From: Patescibacteria group bacterium
GTDB lineage: Bacteria > Patescibacteriota > Patescibacteriia > UBA10025 > JAHIVO01
DNA: 64,000 bases
Assembly: GCA_041666685.1 (NCBI GenBank)
Contig: JBAYGJ010000001.1
Location: 31,749 to 95,748 of the forward strand
Reading direction: 5' to 3'
Both the position numbers and the translations under genes were made by a program. Numbering within the stretch: the stretch's first letter is position 1; each line of letters starts with the position of its first letter. Below are positions 1 to 64,000 of the stretch, in pieces. The notes beneath the pieces are model-generated. The model searched no databases. It saw nothing but the letters and a program-made list of their open reading frames with translations, and was not told the DNA's origin.

Positions 1-402
1 TTCTTTCACCGTCCCAACATTGAACGTCAGCGCTACCTGTTTCTGTTCAGCTGAACCACGTGAAGTAACTTTCGTACACCCATCCAGACTGAAATCACTA
101 GTTGATGCGGCGATATTTACATTCATATTGGAATTGGTATTTCCATTCACATTTGCATTAGTATTCGTGTTGGAATTCTGGTTTACGCTATTCGTATTGC
201 CATTTTCATTTGTATTGATACTGGAAAGTGTGGCGTTGTCGTTCGGTAGGGTCAGGGTCGGAGTCGGCTGTTTTGAAAATATCGAACGGCCAATCAAAAA
301 AACAACAAAAACACTGCCAGCGATAATCAATATCCTGGTCCAGTTAAACGCCGTCTTATCCCCGCGGGGGCGAAAACGCTGGTATTGTTGGTAATTTGCC
401 AT
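1..402 (-). CDS. Partial CDS (N-terminal 134 aa; gene continues past window start): membrane-anchored protein with N/T-rich low-complexity linker
   Basis: The reverse complement of 1-402 reads MANYQQYQRFRPRGDKTAFNWTRILIIAGSVFVVFLIG...NTNSNMNVN...ALTFNVGTVKE with no stop to position 1. AAGGAG lies 9 nt upstream of the ATG. There is one TM helix. The plus-strand ORF 20..394 is its antisense shadow. Confidence 0.5.
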   Translation of the reverse strand, partial: MANYQQYQRFRPRGDKTAFNWTRILIIAGSVFVVFLIGRSIFSKQPTPTLTLPNDNATLSSINTNENGNTNSVNQNSNTNTNANVNGNTNSNMNVNIAASTSDFSLDGCTKVTSRGSAEQKQVALTFNVGTVKE

Positions 403-454
403 ATCATGGTTCTCCTTCTACCCCTATTATAACGGCTTATTGGCAAATAATAAA

Positions 455-484
455 GGGATAAGAAAATGCCGGACTTTCCGGCAT
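455..484 (-). terminator. Rho-independent terminator for the minus-strand B12/RNR transcription unit
   Basis: Perfect 8-bp stem ATGCCGGA/TCCGGCAT with a 3-nt loop (466-484). On the minus strand it is followed by UUUUCUUAU. It lies between the stop of the 500..1042 gene and the start of the next gene. Confidence 0.55.
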
Positions 485-499
485 GTATGTTGTTTTTTA

Positions 500-1042
500 T
501 TATATTGCCCGCTCGACCACCTTTGTTGATACCGGCCTCTTGGACATTGCATACTTCACAAGTTCATACACCCCGAAAAATACCGAAACATAGAAAATGT
601 CACCAAAAAACGTATTCCGGTAAAACGGCACAGCCATCACATAACTCTGTACCAAACCAGCCAATGTTTTGCTGTACAGCGGCGTAAATGCCCATACGGC
701 AAAATTCGTTATGGCATAAAACAATACCGATCCTGCGATCGTGCCTGCCGCGATCCGTCCGACATGCTTGTTTCGACGCACCCACCAACCGATCATGCCA
801 AAAAAGAAGTAACTTCCCCAGGTGAATAATACAAGGTTATGCCAACCGATGATCGAATCGCTCACGACCATGGCAACAAGGGGTATGACCACGCCCCAGC
901 GGGAGCGGACGTACGTTCCGCAAAACAGGGCCAGTGCGCCCATCGGGATAAAATTATACGGGTGCGGAACCAGGCGCATGAGTACCGTCAGCATCACAAA
1001 AACCAATACAGCCAGACTGACAAACCACCGATTGTTTTTCAT
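500..1042 (-). CDS. Multi-pass membrane protein, probable ECF-type vitamin transporter S-component (CbrT-like cobalamin uptake)
   Basis: 180 aa with about 5-6 hydrophobic helices. It sits immediately downstream of a DUF4430 gene (the known CbrT/DUF4430 pairing) and a cobalamin adenosyltransferase. The call comes from context and topology, not from a motif. Confidence 0.4.
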   Translation of the reverse strand: MKNNRWFVSLAVLVFVMLTVLMRLVPHPYNFIPMGALALFCGTYVRSRWGVVIPLVAMVVSDSIIGWHNLVLFTWGSYFFFGMIGWWVRRNKHVGRIAAGTIAGSVLFYAITNFAVWAFTPLYSKTLAGLVQSYVMAVPFYRNTFFGDIFYVSVFFGVYELVKYAMSKRPVSTKVVERAI

Positions 1043-1062
1043 ATATACTTTTTTATCTTTTA

Positions 1063-1572
1063 TTAAAACAGACTGGTTTGAAATTTAAATTCGATGGCAT
1101 CTCCGGGCTGGACAATCTGCCTGTCTACGGCCATGGTGGCTGCTTGGCCGTCGATATAAAACGACCAATACTTGTTATCCTGCCCACCCTTCAGATCCCC
1201 GATGGCATTGACCAGTGTACCCATCTCACCATAATCCTTTGTGTCCAATACCAAGCCGTATATCTGCGCCGCCTGCTTGAGCGCATCAAGCGCCGTACCG
1301 CCAGTCGGTACGCTCAAATCAACACTGACTGAATTACCGCTGCTGCGTGCGATGGTGACTTTTACTTTCACCACCTCAACTCCAGCCACCCGGCCGGCAA
1401 TCGCATTGTGATTACCAACGGCGACTTGGATGTTATTGGTATGGGAGTCCTGGATGGCGATTGCCCGATCAGTCGAATAACTTGAAATAGCCAAAGCAGT
1501 AAGCAATATGACGGCAAAACTTACGACTGCGCTGGCAAACCACCAATGGAACTCCTCCTTATTGTTTTTCAT
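1063..1572 (-). CDS. DUF4430 (transcobalamin-like) domain protein, membrane-anchored
   Basis: There is an N-terminal TM helix. The C-terminal domain carries the YWSFYIDG...GDAIEFKF signature typical of DUF4430 proteins, which are encoded next to cobalamin ECF transporters. Confidence 0.6.
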   Translation of the reverse strand: MKNNKEEFHWWFASAVVSFAVILLTALAISSYSTDRAIAIQDSHTNNIQVAVGNHNAIAGRVAGVEVVKVKVTIARSSGNSVSVDLSVPTGGTALDALKQAAQIYGLVLDTKDYGEMGTLVNAIGDLKGGQDNKYWSFYIDGQAATMAVDRQIVQPGDAIEFKFQTSLF

Positions 1573-1586
1573 AGTATGGCAATTAC

Positions 1587-2132
1587 TTAATAATCTATGG
1601 ACGGCCTGGCGAGTATTCCTTTGGTAAACGGATGCTTGACCATTTGTATATCCGAGACATAATCGGCCAATTGTATTATCTTAGCTGGTGCCTGCCGTCC
1701 TGTCAAAACCAATTCCACATGAGCCGGTTTTCCCTTGATCAAACTCATAACTGACTGTGCGGTTACTAGCCTCTCCTTAATTGCCACATGTATCTCGTCC
1801 AAAATGACAACACCATACCGACCGGATTGTACAGACCGTCTAGCCACTCGTAATGCGCGTTGGGCTGCCTGCTGATGAACACGTAACGGTTTCCGATCAC
1901 CTAATATTTTAACAAACCCCTCGCCGAGTGCCAGGATTTCGAGAAATGGTGCAAGTTTCTTTACGATATCAAGTTCGCCAGAACGCCACGGGCCCTTAAT
2001 GAACTGCACCATCAGCACTTTTTTTCGATAACTGATGGCGCGCAACGCCAAGCCAAGGGCGGCTGTGGTTTTCCCCTTGCCATTGCCCGTATAGACATGC
2101 ACCAAGCCTCTGTCTATCTTTTTAAATTTCAT
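1587..2132 (-). CDS. cobO: cob(I)yrinic acid a,c-diamide / cob(I)alamin adenosyltransferase (CobA/CobO/BtuR family)
   Basis: P-loop-like HVYTGNGKGKTTAALGLALRA. The size (181 aa) and sequence fit the CobA/BtuR family. It is adjacent to the AdoCbl-dependent RNR. Confidence 0.75.
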   Translation of the reverse strand: MKFKKIDRGLVHVYTGNGKGKTTAALGLALRAISYRKKVLMVQFIKGPWRSGELDIVKKLAPFLEILALGEGFVKILGDRKPLRVHQQAAQRALRVARRSVQSGRYGVVILDEIHVAIKERLVTAQSVMSLIKGKPAHVELVLTGRQAPAKIIQLADYVSDIQMVKHPFTKGILARPSIDY

Positions 2133-2147
2133 ATCATCTCAACTATA

Positions 2148-4448
2148 TTATCCGAGACTACAAGCAGAAAACCCGCATTTAGGACACACCGAGCATCCCT
2201 CTTTGATCTCCATGTTCGTCTTGCATTCTGGGCACGTTTCGATCACATGGCTTCGGCGGGCAGCGCTTGCGACCGGGACTTTGACCGACTCACTCGATGT
2301 TTTCACGGTCGGTATAGTTACTGCGCCACTGCGGAGGTCTTCATAATTATAGCTGAATGATTTTTTCGATTCCTTGTGCTTGACTGAGCCGATGTTCAGT
2401 ACCTGTACGTCACGCGATCGGTCCCGGTAAATAGTCACGCCTTTGCATCCTTGCCGGTAAGCCAGCATATACACCTCTTCAACATCCTCAACTTTTGCGT
2501 CATTCGGAAAATTAACCGTTTTGGAAACTGCATTATCAGTAAACTTTTGGAACACGGACTGCATTTTCAGATGCCACTCCGGTGTAATGTCATGGGAAAC
2601 CACAAACAGTCTCTGCCATTTGGCCGGCACTTCATCCATGCCCTGGACTCCGCCATGTTCGGCGATTTTCTTCATAAGTTCTTCAGTAAAAAATCCTTCA
2701 CGGCGGGCAATATATTCAAATAACGGGTTCACTTCAATGAGCTCATTATCATCCATGACATTGCGGATGTACGAGATGGCGAACAGCGGCTCAATTCCAG
2801 ACGAACATCCGGCGATGATGCTGATGGTGCCAGTCGGTGCGATGGTATTGGTCGTTGAATTACGCATCTTCGGCGCACCCGGTTTGTCGAAAATACTCCC
2901 TTCAAAATTCGGAAACTGTCCGCGGTCCTGCGCCAAATCCTGAGACATTATCTTTGATTCATCGGCAATAAATTTCATTATTTTCTCGCCTAATTCCACC
3001 GCTTCCCGGCTGTCATACGGTACGCCCAGCATGATCAATACATCGGCCCATCCCATCAGGCCAAGGCCAATCTTCCTGTTGTCATGCACCATATTGGTAA
3101 TCTGCGGCAGCGGATAGTGGCTCATATCAATGACATTATCCAGAAAATGAATGGCCGTGCGTATGGTCGTGCGCATCTTGTCCCAATCAATCTCCACAGT
3201 TTCACCGACTGAAAAATCACCTTTGACCATCTTGGCCAAATTCAATGAACCGAGATTGCATGCCTCAAATGGCAGTAATGGCTGCTCGCCACATGGATTC
3301 GTGGCTTCCATTTCGCCGACTTTGGGCGTGGGATTATCGTGGTTAATCCGGTCGATAAAAACAATGCCCGGATCCCCATTTTTCCAGGCCAACGTGACAA
3401 TCAGGTCAAATACCTTGCGTGCATTCAACCGGTCCACGACCGTCTTGTCCTTGGGGTTCAACAGGTCGTAGTCAGTGTTCTGTTCGACGGCTTTCATAAA
3501 ATCTTCAGTCACGGCTACGGAAATGTTAAAATTATTCAAACGGTCATTATTCTCCTTGGCGGTAATGAATTCTAAAATATCCGGATGGTCGACCCGCAAA
3601 ATACCCATATTCGCCCCTCGACGGGTGCCACCCTGTTTAATGGTCTCAGTCGCCGCATCAAACACGGTCATGAACGATACCGGTCCTGAGGCCACGCCTT
3701 TCGTTGACATGACGCGGTCGTTTTTTGGGCGGAGCCGCGAAAACGAAAATCCGGTTCCACCGCCTGTTTTATGCACCAAAGCGGTCCATTTCACCGCATC
3801 AAAAATCTCCTCCATGGAATCACCGACCGGCAACACGAAACAGGCCGCCAGCTGCTGAAGTTCCTTGCCCGCATTCATCAATGTCGGGGAATTCGGGACA
3901 AACTCCAGCCGAGAAAGGACCTGATAAAATTCATCCTCAGTTTTTACCAAATCAATTTTCTGGTTCAAAAGCGAATCATACCGGGCGTCAGCTTGGGCGA
4001 TATTGGCGGCTACGCGGCGGAACATCTGAGGCGGTGTTTCAATGACCTTGCCGTTTGGATCCTTGCGCAGATACCGCTTGGAGAGCACGCGCAATGAATT
4101 CACAGACAGATTCGTATCCAGTTCAGGTAGGCCCAAATACGATCCCTTGGCGGCGCGGATCTTCTGGTGCTCTTTTCGATATAAAATATAAGCTTTCGCT
4201 AATTGGATTTGTTTTTCCTTGATCAGGACTTCTTCAACAATATCCTGAATCTGCTCGACTGTCGGGACCGTTGTGCTGTCGTACTTTTTCTCGAGGACGC
4301 CGACCACCTTTTTGCATAGCTTCTCGGCCAGCTTCTGGTCCTCCTGCTGGATGGATACCGTCGCTTTGTAAATTGCGTTTGTGATCTTTTCCAAGTCAAA
4401 CTCCACGACGACGCCCGAACGTTTACGTATCTTGTTTATTTTTACCAT
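2148..4448 (-). CDS. nrdJ: Ribonucleoside-diphosphate/triphosphate reductase class II (adenosylcobalamin-dependent), with N-terminal ATP-cone and C-terminal Zn ribbon
   Basis: 766 aa. It has an N-terminal ATP-cone (VVEFDLEKITNAIYKA). The catalytic core is class II RNR-like (NPCGEQPL..., GLMGWADVL). The C-terminus is CPECKTN...CSVCPKCG. Confidence 0.85.
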   Translation of the reverse strand: MVKINKIRKRSGVVVEFDLEKITNAIYKATVSIQQEDQKLAEKLCKKVVGVLEKKYDSTTVPTVEQIQDIVEEVLIKEKQIQLAKAYILYRKEHQKIRAAKGSYLGLPELDTNLSVNSLRVLSKRYLRKDPNGKVIETPPQMFRRVAANIAQADARYDSLLNQKIDLVKTEDEFYQVLSRLEFVPNSPTLMNAGKELQQLAACFVLPVGDSMEEIFDAVKWTALVHKTGGGTGFSFSRLRPKNDRVMSTKGVASGPVSFMTVFDAATETIKQGGTRRGANMGILRVDHPDILEFITAKENNDRLNNFNISVAVTEDFMKAVEQNTDYDLLNPKDKTVVDRLNARKVFDLIVTLAWKNGDPGIVFIDRINHDNPTPKVGEMEATNPCGEQPLLPFEACNLGSLNLAKMVKGDFSVGETVEIDWDKMRTTIRTAIHFLDNVIDMSHYPLPQITNMVHDNRKIGLGLMGWADVLIMLGVPYDSREAVELGEKIMKFIADESKIMSQDLAQDRGQFPNFEGSIFDKPGAPKMRNSTTNTIAPTGTISIIAGCSSGIEPLFAISYIRNVMDDNELIEVNPLFEYIARREGFFTEELMKKIAEHGGVQGMDEVPAKWQRLFVVSHDITPEWHLKMQSVFQKFTDNAVSKTVNFPNDAKVEDVEEVYMLAYRQGCKGVTIYRDRSRDVQVLNIGSVKHKESKKSFSYNYEDLRSGAVTIPTVKTSSESVKVPVASAARRSHVIETCPECKTNMEIKEGCSVCPKCGFSACSLG

Positions 4449-4466
4449 ACTATTATCAATTAGTAT

Positions 4467-4937
4467 TTATTTTCTTTTCGTTCTCCGATTGCTGATCAGC
4501 TTACGGAGCTCATGTTGGAATGTTTGCGCGTCCTTGAACGACCGATAGACCGAGGCGAAACGGATATACGCAACCTCATCCTTCTTTTTCAGGTGCTTCA
4601 TGATTATTTCACCGATCTGGCTGCTTTTGATCTCCTCTCGGCCGACCATCTGGATGTCTCGTTCGACTTGGCTTACTAGCCGCTTGAATTCGTCCTGGGT
4701 AATAGGACGCTTTTCGAATGATTTTTTTAAACCGGACTCTAGCTTGTCTTTGGCATACGGCTCCCGATGCCCATCACGCTTGATGACGGTAACATTCAGT
4801 ATTTCCGCTTCCTCATAGGTAGAGAAACGAAAGCCGCAGCGCAGGCACCGGCGGCGTCGCCGAATGGCCATGGCGTCATTAACCAGGCGGGAATCACTTA
4901 CTTTAGTGTCCGCATAATGGCAAGCTGGGCATTTCAT
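4467..4937 (-). CDS. nrdR: Transcriptional repressor NrdR
   Basis: MKCPACHYADTKVSDSRLV...CLRCGFRFSTYE Zn ribbon followed by an ATP-cone. It is 156 aa and sits directly upstream of nrdJ. Confidence 0.9.
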   Translation of the reverse strand: MKCPACHYADTKVSDSRLVNDAMAIRRRRRCLRCGFRFSTYEEAEILNVTVIKRDGHREPYAKDKLESGLKKSFEKRPITQDEFKRLVSQVERDIQMVGREEIKSSQIGEIIMKHLKKKDEVAYIRFASVYRSFKDAQTFQHELRKLISNRRTKRK

Positions 4938-5159
4938 AATATCAACATGTAGTACGTCCGATTAACAGTATACTACTAAATATGGATACGGTCAAATAGG
5001 CTAAATTAGCTGAAAATGCTAATTCTGTGGATAACTAGCATCATATTTCAATACATGAGACTCCTGGCGCAATTTTTCGCAGCCAAAACATGGCCGCGGA
5101 AAACAATTTTGGTTGTACTTTTTGTGTTACTGCACGATACCAGCGAAATGTATCGCCTA

Positions 5160-6359
5160 CTACATCATTTTCTTGCGGATAAAAGCCGGTATCTCCAAAT
5201 CATCCTCTTCTGAAATTGTCGGTTCTTTCTTTGGCAACGACGGAACCGGCGGTGGAGTATATGCGGGTCTTTGTTCCGGCACTGATTTTATTTTATTGGA
5301 CGAAAATATCGTTTTTGGCTCCTCACGCTCCACCATGCCGCCAAAACTGATCGGTTTTATCTTTTTCAGGGACTTTTGCTTCCCCCCAAATCCAGTGGCA
5401 ATGACGGTAATCTTTATTTGGTCCTTCATCGCTTCATCGATCACAGCACCAAATATGACACGGGCATTCGGGTCGCCGGACGCAGTAATGATCCGTGCCG
5501 CCTCATTGACTTCATACATACCCAGATCAGGTCCGCCGGTTACAGTGAACAAGATACCCTTAGCCCCTTCTATGGACAACTCAAGCAGCGGACTGTCAAC
5601 TGCGGCTTTGGCCGCGTCGATGGCCCGATTTTCACCGGACCCCTGCCCGATTCCCATCAATGCCGAGCCGGCGCTTTCCATGATGGAACGCACATCGGCA
5701 AAATCAACGTTGATTAGTCCGGGAACGGTAATCAGGTCTGAAATCCCCTGCACACCCTGGCGTAACACTTCATCAACTGTCCCAAACGCATCAAGCAATG
5801 AGGTCTTTTTATCGATGATCTGAAGAATGCGGTCATTCGGGATGGTAATGATCGTATCGACTTTTTCCGTCAATTCCGCCAAGCCAGCTTCAGCGATGCT
5901 TTTCCGCTGTGCCCCCTCAAATGAGAACGGTTTTGTCACGACAGCGACCGTCAAAGCCCCGACATCCTTGGCAATATCCGCAATCAGAGGCGAGGCGCCA
6001 GTCCCCGTTCCGCCGCCCATGCCGCATGTGATGAAAATCATATCCGAACCTTTCAGCAGGTCATGAATCCCGTCCTGGTCCTCCTCTGCAGCCTTCCTCC
6101 CGATCTCAGAATCCATGCCAGCCCCCAAACCGCGCGTCGTGGTCTTGCCGATATGGAGCTTATGGGGGGCTTTTGAATGGTGCAGGGCCTGCGCATCAGT
6201 ATTGATGGCAATAAACTCGACACCACGTATCTTGGTGCTGATCATGCGGTCTATCGCCGCACCGCCGGAACCGCCTACGCCAACGACTTTTATCTTGGCA
6301 AACGTCTCAATGTCAGGTTTAATTTCCATAGTATTCCGATTAGAATTGTAATTTTTCAT
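5160..6359 (-). CDS. ftsZ: Cell division GTPase FtsZ
   Basis: [13 protein letters not shown] and the GGGTGTG tubulin signature. GGGAGGGGG lies 8 nt upstream of the ATG. Confidence 0.95.
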
Positions 6360-6380
6360 TATATATACCCCCTCCCAACG

Positions 6381-7634
6381 TTACGGCATTAATGATTTAA
6401 ACCATTGCTTCATTTTTGACGTCACTTCCTTGGCAGATGAGAAATTCGGCAATTTAAACCCGCGGCCACTGCTGTCTTTGTCCGATAAACCGGCGCCCCA
6501 ATAGAGGAGCCCGATCGCCGTGGAGTAATTTACGTCATTAACTTTATCAACGGCCGTCGAAGCCAAATCCAGTGGATATCCGAGCGAGGCAGGCAGTTTG
6601 AATTCCCGTTTCGCCACCTCGATCAATCCGGGCAGCTTGGCGCCACCGCCTGTAATAATAACTCCGGCCGGCAGTAATCCGGCCCGATCGATTTTCTGCA
6701 ACTCCTTATCGGCCATTTTGAAAATTTCCTCAGTCCGGGCTTCGATAATCTCCGCAATATGGCGCCGTGATACCACGCCTTCTTCGCGTGAATCAATTTC
6801 TCCGAGGTTAATCTCCTCACGTTTATTTATTTCGTCGGGGACAGCGTTGCCATATTCAATTTTAATCTTTTCAGCCAAATCTATCGATGTTCGCAAACCG
6901 ATGGCGATGTCATTCGTCACATGACTAGACCCGACCGGCAAAATTGCCGTATGCAACACATCGCCTTCCTCAAAAACCAGCAGACTGGTTGTTGATCCGC
7001 CGATATTCAACAGCGCTACACCCAAATCACGCTGCTTTTTTGTCAGGACGGACTCGGCAGAGGCCAAAACACCGAGGACAAGATCATTGATATCGATACC
7101 AGTACGGTAAATGCATTTAGTAATGTTTTTTACTTGAGAAGACAGCCCCTGGATTATCTGGGCGTCAACCTCTAGCCGAATTCCGGTCATACCGACCGGG
7201 TCCTTGATCCCTTTTTGGTTATCAACCGTAAAGCTCCTCGGGATGACATGGAGAATCTCATAATTTGGCGGTGTCGCAACTGCCTGCGCCGCTTCAATTA
7301 CCCGCTCAACATCCTCCTCACGGATCTCACCGTCGGATTTTGATACCGCGATGACCCCATGGCTTTCCTGGGCAGTAATATGGCTGCCATTGATGCCCAC
7401 ATAGGCGTGTTCAACTGGAATACCGGTCATACGCTCAACCTTTTCAAGGGTCGCCGAGATGGAGGAGACGGCGTCTTCGATACTGGTAATCGCACCTTTG
7501 CTCACCCCTTCAGCCGGATGCTCTGCAGCACCCAACACATGAATTTTATTGTCATGCGGATTGACCTGCCCGACCACGATACGGATGGTAGTAGAGCCAA
7601 TATCAAGACCAGTTATGATTTCTTCTTTAGCCAT
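6381..7634 (-). CDS. ftsA: Cell division protein FtsA
   Basis: Actin-like ATPase (GLDIGSTTIRIVVG). The ATG at 7634 (MAKEEIITGLDIG) matches canonical FtsA N-termini. The ORF track gives a longer GTG-start version reaching 7664. Confidence 0.88.
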   Translation of the reverse strand: MAKEEIITGLDIGSTTIRIVVGQVNPHDNKIHVLGAAEHPAEGVSKGAITSIEDAVSSISATLEKVERMTGIPVEHAYVGINGSHITAQESHGVIAVSKSDGEIREEDVERVIEAAQAVATPPNYEILHVIPRSFTVDNQKGIKDPVGMTGIRLEVDAQIIQGLSSQVKNITKCIYRTGIDINDLVLGVLASAESVLTKKQRDLGVALLNIGGSTTSLLVFEEGDVLHTAILPVGSSHVTNDIAIGLRTSIDLAEKIKIEYGNAVPDEINKREEINLGEIDSREEGVVSRRHIAEIIEARTEEIFKMADKELQKIDRAGLLPAGVIITGGGAKLPGLIEVAKREFKLPASLGYPLDLASTAVDKVNDVNYSTAIGLLYWGAGLSDKDSSGRGFKLPNFSSAKEVTSKMKQWFKSLMP

Positions 7635-7795
7635 ATATTTTTTTAACGGAATCCCTATGCGCACTCCAGTTAACCGTCTGTCTGAGCAGCCGTAGAGTGC
7701 GGTTCATTTACCCATATTATAAAGGATTTATATGTAATATGCAAAAGGTCCATTAACACGCGTATTTTTACCAATTTTGGCCTGGTTCTGGAACA

Positions 7796-8164
7796 CTACC
7801 AGGAAACAAAATAAGGCACAAAAATAAGCAAACCGATAACAACCGCCCCGATCGAGGCTACCAGAACTGCGGCAGCCATCACATCCTTGATCACCTCAAC
7901 ATACATATGTATCCGGGGGCTGAGGATGTCGGCGACTTTCTCAAAAATCGTATTGATCAGTTCCAAAGCCAGAACAAACATCATAATCATAAGCAAAATT
8001 ATCGCCTGCCAAAGCGCTACCTCAAAATAGATCATGAAAATGATGACGATCAGGCTGGCCAGGAGGTGCAGGCGGATGTTCTGTTCATTTTTCAGGGCAT
8101 ACCAAAAGCCACGGCCGGCATAACGGAAGCTTTTAATGAGTTTGCGAAAATCAATTAGCGGCAT
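7796..8164 (-). CDS. dgkA: Diacylglycerol kinase / undecaprenol kinase (DgkA family)
   Basis: 122 aa with 3 TM helices. ELINTIFEKVAD and VIKDVMAAAVL align with E. coli DgkA ELLNSAIE / AKDMGSAAVL. Confidence 0.8.
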   Translation of the reverse strand: MPLIDFRKLIKSFRYAGRGFWYALKNEQNIRLHLLASLIVIIFMIYFEVALWQAIILLMIMMFVLALELINTIFEKVADILSPRIHMYVEVIKDVMAAAVLVASIGAVVIGLLIFVPYFVSW

Positions 8165-8183
8165 ACGGAAAAATTACAGTAAA

Positions 8184-8627
8184 TTAGTTGTTCGACAGAT
8201 ACGCGCGCAAAATGCGTTTTTCTAGGCGTTGCATTTTTACCGCAGCCGCATTTCTTATATGGTCATGACCAATCAAATGGAGCCACCCATGAATAAGCAA
8301 AATAATAACTTCTTCCCTGAATGAATGGAGTAATCGTTTTGCCTGCCGCCTCGTATATGGTACCGCAATGACGATTTCACCTACATACCCGGTGGAAATC
8401 ATTTCGGCTTTCTTCACGTCCAATTCTGAAAACGAAAGTACATCAGTGGGACGATCAATGTGCCGGTACTGGCGGTTTAAGCGACGACTGACCGCATCGC
8501 TGACAAAAGCGACCGACACCTCAGCATGGCGATACTGAGGATCCTCTTTGGCGGCCACTGCCATGACACGTTTCACCAGCTTCTCATGGACGCCCGACGC
8601 ATAAAGTTGGTTAACCAGGACCCGCAT
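8184..8627 (-). CDS. ybeY: rRNA maturation endoribonuclease YbeY
   Basis: TDVLSF and the HGWLHLIGHDH metal-binding motif. The start overlaps the upstream stop (ATGA). Confidence 0.85.
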   Translation of the reverse strand: MRVLVNQLYASGVHEKLVKRVMAVAAKEDPQYRHAEVSVAFVSDAVSRRLNRQYRHIDRPTDVLSFSELDVKKAEMISTGYVGEIVIAVPYTRRQAKRLLHSFREEVIILLIHGWLHLIGHDHIRNAAAVKMQRLEKRILRAYLSNN

Positions 8628-9784
8628 TAGAGCCGATTGGTTGCGGAATTCAAATTGCTGTTTGTATTTGATGTATTGGTGTTATGGTTCGCGTTGATAT
8701 TGGTATTGGTATTTGTGTTCGTATTCCGATTTGTATTTATGTTGGTTGCCGTATTGGTATTCACCGGCACTACCCCGATCCTGAAACTGCGGTACATCGC
8801 CTGAAATACCGTTTTGTAATTTGCCTGAGCCAGAATATTAATGTTGTAATTAATAAGGTACACTCTGCTCCCGCTGACGAAATATGCCGTGAGTCCATCA
8901 ACGCTCAAAACTCCGGACAAAGTTTTATCCCAATTTGTAACACTCATAATTTTTGACGAGTCGATACCAGGCGACTGGGTGAGGTACCAGTCACGTGCGG
9001 ATAGCCCGGCGGGGTTCTCCTGCACGCTCACCTCGACAAACTCGCCGCTGGCCGTGAACATTTTCCCGCGGGTATTCTGTGGATCGTCTGATAACGCCCA
9101 ACTCGCAGGGTACAGTGTCGAATACCCGTATACACTGTCATAATACGTTTTTATGGCCGCATTTGCCTCGATTTTACCCGTCCCAGCCGGATTGTATCCC
9201 CCGCCGACCTCCAGGCCATCAGAATAACTGTCCCCATCCGTATCGGCTTTATTCGGGTTGGTGCTAAAAATCGTTTCCTCTACGTCAGTCAAACCGTCAC
9301 TGTCGCTGTCCTGGCTGGACACCACTGGAGTTATATTGGTATTTACCGACGTATTTGTGTTATTCACATTAAAAACTGGGAATAAATTCGTATTGCCGGA
9401 CATGTTCGCATTACTGTTCCCGTTGGTGTTTTTATTCGTATTGCCGGACATGTTCGCATTACTGTTCCCGTTGGTGTTTTTATTCGTATTCGAATTAGCA
9501 TTCTGGTTTCCGGCGATATTGCTGTTTGCGTTTTGGTTCGTGACAACGATATTTTGATTAGCATTCGTATTAGCTGATGGACCGAATTTTTTATAGGCAA
9601 AATAACCGGCCACCCCCAGAATCAGTACCACCACAATAATGATCAGCCACAAAAACAATCGGGAGCCGCCACCCGACGAACCGTGATCGTCAATGTGAAA
9701 CTTGGCCGGCATCGTGTACATCTTTACCGGTTTATTGGACATTTGGGAATTGGCAGTTGGAAGTGGCGGTGTTTCAAATGGCAT
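8627..9784 (-). CDS. Single-pass membrane-anchored surface protein with N/T-rich low-complexity regions, thrombospondin-type-3-like Ca-binding repeats and a C-terminal globular domain
   Basis: TM helix LFLWLIIIVVVLILGVAGYFAY. There are (N-x-N) repeats including a perfect 16-aa duplication. DSDSDGLTDVEE and DTDGDSYSDGLE are DxDxDG Ca-binding motifs. There is a GGGYNPAGTGK motif, and the NTNTN tail runs to the C-terminus. Confidence 0.5.
   Translation of the reverse strand: MPFETPPLPTANSQMSNKPVKMYTMPAKFHIDDHGSSGGGSRLFLWLIIIVVVLILGVAGYFAYKKFGPSANTNANQNIVVTNQNANSNIAGNQNANSNTNKNTNGNSNANMSGNTNKNTNGNSNANMSGNTNLFPVFNVNNTNTSVNTNITPVVSSQDSDSDGLTDVEETIFSTNPNKADTDGDSYSDGLEVGGGYNPAGTGKIEANAAIKTYYDSVYGYSTLYPASWALSDDPQNTRGKMFTASGEFVEVSVQENPAGLSARDWYLTQSPGIDSSKIMSVTNWDKTLSGVLSVDGLTAYFVSGSRVYLINYNINILAQANYKTVFQAMYRSFRIGVVPVNTNTATNINTNRNTNTNTNTNINANHNTNTSNTNSNLNSATNRL
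9385..9480. repeat. Perfect 2 x 48-bp tandem repeat inside the 8627..9784 CDS, encoding NKNTNGNSNANMSGNT twice
   Basis: The unit attcgtattgccggacatgttcgcattactgttcccgttggtgttttt occurs twice back-to-back with no mismatch. A degenerate third unit follows. Confidence 0.8.
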
Positions 9785-9796
9785 AGATAGAAATCC

Positions 9797-10438
9797 TTAT
9801 TGGTTCGTATTAGATAGCGTGTTTGTTAAATCATACAATTTCCCGGGGCCGACAGGACTGTACCCATTCTGGACTTCGACACCGTCATCCTTGGCGTCTC
9901 CGTCCGTATCTTTTTTCAACGGATCTGATTTATATACCTTTACTTCTTCCCGGTCAAAAAGTCCGTCGCCGTCAGAGTCAGCTTTCTGCACATCAGTACT
10001 GAGAGATTTTTCCTCTGTATCAGCTAGACCGTCGCCGTCAGTATCAATCAAAGCAGAATTTACCGCGGAAATATTTACCACAACCGGTACGGCATCACTA
10101 TTAACCCCCTGAACCGAATTAGTATTAGTCGTTACCGTATTCGTAGTTTCTTTTGTAAACAATCCGCTCCGCCATGCAGCCATCGCGCCAGCCGCACACA
10201 GTACGACTAACAGCGCTACCCCGGCAATCATGAACCGGCGATTTCCAAAAAACATGCCCCCCGAAGTGCCCGAAACCGCGCCATCCTCCCGCGCGACTGA
10301 TAGGGGCACCACTGGCGATTTAAGTACCGCCGGCCGAACAGCCCGCTTCTTACCCGACGCCGTAACTGCCTTTTTAGCTGCAGCACGGTCTGTTTCCTCA
10401 AAAATATCTTCAACATTTTGTTTCTGGTTTTTCGCCAT
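9797..10438 (-). CDS. Single-pass membrane-anchored surface protein with thrombospondin-type-3-like Ca-binding repeats (paralogous architecture to the 8627..9784 gene)
   Basis: Likely start MAKNQKQ. The ORF track extends it to 10483, overlapping the upstream gene. The TM helix is FMIAGVALLVVLCAAGAMAAW. DTDGDGLADTEE, DSDGDGLFDREE and DTDGDAKDDGVE are DxDxDG motifs. The protein ends with GYSPVGPGK. Confidence 0.5.
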   Translation of the reverse strand: MAKNQKQNVEDIFEETDRAAAKKAVTASGKKRAVRPAVLKSPVVPLSVAREDGAVSGTSGGMFFGNRRFMIAGVALLVVLCAAGAMAAWRSGLFTKETTNTVTTNTNSVQGVNSDAVPVVVNISAVNSALIDTDGDGLADTEEKSLSTDVQKADSDGDGLFDREEVKVYKSDPLKKDTDGDAKDDGVEVQNGYSPVGPGKLYDLTNTLSNTNQ

Positions 10439-10445
10439 ACAACTA

Positions 10446-12056
10446 TTATAATGCTGGTGAAGAGGTATCCTGCGCGATGTCAATCTGACACGAACAGTTC
10501 TGGCCAGTCACTGTCGTCACATTAATCGTTGTAATTGCGCTCGTGGTCGAAGACGTCGCATCATACGCAACTGCATACAACCCTTTCGGCGTTGTCGAAA
10601 TGATATCCGTACATACTTCATGCGTTCCTGTGGGGCAATCAAGTGCCGACAATTCAACTGCCCGGGCGGTTTTCACGAACGGTAGCCGCAGGCCAGACTT
10701 CACCATGGCATATGACTTAATCGGGCTTTGAAGGAAAGTCACCTGACTGACATTGAGAGTACCGGTGAATGTTACAGCTGGCGTTGAGGCGACCGTAGAA
10801 GCGAGAGGTCCGCCCCCACCGCTGCTAAATAGATCAACTTTTGTAAGCGCAACATCGTCGGTGGCAGAGATGCTGTAACTCAATGTGCCGGTGCTGGTAT
10901 AGTATGCGCCATTTGTGGGCTGGTTGATGGTCACCGTCGGGGCGCTTGGTGGTACAGTGACGTTGACTGTCCGTGTCGCCGTAGTAGTCAGTGATGCGCC
11001 ATTGTAGGCGATTGCTTTCAAGGTATGACTACCATTGGTGAGCGACCCCACGTTCAACACCCACGTATAATTATGGCTTCCTAACGGCTGGTCATAAATC
11101 TGGGTATCGCGCGGCATTGATTCCAAATCAAGGTAAAATTCTACTTTTATGATGGCGCTTTCGGGATCCGTCGCATTTGCCACCACAGAATAACTGGCCG
11201 TCGACAGCACAGTCCCATCAGTCGCCGGAGCAGTTATGGAAACCTCCGGTGCAGTTGTATCAGGCGTGGTATTGCTCACCGTAACAGTCACTGCCGTAGA
11301 GGTAGTCGAATTCCCTGCCGCATCCCTGGCGACCGCAGTGAGTGCGTGTGACCCAGATGCGGTTGCGGTCGTATCCCAGCTAACAGAATATGGCGCTGAA
11401 GCATCTTCCGCTCCAAGGTTTAAATTATCGATCTTGAATTGCACTCCGCTCACACCGACAGTGTCAGCCGCAGTTGCATTTATTGAAGTAGTCCCAGTGA
11501 CGCTTGCGCCGTTAGTCGGTACGGTGATTGAAACGGTAGGGGCAGTGGTATCGGAAGTAGTCGTATTGATATTAAAGTTGGCATTACTATTGCCCGTCCC
11601 GACTGTAATAGTCGCGGCCGCAGTTGATACAGTCGGATGACCCAGGGCATCTGCCAGTTGAATATCCACCAGATAGAGCCCATTCCCATTAGCTCCGGTA
11701 TTCCACGTGTTGGCATATACATCATCGCCCGCGGTACCGTCGCTGTGCTTACCGTCATCATACAGCTGTATGATGGCGATAGTCCCTCCGTTATCGCGCC
11801 GGATATTTGCCGTGGCCACACTGATGCCCGAAACGTCAGTGGTTTTTACTGAAATGACCACTGACCCCCCCAGTGCCACTGACGCAGGAGTGGCTGTCGT
11901 GCTTTCCAATGTCGGACCGGCTGTGGCGCCTGCGGTATTGCTGTATACTTCCCCGCTGGGCGTATTGGCCGCGCGGACAAATGTGATCCCCGCGACAGCA
12001 AATATTCCCGCCGCAAAAAGAATTATTAATAATTGTGAAATCTTTTTCATAATCAT
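10446..12056 (-). CDS. Secreted cell-surface protein with multiple bacterial Ig-like (Big-type) domains
   Basis: Signal peptide MIMKKISQLLIILFAAGIFAVAGITFVRA. It has repeated Ig-like modules (VSITVPTNGASVTGTTSINATAADTVGVSGVQFKIDN...HALTAVARDAAGNSTTS). This is the same domain type as the repeats in the giant protein upstream. Confidence 0.6.
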   Translation of the reverse strand: MIMKKISQLLIILFAAGIFAVAGITFVRAANTPSGEVYSNTAGATAGPTLESTTATPASVALGGSVVISVKTTDVSGISVATANIRRDNGGTIAIIQLYDDGKHSDGTAGDDVYANTWNTGANGNGLYLVDIQLADALGHPTVSTAAATITVGTGNSNANFNINTTTSDTTAPTVSITVPTNGASVTGTTSINATAADTVGVSGVQFKIDNLNLGAEDASAPYSVSWDTTATASGSHALTAVARDAAGNSTTSTAVTVTVSNTTPDTTAPEVSITAPATDGTVLSTASYSVVANATDPESAIIKVEFYLDLESMPRDTQIYDQPLGSHNYTWVLNVGSLTNGSHTLKAIAYNGASLTTTATRTVNVTVPPSAPTVTINQPTNGAYYTSTGTLSYSISATDDVALTKVDLFSSGGGGPLASTVASTPAVTFTGTLNVSQVTFLQSPIKSYAMVKSGLRLPFVKTARAVELSALDCPTGTHEVCTDIISTTPKGLYAVAYDATSSTTSAITTINVTTVTGQNCSCQIDIAQDTSSPAL

Positions 12057-12089
12057 GTATGGTTACGTATTAATTATTATAAATTTAAT

Positions 12090-15000
12090 CTACCTACAGG
12101 CATTCGCATCTTGGCATGGATCGGCGCCCCTGGTAATTGCTTCAACAATACGCTGAATGGCAGGAATCGGTCCTGTCGTCCCCCATGATGAGATATACCT
12201 ATGAATTCCGATCGGCAAACTCGCACCAGCATATAACGTCGTACCATCTGCATATAATGAATACACAGCCTGTTTTCCGGCAATTGTGGTAGATAGCCAC
12301 GTATTCCCGTTATCATTTGAACGGTATACGATGCCATTTGGAGTAGACCCGACAAATATCGCAGTCCCAAATCTTGCAATACTTAAATATGAATTTGCCC
12401 CACCGCTTGGATTACGGTCAGTCCACGTTGCCCCATTATTATTAGTGTAATGGACTAGGCCTAACGCTCCACTGGTCACAACATACAGAGTGCTATTTGC
12501 TTCATTATAATACATATCATTAATGGCCGATTCCGTAGCGGCAAACCTCCCTATATTCGTCCAGGTTACCCCGTCATCAGTTGATCGGAAAACTGCAGGC
12601 CCAGTTGCCGAGCCGGACGTACCGGCATACAAAGCACTCGGCGTGGCAATTAAACTCTCGATCCGCGGATCCGTCACAGAACCCGTCAAAGTCCATGTAT
12701 TTCCCGCACTGAGCGTTGAATACACCGCGCCTCCACCGCCTGCCGCAAAAACTTTTCCGCTCTTATAAGCCAATGGCGATATGGATATATTAAAAGCCGC
12801 GCTCCTGCTCCAGGACTCAGTTCCGCCGTCGCACGTCCTCCAAACATAACCCCGAATTGGACTGTATGCGTTGCCTGATACATACAGACAGGCACCGACA
12901 GGCTGGATATCTTCCAAATTTGTCTGTCCAGCGGGCTGATTTGTGGTCAGTACCCACGAAATTGCATTATTTATGGATTTATACACGACCGCTGCCATGG
13001 AAGTCGTGTTATTTCTGGCAGTAGCGAATAACGCTGTCGGACCGCTGTACGGAGGATTGACAGTGAGCCGAAGTGTTTGTGTATCTGATAGGCCGGTGGA
13101 GTCCGTCGAGGTAAGCGTGATATTATACGTCCCAGCCGTGGTCGGTGTGCCGGTAATACGGCTGCCGCTGAAACTGAGGCCGGCTGGTAGTGGTGCCGCA
13201 GTGAATGTGATCGGCGGCGTGCCACCCGAAGTGATAATCTGGTAGGAATAATAATCACCGACAGACGCGATGCCAGTCAACATACTGATAATCAAAGGGA
13301 CATTGGCCGAGCATTCCAAAGGACATAAATCATTGGACTCTGGCGGAGCGTCGCAGGTCCCGTTGGCATTGCAGATCGGCCGTCCGGGGATATTCTCCAG
13401 CTCAGAGGCATTCATCTGGACATCTCGTGCCTGGATATCCACCCACATCACCGTTTCCTGGTTTGATGTCCATGTCCCGCTGTATCGTCCGGATATATTA
13501 TCGCCGGAAATCCTGCCGAGCGGGATGGAAATGCGCGGAACTAAATCTGTTTCATCGGGATTTTGGACGAGTGCGACTGGAGGTGAGCTCGTATCGTCGA
13601 CGCCGTCAGTGTCGCTGATGTCGGCATAAAAAGTGAACACTGTCCCGACTGCGCCTGTTTCTGGAGTCATAAAGGCATTTTCAATAGTCGGGCCGCCGGG
13701 ACCGCGGACATTATAATTACGTTCAATACTGGTACTGCGGTTACCTCGCGCATCAAGCGCGTCCACCTGGAACGAATGCCAGCCGTCTGAAATCGCCCGG
13801 GTATCCACGACCCACTCTGTCGGCTGGCCTGCCAGGGCTGTCTTACGCAACACATGATCCAGGTAAAAATTTACCCGATTTATTCCATAATTATCCGTCG
13901 CCGTCACCCGGAGGGTAATGGACTGGTCAACAGAAGTCCCCTCATTGGGCGTCGGCGGAGCATCAAACACGACAGTCGGTGCCTGATCGTCGTCCTGAGC
14001 TACATCCACCGGTAAAAATATCGTCGAAGTGGTCACATTACTGGCATCATCAAAGGCATAGGTCGAAACCTGGTGTCCTGCACAGGTCAATCCCGGACTT
14101 AACAGCTGGCATTCGCTGGTCTCATTACATTGGGTCCCGCGCCCATTTGTGACCACGCATCGATCGCCCGACTGCGGACAATCACTGTCGCTGATACACG
14201 CCTGGCCACCGAGTTGGCACTGGCTGGCGCAGACCCCCCTGGACAGGCCGGCCGTACTCCAATTCCAGTCCCAGACGAATGCACACACGCCCGGCGCGCA
14301 GGTAGAATTGTCCGTACATAATGCGTTTGGCGCTACACTACAGTTGCCTTGGGCCCGACGGATACCGTCGCTTTTAAATAGCCCATCCACGTAAAACTTC
14401 ACCTGGTTGACCTGCTTATTGTCCGACGCCACTACCGGCACAGCCACTGTACCGCTCCGCAGACAGATCAGATTATCCGCTGGGGCATAACTGTCTTGGC
14501 ACACCGCGGCAGTATTCGATTGGTCACAGCTAACGTCAAAATTACAACGGGCACCATCAGGGCAGGTATGAACATAATCACATGCCACATCCGGATCGGC
14601 CGGATCTTCTTTCTGACACAACCCCTCGCCGCACCGGCCTTCAATATTATTGAAACTTACCTGTGGAGGAGTGGGATCAAGGTTATCGACATTTATCAGG
14701 ATGGACGTGGTCCCTGTGCGGCCGCCGCTGTCCCTGGCGATCGCAGAAATGGTGTATTGGCCATTGGCGACACGGGTGGAATCCCACGGCGGCGAATACG
14801 AACAACTCAGGGTCGTGCTGGCATTGCCGGAGCACGAATAGCTGTCCCCATTTGAGATATTAATCGTCACGTTATCGACCTGCCGGTTATCCGTAGCCAG
14901 GGCATTGATCTGCACTCCATAGCTGGTCGACGAACGGACACGCAATATCCTGTTACCGCTGTCTGTGATATACAAATAATTTCCGGATATGGCCACATCT

Positions 15001-18000
15001 TCCGGAGCAACAATATTTTCCAGATCCTGCGGTCCGGCATTATTTCCGAAAATAAAGATTTTCCTGGAAAGGTTGGTATCAAGAGCGGAAATGACATTCC
15101 CGGCGTTTTCCGTCACATACACCGTCGATCCGTCAACATGTATCCCGTCAGGGACGTTTAATTGGTTGGGACCATTGCCGTTTATGCCGGTGCCAAAAAC
15201 GGCGCCAGGCACCAGATTTAGGTTGGAGTCCAATTTGAACACCTGGCCGGTGTTCCGTTTGCTGACATACACGTTACCGGCGCTGTCTGTATCGATTCCG
15301 TTCACGCCGTCACTCCCAAAATCATAGTGATGCTCGATGGTATTTGTCACCGGATCGAAAATAACGACTGTCTGGAAATAAATAATTGCTGCAATTTTCC
15401 CGTCCGGGCGTCCGACGGAATGAGTTACGCCAAACTGCGGCAACGCCCCGCCGGTTTCATCCACAGCCCCGAGGTTATAGACCGCCTTTGGCGCCTGGAG
15501 AGGCGTCATGCTCGGATCAAACCTCAAAACCCGCCGGGTGCCCACAGGTGCCGGAGTATACGTTACCAACAGGTCGCCGTTTGAGTGATCCAGGCCGACA
15601 TGCCATGCTATCTGTGAAGAGGGCGATAATCCCAACGCATCAAAATCAAAAGTTCCTAAATCCACGCAACTATCCAGATTGCTGTTGCACCGGCGGAGAT
15701 GCGCCGGATCTTCCCAATAGGTCACATAATAAATATATCCATTGTTAGAAGCCTCAAGGCTATGAATGCCCGCAGTATCCACAGCCTTGTCCGGCAAAAA
15801 CGATATGGTACGGTTGGAAACGGTATCCCCGTCTTTTGGCGATGTAATGGTGACAAACGGATTGGTTGTATCCGGCTGGCCGCTATTGTCGATGCGAACC
15901 GCATATTCCTTGTCCGTCTGATTATCCGCATTATCAAACGCCCGGACCCGGACCGTATGGGCGCCGTCGGAGAACCTAGTTGTATTGAAATCCCAGCTCC
16001 AGATGGCGCTGTCCGTATCAGTAAACGTACGGATACCGTCAACATAATACTCTACCCGGTTTACGCCTGACCCAACGTCTGTCACCGTCGCATTCAGGAC
16101 ACGGGTTCCGCTCACCGCGGTTACGGCATTCTCAACCAGCAAATCGACATCCCCGATGACCGGGCCGACATGGTCAGCAGCTGAACCAGTGACATTATAT
16201 TCATAGTTAAAACACGGACACTGCGCTTCAGTCATACCGACACATTTATCTACTACCGGATCGGCGACCAGATACCACTCCCAATTACCCTCTGCATTAA
16301 CCAATAAATGAACATTTTCCAAATGAGCAAGCAGACTGGCCCGGCTGCCCGTGGCATTGCCCAAATATTGGTAGACAAACGAACCGCCCGGACACTGGTA
16401 TGTTTTTAGCGTTTCATTCCAGCAGGTATTCTGGTCATAGCCCGTGCCGCACAATGTCGGCGGATCCTCCACGATAAACTTATCGTACGGATCGCCCGGC
16501 AAATTGCCGCCGAGTGCCGCCCCAAGCGTCTCCTGCCAGGACGGCCATTTGGACGTGGAAAGCATCTTGACGTATGATCCGCCCTCAAGTTTCGGGAAGT
16601 AACCATTATCGGTGCGGTAGATCATCAGTTTCTCGTAGATGGACGACAGGTCATTGATCCGCCGCATATCGCGCTGGACCTGCTCCTTTTCGGTCTGTGT
16701 GATGTTGATGCTGAATTCCCAATTCTCAATCATCCGGTTGTAGATGCTGACTGTTTCGTCAGACGCGCCCTCGTTATATGAAATCAAATATATATTCGGA
16801 TACAGCCGGCCGAGATTGCCTGGATTCCAGGCGGCGACATACACGCTCCGTCCGGCCCGTACTGCGGCGTACCCATCCACTGTCAGATCCTGGGGTTGTG
16901 GCGCAGCCGGTCCAAACTGGCCATAGTACCAATCGTGGGGCGACTGGTTGCTTTCGTTCTCGTAGACCCGGATGCCGATAGCGTCGTCCGTATCCGCACG
17001 GGTGAAGAAAAATTCCCTGATCAGCTCGTTTTTCTTGTTGCCGAATTGATAGCTCCCCGCTTTGACAATCACGTCGCCAGTCGGCGCCAGTGATGGCAAG
17101 GCGCCGGGATCACGGCAGTACGAGATAGAAAAATTCGTGACAGTATCAGTATATGGGAACGTGTCTGCCGGCACAGAGAAGGGGTTCGGCCACGGGTGTT
17201 CGCACACATTGACCGTCACTCGAGCAGAAGATGTTTTTGTACCGGTGAAGAATTCCGGATCAAATGAGGCATTGACCGTCGTCCGGCCGTTCTTGTTCTG
17301 GGCCGTCAGCCATCTGGAAAAATCCCCCAATGGAGTCAGTTGGGCGATCGACGTATCGCCAATTGAAAAAGTAGCCGTCGAATTGACGGGATTATTATTT
17401 TTATCATATGGTATCGCCTCCACTATATGTTGGTTGCCATTAACAGCACCCAAGTCGTCACTGCAATCTGTCGGTGCGGTACACGTAAATATATCAGGTG
17501 GGTTATAAAATGGGGTATCAGCATTTACGAAAGTCCAGATAACGTGGTCAATCTGACAGATGGACGCCAACGGATCCACATCCCATTCAAATAACCGCCA
17601 GTTGTCCACAATGTTTGTCCAGGTGATGCCCCGCTCACTTTTTATAATATCGGTGCGCAAATTAATATCTATCGCCGTGCCAACATGCAGGGCCACAGTC
17701 GGCGAAACAATGAATCCGTTGATGATTTTCTTAACTGTAAACGCAACTGGCGCAAGGTTTTCGGTCAGGGTGACAGAGTCACCAACGACGACCGAAGTCA
17801 TGTCAATATCCTGGTCAAACTTGATGATAAACGAGTTATTCAAACAGATGAGCGGCGAGTCCGGCGGAACCACGTCAGGCTTGATGGAGACAAACTGCGG
17901 CCGGGCATAACAACAAGTACTCTTGCCGCACGCGATCGTCCCGGTCCCGTCCTCATCGCACTGGGCATCGCCGGTCGCGGTATCCTCATAATCACACCCG

Positions 18001-21000
18001 CAATATAATCCCCGATTGCCGCTGACGCATGCTCCCTGATCAGCAGTACACTTCAGGCCATTTTTATTGAGCTGTACCAGATTGGTCCCGTCACCGTTGA
18101 CATCCGTCGTGCAGCAGGTCAGGCAGGGCGAAGATGCTGGTGGCGGATATACCCGACTCATCACAAGAGGATCCCCCTGGCTATCCGGAGCTAAATGCCC
18201 GTCAGGATCAATGCATCGATACGAACTCGTACCTGAAACAGTCTTCCCTAGCTGACATAACGTCGCATCACGATGCTCCTGGTCATCCAATTTGCATGGA
18301 TCGCCTGGCCCACCTGAACTGCAGGCAGCGTTATCAGCCTGGCATTCGTGATCCAGGCAGCAGCCGGAACTGCATTCTCCGGGGTTATCGCAATAAATTC
18401 CGATATTAATGCCATTGGACGGGCAATACGCCCCAGTGCCATCGCCGACAGAAATCCTGGCCGGACCGGGGTCAGTGTTAACGGGGAGCGTTGCGTCAGA
18501 AAATGTTGTCCCGTCAGCGCTGGCAGTACCGTCCGGGGAATCAATATAACCCGCGCCCTGCGTAAACTCGGCTTTTACCGGTAGCGCGTCGTGTGTAGTC
18601 AGGTTGAACCCCATGAAATCCACCGGGCTGCCGATTCTTTGCACTAACGGAGTAATTGAACACAAACCCGGTACGGCGATATTATTGCATGTGTCATTGA
18701 TATCAAAAGTGATATTTTGGTGGCTGTCATCAATATTGCTCAGCCCGGCCGCAGTTCGGACTTCCACAGAATTCGTTCCCAGGCCGACAGTTTCAGGAAT
18801 GGTAGTGATGATCTGACTGTCCTTCCATGGAGCCGCGCAGAGGAACAACCCTTCATTCGCCACATCGAACAATACCTTGCTTGTGCCGGCCACATAACTC
18901 CCGAAATAGCACCCGTTAATGGTAATAGTCTGGCCGCGCGGACCGCCGGGGACAGGAGGAGGACTGATACTGTTGATCACCGGCGTGCACCGGTTTATAG
19001 TTAAATCGCACACACTGCCGACGCACTGCCCCTCTTTCGCACAATCAAAACCAACATCGCAATAATCCAGAATCACACTCAGTTTGGCCTGGCCGGTCTT
19101 CCCTGCCGTATCAGCCTGTATATATGTATAGCCCGGCGCGACGTCAGAAACGGCTGTCGCGGTTGCTTGGTACGGCGGCTGGGGAGGTGCTGACGCGACA
19201 GTCGCTATGGCCAAGACAGTAGATACCCAATTCCAGCTATAACTGGCCGGATTCATAAAAGTACAGTTAGGACCGAGCGGTACCGAGCTGTAATCCTGGG
19301 TGGCGCCGATAGTGGTCAGAATCCTATTTGACGGTGTCACCAGGACACGGCTAACTGGACAGGCGTCCGTACCTGTCTGCGTCTTCACAGTCCACGCATA
19401 ATCATTCACCATCTTCACATTCGTGATACTGCGGACTTCCTTGCTGATAGTCACTCTATAATAGTGGTCTGGGGTCAGGTCTGCTGTCGGTATCATCCGG
19501 AAACTCGTCTTCCCTGCATCATCGGAGGCAGAAAAATTTACATCTGGTGGGGTGATATCAACCGGTACCGGGTTCGTGCAGGTACTATCATTGGCGCAGT
19601 CATACAGGCCAATAGTGCTGCTATCCAATGTCGCGTGGTTCATCAACGTGGTAAATGTCGCGCCGAATACCGCATTCAGGCAGACATTTGTCGTGCCCTT
19701 ATACGGGTTTGGCGACGGGATGGTGTCAGGCAAGCACGCGCCACCGTCACAGTCAGTAGGATCATTGCAACTATCACCGGCATTGGCCGAGGCTGCATCG
19801 CATGTGAAACTGCAGGCTGTAGTTTCATATACTTTCGGCACACCGCCGCACGGTACTTCAAAAGGCAGGGCATTGCTCCCCCCGTTCACGTTTCGGGCAC
19901 TAACCTTATATGGGTTCTCGGCATTATCAAGATCGGGCGTTGTCACTGTGATCTGGCCATCTGTCCAGTTCGCAAGTGGCGGCACTACTGAAACTGGAAG
20001 ATCAAGTCCCAGAACAAAATTCACGCTACGGTCAGCGGGCGGGTCGAATGTCTCGCCAGTCAATGTCAGCCCCACGCCTTGGACGCCGCATACCGGCTGG
20101 ACCTGGCACAATCCCGGACCGGCCGCCTCATTGGTATAAACAAATGTAACAATATTGCTTCGTGTCCCGTCTGATTTGACCAACTGAACGCCAACCTGAC
20201 TGTTTGCTGGGCAATTAGACCACTTCCCTTCTGGTGCTGTGGCGGGATCGCAAACAGTGGCAATGAGTGAGAGGTCAGGCACTTTTACAATTGCCGATGT
20301 ATTGGTCCAGGTGGCATCACAGGGCGGGTCGGGGGGGGCTGCAGCTAATATTTCATCTCCATTCGACATATCACGGAAAAAAACCTGCCCGGCAATGCAG
20401 TCGTCCGGATCAACACAGAATCCGGCATTTGAATCGTTGCGTTTGATTACCGAAACATACTGGCCAATGCCGCCATGCGGCTGGTCATTAAGCCCGGACA
20501 CTTCGCCGATCTGCGGACTGGTCACGTCGAAATCTGACGCGTTGCTGTCGGTGACACAGCGCCCGCCGGGACAATCCGCCGCTTCATTCAGTTTGGTACA
20601 TGTCCGATTGTCGTTAACGCCGCCTTCGCATACGCCCGGATCGATCGTGACTTTCACGCCGCCGTCTTTTGCGCCATTGGACGGGATGATGCCGCCGATA
20701 TTCACCGGTCCACCAGGCACCCTGGTCTGAATAGCGGTCCCGTTCCACGAGACGTTGCAATTCTGGCTTGGCCAGTTCGCAACACTAAAACAATTCCCGC
20801 TGTCGAGCACGCCGTTATTGAACGCCACATCGCCGCCAATCCCGAAATTAGTGCCATTAATCTGTATCGCCGGGTCAGCCGGGGTGCTGTACCGTCCAAA
20901 ACTCGGGACAATATCAACTATCTCGGGAATACATCGCGTATTGGTTGAATCTGTATCAGCGGTAAAATTCCACGGTTCAGTGGGGAAGGTGGGGTTAGTG

Positions 21001-22418
21001 CTTGCTGGAACTTCGGACAGGAAATTATCCCCTCCAACAGTGCCATCCTCAGTGCCGTTTTCATTGCCGTCCAGGTGGTTCTTGCAGACATCCATAATAC
21101 CCTTACCTGGATCTTTGTAATCAGGGCTGTTTTGGTCATTGGTGCCGGCAATAAGTTCGACACTGTACTGGTCGCCGGTCGCCATCGGTTCGAAGGGCCT
21201 AGTCGTAAACAGCGTGACACCGCTGGAAACGCTGAACGGAGATCGCAACCGCTGGTCAGTGCCCGCACTCGTATTGCGGAATTTTACTGTAGCCAGACAG
21301 GTCTCGGGAGCCGGACAGTCACCATCGATCAGGCAGGATATTTTGGCCACCGAACAGTAGCCGGCATGGATCGAGGAGGCGCGCATCTTATTTGAAAACC
21401 GTTCCTGGATCGGCGAATTCAGACAAACATTTGTAGCGTTGTCATCCGGATATATTTGCGTGACCGTGGGCGGGTCGGTTAAGTTTGTATTCCCAGTCGT
21501 AAAAGTCCAGATACTGGCCTCCGTATCTCGCAACGGCGGGTCGGTTTCCAGCACCGTCTCATTGATCTCGACACGGTAGGTGGTATTGAATAAATAATTT
21601 GCGGTTGGGTCAAATTCAAGGATAGATGCGTCAGCCGGCGCCAGACTCCATACCCCAGCGACCCTATCGCCGACACATTGGGACGTCCCGGCATCGCAAA
21701 CTCCAGAACTGCATTCATTGTCGTTGGCGCATGGGCCACCAGCACCCTGTCTAGCCTCATGGACATAAACCCCGACATTAGGCTCGACAATAGTTGTCGG
21801 ATCGAAATTACCATTGTATTGTGCCTGGATCATGCTGCAAACCGGAATATTAGATTCATTAAATCCAGGATCAACCCATTTCCGGTGGAAAGTTTCAGTA
21901 TCTTCACCGAGACAACGCATTGGATTATTTGTCGGGTCGTATACAGAAAATGCCGTACCGGCCGCATTACAGTCATAGCAGCCAAGTTCGTCACCGGGGC
22001 CACAAATCGTCACACCGGGACCATTAATTATGTCATTCAACCGGCCGATAATGAAGGTCACGATCGCCCAGGCCAACATGATGATCACCAAACCGATAAC
22101 CGCATCCCGGAGGATGCGTTTGGCTTTCCTGATCTTTTCCTCATTACCCGCTGCGGTCAGCCAGACAAAACCGCCGTACATGATGATGATAACCGCCACG
22201 AGTCCGAGCAGGCCTAGCGCCCACTGGAGAATCTTTATCACCGTAGACTCCAGGTCGGCGGTCCCTAGCCCGAGGGTGCTGCCGACATTCTGGTCGACAG
22301 TAACAGCCAGCGACGGCGAAGATGTGAGCCAGAAAGCAGCCACCAGAAAACCGGCGAACACCACCAAGCCCAACAGGGCTCCCAGAAAAAATGTATTTTT
22401 ATTTGTACGCGCCCTCAT
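12090..22418 (-). CDS. Giant (3442 aa) cell-surface protein: N-terminal signal/TM plus VirB2/TrbC-like (CPR T4SS-pilin-like) two-helix hairpin, Cys-rich modules, multiple Big-type Ig domains, He_PIG-type Ig domain, NHL beta-propeller, C-terminal BNR/Asp-box propeller
   Basis: It is a single uninterrupted 10.3-kb ORF. The N-terminus is MRARTNKNTFFLGALLGLVVFAGFLVAAF (signal-like), followed by ILQWALGLLGLVAVIIIMYGGFVWLTAAGNEEKIRKAKRILRDAVIGLVIIMLAWAIV (helix-loop-helix pilin-like). It has the NHL repeats NVYVSKRNTGQVFKLD and YLYITDSGNRILRV (~14940-15640), Ig-like modules (VTATDNYGINRVNFYLD), a He_PIG module (PPITFTAAPLPAGLSFSGSRITGTPTTAGTYNITL, ~13020-13270), and the BNR motifs STDDGVTWTN, NNNGATWTD and SNDNGNTWLS (12090-13000). 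Confidence 0.75.
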   Translation of the reverse strand: MRARTNKNTFFLGALLGLVVFAGFLVAAFWLTSSPSLAVTVDQNVGSTLGLGTADLESTVIKILQWALGLLGLVAVIIIMYGGFVWLTAAGNEEKIRKAKRILRDAVIGLVIIMLAWAIVTFIIGRLNDIINGPGVTICGPGDELGCYDCNAAGTAFSVYDPTNNPMRCLGEDTETFHRKWVDPGFNESNIPVCSMIQAQYNGNFDPTTIVEPNVGVYVHEARQGAGGPCANDNECSSGVCDAGTSQCVGDRVAGVWSLAPADASILEFDPTANYLFNTTYRVEINETVLETDPPLRDTEASIWTFTTGNTNLTDPPTVTQIYPDDNATNVCLNSPIQERFSNKMRASSIHAGYCSVAKISCLIDGDCPAPETCLATVKFRNTSAGTDQRLRSPFSVSSGVTLFTTRPFEPMATGDQYSVELIAGTNDQNSPDYKDPGKGIMDVCKNHLDGNENGTEDGTVGGDNFLSEVPASTNPTFPTEPWNFTADTDSTNTRCIPEIVDIVPSFGRYSTPADPAIQINGTNFGIGGDVAFNNGVLDSGNCFSVANWPSQNCNVSWNGTAIQTRVPGGPVNIGGIIPSNGAKDGGVKVTIDPGVCEGGVNDNRTCTKLNEAADCPGGRCVTDSNASDFDVTSPQIGEVSGLNDQPHGGIGQYVSVIKRNDSNAGFCVDPDDCIAGQVFFRDMSNGDEILAAAPPDPPCDATWTNTSAIVKVPDLSLIATVCDPATAPEGKWSNCPANSQVGVQLVKSDGTRSNIVTFVYTNEAAGPGLCQVQPVCGVQGVGLTLTGETFDPPADRSVNFVLGLDLPVSVVPPLANWTDGQITVTTPDLDNAENPYKVSARNVNGGSNALPFEVPCGGVPKVYETTACSFTCDAASANAGDSCNDPTDCDGGACLPDTIPSPNPYKGTTNVCLNAVFGATFTTLMNHATLDSSTIGLYDCANDSTCTNPVPVDITPPDVNFSASDDAGKTSFRMIPTADLTPDHYYRVTISKEVRSITNVKMVNDYAWTVKTQTGTDACPVSRVLVTPSNRILTTIGATQDYSSVPLGPNCTFMNPASYSWNWVSTVLAIATVASAPPQPPYQATATAVSDVAPGYTYIQADTAGKTGQAKLSVILDYCDVGFDCAKEGQCVGSVCDLTINRCTPVINSISPPPVPGGPRGQTITINGCYFGSYVAGTSKVLFDVANEGLFLCAAPWKDSQIITTIPETVGLGTNSVEVRTAAGLSNIDDSHQNITFDINDTCNNIAVPGLCSITPLVQRIGSPVDFMGFNLTTHDALPVKAEFTQGAGYIDSPDGTASADGTTFSDATLPVNTDPGPARISVGDGTGAYCPSNGINIGIYCDNPGECSSGCCLDHECQADNAACSSGGPGDPCKLDDQEHRDATLCQLGKTVSGTSSYRCIDPDGHLAPDSQGDPLVMSRVYPPPASSPCLTCCTTDVNGDGTNLVQLNKNGLKCTADQGACVSGNRGLYCGCDYEDTATGDAQCDEDGTGTIACGKSTCCYARPQFVSIKPDVVPPDSPLICLNNSFIIKFDQDIDMTSVVVGDSVTLTENLAPVAFTVKKIINGFIVSPTVALHVGTAIDINLRTDIIKSERGITWTNIVDNWRLFEWDVDPLASICQIDHVIWTFVNADTPFYNPPDIFTCTAPTDCSDDLGAVNGNQHIVEAIPYDKNNNPVNSTATFSIGDTSIAQLTPLGDFSRWLTAQNKNGRTTVNASFDPEFFTGTKTSSARVTVNVCEHPWPNPFSVPADTFPYTDTVTNFSISYCRDPGALPSLAPTGDVIVKAGSYQFGNKKNELIREFFFTRADTDDAIGIRVYENESNQSPHDWYYGQFGPAAPQPQDLTVDGYAAVRAGRSVYVAAWNPGNLGRLYPNIYLISYNEGASDETVSIYNRMIENWEFSINITQTEKEQVQRDMRRINDLSSIYEKLMIYRTDNGYFPKLEGGSYVKMLSTSKWPSWQETLGAALGGNLPGDPYDKFIVEDPPTLCGTGYDQNTCWNETLKTYQCPGGSFVYQYLGNATGSRASLLAHLENVHLLVNAEGNWEWYLVADPVVDKCVGMTEAQCPCFNYEYNVTGSAADHVGPVIGDVDLLVENAVTAVSGTRVLNATVTDVGSGVNRVEYYVDGIRTFTDTDSAIWSWDFNTTRFSDGAHTVRVRAFDNADNQTDKEYAVRIDNSGQPDTTNPFVTITSPKDGDTVSNRTISFLPDKAVDTAGIHSLEASNNGYIYYVTYWEDPAHLRRCNSNLDSCVDLGTFDFDALGLSPSSQIAWHVGLDHSNGDLLVTYTPAPVGTRRVLRFDPSMTPLQAPKAVYNLGAVDETGGALPQFGVTHSVGRPDGKIAAIIYFQTVVIFDPVTNTIEHHYDFGSDGVNGIDTDSAGNVYVSKRNTGQVFKLDSNLNLVPGAVFGTGINGNGPNQLNVPDGIHVDGSTVYVTENAGNVISALDTNLSRKIFIFGNNAGPQDLENIVAPEDVAISGNYLYITDSGNRILRVRSSTSYGVQINALATDNRQVDNVTINISNGDSYSCSGNASTTLSCSYSPPWDSTRVANGQYTISAIARDSGGRTGTTSILINVDNLDPTPPQVSFNNIEGRCGEGLCQKEDPADPDVACDYVHTCPDGARCNFDVSCDQSNTAAVCQDSYAPADNLICLRSGTVAVPVVASDNKQVNQVKFYVDGLFKSDGIRRAQGNCSVAPNALCTDNSTCAPGVCAFVWDWNWSTAGLSRGVCASQCQLGGQACISDSDCPQSGDRCVVTNGRGTQCNETSECQLLSPGLTCAGHQVSTYAFDDASNVTTSTIFLPVDVAQDDDQAPTVVFDAPPTPNEGTSVDQSITLRVTATDNYGINRVNFYLDHVLRKTALAGQPTEWVVDTRAISDGWHSFQVDALDARGNRSTSIERNYNVRGPGGPTIENAFMTPETGAVGTVFTFYADISDTDGVDDTSSPPVALVQNPDETDLVPRISIPLGRISGDNISGRYSGTWTSNQETVMWVDIQARDVQMNASELENIPGRPICNANGTCDAPPESNDLCPLECSANVPLIISMLTGIASVGDYYSYQIITSGGTPPITFTAAPLPAGLSFSGSRITGTPTTAGTYNITLTSTDSTGLSDTQTLRLTVNPPYSGPTALFATARNNTTSMAAVVYKSINNAISWVLTTNQPAGQTNLEDIQPVGACLYVSGNAYSPIRGYVWRTCDGGTESWSRSAAFNISISPLAYKSGKVFAAGGGGAVYSTLSAGNTWTLTGSVTDPRIESLIATPSALYAGTSGSATGPAVFRSTDDGVTWTNIGRFAATESAINDMYYNEANSTLYVVTSGALGLVHYTNNNGATWTDRNPSGGANSYLSIARFGTAIFVGSTPNGIVYRSNDNGNTWLSTTIAGKQAVYSLYADGTTLYAGASLPIGIHRYISSWGTTGPIPAIQRIVEAITRGADPCQDANACR

Positions 22419-22448
22419 GTTGTTACGCGTAAATTTTTTATGTAAGTT

Positions 22449-22898
22449 TTAGGAAGTACCCAACGTTTCCTTGACGATCTTGCTGACAGTCTGGCCGTCG
22501 GACCGGCCGGCCACTTTCACCATGACGGCTTTCATGACCTGGCCAAAATTTTTCTCATGCTCGCCGGTAGCGGCCACGATTTCCTGCACGATCTTCCGAA
22601 TCTCATCACTGGCCATCTGCTGAGGCAAATACCCCTCAATAATTTTCAATTCCTTATTTTCTTTATCAGCCAATTCCGGCCGGCCACCCGCGACAAACGC
22701 CACTGACGCTTCCCGGCGTTGTTTCGCCTGTGCTTGGAGGACCTTTACCACATCCGTTTCCGGCAGCTCCTTAACCCGTTTCGCAATGGCCACATTATGG
22801 ATGGCGCTCATCAACATACGAAGCGTGGTCACGCTAAATTCGTCATGCTCGCGCATGGCTTTTTTAACAGCTTCCGAAATGTTCGACTCGGTCGACAT
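22449..22898 (-). CDS. GatB/YqeY domain protein
   Basis: 149 aa. The full length matches the YqeY family (…VLQAQAKQRREASVAFVAGGRPELADKENKELKIIEGYLP…). Confidence 0.8.
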   Translation of the reverse strand: MSTESNISEAVKKAMREHDEFSVTTLRMLMSAIHNVAIAKRVKELPETDVVKVLQAQAKQRREASVAFVAGGRPELADKENKELKIIEGYLPQQMASDEIRKIVQEIVAATGEHEKNFGQVMKAVMVKVAGRSDGQTVSKIVKETLGTS

Positions 22899-22910
22899 GT
22901 AAAAAATATA

Positions 22911-23195
22911 TTATCTGACCCGAGCTTGCAGCAGTTTTTTTATGGTACCGCGTTTGTTCGGTCGTTTTGGATCAATAAAATCGTCAAGTTTCCCGATCTT
23001 ACGCAGAAACTCCTTTTTCTCGACGATTAGCTTCCGCCTGGACGCGTCTTCACGCATTTCCAGTTTGGTTTTTTTTGATGTGTAAAAACGGCCGCGTTTA
23101 GCCCGCAACAGGACTCCACTCGCTTGCACTTTTTTCGTGAAACGCCTCAATAAGCTTTCTGGCGACTCACCTTCTTTTCTTCTGACTTCTACCAC
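22911..23195 (-). CDS. rpsU: 30S ribosomal protein S21
   Basis: …VEVRRKEGESPESLLRRFTKKVQASGVLLRAKRGRFYTS resembles the S21 consensus. It uses a GTG start, with GGAGGTG 10 nt upstream. Confidence 0.8.
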   Translation of the reverse strand: MVEVRRKEGESPESLLRRFTKKVQASGVLLRAKRGRFYTSKKTKLEMREDASRRKLIVEKKEFLRKIGKLDDFIDPKRPNKRGTIKKLLQARVR

Positions 23196-23392
23196 GTGAT
23201 TATTTCACCTCCCCAATAATGTTGCCTGCCCAGGCAATTTACTGATTAATAATTTCGGGCGTGTATTAGTATATGATACCTAAATAATATGAAAAAATCT
23301 AGTCCTAATATAACACATAAAACAGCCTTTTGTCAAAATAGGCTTTGTCAGCATTCCACTGATTGCGGCCAAATATCGTTTTAGCGCTAAGG

Positions 23393-23731
23393 TTACGTTA
23401 AACCTGATAATTTCTTGCCACCTAACATATGAATATGTAAGTGAGGGACCACCTGACCTCCGTCAGGCCCACAGTTCACAACCAATTTATATCCATTTTG
23501 TAGACTGTGGATTTTTGCCAGCTCCCTAGCCTGTAACACCATATCGCCTACCAGCTGCTGATGGCGCTTTGCCAACTCATCGACAGACGGAATATGTTCC
23601 TTGGTGATGATGAGCAGATGGACCGGCGCCTGCGGCGAGATGTCCTTGATAACGATAAAACCCTCCGACTCATAGATCAACTCAGTCGGAATATCTTTGC
23701 GGATAATCTTGCAAAAAATACAATCTGGCAT
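23393..23731 (-). CDS. HIT-family (histidine triad) nucleotide hydrolase/transferase
   Basis: It has the histidine triad motif HLHIHML and the HINT-like N-terminus CIFCKII. Confidence 0.85.
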   Translation of the reverse strand: MPDCIFCKIIRKDIPTELIYESEGFIVIKDISPQAPVHLLIITKEHIPSVDELAKRHQQLVGDMVLQARELAKIHSLQNGYKLVVNCGPDGGQVVPHLHIHMLGGKKLSGLT

Positions 23732-23737
23732 AGACGC

Positions 23738-25132
23738 CTATATCGATAATTTGGCCGTCCCCTCGTCTGCCGGTTTTGGCGGCTGTTCGGCCATGTGGAT
23801 ATGGTTATGGTTTGTGGCGACTACATTATTTTTTGACAGGCGTTTTTGAATTTCTGAAATTACTTTTTGGAAGTCCACTGTCTCCTGGATACCGTTTTCC
23901 ATGTCACGAATCAGAATCGTACCGTCAAGCATTTCTTTTTGCCCGAGAATAAGCGCATACTTCACCGCCAGCTTATTTGCCATTTCCATCTGCGGCTTGA
24001 TGCCGTCTTTTGAAAATGTTTCAGCCACGCGCAAACCGGCCCGCCGCAAATCTTCATACAGTCGCAACGCTTTCTTTCTGGCCGCGTCACCGAGTTGGGC
24101 GACAAACACGTCGGGTCCCGCCGGCATACCGACTTTGATATCACGCGCTTTGATCTCATTGATCAGCCGTTCGATCCCGGCAGCAAAACCGATGGCCGCT
24201 GTCGGAGCACCGCCGAGCTGTTTGACCAGGATGTCATACCTACCCCCGCCGCATAAGGCACTGGGGTTGACCGGGCTTTCACCCTCAACCACAGGCCAAA
24301 TTTCAAATGCTGTTCCAGTATAGTAATCCAAGCCGCGTACCAATCGGGAATTGAGGACATACGGAATCTCCAGCCCATCCAGGTGTTCCAATACCTTTAC
24401 GAAATGCGCATGGCAATTTTCGCACAGGTGGTCGACTGTCTGCGGCGCATCCTGGGCCAGGAGCTGGCAATCAGGCACTTTACAATCAAGCAGGCGCAGC
24501 GGATTTTTCTGCAGGCGACGCTTGCAATCCTCGCATAAGGCATTCTTGCGGCTGCGATAATATTCATTCAGGGCTTTTTTATACGACTCGCGGCAGGTCG
24601 GGCAACCAACACTGTTCACCTGAAGCGATACCGACAAACCAATCTCGTTAAAAAAACTGTACGCCAGCATCATCAGCTGGGCATCAATGACGGGATGGCC
24701 GTCCCCCAGCACTTCAAAACCGAACTGATGGAACTGGCGGTAACGGCCAGCCTGGGGCCGGTCGTACCGGAAAAACGGGCCGATATAATACATCTTGACC
24801 GGCTGCGGCCGATTCAGCATCCCGTGCTCAATATACGCCCGGACGACACCGGCCGTGCCCTCCGGCCGGAGCGATACGGAATCATTGCTCTTATCCATGA
24901 AAGAATACATTTCCTTCTCTACTACATCCGTTTCCTGGCCGATCGAGCGGACAAACAACGACGTTTCCTCCAGAACCGGGGTATCAATCCGTGCAAACCC
25001 GTACGTCTGTGCGAGCTGGTCAGTCCGCTGCCGGATAAAATCCCAAAAACGCTGCTCTTCTGGAAGGATATCTTTCATCCCACGCAGGAGCTGAGGTAGC
25101 TTCTTTGGCTTGTCGGACGCTTTTTTATTCAT
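23738..25132 (-). CDS. hisS: Histidine--tRNA ligase, with Cys-rich (4x CxxC) insertion
   Basis: Class II aaRS motifs (LRPEGTAGVVRAY, YYIGPFFRYDRPQAGRYRQFHQFG, GGGRYD) and an anticodon-binding C-terminus. The start MNKKASD is at 25132. The ORF track extends it to 25303, overlapping the upstream gene. Confidence 0.88.
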   Translation of the reverse strand: MNKKASDKPKKLPQLLRGMKDILPEEQRFWDFIRQRTDQLAQTYGFARIDTPVLEETSLFVRSIGQETDVVEKEMYSFMDKSNDSVSLRPEGTAGVVRAYIEHGMLNRPQPVKMYYIGPFFRYDRPQAGRYRQFHQFGFEVLGDGHPVIDAQLMMLAYSFFNEIGLSVSLQVNSVGCPTCRESYKKALNEYYRSRKNALCEDCKRRLQKNPLRLLDCKVPDCQLLAQDAPQTVDHLCENCHAHFVKVLEHLDGLEIPYVLNSRLVRGLDYYTGTAFEIWPVVEGESPVNPSALCGGGRYDILVKQLGGAPTAAIGFAAGIERLINEIKARDIKVGMPAGPDVFVAQLGDAARKKALRLYEDLRRAGLRVAETFSKDGIKPQMEMANKLAVKYALILGQKEMLDGTILIRDMENGIQETVDFQKVISEIQKRLSKNNVVATNHNHIHMAEQPPKPADEGTAKLSI

Positions 25133-25139
25133 AGTATTA

Positions 25140-25799
25140 TTATATAGATAAATTGTATATGGGACTGACGAAATGCTGGAATTCAGAAAACGGATAGACC
25201 CGCAGCCAGGCCCGGCCGACGATATCTTTTCTGGGTAACGGCCCAAAGATGCGGGAATCCAGGCTGACCGGACGGTTGTCGCCCATAACGAAATATTGAC
25301 CATCCGGAATCCGTGTCACTGTTAAATTATTGGTAAGGGTGCCCTCAGCCAAATACGGTTCCGGAAGCACGACGCCATCCGGATATTGCTTATTGATAAT
25401 AGTAATCTCCCCATTAACGGATTTGATCGTTTCGCCCGGCAGTCCAATAATCCGCTTAATAAAAAATTCACTGGTCCGGTTCGGATTGCGCATCACCAGG
25501 ACGTCTCCCCGCTGCGGATCAGTGAATCGGTAGGTGATTTCATCGATGATCAGGTATTCATTATCGTGAAAATTCGGCTCCATCGAGGCGCCGCGGACAT
25601 AAAACGGCTGAAACAAAAAATACCGGACCGGGATGATGATAGCGAGGGCGATCAGGACGATCTTGACCAGTTCAAGAACAAAACTGCGAGGAGAATTGGC
25701 AAATGACGGAGGATTCAGCTTAACATCCCTCTGTTCCTGCTTAACCTCTGCTTTGGCTTTCTTATTGTCGATATCGTAGTCGCTTACCGTCAGTCTCAT
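25140..25799 (-). CDS. lepB: Signal peptidase I
   Basis: N-terminal TM helix. Catalytic Ser box GASMEPN, Lys box and the GDNRPVSLDSR box. Confidence 0.85.
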   Translation of the reverse strand: MRLTVSDYDIDNKKAKAEVKQEQRDVKLNPPSFANSPRSFVLELVKIVLIALAIIIPVRYFLFQPFYVRGASMEPNFHDNEYLIIDEITYRFTDPQRGDVLVMRNPNRTSEFFIKRIIGLPGETIKSVNGEITIINKQYPDGVVLPEPYLAEGTLTNNLTVTRIPDGQYFVMGDNRPVSLDSRIFGPLPRKDIVGRAWLRVYPFSEFQHFVSPIYNLSI

Positions 25800-25809
25800 A
25801 TATTAGGTT

Positions 25810-26433
25810 TTAGTAGGTTGGTGGGGCAAAATGAGTAAAATCTTCAAACGGCCAGACCCGAAGCCATGCCCGGCCGATAATCTGCTTTTTCGTAATCGTG
25901 CCAAAGATGCGGGAATCCAGGCTAACCGGACGGTTGTCGCCCATGACGTAATACATATTCGGACCGAGCGTAGTTGTCACATTGCCGTTTGTCAGGATTC
26001 CCTCCCCCAAATACGCTTCATTAAGTTCCGTTTCGGCACCACTCGGGGAAACAATGTACACATGCTGATCTTTGACCTCTACGGTTTCATTGGGCAGGCC
26101 AATAATCCGCTTGATCAATGCGTCGCGTTCGCTGGGTATTTTCAGCACCACCACATCTCCACGCTGAGGCTCGGAAAATCGGTACGTAATCTCATCAATC
26201 AACAAATACTGAAAATCGGAAAAATTCGGTTCCATCGACGCGCCCTCCACATAATACGGCTGAAAAAGGAAATAACGGACCGGGATGACGATCACCAACG
26301 CGATTAGAACGATCTTGACCAGCTCAACGACAAACGCCCGTGGTGATGAAGCGAAACCCGGCTCGACAGCCGCCCGCTTCTCACTTGTCGCTTTCTTATT
26401 GCTGATGTCATACTCCCCGACCGATAATCGCAT
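25810..26433 (-). CDS. lepB: Signal peptidase I (tandem paralog)
   Basis: Same architecture (GASMEPN; GDNRPVSLDSR). It is about 55% identical to the neighbour. The likely start MRLSVGEYDISNKK at 26433 parallels the paralog's MRLTVSDYDIDNKK. The ORF track uses a TTG at 26448. Confidence 0.8.
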   Translation of the reverse strand: MRLSVGEYDISNKKATSEKRAAVEPGFASSPRAFVVELVKIVLIALVIVIPVRYFLFQPYYVEGASMEPNFSDFQYLLIDEITYRFSEPQRGDVVVLKIPSERDALIKRIIGLPNETVEVKDQHVYIVSPSGAETELNEAYLGEGILTNGNVTTTLGPNMYYVMGDNRPVSLDSRIFGTITKKQIIGRAWLRVWPFEDFTHFAPPTY

Positions 26434-26674
26434 AATGGAAATATCCAATTAGTATATTGAATGGTGGACGATGAAGGAGTTTCCGCCAGATGCGGACCCC
26501 GCCCTACTTTAAAATTTTTATTTATCGTGACGGGGGAACCTTCAACTTTTCGGATGTCCCGCTCTATCCGGAGCATTCGGGCGGTACCCGCATCTTCATG
26601 CCCACCTCGGCTCTTCACGAAGGAAAGCTGGTTGTTTCGTTCGTGGCCTTGGCCCAACTGAGCTTCTATTGGTG

Positions 26675-26751
26675 TGGTGGGCGCGATAGGAGTTGAACCT
26701 ATGACCTCGGCAATGTGAATGCCGCGCTCTAACCAACTGAGCTACGCGCCC
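26675..26751 (-). tRNA. tRNA-Val (anticodon CAC), CCA encoded
   Basis: The reverse complement GGGCGCGTAGCTCAGTTGGTTAGAGCGCGGCATTCACATTGCCGAGGTCATAGGTTCAACTCCTATCGCGCCCACCA folds as a cloverleaf with a 7-bp acceptor stem and anticodon loop TTCACAT. Confidence 0.85.
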
Positions 26752-26938
26752 AAGGTTTATTAAAACCAACTGCCTGCCCGCCGAAGTGTACCCGCGAAGG
26801 CGGGAGCTACTTGTCCTTATCCAGAGATGTTATTTGAAAAAAACCCAATGAATAGGCACATCATACCACAATTTAACACCCAAATCAAGTGGCAGGCCGG
26901 AGTAGCTAATATATCAAAAAAACCACTAGGCTATTACT

Positions 26939-27646
26939 TTATTTAAACCGCAGTTTAAACACCCGCCATAAGCTTTCCCACATAATACGGATACTGAACT
27001 TTGACGCCCCTCCTCGCCGTTCCATAAAAGTTATAGGGATCTCGACAATCCTGAATTTATGACGATAGGACCGGTATTTCAGCTCGACCAGAATCACATA
27101 CCCGATTGCCGCCAGTTGACTAAGACCGATTTGGCCAATAACCTCTTTTCGGAAACAGATATACCCGGTGGTCAAATCTCTGATGGGAACGCCCAGCACT
27201 GTCCGCACATACCAATTCCCCAAAGCGCTAATAAACCTGCGCGACCAGTTCCAATTGACAATTTTCCCTCCCGGCACATAGCGCGAGCCGATGACAACAT
27301 CAGCCGACTGCGCCTTTTGAATAAACTGAGGGATTAATTTTGGGTCATGAGAAAAATCAGCGTCCATGCAAAAAACCAGGTCCGCACCCAGTATGTCGAG
27401 TGCATGATGGAACCCCTGGACATACGCCCGGCCGAGTCCCTCCTTCTGTTGGCGATGCAGGACTTTGACCCGGCCATCCTTCCGTGCCAACTCGTCGGCT
27501 AACCACCCCGTGCCATCAGGAGAATTATCATCGACAACCAATACCTGCAGATCATCTACGGCCAACGCAAAAATTTCATGGACAATGCCTGGCAGGTTTT
27601 CCCGCTCATTGAACGTGGGCAATATAATGACGATTTTTTGACTCAT
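26939..27646 (-). CDS. Family 2 glycosyltransferase, polyprenol-phosphate mannose/glucose synthase (DPM1-like)
   Basis: Start MSQKIVIILPTFNEREN. VVDDNSPDGT and the DAD motif (CMDADFSHDP). No C-terminal TM. Confidence 0.8.
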   Translation of the reverse strand: MSQKIVIILPTFNERENLPGIVHEIFALAVDDLQVLVVDDNSPDGTGWLADELARKDGRVKVLHRQQKEGLGRAYVQGFHHALDILGADLVFCMDADFSHDPKLIPQFIQKAQSADVVIGSRYVPGGKIVNWNWSRRFISALGNWYVRTVLGVPIRDLTTGYICFRKEVIGQIGLSQLAAIGYVILVELKYRSYRHKFRIVEIPITFMERRGGASKFSIRIMWESLWRVFKLRFK

Positions 27647-27821
27647 GTGTATAAAATAAACATATCCCAAACCTTCAATTCGTAGCCGACAACGCCGAAG
27701 ATAGTTCATACTACCACGGTTTTTGACTTAATGCACGACTTTTATTATAATTTGTCCAGTCACTCGGTCCTGAACCCGACATTTTTATAAACGTCTCCTG
27801 ACCAAAAGAACCCCCTCTCCC

Positions 27822-29339
27822 ATGCCAGATCTCCGCCCAATCGTAAACTCAAACATCGAACGACGTCCGGCTGACGCCCCGGTTAAGGTCGACCCGCATG
27901 TCTACAGCAGCGTAAAACCGATTGCTCAGAGCACCCATCTCCTGTGGTGGACGCTTGTTTTGGCTGCCGTAATCGTCCTGATCGGGTTGGCCTTTGGCGT
28001 TAAATTCATTTCAGCCATCAACAGCACAAACAGCACCTCCGGAAAAAAAATCAGCTTTTTCCAGCAACTGTCGCATTTGGTATCAAATCCGGAAGAACAG
28101 TTGAAGGGTGCCAGTGATGACCGGATAAACATCATCCTGGCCGGCATCGGCGGAGCCGGACACGAAGGGGCATATCTCACCGATACGTTGATTTTAGTCA
28201 GCATCAAACCTTCCACAAATGAAATTGCCACCATCTCCATCCCACGCGACCTGGTGGTGGAATTCCCGAAATACGGCTGGCGCAAAATCAACAACGCGCT
28301 GGCGTTCGGTACGGAGATGGATTATCCTGGCGGCGGCGAAGCACTTCTGACGAAAGTCGTCGGGGACGTGACCGGCCTGACCATTAATTACTATGCCAGG
28401 ATAGATTTCGAAGGTTTCCGTAAAGCAATTGATGACCTGGGCGGCATTGACGTCTACATCGATAATACATTCACCGATTCCAATTATCCTGATTATTCCC
28501 ACGGATACCAGACAGTAAAATTCACCAAAGGCTGGGAACACATGAACGGGGAACGAGCCCTGCAATTCGCCCGGTCCAGGCACGGCTGCTGCGGCGAAGG
28601 GTCGGATTTCGCCCGGTCCAAACGCCAGCAAAAAATCCTACTTGCGATGAAAAATAAATTTTTTTCGATAAACTCCGTAGCCAATCCATCCTCGATTATC
28701 TCGGTCCTGACTGACATCGGCACCCACAACCAGACGAATATAGAGGTCTGGGAAATGGTACAGTTCGCGAAAATCGCGAAAGACATCAATAAGGACAATA
28801 TCATCAATATGGTACTGGACAACAGCACACACGGACTCCTCGAGTCTGCCACAGGATCGGACGGAGCCTACATCCTGCAGCCAAAAGACGGCGACTATTC
28901 AGCCATCCAATCCATGGCAGCTAACATCTTTTCCACCGGTCAGATCATACACGAACAGGCCAATATCGAAATCCAAAACGGCACTACCCAGACCGGACTG
29001 GCCAGTAAAACAGCCGATCGATTGACCGCGCTGAACTATAAAATCGCCAGAACAGCCAACGCCGCGTCCAATGAGCCGGTCACCCAGACGACCATCTATG
29101 ACCTGTCAGGCGGCACCAAGCCGTATACGCTGGCCGGACTGAAAAATACCCTCGATGCGCGGTTATCAGCCACACCACCAGCCAATTACCTCAATGCGAA
29201 CACGACGGCCTACTCAAATGCTAACAGCAATACAAACACCGCACAAGCAATCGACATTTTGATAATTGTCGGAACTGACCAGTCGGCCACCACGGCCCCA
29301 GCTGGCCAGACTTCAGCCGCCCGCCGTACTTCCTCGTAA
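27822..29339 (+). CDS. LytR-CpsA-Psr (LCP) family cell-envelope phosphotransferase
   Basis: N-terminal TM helix. The LCP core is INIILAGIGGAGHEGAYLTDTLILVSI...ISIPRDLVV...INNALAFG, followed by a C-terminal LytR_C-like domain. Confidence 0.8.
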   Translation: MPDLRPIVNSNIERRPADAPVKVDPHVYSSVKPIAQSTHLLWWTLVLAAVIVLIGLAFGVKFISAINSTNSTSGKKISFFQQLSHLVSNPEEQLKGASDDRINIILAGIGGAGHEGAYLTDTLILVSIKPSTNEIATISIPRDLVVEFPKYGWRKINNALAFGTEMDYPGGGEALLTKVVGDVTGLTINYYARIDFEGFRKAIDDLGGIDVYIDNTFTDSNYPDYSHGYQTVKFTKGWEHMNGERALQFARSRHGCCGEGSDFARSKRQQKILLAMKNKFFSINSVANPSSIISVLTDIGTHNQTNIEVWEMVQFAKIAKDINKDNIINMVLDNSTHGLLESATGSDGAYILQPKDGDYSAIQSMAANIFSTGQIIHEQANIEIQNGTTQTGLASKTADRLTALNYKIARTANAASNEPVTQTTIYDLSGGTKPYTLAGLKNTLDARLSATPPANYLNANTTAYSNANSNTNTAQAIDILIIVGTDQSATTAPAGQTSAARRTSS

Positions 29340-30664
29340 TGCATATGAAAAATTCTTTGCCCCGCGTAGTCCTGGCAGGACGAACCAATGCCGGAAAATC
29401 TACATTGTTCAACACGCTGTCCGGAGTTACGCAATCTATCGTGTCACCGATCCCCGGCACGACCCGGGACCTGAACGTCTCGACCATTACCTGGCGTGAC
29501 TGCAGTTTTGAGCTGATTGATTCTGGCGGCCTCGATGCCGCCGCAATCGGTCTGATCGAACAAAAAGTCCAGGCCAAGGCCCAGGATGCCCTCCTGCAGG
29601 CAGATGTCATTGTTTTTGTCATCGACAGCCAGCAGGAACTGACGGCTCTCGACTTTACGATCGCCAAAAATCTTAAAAAAATGAATACGCCGATCATCCT
29701 GGCTGCCAATAAAGCAGACAATACCCGACAAAAACAGCGGCTAGCGCCAGAACTGTACAAACTGGGGTTGGGCGACCTACATGCGCTGTCCGGGCTGAAC
29801 GGTACCGGGACCGGGGACCTCCTCGATGTCGTCGTGGACCGGCTGCAAAAAAAAGATTACCAGCCAGTACGCAGCGACGTGCGCGTTTCCATTATTGGCA
29901 AGACAAATGTCGGGAAATCTTCCCTCATCAACGCGCTGATCGGCCAGGACTGGGCTATCACCAGTCATCTCCCGCACACGACGCGTGAACCGCGCGACTC
30001 AAACATACAGTTTGACGGGAAAAACATTACTCTGGTCGACACGGCTGGCCTGCGAAAACACGACGCGAAAGCCGGACGGATCGAAAAAATAAGTGCCGGC
30101 AAAACTATCCACGCTATCCGTCGGTCGGACATCTCCCTATTTATTACCGATGCCACTGTCCCGCTGTCCAGCCAGGACCTGGCTATCGCCCACCTCGCGC
30201 TGGAATCCCGAAATGGTATAATTATTGTGGTAAACAAGTGGGACGCCATACCGGATAAACACCCCCAAACAATCGACCTTTTCATCAACCGGTATCAGCA
30301 TTATATGCCCTGGCTGTCATGGGCCCCGATCATATTCATTTCTGCGGAACAAAAACAGCGCATGCACGAACTGTTAAAACTAATTATGTCAGTTCAGGAA
30401 GCCCGCCAGCGGCGCCTGGGCCCTGAGGAACTCAAAAAAATACTTTCACACATCTCTCTGCCCCGTGGCCGGGTCTCCAAGCACCCGCCGACAAAACTGA
30501 CCGGCTTAGTCCAAACCGATACCAGTCCGCCCACCTTCCTGCTCTCCACCAACCGGCGCAATCCGATCAATGCGGCAATCATCAACCTGGTGGAAAAACA
30601 ATTGCGCGCCCAATATGATTTCAACGGGACGCCCATCAACATTAACGTCCGAAAACGCAACTAA
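29339..30664 (+). CDS. der: Ribosome-biogenesis GTPase Der (EngA), tandem GTPase domains plus KH-like C-terminus
   Basis: Two G domains (GRTNAGKSTLFN and GKTNVGKSSLINAL, with DTAG motifs) and the C-terminal KH-like region. Confidence 0.9.
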   Translation: MHMKNSLPRVVLAGRTNAGKSTLFNTLSGVTQSIVSPIPGTTRDLNVSTITWRDCSFELIDSGGLDAAAIGLIEQKVQAKAQDALLQADVIVFVIDSQQELTALDFTIAKNLKKMNTPIILAANKADNTRQKQRLAPELYKLGLGDLHALSGLNGTGTGDLLDVVVDRLQKKDYQPVRSDVRVSIIGKTNVGKSSLINALIGQDWAITSHLPHTTREPRDSNIQFDGKNITLVDTAGLRKHDAKAGRIEKISAGKTIHAIRRSDISLFITDATVPLSSQDLAIAHLALESRNGIIIVVNKWDAIPDKHPQTIDLFINRYQHYMPWLSWAPIIFISAEQKQRMHELLKLIMSVQEARQRRLGPEELKKILSHISLPRGRVSKHPPTKLTGLVQTDTSPPTFLLSTNRRNPINAAIINLVEKQLRAQYDFNGTPININVRKRN

Positions 30665-30665
30665 T

Positions 30666-31205
30666 ATGATCCTCATCGTCGGACTGGGAAATCCAGAACC
30701 TGAATATGCCGATACGCGGCATAACTTCGCCGTTACCGCCCTAAAACCACTTGCTGAATCTTTTGAGAATAAGTTCGATTCATTATTTACAAAATTAACT
30801 AGCAACGTTTTTCTTAGCTTACCTCAGACGTTCATGAATGAGTCAGGCAAGTCGATATCTCAAATAATAAAATTTTACAAAATACCTGCAGAAAATATTT
30901 GGGTTGTCCATGACGACGTTGATTTACCACTTGGGAAAATCCGGAACAGCTTCAATTCATCAGCGGCAGGCCATCGGGGCGTACAGTCAATCATCGACCA
31001 TCTTGGAACACAAAACTTTTGGCGTATTAGGCTCGGTATCGGGCGGCCCCCCGAACACATACCTACCGAAACATACGTTTTACAAAAATTTTCACTAGAT
31101 GATACTCTCACTGTTACCAGAACCCTCGGATATATCAAAATTCTGATTGAAAAATCCATCAATGACGGACTTAGTGAGGGCACATATACTACTAACCCAG
31201 TATAA
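30666..31205 (+). CDS. pth: Peptidyl-tRNA hydrolase
   Basis: MILIVGLGNPEPEYADTRHNFA with catalytic His. The ATG is 1 nt after the der stop. The ORF track's N-terminal extension from 30570 overlaps der and is unlikely to be real. Confidence 0.88.
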   Translation: MILIVGLGNPEPEYADTRHNFAVTALKPLAESFENKFDSLFTKLTSNVFLSLPQTFMNESGKSISQIIKFYKIPAENIWVVHDDVDLPLGKIRNSFNSSAAGHRGVQSIIDHLGTQNFWRIRLGIGRPPEHIPTETYVLQKFSLDDTLTVTRTLGYIKILIEKSINDGLSEGTYTTNPV

Positions 31206-31207
31206 CC

Positions 31208-32281
31208 ATGGATACACAGGAAAAACTAGCCATCGATAAAATATTACGGCTGGTCGCCGAGCAAAAAGCTTCCGACCTGCATCTGATGATCGGCAGCCAT
31301 CCGGTGATCCGCCTGAACAATAAGCTGGTCATGCTGGAGGAAGAAAAAATCATCACCAGAGAATTTATGAACGGCTTCATCCAGAGCGTCCTGGATTCCG
31401 AACAGCTGGCCGTGTTGGAAAAAAATAAGGAAGTCGTATTAGCCTACCAGTTCCAGAAACAGACCCGATTCCGCATCAACGTCTTCTACCAGAAGGGGCA
31501 ATTAGCCGCTTATTTACGGTTGATCGGCAACACCATCCTGCCGCTGAGGAGCCTGGGGCTGCCTCCCATTTTAGAGTCGATGACTGAACTGAAAAAAGGA
31601 CTCCTCATCTTCAGCGGATCATTCGGCTCCGGCAAAACAACGACGTCCGCTTCCCTGCTCGACCACATCAACCGGACACGTTCGGCCTACATCCTGACCG
31701 TGGAAAAACCGATCGAATACCTGTTCAACAACCAGAAAAGCATCATCGAACAGCGGGAAGTCGGCCGGGATACGATCAGCTTTGAGCAGGCCCTGGCATA
31801 TGTCACACAGGAAGACGTAGAGATCGTTTTCCTGTCAGAATTATCGACACCGGCGGTCATCCGCCAGGTCATGAACATCGCCACTTCCGGCCGTCTAGTG
31901 ATCACAAACCTGGAAGCCGATACTATCATCAAAACCTTAGAGCTTATCATCACAAGCTTCCCCAAAGACGAGCAACAACAGATCCGTGAACATTTGGCGG
32001 CCAATCTGGCCGGTATTGTTTGTCAGCGGCTCGTGCCCCGAATCGGCGGCGGACAGGTCGCAGTGGCAGAAATCATGACTTCCACCCCGCCCATCCAGGC
32101 GCTGATCAAGGAAGGTTCCCTATTCCAAATCAACAACATCATTCTGACTTCACGTGCCGAGGGCATGGTATCTCTGGATTGGTCATTATCCGAACTTGTC
32201 AAGACAAACGAGGTACTGCTCGAAGATGCCCTGCAGCATGCCAGCGACCCCCAGCAGTTGCGTTACATGCTTCGTGTATAA
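31208..32281 (+). CDS. pilT: PilT-like type IV pilus retraction ATPase (divergent; His-box histidine absent)
   Basis: N-terminus ASDLHLMIGSHPVIRLNNKLV. Walker A FSGSFGSGKTTT. Asp-box region VEIVFLSEL. The His-box region reads SGRLVITNLEAD rather than the canonical ...TLHT. Confidence 0.7.
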   Translation: MDTQEKLAIDKILRLVAEQKASDLHLMIGSHPVIRLNNKLVMLEEEKIITREFMNGFIQSVLDSEQLAVLEKNKEVVLAYQFQKQTRFRINVFYQKGQLAAYLRLIGNTILPLRSLGLPPILESMTELKKGLLIFSGSFGSGKTTTSASLLDHINRTRSAYILTVEKPIEYLFNNQKSIIEQREVGRDTISFEQALAYVTQEDVEIVFLSELSTPAVIRQVMNIATSGRLVITNLEADTIIKTLELIITSFPKDEQQQIREHLAANLAGIVCQRLVPRIGGGQVAVAEIMTSTPPIQALIKEGSLFQINNIILTSRAEGMVSLDWSLSELVKTNEVLLEDALQHASDPQQLRYMLRV

Positions 32282-32288
32282 AAAACAT

Positions 32289-33350
32289 ATGGCATTATTC
32301 AACAAAAAAAACGTAGGGCTGATCGGTGTCGATTTCGGCTCGGGCGCCATCAAAATAGTTGAGCTCATCAATACCAGCGGAACGATCGAGCTGGTGACAT
32401 ACGGCCTTGGCATCAAGGACCGGGTGACGGTAAAAACCGATGCGGTACGCAACCAGCAGGCCACCGTCGGACAGCTGACACATATCCTGAAAGAATCGCG
32501 CGTCAACACCACTCGCGTCGTAGCGGCCTTGCCCGCAGTCAATGTTTTTACCACGGTCATCACCATGCCGCCGATGCCGAAAAAAGAAATCGAAGCCGCC
32601 ATACGTTGGGAGGCAAAGAAGATGGTTCCCCTGCCCCTGGACAAGATGTCCATAGACTGGCATCCTGTCCCAGTTGACCCCAACGACCCGAAAGAAAAAG
32701 ACAAATTCAAAATAATTATGACTACTGCTCCTTCGGACGTCATCCAGGGTTACGTATCAATGATGAGAAGCGCCGGGCTACAGCTGGTAGGCTTGGAAAC
32801 GGAAGCGACAGCGCTACGTCGGTCATTGCTCCCCTCAGCCCATGGATGCCAATTGCTCCTCGACATGGGCGCATCAACATCCAATGTCATAATTTTTGAC
32901 CACGGACTGCCTGTGGTTACCCGCAATATCGACGTAGGCGGCGAAGCTATCAACCGCAACATCGCCAATGCCATGAACATCTCACTGGATCGGGCTGCAC
33001 AATTCCGCGATGATATCGGTCTGCCCGCCAACGGACTCCCGTCCCATCCGGTCCACCAGGCTATTAGTTTCGTCATCGATAACCTTATCATCCAGGAACT
33101 CACCCGGGTATTGAACACGTACCAGATGGGCGGCGGCCGTCCGATTGACCGTATCACCATCGCCGGCGGCTGCAGCCACATAAAAAACCTGGCTACCTAC
33201 CTGACAACTCGGACTAAACATACAGCCGTCATCGGCAATCCGTGGCAGGAAATCAGCTACCATCCTGAATTGCAACCGGACCTGGACAAGCTGGCACCGC
33301 AAATGGCTGTGGCGATCGGATTGGCGCTGAAAATCAAAACCACCCCCTAA
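32289..33350 (+). CDS. pilM: Type IV pilus assembly protein PilM (actin-like ATPase fold)
   Basis: Start MALFNKKNVGLIGVDFGSGAIKIVEL. The ORF track's extension from 32154 overlaps pilT. The fold is actin-like. The gene follows pilT. Confidence 0.8.
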   Translation: MALFNKKNVGLIGVDFGSGAIKIVELINTSGTIELVTYGLGIKDRVTVKTDAVRNQQATVGQLTHILKESRVNTTRVVAALPAVNVFTTVITMPPMPKKEIEAAIRWEAKKMVPLPLDKMSIDWHPVPVDPNDPKEKDKFKIIMTTAPSDVIQGYVSMMRSAGLQLVGLETEATALRRSLLPSAHGCQLLLDMGASTSNVIIFDHGLPVVTRNIDVGGEAINRNIANAMNISLDRAAQFRDDIGLPANGLPSHPVHQAISFVIDNLIIQELTRVLNTYQMGGGRPIDRITIAGGCSHIKNLATYLTTRTKHTAVIGNPWQEISYHPELQPDLDKLAPQMAVAIGLALKIKTTP

Positions 33351-33352
33351 TC

Positions 33353-33381
33353 TTGACGGCCGCTGGCAGGGCACGTATACT
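33353..33381 (+). promoter_or_regulatory. Sigma-70-like promoter (TTGACG - 17 nt - TATACT) for the small ORF at 33412
   Basis: TTGACG at 33353-58, a 17-nt spacer, TATACT at 33376-81. The GGAGG RBS and ATG lie about 30 nt downstream. Confidence 0.5.
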
Positions 33382-33411
33382 AGTAACCCGAAACTAGGTT
33401 CTTTTTTACAT

Positions 33412-33615
33412 ATGGAGGTCCTCATGCCCGACAAAACACCAAACAAGGTGTCCGTTTCCCCATTATCCGGAGGGAACGGCTGGTGCATCAAGATAAACGG
33501 TACGCCATTCAAGTCTTTGGTTACAGTACACGAACCGGTCATAACGAAATCTGACCACCAGGGCGTTACCTATGAACACGAAGGCCAAGAATATACCATC
33601 AGTTGGCCAGACTAA
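33412..33615 (+). CDS. Small hypothetical protein (63-67 aa) with its own promoter, RBS and terminator
   Basis: GGAGG lies 5 nt before the second ATG (MPDKTPNKVSVSPLSGGNGWCIKINGTPFKSLVTVHEPVITKSDHQGVTYEHEGQEYTISWPD). A terminator follows. Confidence 0.5.
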   Translation: MEVLMPDKTPNKVSVSPLSGGNGWCIKINGTPFKSLVTVHEPVITKSDHQGVTYEHEGQEYTISWPD

Positions 33616-33640
33616 CCGACGGTATTCAGTCCACAACATA

Positions 33641-33669
33641 ACCGGGTCAGCCGATCCGGTTTTTTTATT
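33641..33669 (+). terminator. Rho-independent terminator after the small ORF
   Basis: ACCGG-gtcagccgat-CCGGT followed by TTTTTTATT. Confidence 0.55.
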
Positions 33670-33879
33670 GAAATCAAATTATACACTCAAGATATAGAGA
33701 AGTGAATTTTAAAACGGTTTCCTGAAATTAAAAAAACCACTTTACTGCCGCCAAGCGCAAGGTTTCACAGAAGAATCTGCAACACCTTAACTTTAGGTTA
33801 CTAACGAGACGTAGGAGGGGTTGTCTCATGGTCACCGCTTGGGTCGGCAGAAAAGTGGGTTTTTCCTGCAGTTTTCCAC

Positions 33880-33908
33880 TTGCCAAAAATGTAAAAATGC
33901 GTTAATAT
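33880..33908 (+). promoter_or_regulatory. Sigma-70-like promoter (TTGCCA - 17 nt - TAATAT) upstream of mfd
   Basis: TTGCCA at 33880-85, a 17-nt spacer, TAATAT at 33903-08. It is about 100 nt upstream of the mfd GTG start. Confidence 0.45.
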
Positions 33909-34010
33909 AGAATAGTAGCAGACCAGCCCACTCCTGTCAAGACCATAAATGGCGAGCCAGGAAGCGGACTTTGACGTTCACTACCCTTTCAAAATATTAA
34001 ATAAATCACT

Positions 34011-37000
34011 GTGCCTGCCAACCAGTCCAGCCATACTGGCATGCCCGACTTTATCAAAGAGTCAACAGAACAGCTGCAAACCAAGAAAACCGTCAGCCTA
34101 GCCGGGCTCCCGCATCTCGCGGCTCAAACGTACTACGTCACCATCCATCCCTTCATTTCTGAAAGGGTCATCTTTTGGTTGGCGACAACCAACGAATCCG
34201 CTTCGGTCGAGAGGTTGATTTCCTATTGGCATAAAATTTTCAAAATCAACATCCCTGTGTGGCGGTTGGAAGACATCAATCCGCTCCGGGCTCAACATCT
34301 GGCCGATCTGAAACCCCAGGTTGTCGTAGCCAGCTACCGCCAGTTGAACGAGAAACTGCCGGCGCTCAATTCCAATGGCCAACATATAATGACGCTGTCC
34401 GTCGGTGACAACCTCACACCGTCCTCCCTGTCCCAAAAACTTATAGATTTCAATTATGAATTCACCGGCCAGGCCAGCCAAAGCGGATATTTCGCCCGGC
34501 GGGGTGGGGTCGTCGATATCTATCCGATCAATTTTGACCGGCCAGTCAGGCTGGAATTTTCCGACCGCCAGGTCATCAGCCTGCACGCCTTCAATCCTAT
34601 CAACAAACGCGCCGGGGAAGCCATGAAGTCATGCCAGATCGTAGCAGTCAAATTCCGCCCGAATACAGGACGCACGACTTTTTCGACCTATCTGGAAACG
34701 ATCCAGAATCCCTTAATAATCTACCGCGACCAAGAAGAGGCGTCCGGGGAGCTGCCCGCTTGGCGGTCAGTAGAGGAAAAAATGGAGTCATACCAGCGCC
34801 TGGTGTTTAATGATTTCCATAAAAATTCTATTAATATACATTTTGAGCATGCCCCGCTGTACCGGCAAAATTTTGGAAAATTGGTATCGGACTTCCACGA
34901 CATGGCAAAAGCTGAATGGCAGATTGCCGTCGCCTCAAATCGGCCTAAGGAACTGCAGCAGATGCTTAAAGAAAAAAAGGCAGGAGACGTGCCCGTGACC
35001 TGGTGGCCATTTATCCACGAATTGGAAGGTTTTCAAAACAGCCGAGCCAAACTACTATTGCTCACAGACAAGGAAATATTCGGGGAGCAGAGCCTGAAGC
35101 ACGAGTCTCCACGACACCGGGTTGACCAGGCACTGATCATGGGTATGCGGCCCGGCGATTACATCGTCCACCTGGACCATGGGATCGGCCGGTTTGTCAG
35201 CATGACAAAAAATATCGTAGAAAACATTACCCGTGAATACTTCGTCCTGCAATATGCCGAGGGGGACAAACTCTATGTACCGGTCGAAACTGCCGACAAA
35301 ATCTCCAAATACATCGGCATCGCCCACCCTAAACTGCACCGGCTCTCTGGCGGACAGTGGTACCAGCTTACCCGCAAGGTAAAGCAGGAAGCAAAAATAC
35401 TGGCCCAGGAGCTCCTCAAAATCTATGCCAAACGCGAACTGATCAAGGTAAAACCGTTCACAAAACCGACGCCAGAAGAAACGGAGTTGTCCGCGTCATT
35501 CCCCTATAAAGAAACTGCCGACCAGTCAAAAGCCATCAATGACGTGGAATCAGATATGTGCCGCGAAACGCCGATGGATCGGCTTATCTGCGGAGATGTC
35601 GGGTTTGGCAAGACCGAAGTGGCCGTCCGGGCTGCATTCAAGGCGGCCATGAACAAAAAACAGGTTGCCCTGCTGTCACCCACCACCATCCTGACCCAGC
35701 AACACTACGATACGTTCAGTGAGCGGCTGAAAAAATTCCCGATAAAAATGGGCATCCTCTCCCGTTTCGAATCTGCCAAGGAGCAGCAGCAGACGATTGC
35801 CGGCATGAAAAGCGGCGATATCAACATTGTCGTCGGCACGCATCGGCTGTTGTCCAGCGATGTCAGCTTCAAGAACCTGGGCCTGATCGTCATTGATGAG
35901 GAACAGCGGTTCGGCGTGAAGGCAAAAGAAAAATTAAAAGCGCTGCGCACGCAGTCCCACATCCTGACGCTGACAGCCACCCCGATTCCCCGCACATTGA
36001 ACATCGCCCTGTCCGGGGTACGGGACGTCAGTATTATCGAAACCCCGCCCGAAGGCAGGCTCCCCATCAATACCCTTATTGAACCCTATACAACCGAACT
36101 GGTCCAAAAATCCATCACTGAAGAGCTCAAGCGTGGCGGCCAGGTATATTACCTGCACAACAAGGTTGAGACTATAGCTTTCGCCGCAAAAGAGATCGCC
36201 CAGATGGTCCCGGACTGCCGTATCGGCATCGCCCACGGCCGACTGCCAGAAAAAGACCTAGCCAAAGCCATGGCAGACTTCGATACCGCAAAAACAAACA
36301 TACTGGTCTGTTCCACAATTATTGAAAATGGCCTCGACCTGCCAAACGTAAACACCCTGATTGTCGATAATGCTACGAATTTCGGATTAGCGCAACTGTA
36401 CCAATTGCGCGGGCGGATCGGCCGCGGCAGCCGGCAGGCCCATGCATATTTCCTCTACCACCGGAAGAAACTGAAAGGCAACGCGAAAAAAAGGCTACAA
36501 GCCCTGATGGAGGCAAAAAAACTGGGCAGCGGGTTCCAACTCGCACTGCGCGACCTGGAAATCCGGGGCGCCGGAAACATTCTGGGCAAGGAACAGCACG
36601 GTAAAGTTTCAGCTATCGGCCTGTCACTCTATACCCGTTTATTAGCTCAGGCTATCGAGGAATTAAAATTCGGTAAAATCCAAGAGCCGGTACGCGACAT
36701 CCTGATCGACCTGCCGATGGAAGCGTATATCCCCCAGGAATTCCTGCCGGAGGAGGAACGCCTGATCCTCTACCAGCAACTGGCCGGCATTATGAATATG
36801 GATGACCTCCACGAAATGCGGGAAAAAATGATCCGTTCGCAGTCCCGGGAAGAGCAGAAACATTTTCCGAAACAGTTAATCAACCTTTTTGAAATCCTGG
36901 AAATACGGATCTTGGCGCAGAAAACCGACATGTCGCACATCGATACGACCTGGTCGACAGACCAGCATGGCCATAAAATACAGAAGCTGATTATAAAATT

Positions 37001-37175
37001 CCTTTTCCCGCTCAAGCCCGAGCCGCTGGCTAGATTACTCCAAAAGAACCCGAATTGGCAATTTACCGACGATTCAGTAAAAATCGATTTGGACAAATTG
37101 GGGTCCAGCTGGCTCGACGAGCTGAAAAAAACCATCCGGAACTTCCAGCATCAGACCGCCGCAATAAAAAAATAA
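34011..37175 (+). CDS. mfd: Transcription-repair coupling factor Mfd
   Basis: UvrB-homology N-terminal region, RNAP-interacting domain, and superfamily-2 helicase motifs (GDVGFGKTEVAVRAA, DEEQRFGV, QLRGRIGRG). 1054 aa. GTG start. An alternative ATG sits at 34041. Confidence 0.88.
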   Translation: MPANQSSHTGMPDFIKESTEQLQTKKTVSLAGLPHLAAQTYYVTIHPFISERVIFWLATTNESASVERLISYWHKIFKINIPVWRLEDINPLRAQHLADLKPQVVVASYRQLNEKLPALNSNGQHIMTLSVGDNLTPSSLSQKLIDFNYEFTGQASQSGYFARRGGVVDIYPINFDRPVRLEFSDRQVISLHAFNPINKRAGEAMKSCQIVAVKFRPNTGRTTFSTYLETIQNPLIIYRDQEEASGELPAWRSVEEKMESYQRLVFNDFHKNSINIHFEHAPLYRQNFGKLVSDFHDMAKAEWQIAVASNRPKELQQMLKEKKAGDVPVTWWPFIHELEGFQNSRAKLLLLTDKEIFGEQSLKHESPRHRVDQALIMGMRPGDYIVHLDHGIGRFVSMTKNIVENITREYFVLQYAEGDKLYVPVETADKISKYIGIAHPKLHRLSGGQWYQLTRKVKQEAKILAQELLKIYAKRELIKVKPFTKPTPEETELSASFPYKETADQSKAINDVESDMCRETPMDRLICGDVGFGKTEVAVRAAFKAAMNKKQVALLSPTTILTQQHYDTFSERLKKFPIKMGILSRFESAKEQQQTIAGMKSGDINIVVGTHRLLSSDVSFKNLGLIVIDEEQRFGVKAKEKLKALRTQSHILTLTATPIPRTLNIALSGVRDVSIIETPPEGRLPINTLIEPYTTELVQKSITEELKRGGQVYYLHNKVETIAFAAKEIAQMVPDCRIGIAHGRLPEKDLAKAMADFDTAKTNILVCSTIIENGLDLPNVNTLIVDNATNFGLAQLYQLRGRIGRGSRQAHAYFLYHRKKLKGNAKKRLQALMEAKKLGSGFQLALRDLEIRGAGNILGKEQHGKVSAIGLSLYTRLLAQAIEELKFGKIQEPVRDILIDLPMEAYIPQEFLPEEERLILYQQLAGIMNMDDLHEMREKMIRSQSREEQKHFPKQLINLFEILEIRILAQKTDMSHIDTTWSTDQHGHKIQKLIIKFLFPLKPEPLARLLQKNPNWQFTDDSVKIDLDKLGSSWLDELKKTIRNFQHQTAAIKK

Positions 37176-37543
37176 AGCGCCGGTTTACAGACACGGCGCT
37201 CATGCCTATTTCACCACATATTCAATAGCGATTGCTTGTCGCCATACCCCTCTCACCGGCAATGCTGCAACGGCGTACGGGCCCATCGCCAGCCCAGGAA
37301 AGTGCACAAACCGACTGCCGCGAGCGTCAGACCAACCACGAGATACAGTACCGCCAGCACGACAAATAAGAATTTCACTAAAACCATCTTACACATATCC
37401 ACCTCGCACTGAATGAAAGAGCAATTGCACGACTACTGACATATTCTATCACTAACGCCAAATAGTCAAGCCACTTGCCAATAATGCTTCTCTGGCTTAC
37501 AATGGACAAAGAAGACCTTCCTACAAATGAAAGGTCTATTTTT

Positions 37544-38635
37544 ATGCAAAAAAATGAGTTAAAATACTGGATCGCTTTCTCACATATCGATTCAATTGGG
37601 CCGCAAAAAATTAAACTGCTGACGGCCCATTTCCCCGATCTGGCCACAGCCTGGCTGGCCAATGCCCATGAACTGAAATGGAGTCGGATGAGCGAAAAAG
37701 ACATTTTCGCCATCAACGCCGGCCGGGATGCGCTTGACCCCGACCAATTACTGGAAAAAATCGAACGGCTCAATATTTCAGCAATTACCGTACAGGACAC
37801 TGCATACCCCCGCCGACTGAAAGAAATACATTCCCCGCCCAGCGTACTATATATAAAGGGGACGCTCCCAGAACATCTGGATTTAGCATTGGCGGTAGTC
37901 GGTACCAGGAAAACCTCCGCCTATGGCCGGACCGTCACTCCCACGCTGATTGGCGCCTTAGCGAGAACCGGAGTATTGATCGTATCTGGGTTAGCGCTGG
38001 GGATCGATGCTTTAGCTCACCAGGCAACGCTAGACGCAGGCGGCCAAACGGTTGGCGTATTGGGATGCGGACTGGACGCAGCGTATCCAGTAACGAACCG
38101 ACGTCTGGCTGAGGAAATTATCAGCCACGGAGGTGCTTTGGTTTCCGAATACCCACCAGGGACACAGCCATTGCCCCAGCACTTCCCGGCCCGTAACCGG
38201 ATCATTTCCGGGATGTCCCGCGGAGTACTGGTTATCGAAGGTGGCGAAGATTCCGGATCCCTTATTACCGCCAAATACGCAATCGACCAAAACCGGGAAG
38301 TGCTGGCCGTACCGGGGAACATCATGTCTGACACTTCCGTCGGGCCCAATAACCTCATCAAAATGGGGGCAAAAGCGGTCACCTCAGCAGCAGACGTATT
38401 GGCGGCCTTGGATTTGGAATTAGCCGAACAGTACCGGGAAAATTCCACCGTCATCCCGGCCTCGCCTGATGAAGAAAAATTACTTGACTGCATCGGCCAT
38501 GAACCGACGCACATTGACGAAATTATCCAGAAGAGTAAACTGAATACCAGTATTATCAATTCCACTCTGACGATGATGGAAATGAAAGGAATTGTGCGTC
38601 ATCTCGGCGGAATGTACTATGCTCGGACCCGATGA
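37544..38635 (+). CDS. dprA: DNA processing protein DprA (Smf), natural-transformation ssDNA loader
   Basis: SAM-like N-terminus (WIAFSHIDSIGPQKI). Rossmann-like core GLALGIDALAHQATLDAGGQTVGVLGCGLD. C-terminal winged-helix domain. Start at 37544 (MQKNELKYW). Confidence 0.85.
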   Translation: MQKNELKYWIAFSHIDSIGPQKIKLLTAHFPDLATAWLANAHELKWSRMSEKDIFAINAGRDALDPDQLLEKIERLNISAITVQDTAYPRRLKEIHSPPSVLYIKGTLPEHLDLALAVVGTRKTSAYGRTVTPTLIGALARTGVLIVSGLALGIDALAHQATLDAGGQTVGVLGCGLDAAYPVTNRRLAEEIISHGGALVSEYPPGTQPLPQHFPARNRIISGMSRGVLVIEGGEDSGSLITAKYAIDQNREVLAVPGNIMSDTSVGPNNLIKMGAKAVTSAADVLAALDLELAEQYRENSTVIPASPDEEKLLDCIGHEPTHIDEIIQKSKLNTSIINSTLTMMEMKGIVRHLGGMYYARTR

Positions 38636-38717
38636 AAAACTACTCGCTAGATTCGCTCAGTCACGGCCCTGCCTTCGGCTCTGAGACCCGATAGCCGCCC
38701 CGCTCAGGCTCGAAGAG

Positions 38718-38743
38718 AGCCCGCCTCTGGGCTGAAATTTTTT
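38718..38743 (+). terminator. Rho-independent terminator after dprA
   Basis: AGCCC-gcctct-GGGCT followed by gaaaTTTTTT. A second upstream hairpin is CTCAG...CTGAG. Confidence 0.5.
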
Positions 38744-38751
38744 ACCTGATT

Positions 38752-41031
38752 ATGGCAAAAAAAGAACTCATAATTGTCGAGTCGCCGACCAAAGCCAAAA
38801 CCATCTCCCGCTTTCTGGGGAGCAAGTTCCACGTGGAGGCGTCTTTTGGACATATCCGCGACCTACCGCGGTCAAAAATGGGCGTAGATACCGAACATAA
38901 CTTCCAGCCGCAATACATCATCCCCCGCGACAAGCAGAAGACACTGACTAAATTACGGAAGCTGGCCCTCGCATCCCCTACCATCTATTTCGCAACTGAC
39001 GAAGATCGCGAAGGCGAGGCAATTTCCTGGCATCTCCTGGAATCATTCAAAACTGACAAAAAAAATACCAAGAATCCCGTTGACCCAGCGGCCATAGACG
39101 CAAAAGCGAAAAGGATCGTGTTCCACGAGATCACCGAGAAGGCCATCAATGAAGCGCTCAAGAATCCCCGCCAGCTGGACATGCACCTGGTGGACGCCCA
39201 ACAAGCCCGCCGCATCCTCGACCGTCTGGTAGGCTACGAACTGTCACCCTTTCTCTGGAAAAAGGTGGCCAAAGGACTGTCTGCCGGACGCGTCCAATCA
39301 GTCGCGCTGCGGCTTATCGTGGAGCGCCAGCGGGAAATCGACGCCTTCAAACCGGAAGAATACTGGACGATTGAGGCAGTATTCCACAAGCAAAAAGGCG
39401 AAGCCATCGACATCAAGGCAAAATTATACAAGGAGAACGGGAAATCACTGGAAAAATTCGCCATAAAAAACGGCCAGGAAGCGGATACGCTGCTGAAAAA
39501 ACTGAAGGATGCAAAATATTCCGTGGCCGATGTCCAGGCAAAAGAATCGAAAAAGAATCCTCCTTCCCCGTTTACCACTTCGACACTGCAGCAGGAAGCG
39601 AACCGGCGTTTCGGATTCTCGGCCAGACAGACCATGATGCTGGCCCAGCAACTGTACGAAGGTGTTGACCTGGGCAATAACCGGCGCGAAGGCTTGATCA
39701 CGTACATGCGTACGGATTCGCTCAACCTGTCAGACAAATTCCTTACAGAATCAAAAGAATTCCTTACTAAATCGTTTGGGGGGAAATACTCACTGGCGGA
39801 ACCCCGGAAATTCAAGGCCAAATCCAAATTGGCACAGGAAGCCCACGAAGCCATCCGGCCGACTGAAGTCATCAACACTCCTGACGCCGTCCAAACGTTT
39901 CTTGACCCGAGGCAGCTGAAACTGTATGAACTGGTTTGGCAGCGTGCCGTTGCCAGCCAAATGCCTGAAGCGATCATGAATAACGTGACCATCGACATTA
40001 ACGACGATTCAAACACCTACACGTTCCGGACCACCGGCTCCACCATCAAATTCGACGGCTTCATGAAAGTATATAACCTGGTCAAAGAAAATGCCGTACC
40101 AGTCGTCGAATCCGGAGAACCGCTTGATGCGAGCAAAATCGAGCCAATCCAGCACTTTACCGAACCGCCCGCGCAATATTCTGAAGCCGGCCTGGTCCAT
40201 GCCCTGGAAGAAAGGGATATCGGTCGGCCATCGACCTACGCACCGACTATCGCCACCCTTATCGAACGCAATTATGTAAACAAGGAACAGGGCCGATTGA
40301 AACCCACTGAGATCGGGTTCCTCGTCTGCGACGTACTGACTGAACATTTTTCCGCCATAATGGACTATGCATTTACCGCCCACATGGAAGACGACCTGGA
40401 TTCTATCGCCAGCGGTCTCAAGGAATGGGTACCGGTCATCAAAGAATTTTACGACCCTTTTAAAGAAAACCTTATGAAAAAGCACGAAGAGGTGGCAAAA
40501 TCCGAAATGACGTCAGACGTTGTCTGTGATAAATGCGGCAAACCCATGGTAATCAAAATGAGCCGGTTCGGCAAATTTCTCGCCTGTACCGGATATCCGG
40601 AATGCCGGAACACCAAACCTCTCGACCAGAATGGTGCAGTCGCGGAACACCCGCCGGAACACCAGACGGAGGAAAAATGCGATAAATGCGGATCGCCCTT
40701 TGTCCTGAAGCACGGACGGTTTGGGCCATTCTTTGCCTGCTCTGCCTATCCTAAATGCAAGAATATTAAAAATATTCAGCAAAAAACCGGCGTGACCTGC
40801 CCCCAATGCAGCCAGGGTGATATTATCGCCAAACGGTCTCGGCAGGGACGGACATTCTACGCCTGCAATCGGTATCCAGAATGCAAATTCGCACTCTGGT
40901 CCAAACCGACTGGCGAAAAATGCCCGACCTGCAGCTCGCTCCTCGTCTTCGCGGCCGGCGGCAAAGCGCGCTGCTCAAACAAAGAGTGCAAGTTTGAAAA
41001 AATTTCCGATGATCAAAAAACAGATGAATAA
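38752..41031 (+). CDS. topA: DNA topoisomerase I with C-terminal tandem Zn-ribbon domains
   Basis: TOPRIM N-terminus (LIIVESPTKAKTI), the catalytic Tyr region, and four C-terminal CxxC...CxxC zinc ribbons (CDKCGKPM..., CDKCGSPF..., CPQCSQG..., CPTCSS...). Confidence 0.9.
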   Translation: MAKKELIIVESPTKAKTISRFLGSKFHVEASFGHIRDLPRSKMGVDTEHNFQPQYIIPRDKQKTLTKLRKLALASPTIYFATDEDREGEAISWHLLESFKTDKKNTKNPVDPAAIDAKAKRIVFHEITEKAINEALKNPRQLDMHLVDAQQARRILDRLVGYELSPFLWKKVAKGLSAGRVQSVALRLIVERQREIDAFKPEEYWTIEAVFHKQKGEAIDIKAKLYKENGKSLEKFAIKNGQEADTLLKKLKDAKYSVADVQAKESKKNPPSPFTTSTLQQEANRRFGFSARQTMMLAQQLYEGVDLGNNRREGLITYMRTDSLNLSDKFLTESKEFLTKSFGGKYSLAEPRKFKAKSKLAQEAHEAIRPTEVINTPDAVQTFLDPRQLKLYELVWQRAVASQMPEAIMNNVTIDINDDSNTYTFRTTGSTIKFDGFMKVYNLVKENAVPVVESGEPLDASKIEPIQHFTEPPAQYSEAGLVHALEERDIGRPSTYAPTIATLIERNYVNKEQGRLKPTEIGFLVCDVLTEHFSAIMDYAFTAHMEDDLDSIASGLKEWVPVIKEFYDPFKENLMKKHEEVAKSEMTSDVVCDKCGKPMVIKMSRFGKFLACTGYPECRNTKPLDQNGAVAEHPPEHQTEEKCDKCGSPFVLKHGRFGPFFACSAYPKCKNIKNIQQKTGVTCPQCSQGDIIAKRSRQGRTFYACNRYPECKFALWSKPTGEKCPTCSSLLVFAAGGKARCSNKECKFEKISDDQKTDE

Positions 41032-41971
41032 AATCCTCGTTACCGGTGCGGCCGGACAGGTCGGCTCAGTATTAGTTCCCGCATTGCAAAAAAAATTCGG
41101 CGCTGACACTGTCATTGCCGGCATCATGAAAACTGCCCCCCTCGATACACATGTCCATACGGAACGCGTGGATACGACGGACAGGGCCTCAATACACAAC
41201 GTAATCCAGAAGCACGGCATCTCCACCATCTATCACCTGGCTGGCATGCTTTCAGCTGCCAGCGAAAAAGATCCGGAGAAGTCCTGGCAGGTAAATTTCG
41301 TCGGACTGAAGAATATCCTGGATCTATCGCGCGAGATGAATATTGCAAAAGTTTTCTGGCTAAGCTCCATCGCCGCTTTCGGGCCTAACACGCCAAAAGA
41401 CCTGACGCCGCAGTCTACCATCCTCGAGCCCTCTACTATGTACGGCGTAGCCAAGGTAGCCGGTGAACTGTTATGCAATTATTACCACCATCGGTACAAG
41501 CTTGACGTGCGCAGTCTGCGCTATCCCGGCCTGATCAGCCACGCCGCTCCGCCGTCAGACGGCACCACGGAATACTCAATCTCGATGTTTTATGCGGCAT
41601 TGCAGCGCCAGCCGTTCAGCTGCTTCCTGAAAGAGGACACAGCGCTACCAATGATGTATATGGATGACGCGGTCAAAGCGACAATCGACCTTATGGAAGC
41701 TGATCCGGAAAAATTGACTGTCCGTACCAGCTATAATGTCACGGCATTTAGCTTTACTCCGGCTGAGCTGGCCGATTTGATAAAAAAAGAAGTTCCGGAT
41801 TTCACCGTAACGTATCAACCGGACTTCCACCAAGCCATCGCCGACTCCTGGCCCAAGAGCATTGACGATGCTCAGGCACGCCAAGACTGGGGCTGGCTAC
41901 CTGACTATGACCTGCAGAAGATGGTCGCAGATATGTTCAAACATCTGAAAAAGAAGCTCAACGTCGTATAG
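41024..41971 (+). CDS. tdh: NAD-dependent L-threonine 3-dehydrogenase (extended-SDR / UDP-galactose-4-epimerase-like TDH)
   Basis: MNKILVTGAAGQVG Rossmann motif. It aligns strongly with SDR-type TDH across SSIAAFGPNTPKDLTPQSTILEPSTMYGVAKVAGELLCNYYHHRYKLDVRSLRYPGLIS (catalytic YxxxK). The start overlaps the topA stop by 8 nt. An alternative ATG sits at 41009. Confidence 0.7.
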   Translation: MNKILVTGAAGQVGSVLVPALQKKFGADTVIAGIMKTAPLDTHVHTERVDTTDRASIHNVIQKHGISTIYHLAGMLSAASEKDPEKSWQVNFVGLKNILDLSREMNIAKVFWLSSIAAFGPNTPKDLTPQSTILEPSTMYGVAKVAGELLCNYYHHRYKLDVRSLRYPGLISHAAPPSDGTTEYSISMFYAALQRQPFSCFLKEDTALPMMYMDDAVKATIDLMEADPEKLTVRTSYNVTAFSFTPAELADLIKKEVPDFTVTYQPDFHQAIADSWPKSIDDAQARQDWGWLPDYDLQKMVADMFKHLKKKLNVV

Positions 41972-42030
41972 CAAAAATCGCACGAGGCACAGCAGCCCCG
42001 GGTTGTCATTTTGTATTTCCGATATTTTCC

Positions 42031-44142
42031 TTACGTGCCGGCGGAAATCTGTTTATTGATATCCACGAGTAACTGCTGAATTGTCTCGTCGTCCGGCTTG
42101 ATGCGCTGCGCCGCCTCTGCTGAAGTTTTTGCACCAACAAAATCGCCTTGTGCCTGCAGTACATAAGCGATATTTACGTCCGCCAGATAATTGTCCTGCT
42201 GTAACGATTTGGAAATACGGAAATTTTTTACTGCCTCATCCAATAATAATGCTGACCGGGCTTGTATTTCATTATTCGCAGACTGACTGTCAGCCTGCGC
42301 CTGTACGAGCAGGGCTCGGCCGAGATTCAAAAAGGCAATCGGGTTGGTCGGTTCTAACTCTGATAATTTTACATAAGCAGCCATGGCCAATTGGTCGGCA
42401 TTGCCGATGAGGTTACGGAGGTTATCATATAGGGACGCAGTCTGCTCGTACACCATGGCATTATCCGGATCCGTCTCACGGGCCCGTTTTAGTGCATCAA
42501 CCACAGCCTGGACGTCTGACTTGACCGCACCAGTATCTGGGCTTGATTGTCCAGCCTCCAATTGGGCTGCCGTCGCGTGGCCCTGCGCCAACGTAATCAG
42601 GTACCCAGGCTCATGAGGATTGTATGACGCGGCCATAACCAGGAGCGCCTCAATATCGCCGACCGGGGCCTGTTTCTGGATCAATTCATTGGCCCGAAAG
42701 TAATACAGGTCAGCCAGCCAGTACCGAACTCCAAAATAGCCGGAGATCGCTACCAAACAGCTCAGTGCTGTTATACCAATTAACGACCCTAACCAAGCGA
42801 AACGAAAGGGCTTCAACGCAAGGCGCCGTTCCGTGAGTGTGAACGGTCCGGCCAGGCGGAAGCTTATTCCCAGCCATAGCCACCATAAAAAATAAAGGAT
42901 GAAATTAAAGGGCGTCAGAAAATAGACTGCCATCAATCCTGCCCATACCAACAGGACAGTCATGGACCATACCCATTGGGTACCCCCAGCCTGCCAATCG
43001 GAGATAAATTTTTTGAAAACGCGGATAAAAAAATAAACGCAAAAAAATATTTGCACCGCCACGAAAACGATCCCCAGCTGAGACAGCTGGCCCCACCATT
43101 CACTCCCGGATTTATTAAACCGTATGGCTGCGTTCGGTAAATCATTAAAACTGGCTGGGCGATATGTTTGAAAATCTTTGGTAAATGTTTGCGGCCCCGT
43201 CCCCCACACCGGTGAGTGGCGGATACTTTGCCAGGCAATATCCATCGAAGACCTCTGGTCCAGAACAAGCGTCGTACTCGTCTGGGCGCCGGTTAACTGG
43301 GAAAAATTCACCAACAATCCCGCAGCCAGCAGAATGATAGCAGCCAGCGGGGCGATAATATCTGTTTTGCTGAATTTTTTTGCGTGCCATGAAACCGCGA
43401 TTGAAAATAAAAATAAGCCAATCAGAGATATATACGTAGCCATGGCCTTGCCGGACAGCATAACCAGCACCAACTGCACCAAAACGCACCCTCCCCAAAA
43501 TATTTTCCAGTACTTGCCTCTGCTTTGCCACAGCAATGACAATGCAATGATCGAGCATAAAGAGGCGACTATTGCCACTGTCACTGATGATGAGGCGACC
43601 AAATTGAAACGAACATCATGAGTCATGGTCCATGGCAGCATATAGAGTCCGTAAATTTGGAAAACACTCAACAGCGAAACAGCCGTAACAGCAATAGTAA
43701 ACGCCCTGACCAGCCAGCCCCAGTCATCTACATTTCGTGTCGTATATATTAGCAGGAAAAAGAAGATCATAAACGATACCTGACTTACGCCGTTTCCGCT
43801 AAAAGCACCGCCAGACCCGAACAGGCTCACATAATGATTTTGAGAAAAAACCACACTAACCAAAATACACAGGAACAAAATTGCCGTCAGCCAAAACGCG
43901 TGATGTGAAAAAAACCGCAATTCCCGCCGGTTAATCATGTTCACCATAAGTACTGCCGCTGCAATAAATACAACCAGGGAAAATAACACGGTTTTATTGA
44001 GCTCCTGGGGGAAATTTCCGACCGGCAGGAAAAAAACAGGCATAAGACATACCAGCCCGCGGACGATCCACCGCACTATCCGTAGTTCATTTCCCTCCGA
44101 ACGAAAACCGACCCATCGTTTAATGGATTCAATCACTGACAT
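42031..44142 (-). CDS. Wzy_C / O-antigen-ligase-family polytopic membrane protein with C-terminal TPR repeats (possible O-oligosaccharyltransferase/polymerase)
   Basis: About 12 TM helices. The periplasmic loop motif RHSPVWGTGPQTF is HP(L/W)xGxGxxxF-like, as in WaaL/PglL. The C-terminal ~230 aa are TPR-like helical repeats. Confidence 0.6.
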   Translation of the reverse strand: MSVIESIKRWVGFRSEGNELRIVRWIVRGLVCLMPVFFLPVGNFPQELNKTVLFSLVVFIAAAVLMVNMINRRELRFFSHHAFWLTAILFLCILVSVVFSQNHYVSLFGSGGAFSGNGVSQVSFMIFFFLLIYTTRNVDDWGWLVRAFTIAVTAVSLLSVFQIYGLYMLPWTMTHDVRFNLVASSSVTVAIVASLCSIIALSLLWQSRGKYWKIFWGGCVLVQLVLVMLSGKAMATYISLIGLFLFSIAVSWHAKKFSKTDIIAPLAAIILLAAGLLVNFSQLTGAQTSTTLVLDQRSSMDIAWQSIRHSPVWGTGPQTFTKDFQTYRPASFNDLPNAAIRFNKSGSEWWGQLSQLGIVFVAVQIFFCVYFFIRVFKKFISDWQAGGTQWVWSMTVLLVWAGLMAVYFLTPFNFILYFLWWLWLGISFRLAGPFTLTERRLALKPFRFAWLGSLIGITALSCLVAISGYFGVRYWLADLYYFRANELIQKQAPVGDIEALLVMAASYNPHEPGYLITLAQGHATAAQLEAGQSSPDTGAVKSDVQAVVDALKRARETDPDNAMVYEQTASLYDNLRNLIGNADQLAMAAYVKLSELEPTNPIAFLNLGRALLVQAQADSQSANNEIQARSALLLDEAVKNFRISKSLQQDNYLADVNIAYVLQAQGDFVGAKTSAEAAQRIKPDDETIQQLLVDINKQISAGT

Positions 44143-44143
44143 G

Positions 44144-44998
44144 CTAATTGGATATTTTACGAATAATTGCCTGCAATTCTTCTGCCGAATAAAAATGCAC
44201 GGTTATGGTTCCACGTTTCCCTTTGCGCCTGATTTCGACTTTCGTGCCCAATGCTGCCTGCAACACGTCCTCTTTCTCTAGCATATTCGGATCTTTGGAC
44301 CTCCGGGCGTGCTGGCGGACTGACACACGCCTGGCCTGGGATTCGGCAATCCTAACCGACAAGCCGCTTTTCAATATTTCCTTAAACAGCTTTTCCCGTT
44401 CAACTGCCGTTTCCACGCCCAGGAGGGCTTTGGCGTGACCTTCGGTCAGTTTCCCTTCAGCCAAGGCTTGCTGCATCTCGCTCGGCAAGGTCAAGAGCCG
44501 CAATGAATTCGTGACGGTTACGCGATTCTGCCCGACTTTCTTCCCCACTTCATCCTGCGTGAGGTTGAATTCGTCGATCAATCGCTGGAAGCCCCTGGCA
44601 CGCTCGATTGGATTCAGACTTTGACGCTGTACGTTTTCCACGATGGCCAGCTCAAGTTTTTCCTGCTCAGTCGCCGTCCGGATGACTGCCGGGACTTTTT
44701 TCAGGCCGAGCAGTTTGGCTGCCCGCAATCGCCGCTCACCGGCAATCAGTTGGTAGCCCCCGCGCGCATTGATTACTACGAGCGGCTGGATAATTCCATG
44801 AATTTTTATTGAATTCATCAGGTCTTCCAATGCCGCCCGGTCAAAAGTAAAACGGGGCTGGTGGGGATTCGGCTGGATGTCATTGATCGGCAGCTCATTG
44901 GTGCCCTGGCTGACCACCGGCTCCTCTGCCACCGTACGCTCGGCGTTTCGGGGTGGTATTAAGGAATTCAAACCTCTGCCTAAGCCGGTTCTGTTCAT
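44144..44998 (-). CDS. parB: Chromosome partitioning protein ParB (Spo0J)
   Basis: GLGRGLNSLIP N-terminus, ParB box (GERRLRAAKLLG) and HTH. Confidence 0.9.
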   Translation of the reverse strand: MNRTGLGRGLNSLIPPRNAERTVAEEPVVSQGTNELPINDIQPNPHQPRFTFDRAALEDLMNSIKIHGIIQPLVVINARGGYQLIAGERRLRAAKLLGLKKVPAVIRTATEQEKLELAIVENVQRQSLNPIERARGFQRLIDEFNLTQDEVGKKVGQNRVTVTNSLRLLTLPSEMQQALAEGKLTEGHAKALLGVETAVEREKLFKEILKSGLSVRIAESQARRVSVRQHARRSKDPNMLEKEDVLQAALGTKVEIRRKGKRGTITVHFYSAEELQAIIRKISN

Positions 44999-45003
44999 AT
45001 GGT

Positions 45004-45786
45004 TTATAAAATTATTTCTTGTTCAATTATTTCACGGGCTAGACGCTCGTACGCTTTTCCGCCCGATGAACGGCGGTCGTAGTGCAGAATGCTCTTACCA
45101 TAACTCGGCGCCTCCGCCAGCTGTACGTTGCGCGGGATAACCGTCCGGAATATTTTATTCGGGAAGAACTGATAGAGCTGATTGAAGACATCTTTCGACA
45201 GACGGCTCCGTTCGTCATACATAGTCATGACGGCGCCGAGGATTTGCAGACTTGGTTTGAGGTTTTGCCGGACGAGTTCGATGGTCTCCAGCAGCTGGCT
45301 CAATCCCTCTAAGGCATAATACTCTGTCTGAACGGGAATCAAGGCCTCATCCGCCGCCACTAGCCCATTCACCGTCAATAGACACAAACTGGGTGGACAA
45401 TCGATGATGATATAGTCATAATCATGCCGTATTTCCAATATGGCGTCGTGCAATCGGAATTCCCTGGTCTCCAGTTCCACCAGCTCGACACGAGCACCGG
45501 CCAAATCTACAGTTGCTGGCACCACCCGCAACCCATCTACTGAGGTCGGATGCGTCACATCACGGATAGAGACGTCACTAATCAATGGGTGGTACACGCC
45601 CCGGTCAATTGATCGGTAATCAATGCCGATACCAGACGAAGCGTTGCCCTGGGGGTCCAAATCGATTAATAAGACGAATTTGCCGAGATGGGCCAGATAG
45701 GCCGCGACATTAACAGCAGTCGTGGTTTTCCCCACTCCGCCTTTCTGATTTACGATGGCAATTACTCGTGGCATAGGTGCACTCAT
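45004..45786 (-). CDS. parA: Chromosome partitioning ATPase ParA (Soj)
   Basis: Deviant Walker A KGGVGKTTTAVN. Full-length ParA/MinD fold. Confidence 0.9.
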   Translation of the reverse strand: MSAPMPRVIAIVNQKGGVGKTTTAVNVAAYLAHLGKFVLLIDLDPQGNASSGIGIDYRSIDRGVYHPLISDVSIRDVTHPTSVDGLRVVPATVDLAGARVELVELETREFRLHDAILEIRHDYDYIIIDCPPSLCLLTVNGLVAADEALIPVQTEYYALEGLSQLLETIELVRQNLKPSLQILGAVMTMYDERSRLSKDVFNQLYQFFPNKIFRTVIPRNVQLAEAPSYGKSILHYDRRSSGGKAYERLAREIIEQEIIL

Positions 45787-45921
45787 TATAGCAAGAAATG
45801 ATTGACAAAAACAGCTTTTCCTTTTAAAATTGAGGCAATTGATAAAATCGAGCGACTCGCCCCGAGCGTTTGCGAGGGGCCTCGTATTTTCTGGAAATCT
45901 CGCATGCGAACGTTACCATAT

Positions 45922-46008
45922 GCCGGGATGGCGGAATTGGCAGACGCACAGGACTCAAAATCCTGCGACCGCAAGGTCATGGGAGTTCGACCCTCCCTCC
46001 CGGCACCA
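45922..46008 (+). tRNA. tRNA-Leu (anticodon CAA), type II with long variable arm, CCA encoded
   Basis: GCCGGGATGGCGGAATTGGCAGACGCACAGGACTCAAAATCCTGCGACCGCAAGGTCATGGGAGTTCGACCCTCCCTCCCGGCACCA. Anticodon loop CTCAAAA. Confidence 0.85.
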
Positions 46009-46073
46009 ACATATTCAAAAAATACTCTTAAGAAATTCTGAAGAGTATTTTTTGAATCATAAGTTGTAACACC

Positions 46074-46150
46074 TGGTACCAGGGGTGGGAGTTGAACCCA
46101 CGACCTTGGGCTTATGAGTCCCACGCTCTAACCAACTGAGCTACCCTGGC
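46074..46150 (-). tRNA. tRNA with CAT anticodon: elongator tRNA-Met or tRNA-Ile2 (lysidine), CCA encoded
   Basis: The reverse complement is GCCAGGGTAGCTCAGTTGGTTAGAGCGTGGGACTCATAAGCCCAAGGTCGTGGGTTCAACTCCCACCCCTGGTACCA. Pair 1:72 is G:U. It lacks initiator features. Confidence 0.75.
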
Positions 46151-46176
46151 CTACGTCAGGTGGGCGTCCGTTTTTT

Positions 46177-46251
46177 TGGTTGCCGGGGGGGGATTCGAAC
46201 CCCCGACCTCGGGATTATGAGCCCCGCGAGCTGCCACTGCTCTACCCGGCG
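46177..46251 (-). tRNA. Initiator tRNA-fMet (anticodon CAT), CCA encoded
   Basis: The reverse complement is CGCCGGGTAGAGCAGTGGCAGCTCGCGGGGCTCATAATCCCGAGGTCGGGGGTTCGAATCCCCCCCCGGCAACCA. It has a C1 x A72 mismatch and a G-rich anticodon stem. It is near-identical in both ends to E. coli tRNA-fMet (CGCGGGG...CCCCCGCAACCA). Confidence 0.8.
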
Positions 46252-46296
46252 ACGAAGTATAGAAAAACCCTTATAAGGGTTCGCTGGCATTATAAT

Positions 46297-46325
46297 GTAC
46301 CGTTGGTAAATAAGCAAGCCTGTAC
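46297..46325 (-). promoter_or_regulatory. Sigma-70-like promoter (TTGCTT - 17 nt - TATAAT) driving the minus-strand tRNA-fMet/tRNA-Met genes
   Basis: On the minus strand: cTTGCTTatttaccaacggtacatTATAATgcc, about 40 nt upstream of the tRNA-fMet 5' end. Confidence 0.55.
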
Positions 46326-46387
46326 CAGCATTTTTCCTTACGGAGCAGAACTCGTGTTATACTAAATACATCTTCAAACATTGATTT

Positions 46388-47287
46388 ATGACTCCATTAC
46401 TTGGGTTACTTGCTGCATTTATCGCTTTTCTGGCCTGGGGATTTGGCGATTTTGCCATCCAGCGTTCGGTGCGGCACGTGGGCGCGGTGCCAGCGCTTTT
46501 CTTCATTGGTATTTTTGGTCTTGTCGGTTTACTGCCGTTCGTCTGGCAGGACCTCCCCCTCTTCTTCCACAAGGAGAATTTGGCAACGCTCCTATTCTTC
46601 ACTGGCCTGGTGACATTCGTGTACGCAGTATTCTTTTTCCAAGCCCTGGGGAAAGGCAAAATTTCTATAGTAGAGCCAGTAATGAGCTTCGAACTGCCCC
46701 TGACCATACTCTTGGGCGTCTTAATAATTCACGAGGAACTTACTGGTTTGCAGTATTTTCTCGCCGTGATCATCTTTCTGGGCCTCATTGTCACCGTCGT
46801 GCAGCAGGAACCGCGACACTGGTGGAATTTTTTTCGCAAACGGCGGCCGCGCATTGAACGGGGCGTCATTCTCGCTGTTATCGCCGTAGCATTGTCCGCC
46901 GGAGCGAATGTACTAACCGGACGGCTGAGCCAGGAGTCAAAACCTATACTTGCGATCTGGGGCGTAAATGCCATCTATACAATCTGCTGCTTCGTTTGGA
47001 TGCTGTGGCGCAAAGAAGTTCGGGATTCGTTCCGGCATGCATACAAGTATTGGCGACCAATCGTACTACAAGGGATCCTGGATAATATTGCCTGGGTAAG
47101 TTTTGCCGTCGCCGTCCTGGTGCTCCCCATTTCAATTGCCATCGCTATTTCCGAAAGCTATATTGCACTTGGTATGCTGTTAGGCATCCTCATCAATAAG
47201 GAGCGCCTGCAACGCCACCAATACCTCGGCATTGCCGTAACACTCATAGCGGTAATCGTATTAGCCGTCATCAGCGCCAACAGCTAA
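46388..47287 (+). CDS. EamA-family (DMT superfamily) transporter
   Basis: 299 aa with 10 TM helices and two EamA repeats (FLAWGFGDFAIQRS...). Confidence 0.8.
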   Translation: MTPLLGLLAAFIAFLAWGFGDFAIQRSVRHVGAVPALFFIGIFGLVGLLPFVWQDLPLFFHKENLATLLFFTGLVTFVYAVFFFQALGKGKISIVEPVMSFELPLTILLGVLIIHEELTGLQYFLAVIIFLGLIVTVVQQEPRHWWNFFRKRRPRIERGVILAVIAVALSAGANVLTGRLSQESKPILAIWGVNAIYTICCFVWMLWRKEVRDSFRHAYKYWRPIVLQGILDNIAWVSFAVAVLVLPISIAIAISESYIALGMLLGILINKERLQRHQYLGIAVTLIAVIVLAVISANS

Positions 47288-47291
47288 CGCT

Positions 47292-47795
47292 ATGTTTGCC
47301 ACTACCCACATCCTTACCAGTGTCGTTATCAGCCAGCATATTCAAAGCTCCTGGTGGGCGTTTTTCATATCCCTGGCATCCCATTACTTGCTTGACTTGA
47401 TCCCTCACGGAGATGCACCGCTTGGCCCATGGATGACAGTTGACCAAAAAAAACGGAGGCTAATTTATGTTTTGGGCACGGACGCGTTCTGTACAATCCT
47501 CTATTTATCTATCCTATGGCTGTACGGTGACCTGCCCAACCTATCGATCTTAATCCCGGCAATGGTGGGCAGCGTATTGCCAGATTTCATTTGGCTGGTG
47601 AGCTATGTATTAAAAAAACGAGATTTCAAAAAAAACATACTGCCTTTGATTGCCTCTGTCCTGGACCGAGTCAATGCTTTCCATCACGCCATCCATTCTG
47701 TCATTAACCAAAAAATACAAAAACTCTGGCCGGGACTACTGATCCAGCTGATATTTATCGGGGGACTTATCTATCTGACCATCTCATGGCGATAG
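47292..47795 (+). CDS. Hypothetical polytopic membrane protein (possibly YdjM/DUF457-like membrane-bound metal-dependent hydrolase)
   Basis: 167 aa with 4-5 TM helices. His/Asp cluster SHYLLDLIPHGD. The family call is weak. Confidence 0.3.
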   Translation: MFATTHILTSVVISQHIQSSWWAFFISLASHYLLDLIPHGDAPLGPWMTVDQKKRRLIYVLGTDAFCTILYLSILWLYGDLPNLSILIPAMVGSVLPDFIWLVSYVLKKRDFKKNILPLIASVLDRVNAFHHAIHSVINQKIQKLWPGLLIQLIFIGGLIYLTISWR

Positions 47796-48559
47796 GTACG
47801 CCACATCCCATATACGGCCAGAAAAAAAATAATCACACTCAACCATTGCGTTTCGCTCAGCGCCCCGATCATCGGTTTGTGTAAACGGATAAAATCCAAA
47901 GTAAAACGGGTAACTGAAAATAACAAAAAATACAATAGGGTCAAGACTCCTGGCCGAAGTTCCGCTTTATAAAAAAACCTCATCAGTATGCAGAATACCC
48001 CCAGCATCAGAAGCGACTCATACAAAAATAGCGGATGGAAGTACGCAAATGACTCATACCCCGGCTCGCGAAACGCCATATCGATCGGCATGCCCCAGGC
48101 TGAGCCAGTCGGACGGCCATACAGTTCCTGGTTGAAATAATTACCCCAGCGGCCAATAGACTGCATCAACGGCAATGCTATAACCAATAAATCCGTCAGC
48201 AGCCAAAACGACATTTTTTTCCGGTGGGAATACATCCAGATGGCCAGTAAAGCGCCAAACAGAACACCGTGAATGGCCAGACCGCCATGCCATATCTTGA
48301 TGATTTCCGGCAGGTGCCGCACATAATACCCCCACTCGCCGATTATATGCCCCAGTCTACCGCCGACCAATCCAAAACCGAGTATAAGAAAAAACAGGTT
48401 ATACACATGGACCGTATCAACCTGTTTCTTCTTAAAAAAATGTATAGTTAGTAGCAATCCCGCGAAAACCGCGGCAGCCATTATTAATCCGTACCAGCGA
48501 AATGAAAATGAACCGACGGTTGCAGCAATGGCCTGTGGATGGTACGTATTCCAGAACAT
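47771..48559 (-). CDS. lgt: Prolipoprotein diacylglyceryl transferase
   Basis: Lgt signature GRWGNYFNQELYGRPT and the conserved N-terminal GGRLGHII. 7 TM helices. Confidence 0.88.
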   Translation of the reverse strand: MFWNTYHPQAIAATVGSFSFRWYGLIMAAAVFAGLLLTIHFFKKKQVDTVHVYNLFFLILGFGLVGGRLGHIIGEWGYYVRHLPEIIKIWHGGLAIHGVLFGALLAIWMYSHRKKMSFWLLTDLLVIALPLMQSIGRWGNYFNQELYGRPTGSAWGMPIDMAFREPGYESFAYFHPLFLYESLLMLGVFCILMRFFYKAELRPGVLTLLYFLLFSVTRFTLDFIRLHKPMIGALSETQWLSVIIFFLAVYGMWRTYRHEMVR

Positions 48560-48583
48560 TGCAGATATAAATTTTATGAAACG

Positions 48584-49345
48584 TTATTGTGCCAGTGCGG
48601 CATCAATGGCGGACTTGAAACTGGCATATGGCAAGGCGCCGGACACGAGCGTGCCATTGATAAATGTAGCGGGCGTACCATTGACCCCATACCCCTGACC
48701 CTCTGTCTGGTCACCGTTGACTCGGGATGTCGACGTACCTTTATCAAGGCAATCGTTGAATTTTGTAGTGTTCAAACCGAGATCCTTGGCATACCCTTTC
48801 AGATCGGTAACGGTAAGTGCGGACTGATTTGCAAACAATTTGTCGTGCATTTCCCAGAATTTATCCTGGGCCCCGGCGCATTCTGCCGCTTCTGCCGATT
48901 TTTGGGCGTTCGGATGGATGCTCGTCAAAGGGAAATAGCGGTATATTAATTTTACCTTTCCCTTATAATCAGTCATGATTTGGGTTAGCGTCGTGTTTAA
49001 CGTTTCGCAGTACGGACATTCAAAATCAGAGTATTCCACGAGCGTCACTGTTGCATTAGTATCACCTTTAACGTGATCGGTCGCCTTGACCTGAATGTCA
49101 ACTTTTGTCGGAGCAGTGTTTGTGTTAGCGGCCGCAACCGTATTGGTATTTGCCTGGGCAGCCGTATTGGTATTAGTACCCTCTTCCCCATTAATTTTTG
49201 TACGGAGAAGCGAATACGTCATGATAAATGCGACCAAAGCGGTCACGGTGATGCCGGCCAAGATACCGGTAATAAATGCCATCCGCGGCGGCGTCTTGAA
49301 AATTACCGACTGCGGTTTTTCGTCAAAACTTTTCATGTCAGACAT
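48584..49345 (-). CDS. DsbA-family thiol:disulfide oxidoreductase, membrane-anchored (CPYC)
   Basis: N-terminal TM helix and T/N-rich linker. Thioredoxin fold with FECPYC and the cis-Pro region. Confidence 0.75.
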   Translation of the reverse strand: MSDMKSFDEKPQSVIFKTPPRMAFITGILAGITVTALVAFIMTYSLLRTKINGEEGTNTNTAAQANTNTVAAANTNTAPTKVDIQVKATDHVKGDTNATVTLVEYSDFECPYCETLNTTLTQIMTDYKGKVKLIYRYFPLTSIHPNAQKSAEAAECAGAQDKFWEMHDKLFANQSALTVTDLKGYAKDLGLNTTKFNDCLDKGTSTSRVNGDQTEGQGYGVNGTPATFINGTLVSGALPYASFKSAIDAALAQ

Positions 49346-49441
49346 ATACGTACGTTTATTAATAATTATTTTTGTGATTAAAAGTACCGACCCATTGATT
49401 TTATTGTACCATACCCCCCTGACGAGTCAATAATTGCGGCC

Positions 49442-50164
49442 TTATTGTCCATATGCAGCCAACAGCCGATCAATAGCACTCTGCATTTCAGAAAATGTTA
49501 TGACGCCCGGGAAAATCCGCCCATTTATGAAGAATGTCGGCGTTCCCGAAACCCCAGCATTCAGCCCGTCTTCAAAATCCTTCTGTACTTTTATGGTGTA
49601 CGCCCCTTGATCGAGGCATGTGTTAAACTTCTCGGTATCAAGATTGATCTCTTTCGCATAATTCTTCAGGGCTAATACGGACAGATCTGACTGATTGATG
49701 AACATCTTGTCATGCATGGCCCAAAATTTATCCTGAGCCTGTGCACACAAGCCCGCCTCGGCCGCTTTCTGCGCATTCGGATGGCTTTCGGTAATCGGAA
49801 AATTCCGGTATTCAAATTTTATGCTATTGCCGTAATAATTGATCAGCTCCCGGACAACCGTGAATGCCTCCTTGCAATAGGAACACTGGAAATCAGAAAA
49901 TTCAACAATCACCACCGAAGCTGTTAGACTGCCCGTATAGGGGGCGTCAGCCAAATCCACATTCACATTTGTCGATACAGTACTATTGCTATTGTTATTA
50001 CTGTTGATATCCTCAATGCTCTGCCTGACCAGGGTATAAAAATATATTCCACCGACCAATAGTACTCCTATCACGACTGCCGCAGTGATGAATAAGGCCC
50101 TCCACCGACGGGCTTTCCGGGCGGCCGCATAGAACTGATCATTACTGGTGTCAGTCTGTTCCAT
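49442..50164 (-). CDS. DsbA-family thiol:disulfide oxidoreductase, membrane-anchored (CSYC), paralog
   Basis: N-terminal TM helix and N/S-rich linker. FQCSYC active site. Similar overall to the 48584..49345 gene. Confidence 0.75.
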   Translation of the reverse strand: MEQTDTSNDQFYAAARKARRWRALFITAAVVIGVLLVGGIYFYTLVRQSIEDINSNNNSNSTVSTNVNVDLADAPYTGSLTASVVIVEFSDFQCSYCKEAFTVVRELINYYGNSIKFEYRNFPITESHPNAQKAAEAGLCAQAQDKFWAMHDKMFINQSDLSVLALKNYAKEINLDTEKFNTCLDQGAYTIKVQKDFEDGLNAGVSGTPTFFINGRIFPGVITFSEMQSAIDRLLAAYGQ

Positions 50165-50192
50165 AAGAAGAAATTACTGCGCGATCAGCGCT

Positions 50193-50405
50193 TCACTCCG
50201 GAAAAATTCTCCGGCCGTTATCCTCGTATAATTCTATTGCCAGAACCGGGCATGATTTTGCGGCGTCCAGTATTGTCTGGTCATCAGCGCCGTTTTCGTT
50301 TTTCATTTTGACTTTACCTTCCTGGTCAAGCTCAAACACCTCGGGTGCTATAGCCACACATGTGCCGGCGCTGATACATTTATCCCGATCAAGATGAATT
50401 TTCAT
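50193..50405 (-). CDS. Small single-cluster ferredoxin
   Basis: 70 aa. CISAGTCVAIAP...CP cluster-binding pattern. Confidence 0.7.
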   Translation of the reverse strand: MKIHLDRDKCISAGTCVAIAPEVFELDQEGKVKMKNENGADDQTILDAAKSCPVLAIELYEDNGRRIFPE

Positions 50406-50413
50406 ATAAGTCT

Positions 50414-50911
50414 CTATTCTTTTTTGCCGCGCTTGCCTACTTGGTGATCCAACATGAGGATGCCGCTGCTCTTGTCACCGATCATCTTTAACTTCTCGGT
50501 AATTTCGAGCGTACTCGCTTCCTCCTCGACCTGCTCATCAATAAACCATTTAAGGAAACTCTGTGACGGATAATCCTTCTCCTTCAGTGCCAAATCATAG
50601 AGGCTGTCGATGAGTTTGGTAATTTTCTGTTCATGCTGGTAAGCCAGGCTGAACGCCTGGTGCGGTGGCGGCAGTTTAGTCGGAGGCTTTGGTAATGCGG
50701 ATAATTCCGCGGTACCGCCCCTTTCAATGATGAAATTAAAAAATTTGATGGCGTGGGCCAATTCCTCTTCATACTGCAACCGCAGCCACGACCCAAACCC
50801 TTTGAAGTTCATCGATTCATAATACCCGGCCAGTGCCAAATACAGCATGGCCGAATATTGCTCCTCGGCAATTTGCTTATTGAAAGCTGCTTCCACTTTT
50901 TTGTTTATCAT
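50414..50911 (-). CDS. Ferritin-like iron-storage protein (non-heme ferritin family)
   Basis: 165 aa four-helix bundle. Ferroxidase-site residues (E..Y, EEELAH, EQ..E). Confidence 0.7.
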   Translation of the reverse strand: MINKKVEAAFNKQIAEEQYSAMLYLALAGYYESMNFKGFGSWLRLQYEEELAHAIKFFNFIIERGGTAELSALPKPPTKLPPPHQAFSLAYQHEQKITKLIDSLYDLALKEKDYPSQSFLKWFIDEQVEEEASTLEITEKLKMIGDKSSGILMLDHQVGKRGKKE

Positions 50912-50961
50912 AAACGTTGTTTGTTATTGCTTAGTCTTATACACTATACTACATTTTTACT

Positions 50962-51573
50962 CTATTTGGTAGCCATGTAGCTCGCTTCTACAGCCACCCA
51001 ATTAACAGCCTGCCAGAAGGCTTTGATGTAATCAGCCCTGACATTTCGATATTTCAAATAATAGGCATGCTCCCAGACATCCAGCCCTAGCACAGGCGTA
51101 TGGCCGATCGATAAGGGCGAATCCTGATTAACGGTTTTTTCAACCACTAATTTCTGGCCATTCAGGGACAGCCAGGCCCATCCCGAACCGAACAGGTTGA
51201 GGGCAGCCTCGCTCATCAGTTCTTTAAGCTTTTCAAAACTACCGAAGTCTCTCATTATCGCAGCCAATAATTCACCGGTCGGTTCTCCGCCAGCCTTCGG
51301 GCCCAGTGCCATCCAGTACAGATTATGGTTATAATGGCCACCGCCGGCATTCCTGACGGCCAGACGGATATCCTCTGGGATGGCATCCAAATCACTTAGC
51401 AATTTTTCGACCGGCGTTTCGAACAATCCCGGATGCTTCTCGATTGCCATATTCAGTTTCTGGGTATAGGTCTCGTGGTGTTTGTCATGATGCAGGACCA
51501 CAGTCTCTTTGTCGAGATAGGGTTCCAGCGCATCATAGGCATAGGGTAATTGAGGGGTGATAAACTTATTCAT
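50962..51573 (-). CDS. sodA: Fe/Mn superoxide dismutase
   Basis: LPYAYDALEPYLDKETVVLHHDKHH, and the DVWEHAYY metal-ligand motif. Confidence 0.9.
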   Translation of the reverse strand: MNKFITPQLPYAYDALEPYLDKETVVLHHDKHHETYTQKLNMAIEKHPGLFETPVEKLLSDLDAIPEDIRLAVRNAGGGHYNHNLYWMALGPKAGGEPTGELLAAIMRDFGSFEKLKELMSEAALNLFGSGWAWLSLNGQKLVVEKTVNQDSPLSIGHTPVLGLDVWEHAYYLKYRNVRADYIKAFWQAVNWVAVEASYMATK

Positions 51574-51584
51574 AGATATTCCTG

Positions 51585-51974
51585 TTAATTATTTTTCTTA
51601 GGCTCTGCATGGGCGGCCTGCCGCAGCGTCTCCAGAGCTAGTAAGGCGCATTTCCTCCTGGCCGGCGTGATCGGCACGCCCATGTCTTTTATAAAATCGT
51701 CGTCTGAATACTTCTTGAGGTCTTGAAAGCTCTTGCCCGTCGTCTTTTCCGTCAATATCGACGCGGCTGCCCTGGCGATACTGCAGCCGGCACCGTCAAA
51801 CTTCACTTCCTGCAATTTCTTCTTTGCCTTGTCCGTCCGGTAGCTAATACTAATACGATCGCCGCATAGCGGATTATTTCGTTCGGCCACGCCATCGGGC
51901 TGCTTCAAAGTGCCGAAATTCTTCGGTTTCCGTGAATGATCAATGATAATCTGCCTGTACATGTCAAAGCTCAT
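51585..51974 (-). CDS. sufU: Fe-S cluster assembly scaffold SufU / NifU-like N-terminal domain
   Basis: NPLCGDRI, GAGCSIARAAAS, conserved Cys. Confidence 0.85.
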   Translation of the reverse strand: MSFDMYRQIIIDHSRKPKNFGTLKQPDGVAERNNPLCGDRISISYRTDKAKKKLQEVKFDGAGCSIARAAASILTEKTTGKSFQDLKKYSDDDFIKDMGVPITPARRKCALLALETLRQAAHAEPKKNN

Positions 51975-53218
51975 ATGTTGAATAGTTCCTTAGCTTTTTT
52001 TAAAGCATTAGCCAGCGATTGGACATCAGCCTCAGTATTATACAGATAAAAACTGGCCCGCGTGGTCGACTCTACGCCAAGTATTTCGTGCAAAGGCTGG
52101 GCGCAATGATGTCCGGCCCTGACTGCCACCCCCTGCTCATCCAAAATTGAAGCCAAGTCATGCGGATGGATATCTTTCATACTGAAGGAGACAGCGCCGC
52201 CCCGATCTTTGACTTCGCGCGGGCCATAGATCGTCAGACCCGGGATCGCCGTTAATTCTTTGATGGCGAGGGCAGTCAGCTCCTGCTCATGCGAAAATAC
52301 CCGCTCCATCCCGACCGCCTGCAGGTAATCGATCGCCGCGCCAAAACCGATCGTACCGGCGATATTTGGAGTCCCTGCTTCGAATTTCCAAGGCAAATCA
52401 TTCCATCGAGCCTCATGCAACGTCACGTGCGAAATCATGTCACCGCCGGTGAGGAAAGGTGGCATATGTTCGAGTAGCTCGTGTTTACCGTACAACACGC
52501 CCACGCCGGTTGGCCCGAGCATCTTATGGGACGAAAAAACATAAAAATCTGCATCAATTTTTTTCATGTCCACCTGAAAATGAGGCGCACTCTGCGCTCC
52601 ATCCACGAGCACGACAGCTTGCGGTGCTTTTTTTCTGATCTGCCTGACCATTTCCCGCGCTGGGTTAATAGTCCCTAGCACATTAGACATATGCGTGAAA
52701 GCCACCAATTTTGTCTGTTTGGCCAGCAGGGTATCCAAATGTGAAATATCCAAACGCCCATTAGGGGCCACAGGGATAAACGCCAGCTGAGCGCCTTTTT
52801 CTTTAGCCAGTACCTGCCACGGCACCAGATTCGCATGATGCTCCATTTCCGTGAGGACGATACGATCCCCCCGCTTGATATTCTGCCGGCCCCAGGTGAA
52901 AGCCACGAGATTTATGCTTTCGGTGGCATTCCGAGTAAATATTATTTCTGTCGCTGATGAAGCATTGATAAACTGCGCCACCTTCTGGCGGACCAGTTCG
53001 TACGCTTCGGATGCTTTTTCGGAAAGCGTATAAATGCCCCGATGGACATTGGCATAGTATGTCTCATAAAAATCTTTCACTGCGTCAATCACAGCCCTGG
53101 GTTTTTGGGTACTGGCCGTGGAATCCAGATACACCAGCGGCTGGCCGTTGATTTTTTGGGAAAAAATCGGAAAATCAGCTTTTACTTTCTGCCATGATTT
53201 TTTTATAAATGGCGTCAT
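51971..53218 (-). CDS. sufS: Cysteine desulfurase SufS (class V aminotransferase, PLP)
   Basis: SSHKMLGPTGVGVLYGK (PLP Lys), catalytic Cys region, 415 aa. Confidence 0.88.
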   Translation of the reverse strand: MTPFIKKSWQKVKADFPIFSQKINGQPLVYLDSTASTQKPRAVIDAVKDFYETYYANVHRGIYTLSEKASEAYELVRQKVAQFINASSATEIIFTRNATESINLVAFTWGRQNIKRGDRIVLTEMEHHANLVPWQVLAKEKGAQLAFIPVAPNGRLDISHLDTLLAKQTKLVAFTHMSNVLGTINPAREMVRQIRKKAPQAVVLVDGAQSAPHFQVDMKKIDADFYVFSSHKMLGPTGVGVLYGKHELLEHMPPFLTGGDMISHVTLHEARWNDLPWKFEAGTPNIAGTIGFGAAIDYLQAVGMERVFSHEQELTALAIKELTAIPGLTIYGPREVKDRGGAVSFSMKDIHPHDLASILDEQGVAVRAGHHCAQPLHEILGVESTTRASFYLYNTEADVQSLANALKKAKELFNI

Positions 53219-53937
53219 AGGCTATGTGGAAATAATTTTTCTGCAGGCTTGGGCAGTCGGGCCAATATGGGATGGAAAAACCCCTGGATCATATGCTGAA
53301 TCGCCTGGCGATGGGGTAATCCCCGACTCTTCAGATAAAATAGCTGGTCGGTATTTACCCGGCTGGTCGTGGAGCCGTGAGTCGCACGTACGTCATCAGC
53401 CAATATTTCAAGGGTTGGGATCGAGGTTGCCATCCCGCGGTCAAGCAAGAGGACATTGTCGGCAAAATACGAATTTGTCTGATTTGCACCTGGATAAATT
53501 TTCAACAGGCCATTAAACTGGCCGTATGCCGAATCCTCATACACGCCTTTAATAAGTATATCACCTTTCGTATTTTTTGCCTGATGACGCATGGCCACGT
53601 CCAGTGCGTGCCGGTCTGTTCCGAAACCATGGAAAAGCCCCGATACGTACGCTTCCGATGCGATACCGGCGAGTTCGATGGACGCCTTCACCGAAACATT
53701 GTGCGAGCGCGATACCGCCACAGCGAGATGCAACCGGGCATTTTTTTTGAGGGTGCACTCTACTGACGGACTAACTGTCCGCTTGAGACCATTACCCAGC
53801 CAAACGAGATTCAGCTGGCGGCCCGGCTCAATAATAATTTTAAAATCCAATACCGGATGCTTCCGCATATCAATTTCCAGCGTCATGTCCCGTTTTATAT
53901 GTAGGCGTTTGGTTCGTACCATAGTATTAACCGACAC
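53215..53937 (-). CDS. sufD: Fe-S cluster assembly protein SufD (short form)
   Basis: 240 aa. The beta-helix region is homologous to the SufB/SufD C-terminus. It is positioned between sufB and sufS. Confidence 0.7.
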
Positions 53938-55318
53938 TCCCTTCCATTTCCAGCTGAATAAGACGGTTTAGTTCCACCGCGTATTCCAGCGGCAATTCTT
54001 TGGCGATCGGCTCAATAAACCCAGAGACAATCAGATTCATAGCCTCAGGCTCGCTCAACCCTCGGCTGCGCAGATAAAACATCTGCTCCTCGCCAATTTT
54101 TCCGACCGACGCCTCATGCCCGATCTGGACGTCGCTTTCCTTGATATCCATAGTCGGGTAAGTATCTGAACGCGAGCGCTCATCCAGCAGCAAGGCATCG
54201 CAAACAACATTGGATTTCACTCCAGTCATGCCGCGCGGTACCCGAACCAGCCCACGGTACGAAGTCCGGCCAGTTTCCTTGGCAATGGATTTGGAAATGA
54301 TGCGCGACGTAGTCTCAGGAGCCCCATGAATTGCCTTGCCGCCCGCATCCTGATGCTGCCCGGCTCCAGCTAAAGCGATGGAAAGCACTTCGCCGTGGGC
54401 TTTACGGCCGAGCAAATAGACCGACGGGTACTTCATGGTCAATTTACTGCCCAAATTTCCGTCCACCCATTCCATAACGCCCTCTTCATAGACAAAACTT
54501 CTTTTCGTAACCAGGTTGTACACATTCTTTGACCAGTTCTGGACAGTCGTGTATCGGACACGGGCGCCAGGTTTCACGATGATTTCAACAACCGCAGAAT
54601 GCAATGAGTCGGTCGTATAAACCGGCGCTGTACATCCTTCCACATAGTGCACAAAACTACCGGGTTCGGCGATGATGAGCGTCCGCTCAAACTGTCCGGC
54701 ATTGCGCGCGTTGATGCGGAAATATGCCTGCAGAGGAAATTCCACTTTCACACCAGCTGGCACATAGACAAAACTCCCGCCGCTCCAAACCCCAGTATTC
54801 AACGCGGCAAATTTATTATCGCCGGCCGGTATGACACGGCCAAAATATTTTTTTATAATCTCGGGGTATTTCTTCAGGGCTGTGTCCATATCCTCAAAAA
54901 TGACGCCGCTTTTCCCCATCCGGTCCTTCAGGTTGTGGTACACTGCCTCTGATTCATATTGAGCCATGACTCCGGACAAGTATTTTTGTTCTGCTTGGGG
55001 GATTCCTAACCGCCGATACGTGGTCCGGATAGCTGGCGGCACGTCGCCCCAACTCTGGAAAACTTTTTCCACCGGCTTCATATAATAATAAATGTCGTCA
55101 AACTTTATTGTTGACAGGTCTCCGCCCCAGGCGGGGTTTTTCTTCTTTAAAAAAGTTTGATACGCCCTCAGCCGGACATCGAGCATCCACGACGGTTCGC
55201 CTTTCATGTGGGAAATCTCCCGGACGACCTGTTCTGACAATCCCTTCTTCGCCTTAAAAACGTATGACATCGGGTCAGGCCTGGTAAGCATCTCCTGTTT
55301 GGATGCGGTCGTGGGCAT
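53927..55318 (-). CDS. sufB: Fe-S cluster assembly protein SufB
   Basis: 463 aa and SufB-like throughout (…[22 protein letters not shown]…). Confidence 0.88.
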
Positions 55319-55322
55319 ATCC

Positions 55323-56066
55323 CTATTCTTTCTTTTTCAGCCAGTCATATCCGCGTTTTTCCACCTGCTGTGCGAGCTCTCGTCCGCCAGACTTCACGAT
55401 CCGGCCATCGATCATCACATGCACGCGGTCTGGTCTAATAAATTTCAAGATGCGGATATAATGCGTAATCACAATGAACGTCCGACTCTCCCCGCGCAAA
55501 CGATTCACTCCTGAGGCAACGGTCTTTAAAGCATCAATGTCCAATCCAGAATCGGTTTCATCCAAAATCGCTAACTTTGGTTGTAGTAACGCCAACTGCA
55601 ATATCTCCAGTTTTTTCTTTTCACCGCCCGAAAATCCGTCATTCAAGCCACGTTCCGCGAGGTCGTGCCGTAATTTCAGTGAGTTGGCTGCTACAATAAA
55701 TCGTTCATGGAACTCCAGCACGGATAGTTGTTTTGTATGGTAGATGGCATTATATGCGGTGCGCAAGAAATGTTCAATCGAAAGCCCGGCCACTTCGCTC
55801 GGGTACTGGAATGACAAAAAAATCCCCAACCGCGCTCGTTCGTCAGGATCAAGCGAGTTGATGAGTTTTCCCGAAAATCTAATGCTGCCTCTAGTGATAG
55901 TAAAACCCGGATGGCCCATAATCACGGAGGCGAGTGTTGACTTGCCTGAGCCGTTTGGCCCCATTACGGCATGGATTTCCCCAGTGCCCACGGACAAATT
56001 TATTCCTTTGAGTATATGTTTTTTACCGGCAGCTGCCTCTAAATTTTTAACTTCAAAATATTTCAT
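55323..56066 (-). CDS. sufC: Fe-S cluster assembly ATPase SufC
   Basis: ABC ATPase with Walker [11 protein letters not shown], signature LSGGEKKK and Walker [11 protein letters not shown]. Confidence 0.9.
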
Positions 56067-56184
56067 ACTAAAATATTAATAACAACAGCTTTCTTTATAC
56101 CCGCATTGTAGACAGACCGAGCCCTTACTGCCACGGAGTGACGGCATTGCTTCACCGCAGGTCGGGCAAGCCTGCACGTCCGGA

Positions 56185-56757
56185 TTATCGTTTGGTATGC
56201 TGCTCGGCATGTACCGGTCCATAATAATGGCAATTAGTCTGGAAGCAACAATCTTTGCAGACCGGAGTTTCCTGTTGCAGGTCGTTCAATAATTCACCGC
56301 AGGCCATGCAAAATAATTCCGGGGTTTTCAATTTCGGAGATAATTTTTTCTGGCAATCGGAACAATACCCCCTGATTTCAAAATTGTCAGATCGGACGAA
56401 AAAATTTCCCTTCATTGCCAGAGACCTGGCCAGCGTTGCTAGATGTTGGTCATCTATCTCGTTGATCGAATGGCAGCCCTCGCATACCAGATGTACATGG
56501 GAATCGACCCGGCTCTCATAACGGGTAACCTTGTCTACGACGCATTCCTTAATATACCCGTGGTGCCGCAAAAAATCCAGATTCCGATAAACGGTACCGA
56601 AGCCGATGCTGCGCAGCCTCTTCTTGACCCCGCGGTACACCTGCTCGGCCGTCGGATGTCCGGGTTCATGACGTAAAAACTCCAGAATATCCAGCCGTTG
56701 GCTGGTCAGACGCCAATCGCGGGAATTGGCCTTTTTGGATGCTTTTTTAGCAGACAT
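56185..56757 (-). CDS. Fur-family metalloregulator (Fur/Zur/PerR-like) with extra C-terminal Cys/His-rich tail
   Basis: Winged-helix LTSQRLDILEFL...HPTAEQVY...GFGTVYRNLDFL. Metal sites HVHLVCEGC and CSDC. It has an additional ~45-aa tail with CMAC...CKDCC...C..H. It sits directly upstream of sufCBDSU. Confidence 0.75.
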   Translation of the reverse strand: MSAKKASKKANSRDWRLTSQRLDILEFLRHEPGHPTAEQVYRGVKKRLRSIGFGTVYRNLDFLRHHGYIKECVVDKVTRYESRVDSHVHLVCEGCHSINEIDDQHLATLARSLAMKGNFFVRSDNFEIRGYCSDCQKKLSPKLKTPELFCMACGELLNDLQQETPVCKDCCFQTNCHYYGPVHAEQHTKR

Positions 56758-56766
56758 CTAAAGATT

Positions 56767-56793
56767 GCTTATTAAGAATGATTCTCAATAAGC
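56767..56793. promoter_or_regulatory. 27-bp near-perfect AT-rich palindrome (Fur-family-box-like) immediately upstream of the fur-family gene start
   Basis: GCTTATTAAGAATGATTCTCAATAAGC, with 3 mismatched positions across the 13 symmetric pairs. The core AGAAT-G-ATTCT is a 5-1-5 inverted repeat. It lies 10-36 nt upstream of the ATG, between the ferredoxin stop and the regulator start. Confidence 0.45.
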
Positions 56794-56826
56794 ATATATG
56801 ACAAACGCGTACCTGTCAATATGTCT

Positions 56827-57015
56827 CTATTCTTCGCATGAAATCGCCCGTGTCGGACAGCTGTCGATCGCATCCTGGATAGGCATCCCGTCATAACTAT
56901 CCAGGGGCTTCACCTGCGATTTCCCTTCCAGGTTGAGCTCAAATACCTCGGGACACAAAGCTGCGCAAGTACCGCAACCGGAACATTTCTCCCGATCTAC
57001 CGTTGGTTTGTTCAT
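56827..57015 (-). CDS. Small 4Fe-4S/3Fe-4S ferredoxin
   Basis: 62 aa. CSGCGTCAALCP...CP motif. Confidence 0.7.
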   Translation of the reverse strand: MNKPTVDREKCSGCGTCAALCPEVFELNLEGKSQVKPLDSYDGMPIQDAIDSCPTRAISCEE

Positions 57016-57021
57016 ACTGTT

Positions 57022-58548
57022 TTATCCTACTGCGTCTTCTTTGACACTCATTCGTTTAATGGTAAATATCTTCTTGCTTTTCAAAGCTTCCTGGGCTAGC
57101 GCTATCCGGTCATCATTCGATCCATACAGAGTAAATAAACGTTCCCCCTTCCTGACTTTCTGCCCAAGCATCTTATTTATATAAATACCTGCTAATTTAT
57201 CATGCGGTGCGCCAAGGGTTCGGGCGATCTCATCAACCATTTCGTCATCTACCTCGGTAACCTGACCACTATATGGTGCGTGGAACCTCTGGCGAACAGC
57301 CGATTGGGTCAAGTCTTCTGAATCAAGCTTCCACCTGCCGCCCTGCGCCCTGATGATCTCCTGCATCTTTTTCCAGGCCCGGCCTGACGTCAGAGCTTCG
57401 GACGCAAGCATATGCCCAGTCCCGGGTTTCGCCTTACCGGACAACTCCAACAAGCGTCCGGCCAGACCGATAGATTTTTTCTCCAAGTCAGACGGACGGT
57501 AGTCTTTCTGCTGTAAGACTCGCAGTACGTCTCTCGCCTCCAGCGATGGACCGATCCCCCGGCCGACTGGCTCATGAGTCTCGGTCATGACCACATCAAT
57601 TTTCATATTGAAACGTTTTGCCAGATACTCGAATTTTCTTTTTACTTCGAGGGCAATCTTTTTGTCCATAATTTTCACTGACGGTCCGAATGGCAAATCC
57701 ACAACCAGATGCGTGACTCCCATGGCAACTTTCTTTGCCATGATGCTCACCACCATCTTGTCCAACGGTTCGAGCATCAACGGATGTGAGACACGGATGA
57801 TATAATCATCAGCCGGCGCCAGCCGGAAACTGCCGCCCCAGATCAGGCAGGCCCCCACTTTGTCCAATACTTTCTGGATTTGTTCAAATGTCAGGTGTAC
57901 GGGAGCTAGCACCTCCATGGTATCAGCCGTGCCGGCGGGAGAGGTAATTGCCCGAGAGGAAGTTTTCGGAATAAACACCCCACACGAAGCGATGATCGGT
58001 ACAACCACCATTGTCGTCCGGTTGCCGGCCACACCGCCGACCGAATGCTTGTCTGCCACCACTTTTACTTTCGGTTTCAGGACCTCACCGGTTTCAGCCA
58101 TGGCCTTGGTCATGAAATACAGCTCTTCATTTGAGAATGCCGTAATAAAGCTAGAGGCGACGAAATAGGTTATTTCGACATTCGACAGTTTGTGATGGAC
58201 GATATCATAAATGACGGACTTCATCTCCTCAAAAGTCAGGCTCTGGCCGAGCAATTTCTTACGGATCGCCTCAATGGACGGTGGCCGGGACAATACATGT
58301 AAGGATACCGGTTCACCGTCTTTGACTTTACGGTGCCGCCAGATCTCAGTAAAAAACCCGATCTCACCTTTTTCCACCTTATGACGCGAATAATAAGCCA
58401 CAACAATAGCCCGTTGGCCGGCCCACTTTACCTCCAAAAGGTCCCCCAGCACGATGCCGTACGTCTTGGCCTCTTCCTCGTGCAAAATCACGACCCAGGG
58501 CTGGCCGCCAGAAGAAAAATCTAATTTTTTTGCCTTGAGGTAAAGCAT
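57022..58548 (-). CDS. Thymidine-phosphorylase-family enzyme with N-terminal extension, AMP phosphorylase-like (archaeal-type DeoA)
   Basis: 508 aa, versus about 440 for thymidine phosphorylase. The glycosyltransferase-family-3 core is KHSVGGVAGNRTT, TSSRAITSPAGTADTMEVL. The ~90-aa N-terminal domain is typical of AMP phosphorylases in the AMP-RuBisCO salvage pathway. Confidence 0.6.
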   Translation of the reverse strand: MLYLKAKKLDFSSGGQPWVVILHEEEAKTYGIVLGDLLEVKWAGQRAIVVAYYSRHKVEKGEIGFFTEIWRHRKVKDGEPVSLHVLSRPPSIEAIRKKLLGQSLTFEEMKSVIYDIVHHKLSNVEITYFVASSFITAFSNEELYFMTKAMAETGEVLKPKVKVVADKHSVGGVAGNRTTMVVVPIIASCGVFIPKTSSRAITSPAGTADTMEVLAPVHLTFEQIQKVLDKVGACLIWGGSFRLAPADDYIIRVSHPLMLEPLDKMVVSIMAKKVAMGVTHLVVDLPFGPSVKIMDKKIALEVKRKFEYLAKRFNMKIDVVMTETHEPVGRGIGPSLEARDVLRVLQQKDYRPSDLEKKSIGLAGRLLELSGKAKPGTGHMLASEALTSGRAWKKMQEIIRAQGGRWKLDSEDLTQSAVRQRFHAPYSGQVTEVDDEMVDEIARTLGAPHDKLAGIYINKMLGQKVRKGERLFTLYGSNDDRIALAQEALKSKKIFTIKRMSVKEDAVG

Positions 58549-58625
58549 ATCTTATATACAGTATAAATGAATTCATCAAATATGACAAAAACACGCTCCT
58601 GAATGCATCGGTCGAGACACCATTC

Positions 58626-58654
58626 TTGACAATCTCATGATGCCTTGGTATCCT
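58626..58654 (+). promoter_or_regulatory. Sigma-70-like promoter (TTGACA - 17 nt - TATCCT) with a duplicated TGACAATCTCA element
   Basis: TTGACA at 58626-31. TATCCT at 58649-54. The 11-mer TGACAATCTCA occurs at 58627-37 and again at 58654-64. Confidence 0.45.
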
Positions 58655-58714
58655 GACAATCTCAAACTAAAAATACAAATTGCTTTTTCACCTGATAACC
58701 ACCAAGGAGGGTGC

Positions 58715-58951
58715 GTGTTCGTAAAGATCAGCGAGCTTATCAGACGCTGCCGACCGGCAGCATTTACCCCAGGCACTACGGAATACCGCATGCGCGATGT
58801 TCAAAAGACTATTGCCGACTCGGACAAGAGAGTCAGGAAACAGTTTCAAGCCAGACCGCCTGCCGTCGAAGAAGATGACCTCATTTATGGAGACGTTTCC
58901 GTCCCCCCAGACGTTTTCCGTGCTCATTTCGGAGGCGACCCGAAGGATTAA
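58715..58951 (+). CDS. Small hypothetical protein (78 aa), GTG start with strong Shine-Dalgarno
   Basis: AAGGAGG at 58704-10 lies 4 nt before the GTG. VFVKISELIRRCRPAAFTPGTTEYRMRDVQKTIADSDKRVRKQFQARPPAVEEDDLIYGDVSVPPDVFRAHFGGDPKD. A promoter lies upstream and a terminator downstream. Confidence 0.45.
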   Translation: MFVKISELIRRCRPAAFTPGTTEYRMRDVQKTIADSDKRVRKQFQARPPAVEEDDLIYGDVSVPPDVFRAHFGGDPKD

Positions 58952-58975
58952 TAGGGCCGAGCCAACAAATTAAAA

Positions 58976-59010
58976 AACTCCGCCCAATCGGTCGGAGTTG
59001 TTTATTTTTT
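58976..59010 (+). terminator. Rho-independent terminator after the small ORF
   Basis: AACTCCG-cccaatcggt-CGGAGTT followed by gTTTATTTTTT. Confidence 0.55.
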
Positions 59011-59253
59011 ATCAGGGTCAAGGACGATAGTGATTCTGAAAGGACGAAACTAGTGTTCAGCCAATTCTGCATCAGGCGGTAAGGCGTCCTGATGGCAATG
59101 GCCACAATACGGCGGCTTCCCGTCCGGCTGGGGAAAAAGCTGGTTTAATCCGCAGCGTCCGCACGAATCCCAAACTACTTGATTGATGGACGGCGTTGAT
59201 CGATGAGAAGATCTCAAAATATACCTCCAAATAACGATGTTGGATTTGTTGAA

Positions 59254-59553
59254 TTACTCTAGAATAAGCCTGTTTATGTCTTTCAGTAAAGGTTTCAAAT
59301 CAAGACCATGGACTGCTGCCCCAGATTCCAGGCTCTCAAACGGTGAAATGGCGCACCCGACGCAATGGAACCCCCGCTCCATGAGCAGTGGGGTAACTTG
59401 GGGATATCGACTGATTAATTCCCCCATCAGAATATCACCGGTAATTACCGATTTTTGATTTTTTCTTGATTGAGTTTTCTTAACTTTCTTTCGTGTTGTC
59501 ATAGATAAAATACGGGTAGCTGATAGTCTACCTGTTGTCTTGAAATAAGTCAA
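59254..59553 (-). CDS. DUF1858-domain protein (ScdA_N-like / hybrid-cluster-protein-associated redox domain)
   Basis: ITGDILMGELISRYPQVTPLLMERGFHCVGCAISPFESLESGAAVHGLDLKPLLKDIN matches DUF1858 proteins across the full domain (GxHCxGC). It is preceded by a basic N-terminal extension. It lies 2 nt downstream of zupT. Confidence 0.7.
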   Translation of the reverse strand: MTYFKTTGRLSATRILSMTTRKKVKKTQSRKNQKSVITGDILMGELISRYPQVTPLLMERGFHCVGCAISPFESLESGAAVHGLDLKPLLKDINRLILE

Positions 59554-59555
59554 TA

Positions 59556-60308
59556 CTAATCGATCAGCAACAGGAGCGCCATAATCCCCACGCCAAAAAG
59601 CAAAGACAACAGCTGCAGTACCGATTTGCCGGTGTGGGATTCTTTTTTCAGCTCCGGGATCAAATCTGCCGAGGCAATATAGATGAATCCGCCGATGGTC
59701 AGGGGTACGATAATCGTATGTATGGACTCCATGGAACGGCCGATAAGTAGCGTGACTACCGCACCCAATATGGCAACACTGGCGGAAAGGAAATTATAAA
59801 ACAACGCTTTAGCCCTTTTCATGCCGGTGTGCAGCAAAATTCCAAAATCGCCAATCTCCTGTGGAATTTCATGCAAAATGACTGCGATAGTCGTTGTTAC
59901 CCCGAGTGGCACGCTGACTAGAAAACTCCCTGCAATGATAGTGCCGTCAATAAAATTATGAAAAGCATCGCCGATCAGGTTGGTAGAAGCTACCGGGTGA
60001 GGATGGTCTTCTGACGTGGGTATATGGCAATGCCGCCACCATAAAATCTTTTCAAGGATAAAAAATGACAGTAACCCTGCCAGTATAAGCAATGACATCA
60101 ATGTGATATTATACTCCGTATCCTTTATCGCCTCCGGCAACAGATGGATAAATGCGTCACCCAGCAGCCCGCCCGCGGCAAAACTGACCATAAATAGCAA
60201 CACTTTTCTGAGCCGATCCATCCCGATTGATAGGGTAAAAACACCGATCAATGAAATCAGACTTATTATTATGACACTGGCGATTGTACTGACCCAAATC
60301 TGTACCAT
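59556..60308 (-). CDS. zupT: ZIP-family zinc/iron permease
   Basis: 8 TM helices. HNFIDGTIIAGSF and HEIPQEIGDFGIL are ZIP signature motifs. The N-terminus aligns with E. coli ZupT. Confidence 0.85.
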   Translation of the reverse strand: MVQIWVSTIASVIIISLISLIGVFTLSIGMDRLRKVLLFMVSFAAGGLLGDAFIHLLPEAIKDTEYNITLMSLLILAGLLSFFILEKILWWRHCHIPTSEDHPHPVASTNLIGDAFHNFIDGTIIAGSFLVSVPLGVTTTIAVILHEIPQEIGDFGILLHTGMKRAKALFYNFLSASVAILGAVVTLLIGRSMESIHTIIVPLTIGGFIYIASADLIPELKKESHTGKSVLQLLSLLFGVGIMALLLLID

Positions 60309-60309
60309 A

Positions 60310-60322
60310 GATATATTATATC
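60310..60322. promoter_or_regulatory. Perfect 6-1-6 palindrome GATATA-T-TATATC abutting the zupT start codon (Zur/Fur-box-like; overlaps a TATAAT -10-like hexamer)
   Basis: The minus strand reads tttGATATAATATATCtATG. The palindrome contains TATAAT 9 nt before the ATG, suggesting a leaderless or short-leader mRNA with an operator over the -10. Confidence 0.4.
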
Positions 60323-60374
60323 AAAAATGCCCCCAGCCGGCCATGCTTGGCCTTCCAGCGCCAATCAGGACATG

Positions 60375-61787
60375 CTATCTCAGATACCCCCACGTGTGCA
60401 GACGGTCACGGTCGTTTGACCAGGTCATCCCGATGTCTGTCCGGTAAAAAATGTTCGGCACGAGGACATTCTGTGCCCGGCCATACGCAACCCGCCTGGC
60501 TTCTTCCACAGTAGCACCGCTTCCGGTAACCACCAGCACGCAGCCAGAAGTGCCGGCAACGCGCCACACATCGTCCACTTTTTTGATATCCTCAATATGG
60601 ATCCCCTCTATAGTCGGGCGCGTTTTGAACGAAATGGCTAAGTCGCGGTATGTCCTCACTAATTCAGTATGGGGCTCCTGGGAAAAATAGGTCGGCAGCA
60701 GCAGGCGCACGCCCAACTGAAACCCGCGTTTGGTGTCAATCTGAAAATCTTCGCCATTCGCCATCCGGTGGAGGAATTCCCCGATCGGCATCTCAATTCC
60801 TTCCAACTGGATATGGATAGTCGGGTATCCGAAACGGCAAGTGAACTCCAGTGGATAAATGCCCCGTGCATTTACGATGCAATTGATGTCGACATACCCG
60901 ACATACCGGGATGCCTTAAGCGCTGAATGCATCGGCAATAAAATTTCCCTGAACAGGTTATTTGGGGTCGACCAGTACATCAGCGTCCCCATCTCACCGG
61001 TAAATGGGCCAAGATTCCCCGGGAAAATCCGTTTGTGTTCAAAATTGATATTGATCGGATACAGGAAATCATGCCCGTTGAAATAGGCTCCGACTGCTAC
61101 CTCCACTCCTGATACGTACCGCTGCAGGACAAAATGGGGAGCCCGCTGGCGCCAAATTTGCTTATTATTCTGAAAAAGTTCCAGCAAATCACGGCCATCT
61201 TCCTCCTGGCCGATGAACAGCAGGCTTTTTGGCGCACTGCCGCTCGGCTTAAAAACATACCGGGATGGGTGGGCTTTGATAAATTCTATGGCTTTATCAT
61301 AATCGTCAAACTGCCACCACCGAAGCGTATTGATATCATGTTTCTTGAGCTCGGCCTGGCCAAATTCCCGGTCATCCTCCAGCTGGTCAGTGTACTCACT
61401 GCCGCCAATCACCAGCTTCCCGCGCTGCCGCAATTGATCAGCCTGCACGCCGAATCCGACGTCATCAAAAACGATCACATCTGCCCAATCAACCTCCGGC
61501 TCCCATACTTTCACCTTTTCCACAAAGCCGTCATACACATCTGCATCATCAGGATTGGAAATATATACTTTCACGCGATGCCCCTCAAGCTGAAGGCGCC
61601 AGGCCAGATCGCCGCTGACGCTCTCTTTCGATACAAACAAGAATTTCTTTATAGGATAACCACCCATATGCAAAGACATCCCATTGACTCGGGGCGTCAT
61701 GCTTTCTGAAAACTTGCCGTTTCCAGTCTGATTGTTATGTGGGTTTTTACCGTCAGGTGGTTTTTCTTGGTTCATACCTTGTGCCAT
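60375..61787 (-). CDS. purD: ATP-grasp enzyme of the phosphoribosylamine--glycine ligase (PurD/GARS) family
   Basis: GIYPLEFTCRFGYP matches PurD KVIEFNCRFGDPE. FTGEMGTLMY matches GPNTGGMGAYSP. The C-terminus GCVLVVTGSGATVEEARRVAYGRAQNV...FYRTDIG matches the PurD C-domain. There is a ~40-aa N-terminal extension and the start is uncertain. An alternative ATG sits at 61667. Confidence 0.55.
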   Translation of the reverse strand: MAQGMNQEKPPDGKNPHNNQTGNGKFSESMTPRVNGMSLHMGGYPIKKFLFVSKESVSGDLAWRLQLEGHRVKVYISNPDDADVYDGFVEKVKVWEPEVDWADVIVFDDVGFGVQADQLRQRGKLVIGGSEYTDQLEDDREFGQAELKKHDINTLRWWQFDDYDKAIEFIKAHPSRYVFKPSGSAPKSLLFIGQEEDGRDLLELFQNNKQIWRQRAPHFVLQRYVSGVEVAVGAYFNGHDFLYPININFEHKRIFPGNLGPFTGEMGTLMYWSTPNNLFREILLPMHSALKASRYVGYVDINCIVNARGIYPLEFTCRFGYPTIHIQLEGIEMPIGEFLHRMANGEDFQIDTKRGFQLGVRLLLPTYFSQEPHTELVRTYRDLAISFKTRPTIEGIHIEDIKKVDDVWRVAGTSGCVLVVTGSGATVEEARRVAYGRAQNVLVPNIFYRTDIGMTWSNDRDRLHTWGYLR

Positions 61788-61870
61788 ACAAACTGAAACA
61801 TTTACGTTGTACAGCAGTATGAATAATACTCCTCATGGCCATGAATGCAAGAGTGTGGACAAGTACCCAA

Positions 61871-61902
61871 ACCAAAAACCCGCCAAGGAGGTGACGGGGT
61901 TT
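61871..61902 (-). terminator. Rho-independent terminator after the DUF378 gene
   Basis: On the minus strand: AAACCCCG-tcacctccttgg-CGGGTTT followed by TTGGTTTGGG. Confidence 0.45.
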
Positions 61903-61915
61903 GGTGTGAGAAGAA

Positions 61916-62128
61916 CTATTGGACATTCCTTGACTTGCCTGGGATGGTAACCGCCATATAGACAGCGGATACACCGACCAGGCTGTACACGATCCGCGAT
62001 AAAGCGGACATGTCACCAAAGATAGTTTCGACTAGGTCAAACTTGAATAGTCCGACGAGGCCCCAATTGAGGGCTCCGACGAGTACCAGGATCAAGGCGA
62101 CCCAATCGACAGCATTCATCTTTTTCAT
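61916..62128 (-). CDS. DUF378 family small membrane protein
   Basis: 70 aa with two TM helices. The conserved LVGALNWGLVGLF motif is typical of DUF378 (YuiB-like). Confidence 0.7.
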   Translation of the reverse strand: MKKMNAVDWVALILVLVGALNWGLVGLFKFDLVETIFGDMSALSRIVYSLVGVSAVYMAVTIPGKSRNVQ

Positions 62129-62146
62129 TGTTGTTATTTTAGTTGA

Positions 62147-62551
62147 TTATTCTGGAATGAGTACGGAATCAATCACATGAATAACTCCGTTATCGGCAGT
62201 AATATCGGTTTTAAGGACTTTTGCCTCACCGATCTTTACTCCATTATCTGAAACGGTAATTGGCAGCGAACCGCCCTGTACTGTAGCGAGAGACTGTTGT
62301 TTGACGACATCGCCAGCAAGCATCGAACCGCTGACCACATGATAGGTCAGTACTGCAGTCAGCTTGGCTTTGTCCTCAAGCAATGATTCAACGGTACCGG
62401 CTGGCAACTTGGCAAACGCCTCGTCGGTAGGGGCAAATACGGTAAATGGACCAGGACCAGAAAGGGTAGGCACCAGATCTGCGGCTTTGACCGCTGCCAC
62501 CAGTGTCTTGAAGGTGCCTGCCTTTACCGCTATATCAACGATAGTAGACAT
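62147..62551 (-). CDS. Fasciclin (FAS1) domain protein, no recognisable signal peptide
   Basis: [25 protein letters not shown]...[13 protein letters not shown]...VLTYHVV is the FAS1 H1/H2 region. The 134-aa ORF begins directly in the domain. Confidence 0.75.
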
Positions 62552-62583
62552 AATTGTTTTTAGTTAGTTTGTTAACGTGCTAC

Positions 62584-62596
62584 TGCAAGCCTTGCA
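62584..62596. promoter_or_regulatory. Perfect inverted repeat TGCAAG-c-CTTGCA in the divergent fasciclin/regulator intergenic region (candidate operator)
   Basis: It is centred about 37 bp upstream of both divergent start codons. A second, weaker ATGCA-aaacg-TGCAT repeat overlaps the regulator ATG. AACGTGC occurs twice, at 62574 and 62633. Confidence 0.4.
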
Positions 62597-62626
62597 TGAA
62601 TAAAGGATACCTGGTAACATAAAAAC

Positions 62627-63481
62627 ATGCAAAACGTGCATTTGAGCCCACCGGAATTAGCTCCCCTTTTCGGGGTCAACGTATCCACTATCAAACGATG
62701 GGTGGACAAAGGTTTTATCCAATCTGTTAAAACATCCGGCGGTCACCGGAGGATTTCGCGGGAACAGTTGGCAGCCTTCGTCCAGCGATACCCGGATCAC
62801 GTACACAACTCGTATGTCCTGTCCCGGCTGTTGAAAAATAAACAGACCAGGCTGAAAGATTGGCAAAAATATTACCGCCACCTCCACCAAAACGAAGTAC
62901 GGCAGGCAGAACAGCAGGTCCAGCAACTCTACCTAGCCAACGTGCCAATCGCCACAATTCTGGATGAAGTCATCGCGCCCGCGTTGCGCCACATCGGGGA
63001 CGAATGGTTTGCCGGTCATGTGTCCGTTTTTGAGGAACATAGGATGAGTTTTATCGTCAGGGTACAATTACTTAAACTAGACCAGCTCATTCCCGATCGA
63101 ACCGATACACATTCTCCACTCGCCATCCTGGCCTGTGCCGCCGGCGACCATCACGAGCTCCCTTTACTGATGGTCGGGCTGATATTAAAAAGAAACGGCA
63201 GGCGTACGACCAACTTAGGCATAAACATCTCTGCTTCCGAAATGGACAAAGCCTGCCGCCTCCTCAAGCCACAATTGGTCTGCCTGACAAAAACATACAG
63301 CCAAGGCCAAAATGCCTCGGCGTACCTGGCTCATATCAAACCAATGATAAAAAAAATTAAGGCTCGCCTGATTATCGGCGGTAATGGCTGGCCAGCATCA
63401 TTACAAAAAAAATCACAAGACACCCGATATCGTTACATCCCTGATTTAGGGGCATTGGACGGATATCTCAAGAAAAATTAA
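62627..63481 (+). CDS. Transcriptional regulator: N-terminal excisionase/MerR-like HTH plus C-terminal cobalamin (B12)-binding domain (CarH/LitR-like)
   Basis: HTH: LSPPELAPLFGVNVSTIKRWVDKGFI. B12-binding helical-bundle motif: HIGDEWFAGHVSVFEEHRMSFIV (WxxG...EH..S). Rossmann B12-binding motif: ILACAAGDHHELPLLMVGLIL (DxHxxG) and IIGGNGWP. Confidence 0.7.
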   Translation: MQNVHLSPPELAPLFGVNVSTIKRWVDKGFIQSVKTSGGHRRISREQLAAFVQRYPDHVHNSYVLSRLLKNKQTRLKDWQKYYRHLHQNEVRQAEQQVQQLYLANVPIATILDEVIAPALRHIGDEWFAGHVSVFEEHRMSFIVRVQLLKLDQLIPDRTDTHSPLAILACAAGDHHELPLLMVGLILKRNGRRTTNLGINISASEMDKACRLLKPQLVCLTKTYSQGQNASAYLAHIKPMIKKIKARLIIGGNGWPASLQKKSQDTRYRYIPDLGALDGYLKKN

Positions 63482-63552
63482 ATACTGCCAACTTGCCCTC
63501 TCCGCCCGTTATGCAACGGGGTGGGCATCGCGAAGTAAAACCGTAGACGCGT

Positions 63553-64000
63553 TTAATATTTTAAGTATTCATTCGCCTTCAAAATCAAGACACAACTTGG
63601 AGCGTGCTTGATTTTATCATCCATGACCATTTTTAGGGCTTCCCCAAGTTTAACTTTCAATACCCTAATTTGTTCAGTCCCTTCTGGGGTTGCTTTTACA
63701 AATCTCAATTTTCGAGCCAAATACAGAGCGGAGGATGATTTAATAATTGTTGTCAGCGGATATATGGTCCCCAAAAAAATAAATTCGTCGGCTATTATCC
63801 CCGCCTCTTCTTTAAGTTCTCTTTTGGCAGTCTCCAAAATTTCTTCACCTTTTTTTATTGAGCCTCCCACGACTTCAATATTATTTTTCTTTAAAGCGTA
63901 ACGAAACAGGTCTATTAAATATACATATCCGTCATCATCAATTGGAAGAATACAAACGCCAATAAGCATCTCAACAATGCCGCAAATACCTTCTTTTCCA
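63553..64000 (-). CDS. NUDIX hydrolase (N-terminus runs off the window end)
   Basis: Nudix box GGSIKKGEEILETAKRELKEEAGI (Gx5Ex7REUxEExGU). The reading frame stays open upstream of the listed ATG through to position 64000. Confidence 0.75.
   Translation of the reverse strand, partial: GKEGICGIVEMLIGVCILPIDDDGYVYLIDLFRYALKKNNIEVVGGSIKKGEEILETAKRELKEEAGIIADEFIFLGTIYPLTTIIKSSSALYLARKLRFVKATPEGTEQIRVLKVKLGEALKMVMDDKIKHAPSCVLILKANEYLKY

Follow-up and report, generated by a model that had tools for sequence, protein, structure and literature searches.

A putative CarH-like, cobalamin-binding repressor of Patescibacteria with a BldC-type DNA-binding domain and a candidate operator over its own start codon

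What is known of B12-based photoreceptors comes mainly from CarH and LitR, MerR-type repressors of carotenoid genes. The ultra-small Patescibacteria are uncultured and poorly understood. The stretch of patescibacterial DNA analysed here, 64 kb long and hereafter called the window, carries a gene whose product resembles CarH and LitR and which lies next to a fasciclin gene. This locus raises three questions: what kind of regulator the gene encodes, which DNA the regulator is likely to recognise, and which cue and which genes it may connect. The gene, its domains and its neighbours are as follows.

62627..63481, plus strand: regulator gene, 284 aa (open reading frame, Pfam and PDB matches, AF2 model)
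62642..62788, plus strand: winged helix-turn-helix (HTH) domain, BldC-like (residues 6–54)
62867..63049, plus strand: four-helix bundle within the cobalamin-binding module (residues 81–141, PF02607; W127-x9-E137-H138)
63122..63385, plus strand: Rossmann-type B12-binding domain (residues 166–253, PF02310; D174xH176xxP179-x41-T221xT223-x27-G251G252)
62147..62551, minus strand: fasciclin-domain gene, probable target (134 aa; Pfam Fasciclin, E 1.7e-42)
61916..62128, minus strand: gene for a DUF378 small membrane protein, probable target (Pfam DUF378, E 7e-25)

A sequence-only reading of this DNA had assigned the regulator the domain logic of CarH and LitR, and this assignment is borne out by domains, motifs and fold. 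Pfam and PDB searches describe a BldC/HTH_17-type winged HTH joined to a CarH-type cobalamin-binding module, with HTH_17 (residues 6–54, E 4e-10, 40.1 versus 27), B12-binding_2 (residues 81–141, 30.5 versus 23) and B12-binding (residues 166–253, 34.8 versus 32.1) all above their gathering cut-offs. The best PDB sequence match is CtMerR of Chloracidobacterium thermophilum (8jbs, E 1.9e-24), with Thermus thermophilus CarH (TtCarH) at E 5e-11. CarH is the top structural match of the AF2 model (pLDDT 92); among the fold matches listed, CarH, CtMerR and photocobilin CBDs come first. Against the NCBIfam CarH equivalog NF052513 (TransRegCarH), the regulator scores 70.9 bits, below the cut-off of 400.

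The four-helix bundle, the Rossmann AdoCbl module, the Wx9EH motif and the His ligand are common to the regulator, CarH (T. thermophilus, Myxococcus xanthus) and LitR (Bacillus megaterium). Wx9EH, present as GDEW127-x9-E137H138, aligns with W131/E141/H142 of TtCarH, and H176 aligns with the TtCarH ligand His177; the earlier reading had proposed such an alignment as a check of the His ligand and the Trp. Of 100 Patescibacteria-tier sequences, 93 retain W127, 97 E137, all 100 H138 and 95 H176. Wx9EH tells light-responsive CarH from B12-independent paralogues (PMC9304148). The regulator also carries the motif D/ExHx2G/P-x41-SxT/V-x22-27-GG with a His lower ligand; position 221 is T here, and among 100 family sequences 48 have S and 38 have T there. 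Of two motifs named from the letters, GG is present (G251G252), and the supposed DxHxxG is in fact DxHxxP (D174-H-H176-E-L-P179), a form that the CarH-family motif D/ExHx2G/P covers (PMC9304148).

CtMerR (PDB 8JBS/8JBT) is the most informative solved relative, since both its GGHRR-type HTH (residues 7–51) and its cobalamin-binding module align with the regulator. TM scores normalised to the target are 0.75–0.80, with a Foldseek identity of only 23–24% over the cobalamin-binding module. CtMerR was shown by experiment to be an AdoCbl photoreceptor, and its DNA-binding domain is unlike that of CarH; the available part of its report gives no DNA target or regulon (PMC11796333). A SignatureFinder signature of light-responsive cobalamin-binding domains consists of GxxW, EH, GxxH and GxxxP (PMC11796333). 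The first three elements occur in the regulator (G124DEW, E137H138, G173DHH176); the fourth is G198-I-N-I-S202, lacking the Pro, so that the regulator has GINIS in place of the GxxxP of CtMerR. Of 100 family sequences, 49 have Pro at this last position and 34 have Ser. Because the regulator has no His after the Trp, a bis-His light adduct is not expected. The phylum and the neighbouring genes also differ from those of CtMerR.

The DNA-binding domain sets the regulator apart from CarH. When the N-terminal 69 aa are searched alone, the best matches are the BldC–DNA complexes 6amk/6ama (E 1.5e-7, residues 6–56, 51 residues), versus E 0.25 for the TtCarH DNA-binding domain. The excisionase domain TIGR01764 scores 38.3 bits, above its cut-off of 28.8, and NCBIfam HTH_BldC scores 41.9 bits, below its cut-off of 77. 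The excisionase-type HTH claimed for the protein thus belongs to the excisionase/BldC type and not to the classical MerR type, and HTH_17 is its best Pfam family. Its recognition helix reads VSTIKRW, with STIKRW where CarH has RxWERRY, the MerR-type motif of CarH/LitR; the stretch VNxSTIKRW...GGHRR hardly varies within the family. BldC of Streptomyces (PDB 6AMA/6AMK) offers the closest solved DNA-binding domain; it consists of this domain alone (68 residues) and lacks a sensor, whereas the regulator has 284 aa and a C-terminal cobalamin-binding module. BldC protomers each occupy one 9-bp direct repeat, arranged head-to-tail (PMC5859096). We favour, with moderate confidence in the reading as a whole (including the operator and the autorepression described below), a CarH-like AdoCbl-binding repressor with an HTH of the BldC/excisionase type, unlike the MerR type of classical CarH.

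Which DNA such a protein would bind is best approached through the short region between the regulator and fasciclin genes, which contains three relevant features.

62584..62596, no strand assigned: palindrome TGCAAG-c-CTTGCA (TGCAAGcCTTGCA), exact 6+6 inverted repeat
62592..62620, plus strand: predicted regulator promoter (−35 TTGCAT at 62592–62597, 17-nt spacer, −10 TAACAT at 62615–62620)
62623..62640, plus strand: two direct repeats in tandem, AAACATGCA-AAACGTGCA, with a period of 9, as candidate operator (cross-locus conservation)

The sequence-only reading took the palindrome for a candidate operator. It is indeed a perfect inverted repeat within the 75-bp intergenic region and occurs once in the window, versus 0.18 expected with up to one mismatch. 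It coincides with two back-to-back −35-like hexamers: the right arm shares bases with the regulator −35, and the left arm with a possible fasciclin −35 (TTGCAG, 62583–62588, minus strand). A symmetric MerR/CarH-like dimer, bound mid-intergenically, could thus control both divergent genes. Conservation, which the earlier reading had itself named as a check, argues against this: only L001 and L002, relatives that are 87–88% identical, retain the palindrome, with one or two changes, and the other 31 loci lack it. Palindromes with arms of at least 5 bp occur between −60 and −21 in 8 of 34 loci, barely above the 12% of shuffled sequences, and the part conserved at the −35 is only cTTGC[GA]T. Moreover, BldC, the nearest solved DNA-binding domain, takes direct repeats asymmetrically rather than palindromes, and the element conserved family-wide is a direct repeat. 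We therefore rejected the palindrome as a conserved operator and regard binding of a symmetric dimer to it as very improbable.

The direct repeat AAACATGCA-AAACGTGCA is conserved far more widely. It is nearly invariant in 34 Patescibacteria loci (repeat consensus AAAC[A/G]TGCA, two units only), starts 2 nt past a conserved −10 box, and spans −4 to +14 relative to the regulator ATG, covering the ATG and codons 2–5. With a matrix built on the repeat, the main site (62623–62640) scores 32.1 bits, and just five sites in the whole window score 9 bits or more. The window and each locus contain the full repeat only once: a regulon search of the window and the 12-kb loci found no second full copy, including in front of fasciclin or DUF378, but only a weak one at the palindrome. 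The minus-strand reading of the palindrome region (62584–62601) is this weak copy, scoring 9.6 bits, and 13.9 bits in L001. No conserved motif is anchored at the ATG of the divergent gene. A third candidate site, a single AACGTGC unit at 62574–62580, was dropped, being lost in L002.

Codon usage indicates that the repeat is conserved at the nucleotide level. In 31 loci whose regulators share only 35–50% protein identity, codons 2–5 are each encoded in one way only: CAA in 31/31, AAC in 25/25, GTG in 27/27 and CAT in 30/30. Invariant HTH residues, by comparison, use two to six codons (N18 is AAC in 11 and AAT in 20 loci; R24 uses six codons). In three loci (L028, L031 and L035), the repeat lies outside the regulator ORF, out of frame and 5′ of the real ATG, where it forms a leaderless mini-ORF of 8–9 codons whose TGA overlaps the regulator ATG. 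By these comparisons, AAACATGCA-AAACGTGCA is under strong nucleotide-level constraint and stands at a fixed distance from the −10 box. The likely DNA target of the regulator is therefore this pair of 9-base repeats, which lies across the start codon of the regulator itself. Such an operator would double as the start codon and codons 2–5, a regulatory site that fixes synonymous codon choice in its own gene.

The promoter pattern shared by the 34 loci is cTTG...TGnTAnnnT, with an invariant T at −7. A simple scan for the sigma-70 consensus misses the proposed promoters, and their assignment is therefore drawn solely from cross-locus conservation. Since the predicted −10 ends 6 nt before the ATG, a leaderless mRNA is implied. 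Shine-Dalgarno motifs are scarce in this genome (6/50 genes), so their absence at the regulator says little by itself.

An element at the predicted 5′ end of an mRNA could also act as RNA, either as a 5′-terminal hairpin or as a ribosome-recognition element of the leaderless transcript, controlling translation. ATGCA and TGCAT can pair over 5 bp, and the leaderless mini-ORFs of three loci, with stop codons overlapping the regulator start codon, would suit such a role. The hairpin, however, is weak and no better than shuffled sequences (−3.4 kcal/mol, z −0.9), and was rejected. Distant relatives keep the 9-bp direct-repeat form in versions such as CGCTCA-N3-CGCTCA, which has no self-complementarity; there the repeats are found 5′ of the −35 box, in both orientations and also in front of other genes. 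We consider action as RNA scarcely probable at all.

These distant relatives come from the FCB group: 45 loci (L034 and L036–L079) from Ignavibacteria, Bacteroidota, Marinimicrobia, Calditrichia and KSB1. Their regulators have the same HTH_17-plus-B12-binding architecture at 26–30% identity, with a nearly identical recognition helix, and are preceded by direct repeats of 9-bp period of the CGTGCA or CGCTCA type. A perfect 7-mer is repeated at exactly 9 bp in the 5′ regions of 19/45 loci, compared with 0–2 loci for other offsets and 3% of control windows. Both units of a repeat carry the same variant, and the repeats also occur in divergent crt–regulator regions. Two distant clades thus show a tight association between candidate sites of this period and the genes of the regulator family. 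There are also differences between the groups. The FCB-group repeats lie in the 5′ regions of leadered genes, whereas the patescibacterial repeat lies over the start codon. The FCB-group neighbours include crtI, crtB and lycopene cyclase genes in 20/45 loci and never fasciclin or DUF378. Comparison of recognition-helix residues with the CGTGCA and CGCTCA types gave no clean specificity code, the helix being almost identical in both groups.

The candidate operator resembles that of BldC in its 9-bp spacing, which also matches the wider family, and differs from it in sequence: the BldC consensus is AATTxxxxC, unlike AAAC[A/G]TGCA at the regulator (PMC5859096). CarH and LitR use tandem direct-repeat operators that overlap the promoter, with autoregulation or divergent-promoter logic; CarH operators are 11-bp direct repeats (nnnnTnnACAn) overlapping the −35/−10, and CarH-type tetramers use three or four of them (PMC9304148). 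The regulator has two 9-bp units (AAACGTGCA being one) at −4 to +14, and its neighbours are fasciclin and DUF378 genes, as opposed to the carotenoid genes of CarH/LitR. A literature search returned nothing relevant on CarH in Patescibacteria, BldC with cobalamin, or CarH with excisionase.

From comparative genomics, we infer that the regulator binds DNA and represses. In the mechanism we propose, AdoCbl would be made by the adenosyltransferase CobA from salvaged corrinoid, and the AdoCbl-loaded regulator would oligomerise and place its HTH domains head-to-tail on the two repeats, by analogy with BldC on its 9-bp repeats. The repeat would cover about −4 to +14 of a promoter whose leaderless transcript begins on the ATG or directly beside it; binding there would block transcription of the regulator's own gene. 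As the divergent promoters share a control region of ~75 bp, binding would probably affect the fasciclin-DUF378 operon too, and in this clade the weak inverted copy at the palindrome, lying over both −35 boxes, may contribute. When light removes the adenosyl group, or when AdoCbl is lacking, the regulator would be released and the genes de-repressed. Autorepression by the AdoCbl-loaded protein, lifted by light or by a shortage of B12 and probably extending to fasciclin-DUF378, is the account that we judge somewhat more probable than its being wrong.

Gene order links the regulator to fasciclin and DUF378. The fasciclin and regulator ORFs are divergent and 75 bp apart, as described from the letters. 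A divergent fasciclin and/or DUF378 gene stands beside the regulator in 29/34 Patescibacteria loci, fasciclin in 21 and DUF378, again 5′ of the regulator and in divergent orientation, in 24. The gap is 59–96 nt (about 75 bp) in most loci where the divergent start can be placed. The PurD-like gene, which the sequence-only reading had added to the linked set, adjoins in L001 and L002 only and drops out of it. Synteny, promoter overlap and the weak second site, clear only in this clade, suggest that fasciclin-DUF378 are probably co-regulated with the regulator. From its first residue on, the fasciclin protein aligns collinearly with CupS, a cyanobacterial protein of fasciclin fold. Its ORF cannot be lengthened 5′ and its domain begins at residue 1–13, leaving no room for a signal peptide, in agreement with the earlier observation. 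The DUF378 papers retrieved give no function for that family.

The supply of AdoCbl bears on which signal is sensed. Two genes at the other end of the window are relevant.

1587..2132, minus strand: cobA, adenosyltransferase (TIGR00708, 171.9 bits versus a cut-off of 167.75)
2148..4448, minus strand: nrdJ, AdoCbl-dependent class II ribonucleotide reductase (NF006417, 1046.6 versus 961; TIGR02504, 742 versus 400)

The two adjoin (1587..4448), and Pfam agrees with both assignments. The adenosyltransferase recognised in the letters is thus CobA, above the equivalog cut-off, and the suggestion of a tiny-genome symbiont that makes AdoCbl fits a patescibacterium that adenosylates corrinoids. On this annotation, the cell obtains AdoCbl through CobA and uses it mainly in the reductase.

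The same molecule might report corrinoid supply and not light, with fasciclin-DUF378 repressed while AdoCbl is plentiful and released under B12 starvation. The only ribonucleotide reductase seen in the window needs AdoCbl, and cobA lies in one cluster with DUF4430 and DUF6580 genes. The Rfam elements in the window are four tRNAs only, with no cobalamin riboswitch. Record titles suggest a possible deep-mine, groundwater or well origin for some relatives; if these isolate names do mark dark habitats, light cannot be the signal there. CarH-type proteins, in addition, require AdoCbl for assembly and DNA binding (PMC9304148). Three observations point towards light instead: (i) the regulator has the Wx9EH that separates light-responsive CarH from B12-independent paralogues; (ii) its closest solved relative, CtMerR, is a proven photoreceptor (PMC11796333); and (iii) FCB-group relatives stand beside carotenoid genes. 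The two signals are not mutually exclusive. Carotenoid genes are the classic light regulon. Corrinoid supply in place of light is, in our estimate, rather unlikely.

The autorepressor reading defines a widespread lineage with a BldC-type DNA-binding domain and a concrete candidate operator of 9-bp direct repeats, which may apply to CtMerR too. It would also couple a sensor to two genes of unknown function, offering a handle on a cue, light or host-derived B12, for these symbionts. A bolder combination is conceivable, in which a B12 photoreceptor lineage that controls carotenoid genes in other phyla has been rewired to fasciclin-DUF378 in carotenoid-less, host-dependent Patescibacteria; light or loss of host B12 would switch on a surface or cytoplasmic fasciclin, and the operator would be built into the beginning of the regulator's own reading frame, its ATG and first five codons, on an mRNA without a leader. 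We think this unlikely. Were it true, the fasciclin might alter host attachment; alternatively, it might act as a photoprotectant by binding scavenged carotenoids, like the algal fasciclin carotenoprotein AstaP. Within Patescibacteria, the sensor is kept in at least ~100 sequence clusters.

The regulator appears to join a CarH-like sensor to a BldC-type DNA-binding head, with a candidate 9-bp direct-repeat operator that takes in its own start codon. The system is conserved across Patescibacteria and is coupled to genes of unknown function. Any mechanism that goes beyond sequence, fold and conservation is offered as a proposal. The fasciclin and regulator ORFs are on opposite strands, with 75 bp between them, and the fasciclin strand continues with DUF378 and then a PurD-like ORF:

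62627..63481, + strand: regulator, 284 aa (ORF call)
62147..62551, − strand: fasciclin ORF, 134 aa (Pfam Fasciclin, E 1.7e-42)
61916..62128, − strand: DUF378 ORF, 70 aa (Pfam DUF378, E 7e-25)
60375..61787, − strand: PurD-like ATP-grasp ORF, 470 aa (Pfam GARS_A)

Three Pfam domains of the regulator, i.e., HTH_17 (residues 6–54), B12-binding_2 (81–141) and B12-binding (166–253), all exceed gathering cut-offs. By sequence, the closest solved structure comes from Chloracidobacterium thermophilum: CtMerR (8JBS, E 1.9e-24), whose alignment takes in the HTH as well as the cobalamin module. Thermus thermophilus CarH (TtCarH) follows (E 5e-11). In these alignments, H176 corresponds to the His lower ligand and W127-x9-E137-H138 to the Wx9EH motif. 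The Rossmann motif, proposed from sequence as DxHxxG, reads D174-H-H176-E-L-P179; the final glycine is not there, and the CarH-family form D/ExHx2G/P (PMC9304148) is retained. The CtMerR report (PMC11796333) describes this protein as an experimentally demonstrated AdoCbl (adenosylcobalamin) photoreceptor, its DNA-binding domain as dissimilar to that of CarH, and the light-responsive signature as having four parts (GxxW, EH, GxxH and GxxxP). The regulator carries the first three, and the GxxxP position reads G-I-N-I-S.

An AlphaFold2 model from 41 homologues is confident (pLDDT 92, pTM 0.88). Foldseek matches the model best to full-length TtCarH, to the cobalamin-binding domain of CtMerR (TM 0.75–0.80, target-normalised) and to photocobilins, which are light-responsive cobalamin domains. 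The N-terminal 69 residues alone match BldC–DNA complexes first (6AMK/6AMA, E 1.5e-7) and then CtMerR (3.8e-6), while the TtCarH DNA-binding domain is barely detectable (E 0.25). Among NCBIfam models, the excisionase-type domain scores over its cut-off and BldC under; the CarH equivalog gives 70.9 against a cut-off of 400. Together, the PDB, fold and NCBIfam scores suggest a sensor half that works like that of CarH; the regulator is not a CarH orthologue, and its DNA-binding head differs. The sequence-only reading had named a CarH/LitR-like B12 regulator with an excisionase-type HTH, and this identification holds.

Among 5.8 billion proteins searched, at least about 100 clusters matched at 35–88% identity, the source-named ones being Patescibacteria or Kerfeldbacteria; a second tier at 26–30% includes a Marinimicrobia-named cluster. 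Both tiers conserve W127, E137, H138, H176 and the GG pair, and the HTH sequence VNxSTIKRW...TxGGHR[RK] is nearly invariant across relatives. A genome scan gave 182 relative-encoding loci. Locus comparisons use 79 distinct ones: 34 from Patescibacteria (L001–L033 and L035) and 45 distant (Ignavibacteria, Bacteroidota, Marinimicrobia, Calditrichia, KSB1 and others).

We aligned the sequences that precede the regulator gene in the 34 Patescibacteria loci. Conserved across these loci are cTTG at −35..−33 and an extended −10, TGnTAnnnT, with an invariant final T at −7. Directly after the −10 comes a conserved AAAC[A/G]TGCA-AA[A/T]C[G/A]TGCA-TTT (−4 to +16), a tandem direct repeat with a 9-bp period. 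Its copy in the window is:

62623-62640, + strand: direct repeat AAACATGCA-AAACGTGCA, including the regulator ATG and codons 2–5

The constraint on this repeat acts on DNA rather than protein, as three observations show. First, codons 2–5 are fixed at one codon each (CAA 31/31, AAC 25/25, GTG 27/27, CAT 30/30); invariant HTH residues use 2–6 synonymous codons (N18, AAC 11 and AAT 20; V17, four codons). Second, in L028, L031 and L035 the repeat DNA, with GTG replacing ATG, comes before the true start codon, at an unchanged distance from the −10 box. Third, the full repeat is single copy per locus and within the 64-kb window. A 5′ RNA hairpin could also produce a conserved start-codon sequence, but it is a weak explanation, since the hairpin at this element reaches only −3.4 kcal/mol (z −0.9). 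In the three loci with displaced repeats, a mini-ORF of 8–9 codons, VQNVHF.. (L028:764-790, L031:5951-5977, L035:5957-5986), ends in a TGA that overlaps the regulator ATG (ATGA), which points to an upstream ORF that is leaderless and whose translation is coupled to that of the regulator. Across the whole window, 6/50 long ORFs have GGAG, GAGG or AGGA within 22 nt of the start, and several genes have a TATAAT-like hexamer a few bases ahead of the ATG; initiation that is leaderless or independent of Shine-Dalgarno motifs may be widespread in this lineage.

The operator first proposed was a palindrome in the divergent intergenic region, TGCAAG-c-CTTGCA. This perfect inverted repeat does exist, at 62584-62596, and is unique within the window. 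Among the 34 loci, only L001 and L002, the two closest relatives (87–88% protein identity), retain it, and L003 has a different palindrome. In −60..−21, a palindrome whose arms reach 5 bp or more occurs at 8/34 loci versus 12% of shuffles, barely above the shuffle frequency. The palindrome is thus not a family-wide operator, and this part of the reading falls while the protein identity and the fasciclin–DUF378 link stand. Both arms overlap putative divergent −35 hexamers:

62592-62597, + strand: regulator −35, TTGCAT, 17 nt ahead of TAACAT, overlapping the palindrome right arm
62615-62620, + strand: regulator −10, TAACAT, inferred from conservation
62583-62588, − strand: fasciclin −35, TTGCAG, from the palindrome left arm, 16 nt ahead of TAACTA
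62561-62566, − strand: fasciclin −10, TAACTA, upstream of the fasciclin start codon

Two −35 hexamers set back to back can therefore account for the palindrome, on promoter assignments drawn from conservation, since a simple consensus scan calls neither divergent promoter. A perfect 8-nt inverted repeat, TGTTTTTA / TAAAAACA, at 62555-62562 and 62620-62627 places TAAAAACA just before both divergent ATGs, which suggests that the two genes have promoter or start regions of a similar kind. The minus strand of 62584-62601 (ATTCATGCA-AGGCTTGCA) resembles the direct repeat weakly, scoring 9.6 bits in the window and 13.9 in L001; the main site scores 32.1, and across the whole window only five sites reach 9 bits. 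Best intergenic scores across loci exceed background (Mann-Whitney p 1.6e-4), with 6/34 beyond the background 95th percentile, a post hoc comparison uncorrected for base composition and locus relatedness. In this clade, the palindrome may serve as an auxiliary site.

The 9-bp period extends beyond Patescibacteria. A perfect 7-mer is repeated at exactly 9-bp offset within 200 nt upstream in 19/45 distant loci, compared with 0–2 loci at offsets of 6–8 and 10–14 and 3% of control windows. The unit varies by lineage (CGTGCA, CGGGCA, CGCTCA), both units within one site being the same variant, and some distant loci have four-unit sites. CGCTCA-lineage repeats have no self-complementarity, so the direct, not inverted, repeat is the family feature. 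Repeats at distant loci also lie between the regulator and divergent carotenoid operons, and others precede TonB/Plug genes; the two sites of L070 are oppositely oriented. Phytoene desaturase-type, phytoene synthase and lycopene cyclase genes neighbour the regulator in 20/45 distant loci; carotenoid genes form the light regulon classically controlled by CarH/LitR. Among solved DNA-binding domains the closest is BldC, whose protomers sit head-to-tail on direct repeats of 9 bp (PMC5859096), the same period as here. The targets of CarH-type tetramers are tandem 11-bp repeats that overlap −35/−10 (PMC9304148). Given the period-9 repeats at distant loci and these binding modes, the 9-bp direct repeat is most likely the operator of the regulator family. 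Further CGCTCA 9-bp-period repeats precede non-regulator genes in Marinimicrobia/Calditrichia-type loci (L042:1487-1535 and 9451-9466; L047:1512-1527 and 9412-9427; L050 at 5920, 9898 and 12647), namely TonB/Plug receptors, NmrA-like and large secreted proteins, which hints at a multi-operon regulon there.

Sensor motifs and carotenoid-linked relatives point to light as the signal. Some record titles (a deep-mine isolate name, and names that resemble groundwater or well samples) hint at dark habitats, where the regulator would effectively sense whether AdoCbl is available; neither signal rules out the other. Positions 500-4937 (−) of the window encode nrdR, an AdoCbl-dependent class II ribonucleotide reductase (766 aa, ATP-cone), the adenosyltransferase cobA, a DUF4430 protein and a DUF6580 membrane protein, and look like a module for corrinoid uptake, adenosylation and use. 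From these genes, and with no cobalamin riboswitch in the window, we infer that the cell salvages corrinoid, makes AdoCbl from it and cannot do without this cofactor.

Fasciclin and/or DUF378 lies immediately upstream on the opposite strand in 29/34 Patescibacteria loci and 0/45 distant loci, so the proposed link to this pair holds. DUF378 occupies the place of fasciclin where the latter is absent, and start-to-start distance is 59–96 nt, mostly ~75, in most loci with a placeable divergent start. Synteny and the overlap of the two promoters suggest co-regulation with the regulator; no strong operator copy was found in front of fasciclin or DUF378 in the loci or the window. For DUF378, we found nothing on function in the published literature. 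The window fasciclin aligns from residue 1 with CupS, a cyanobacterial NDH-1 subunit (E 4e-36), and Rhodobacter Fdp (E 9e-37), and more distantly with carotenoid-binding AstaP (E 7e-12). As noted earlier, it has no signal peptide: the ORF cannot be extended and the domain begins at the N-terminus. About half of fasciclin partners have a signal peptide or membrane anchor; the rest, including the window protein, do not. The two N-terminal forms suggest that cellular location differs between lineages despite the same gene pairing. The anchored or signal-peptide form is 175–216 aa (L005, L006, L011, L017, L019, L029, L032, L033, L035), and the other 133–138 aa (window, L001, L002, L024–L031).

The PurD-like gene, originally grouped with fasciclin and DUF378, adjoins the module only in L001 and L002 among the 34 Patescibacteria loci. 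Its protein scores 109.9, far under the purD equivalog cut-off of 288, and has a ~115-residue N-terminal extension. Elsewhere in the window, 12090-22418 (−) is a giant ORF of 3442 aa.
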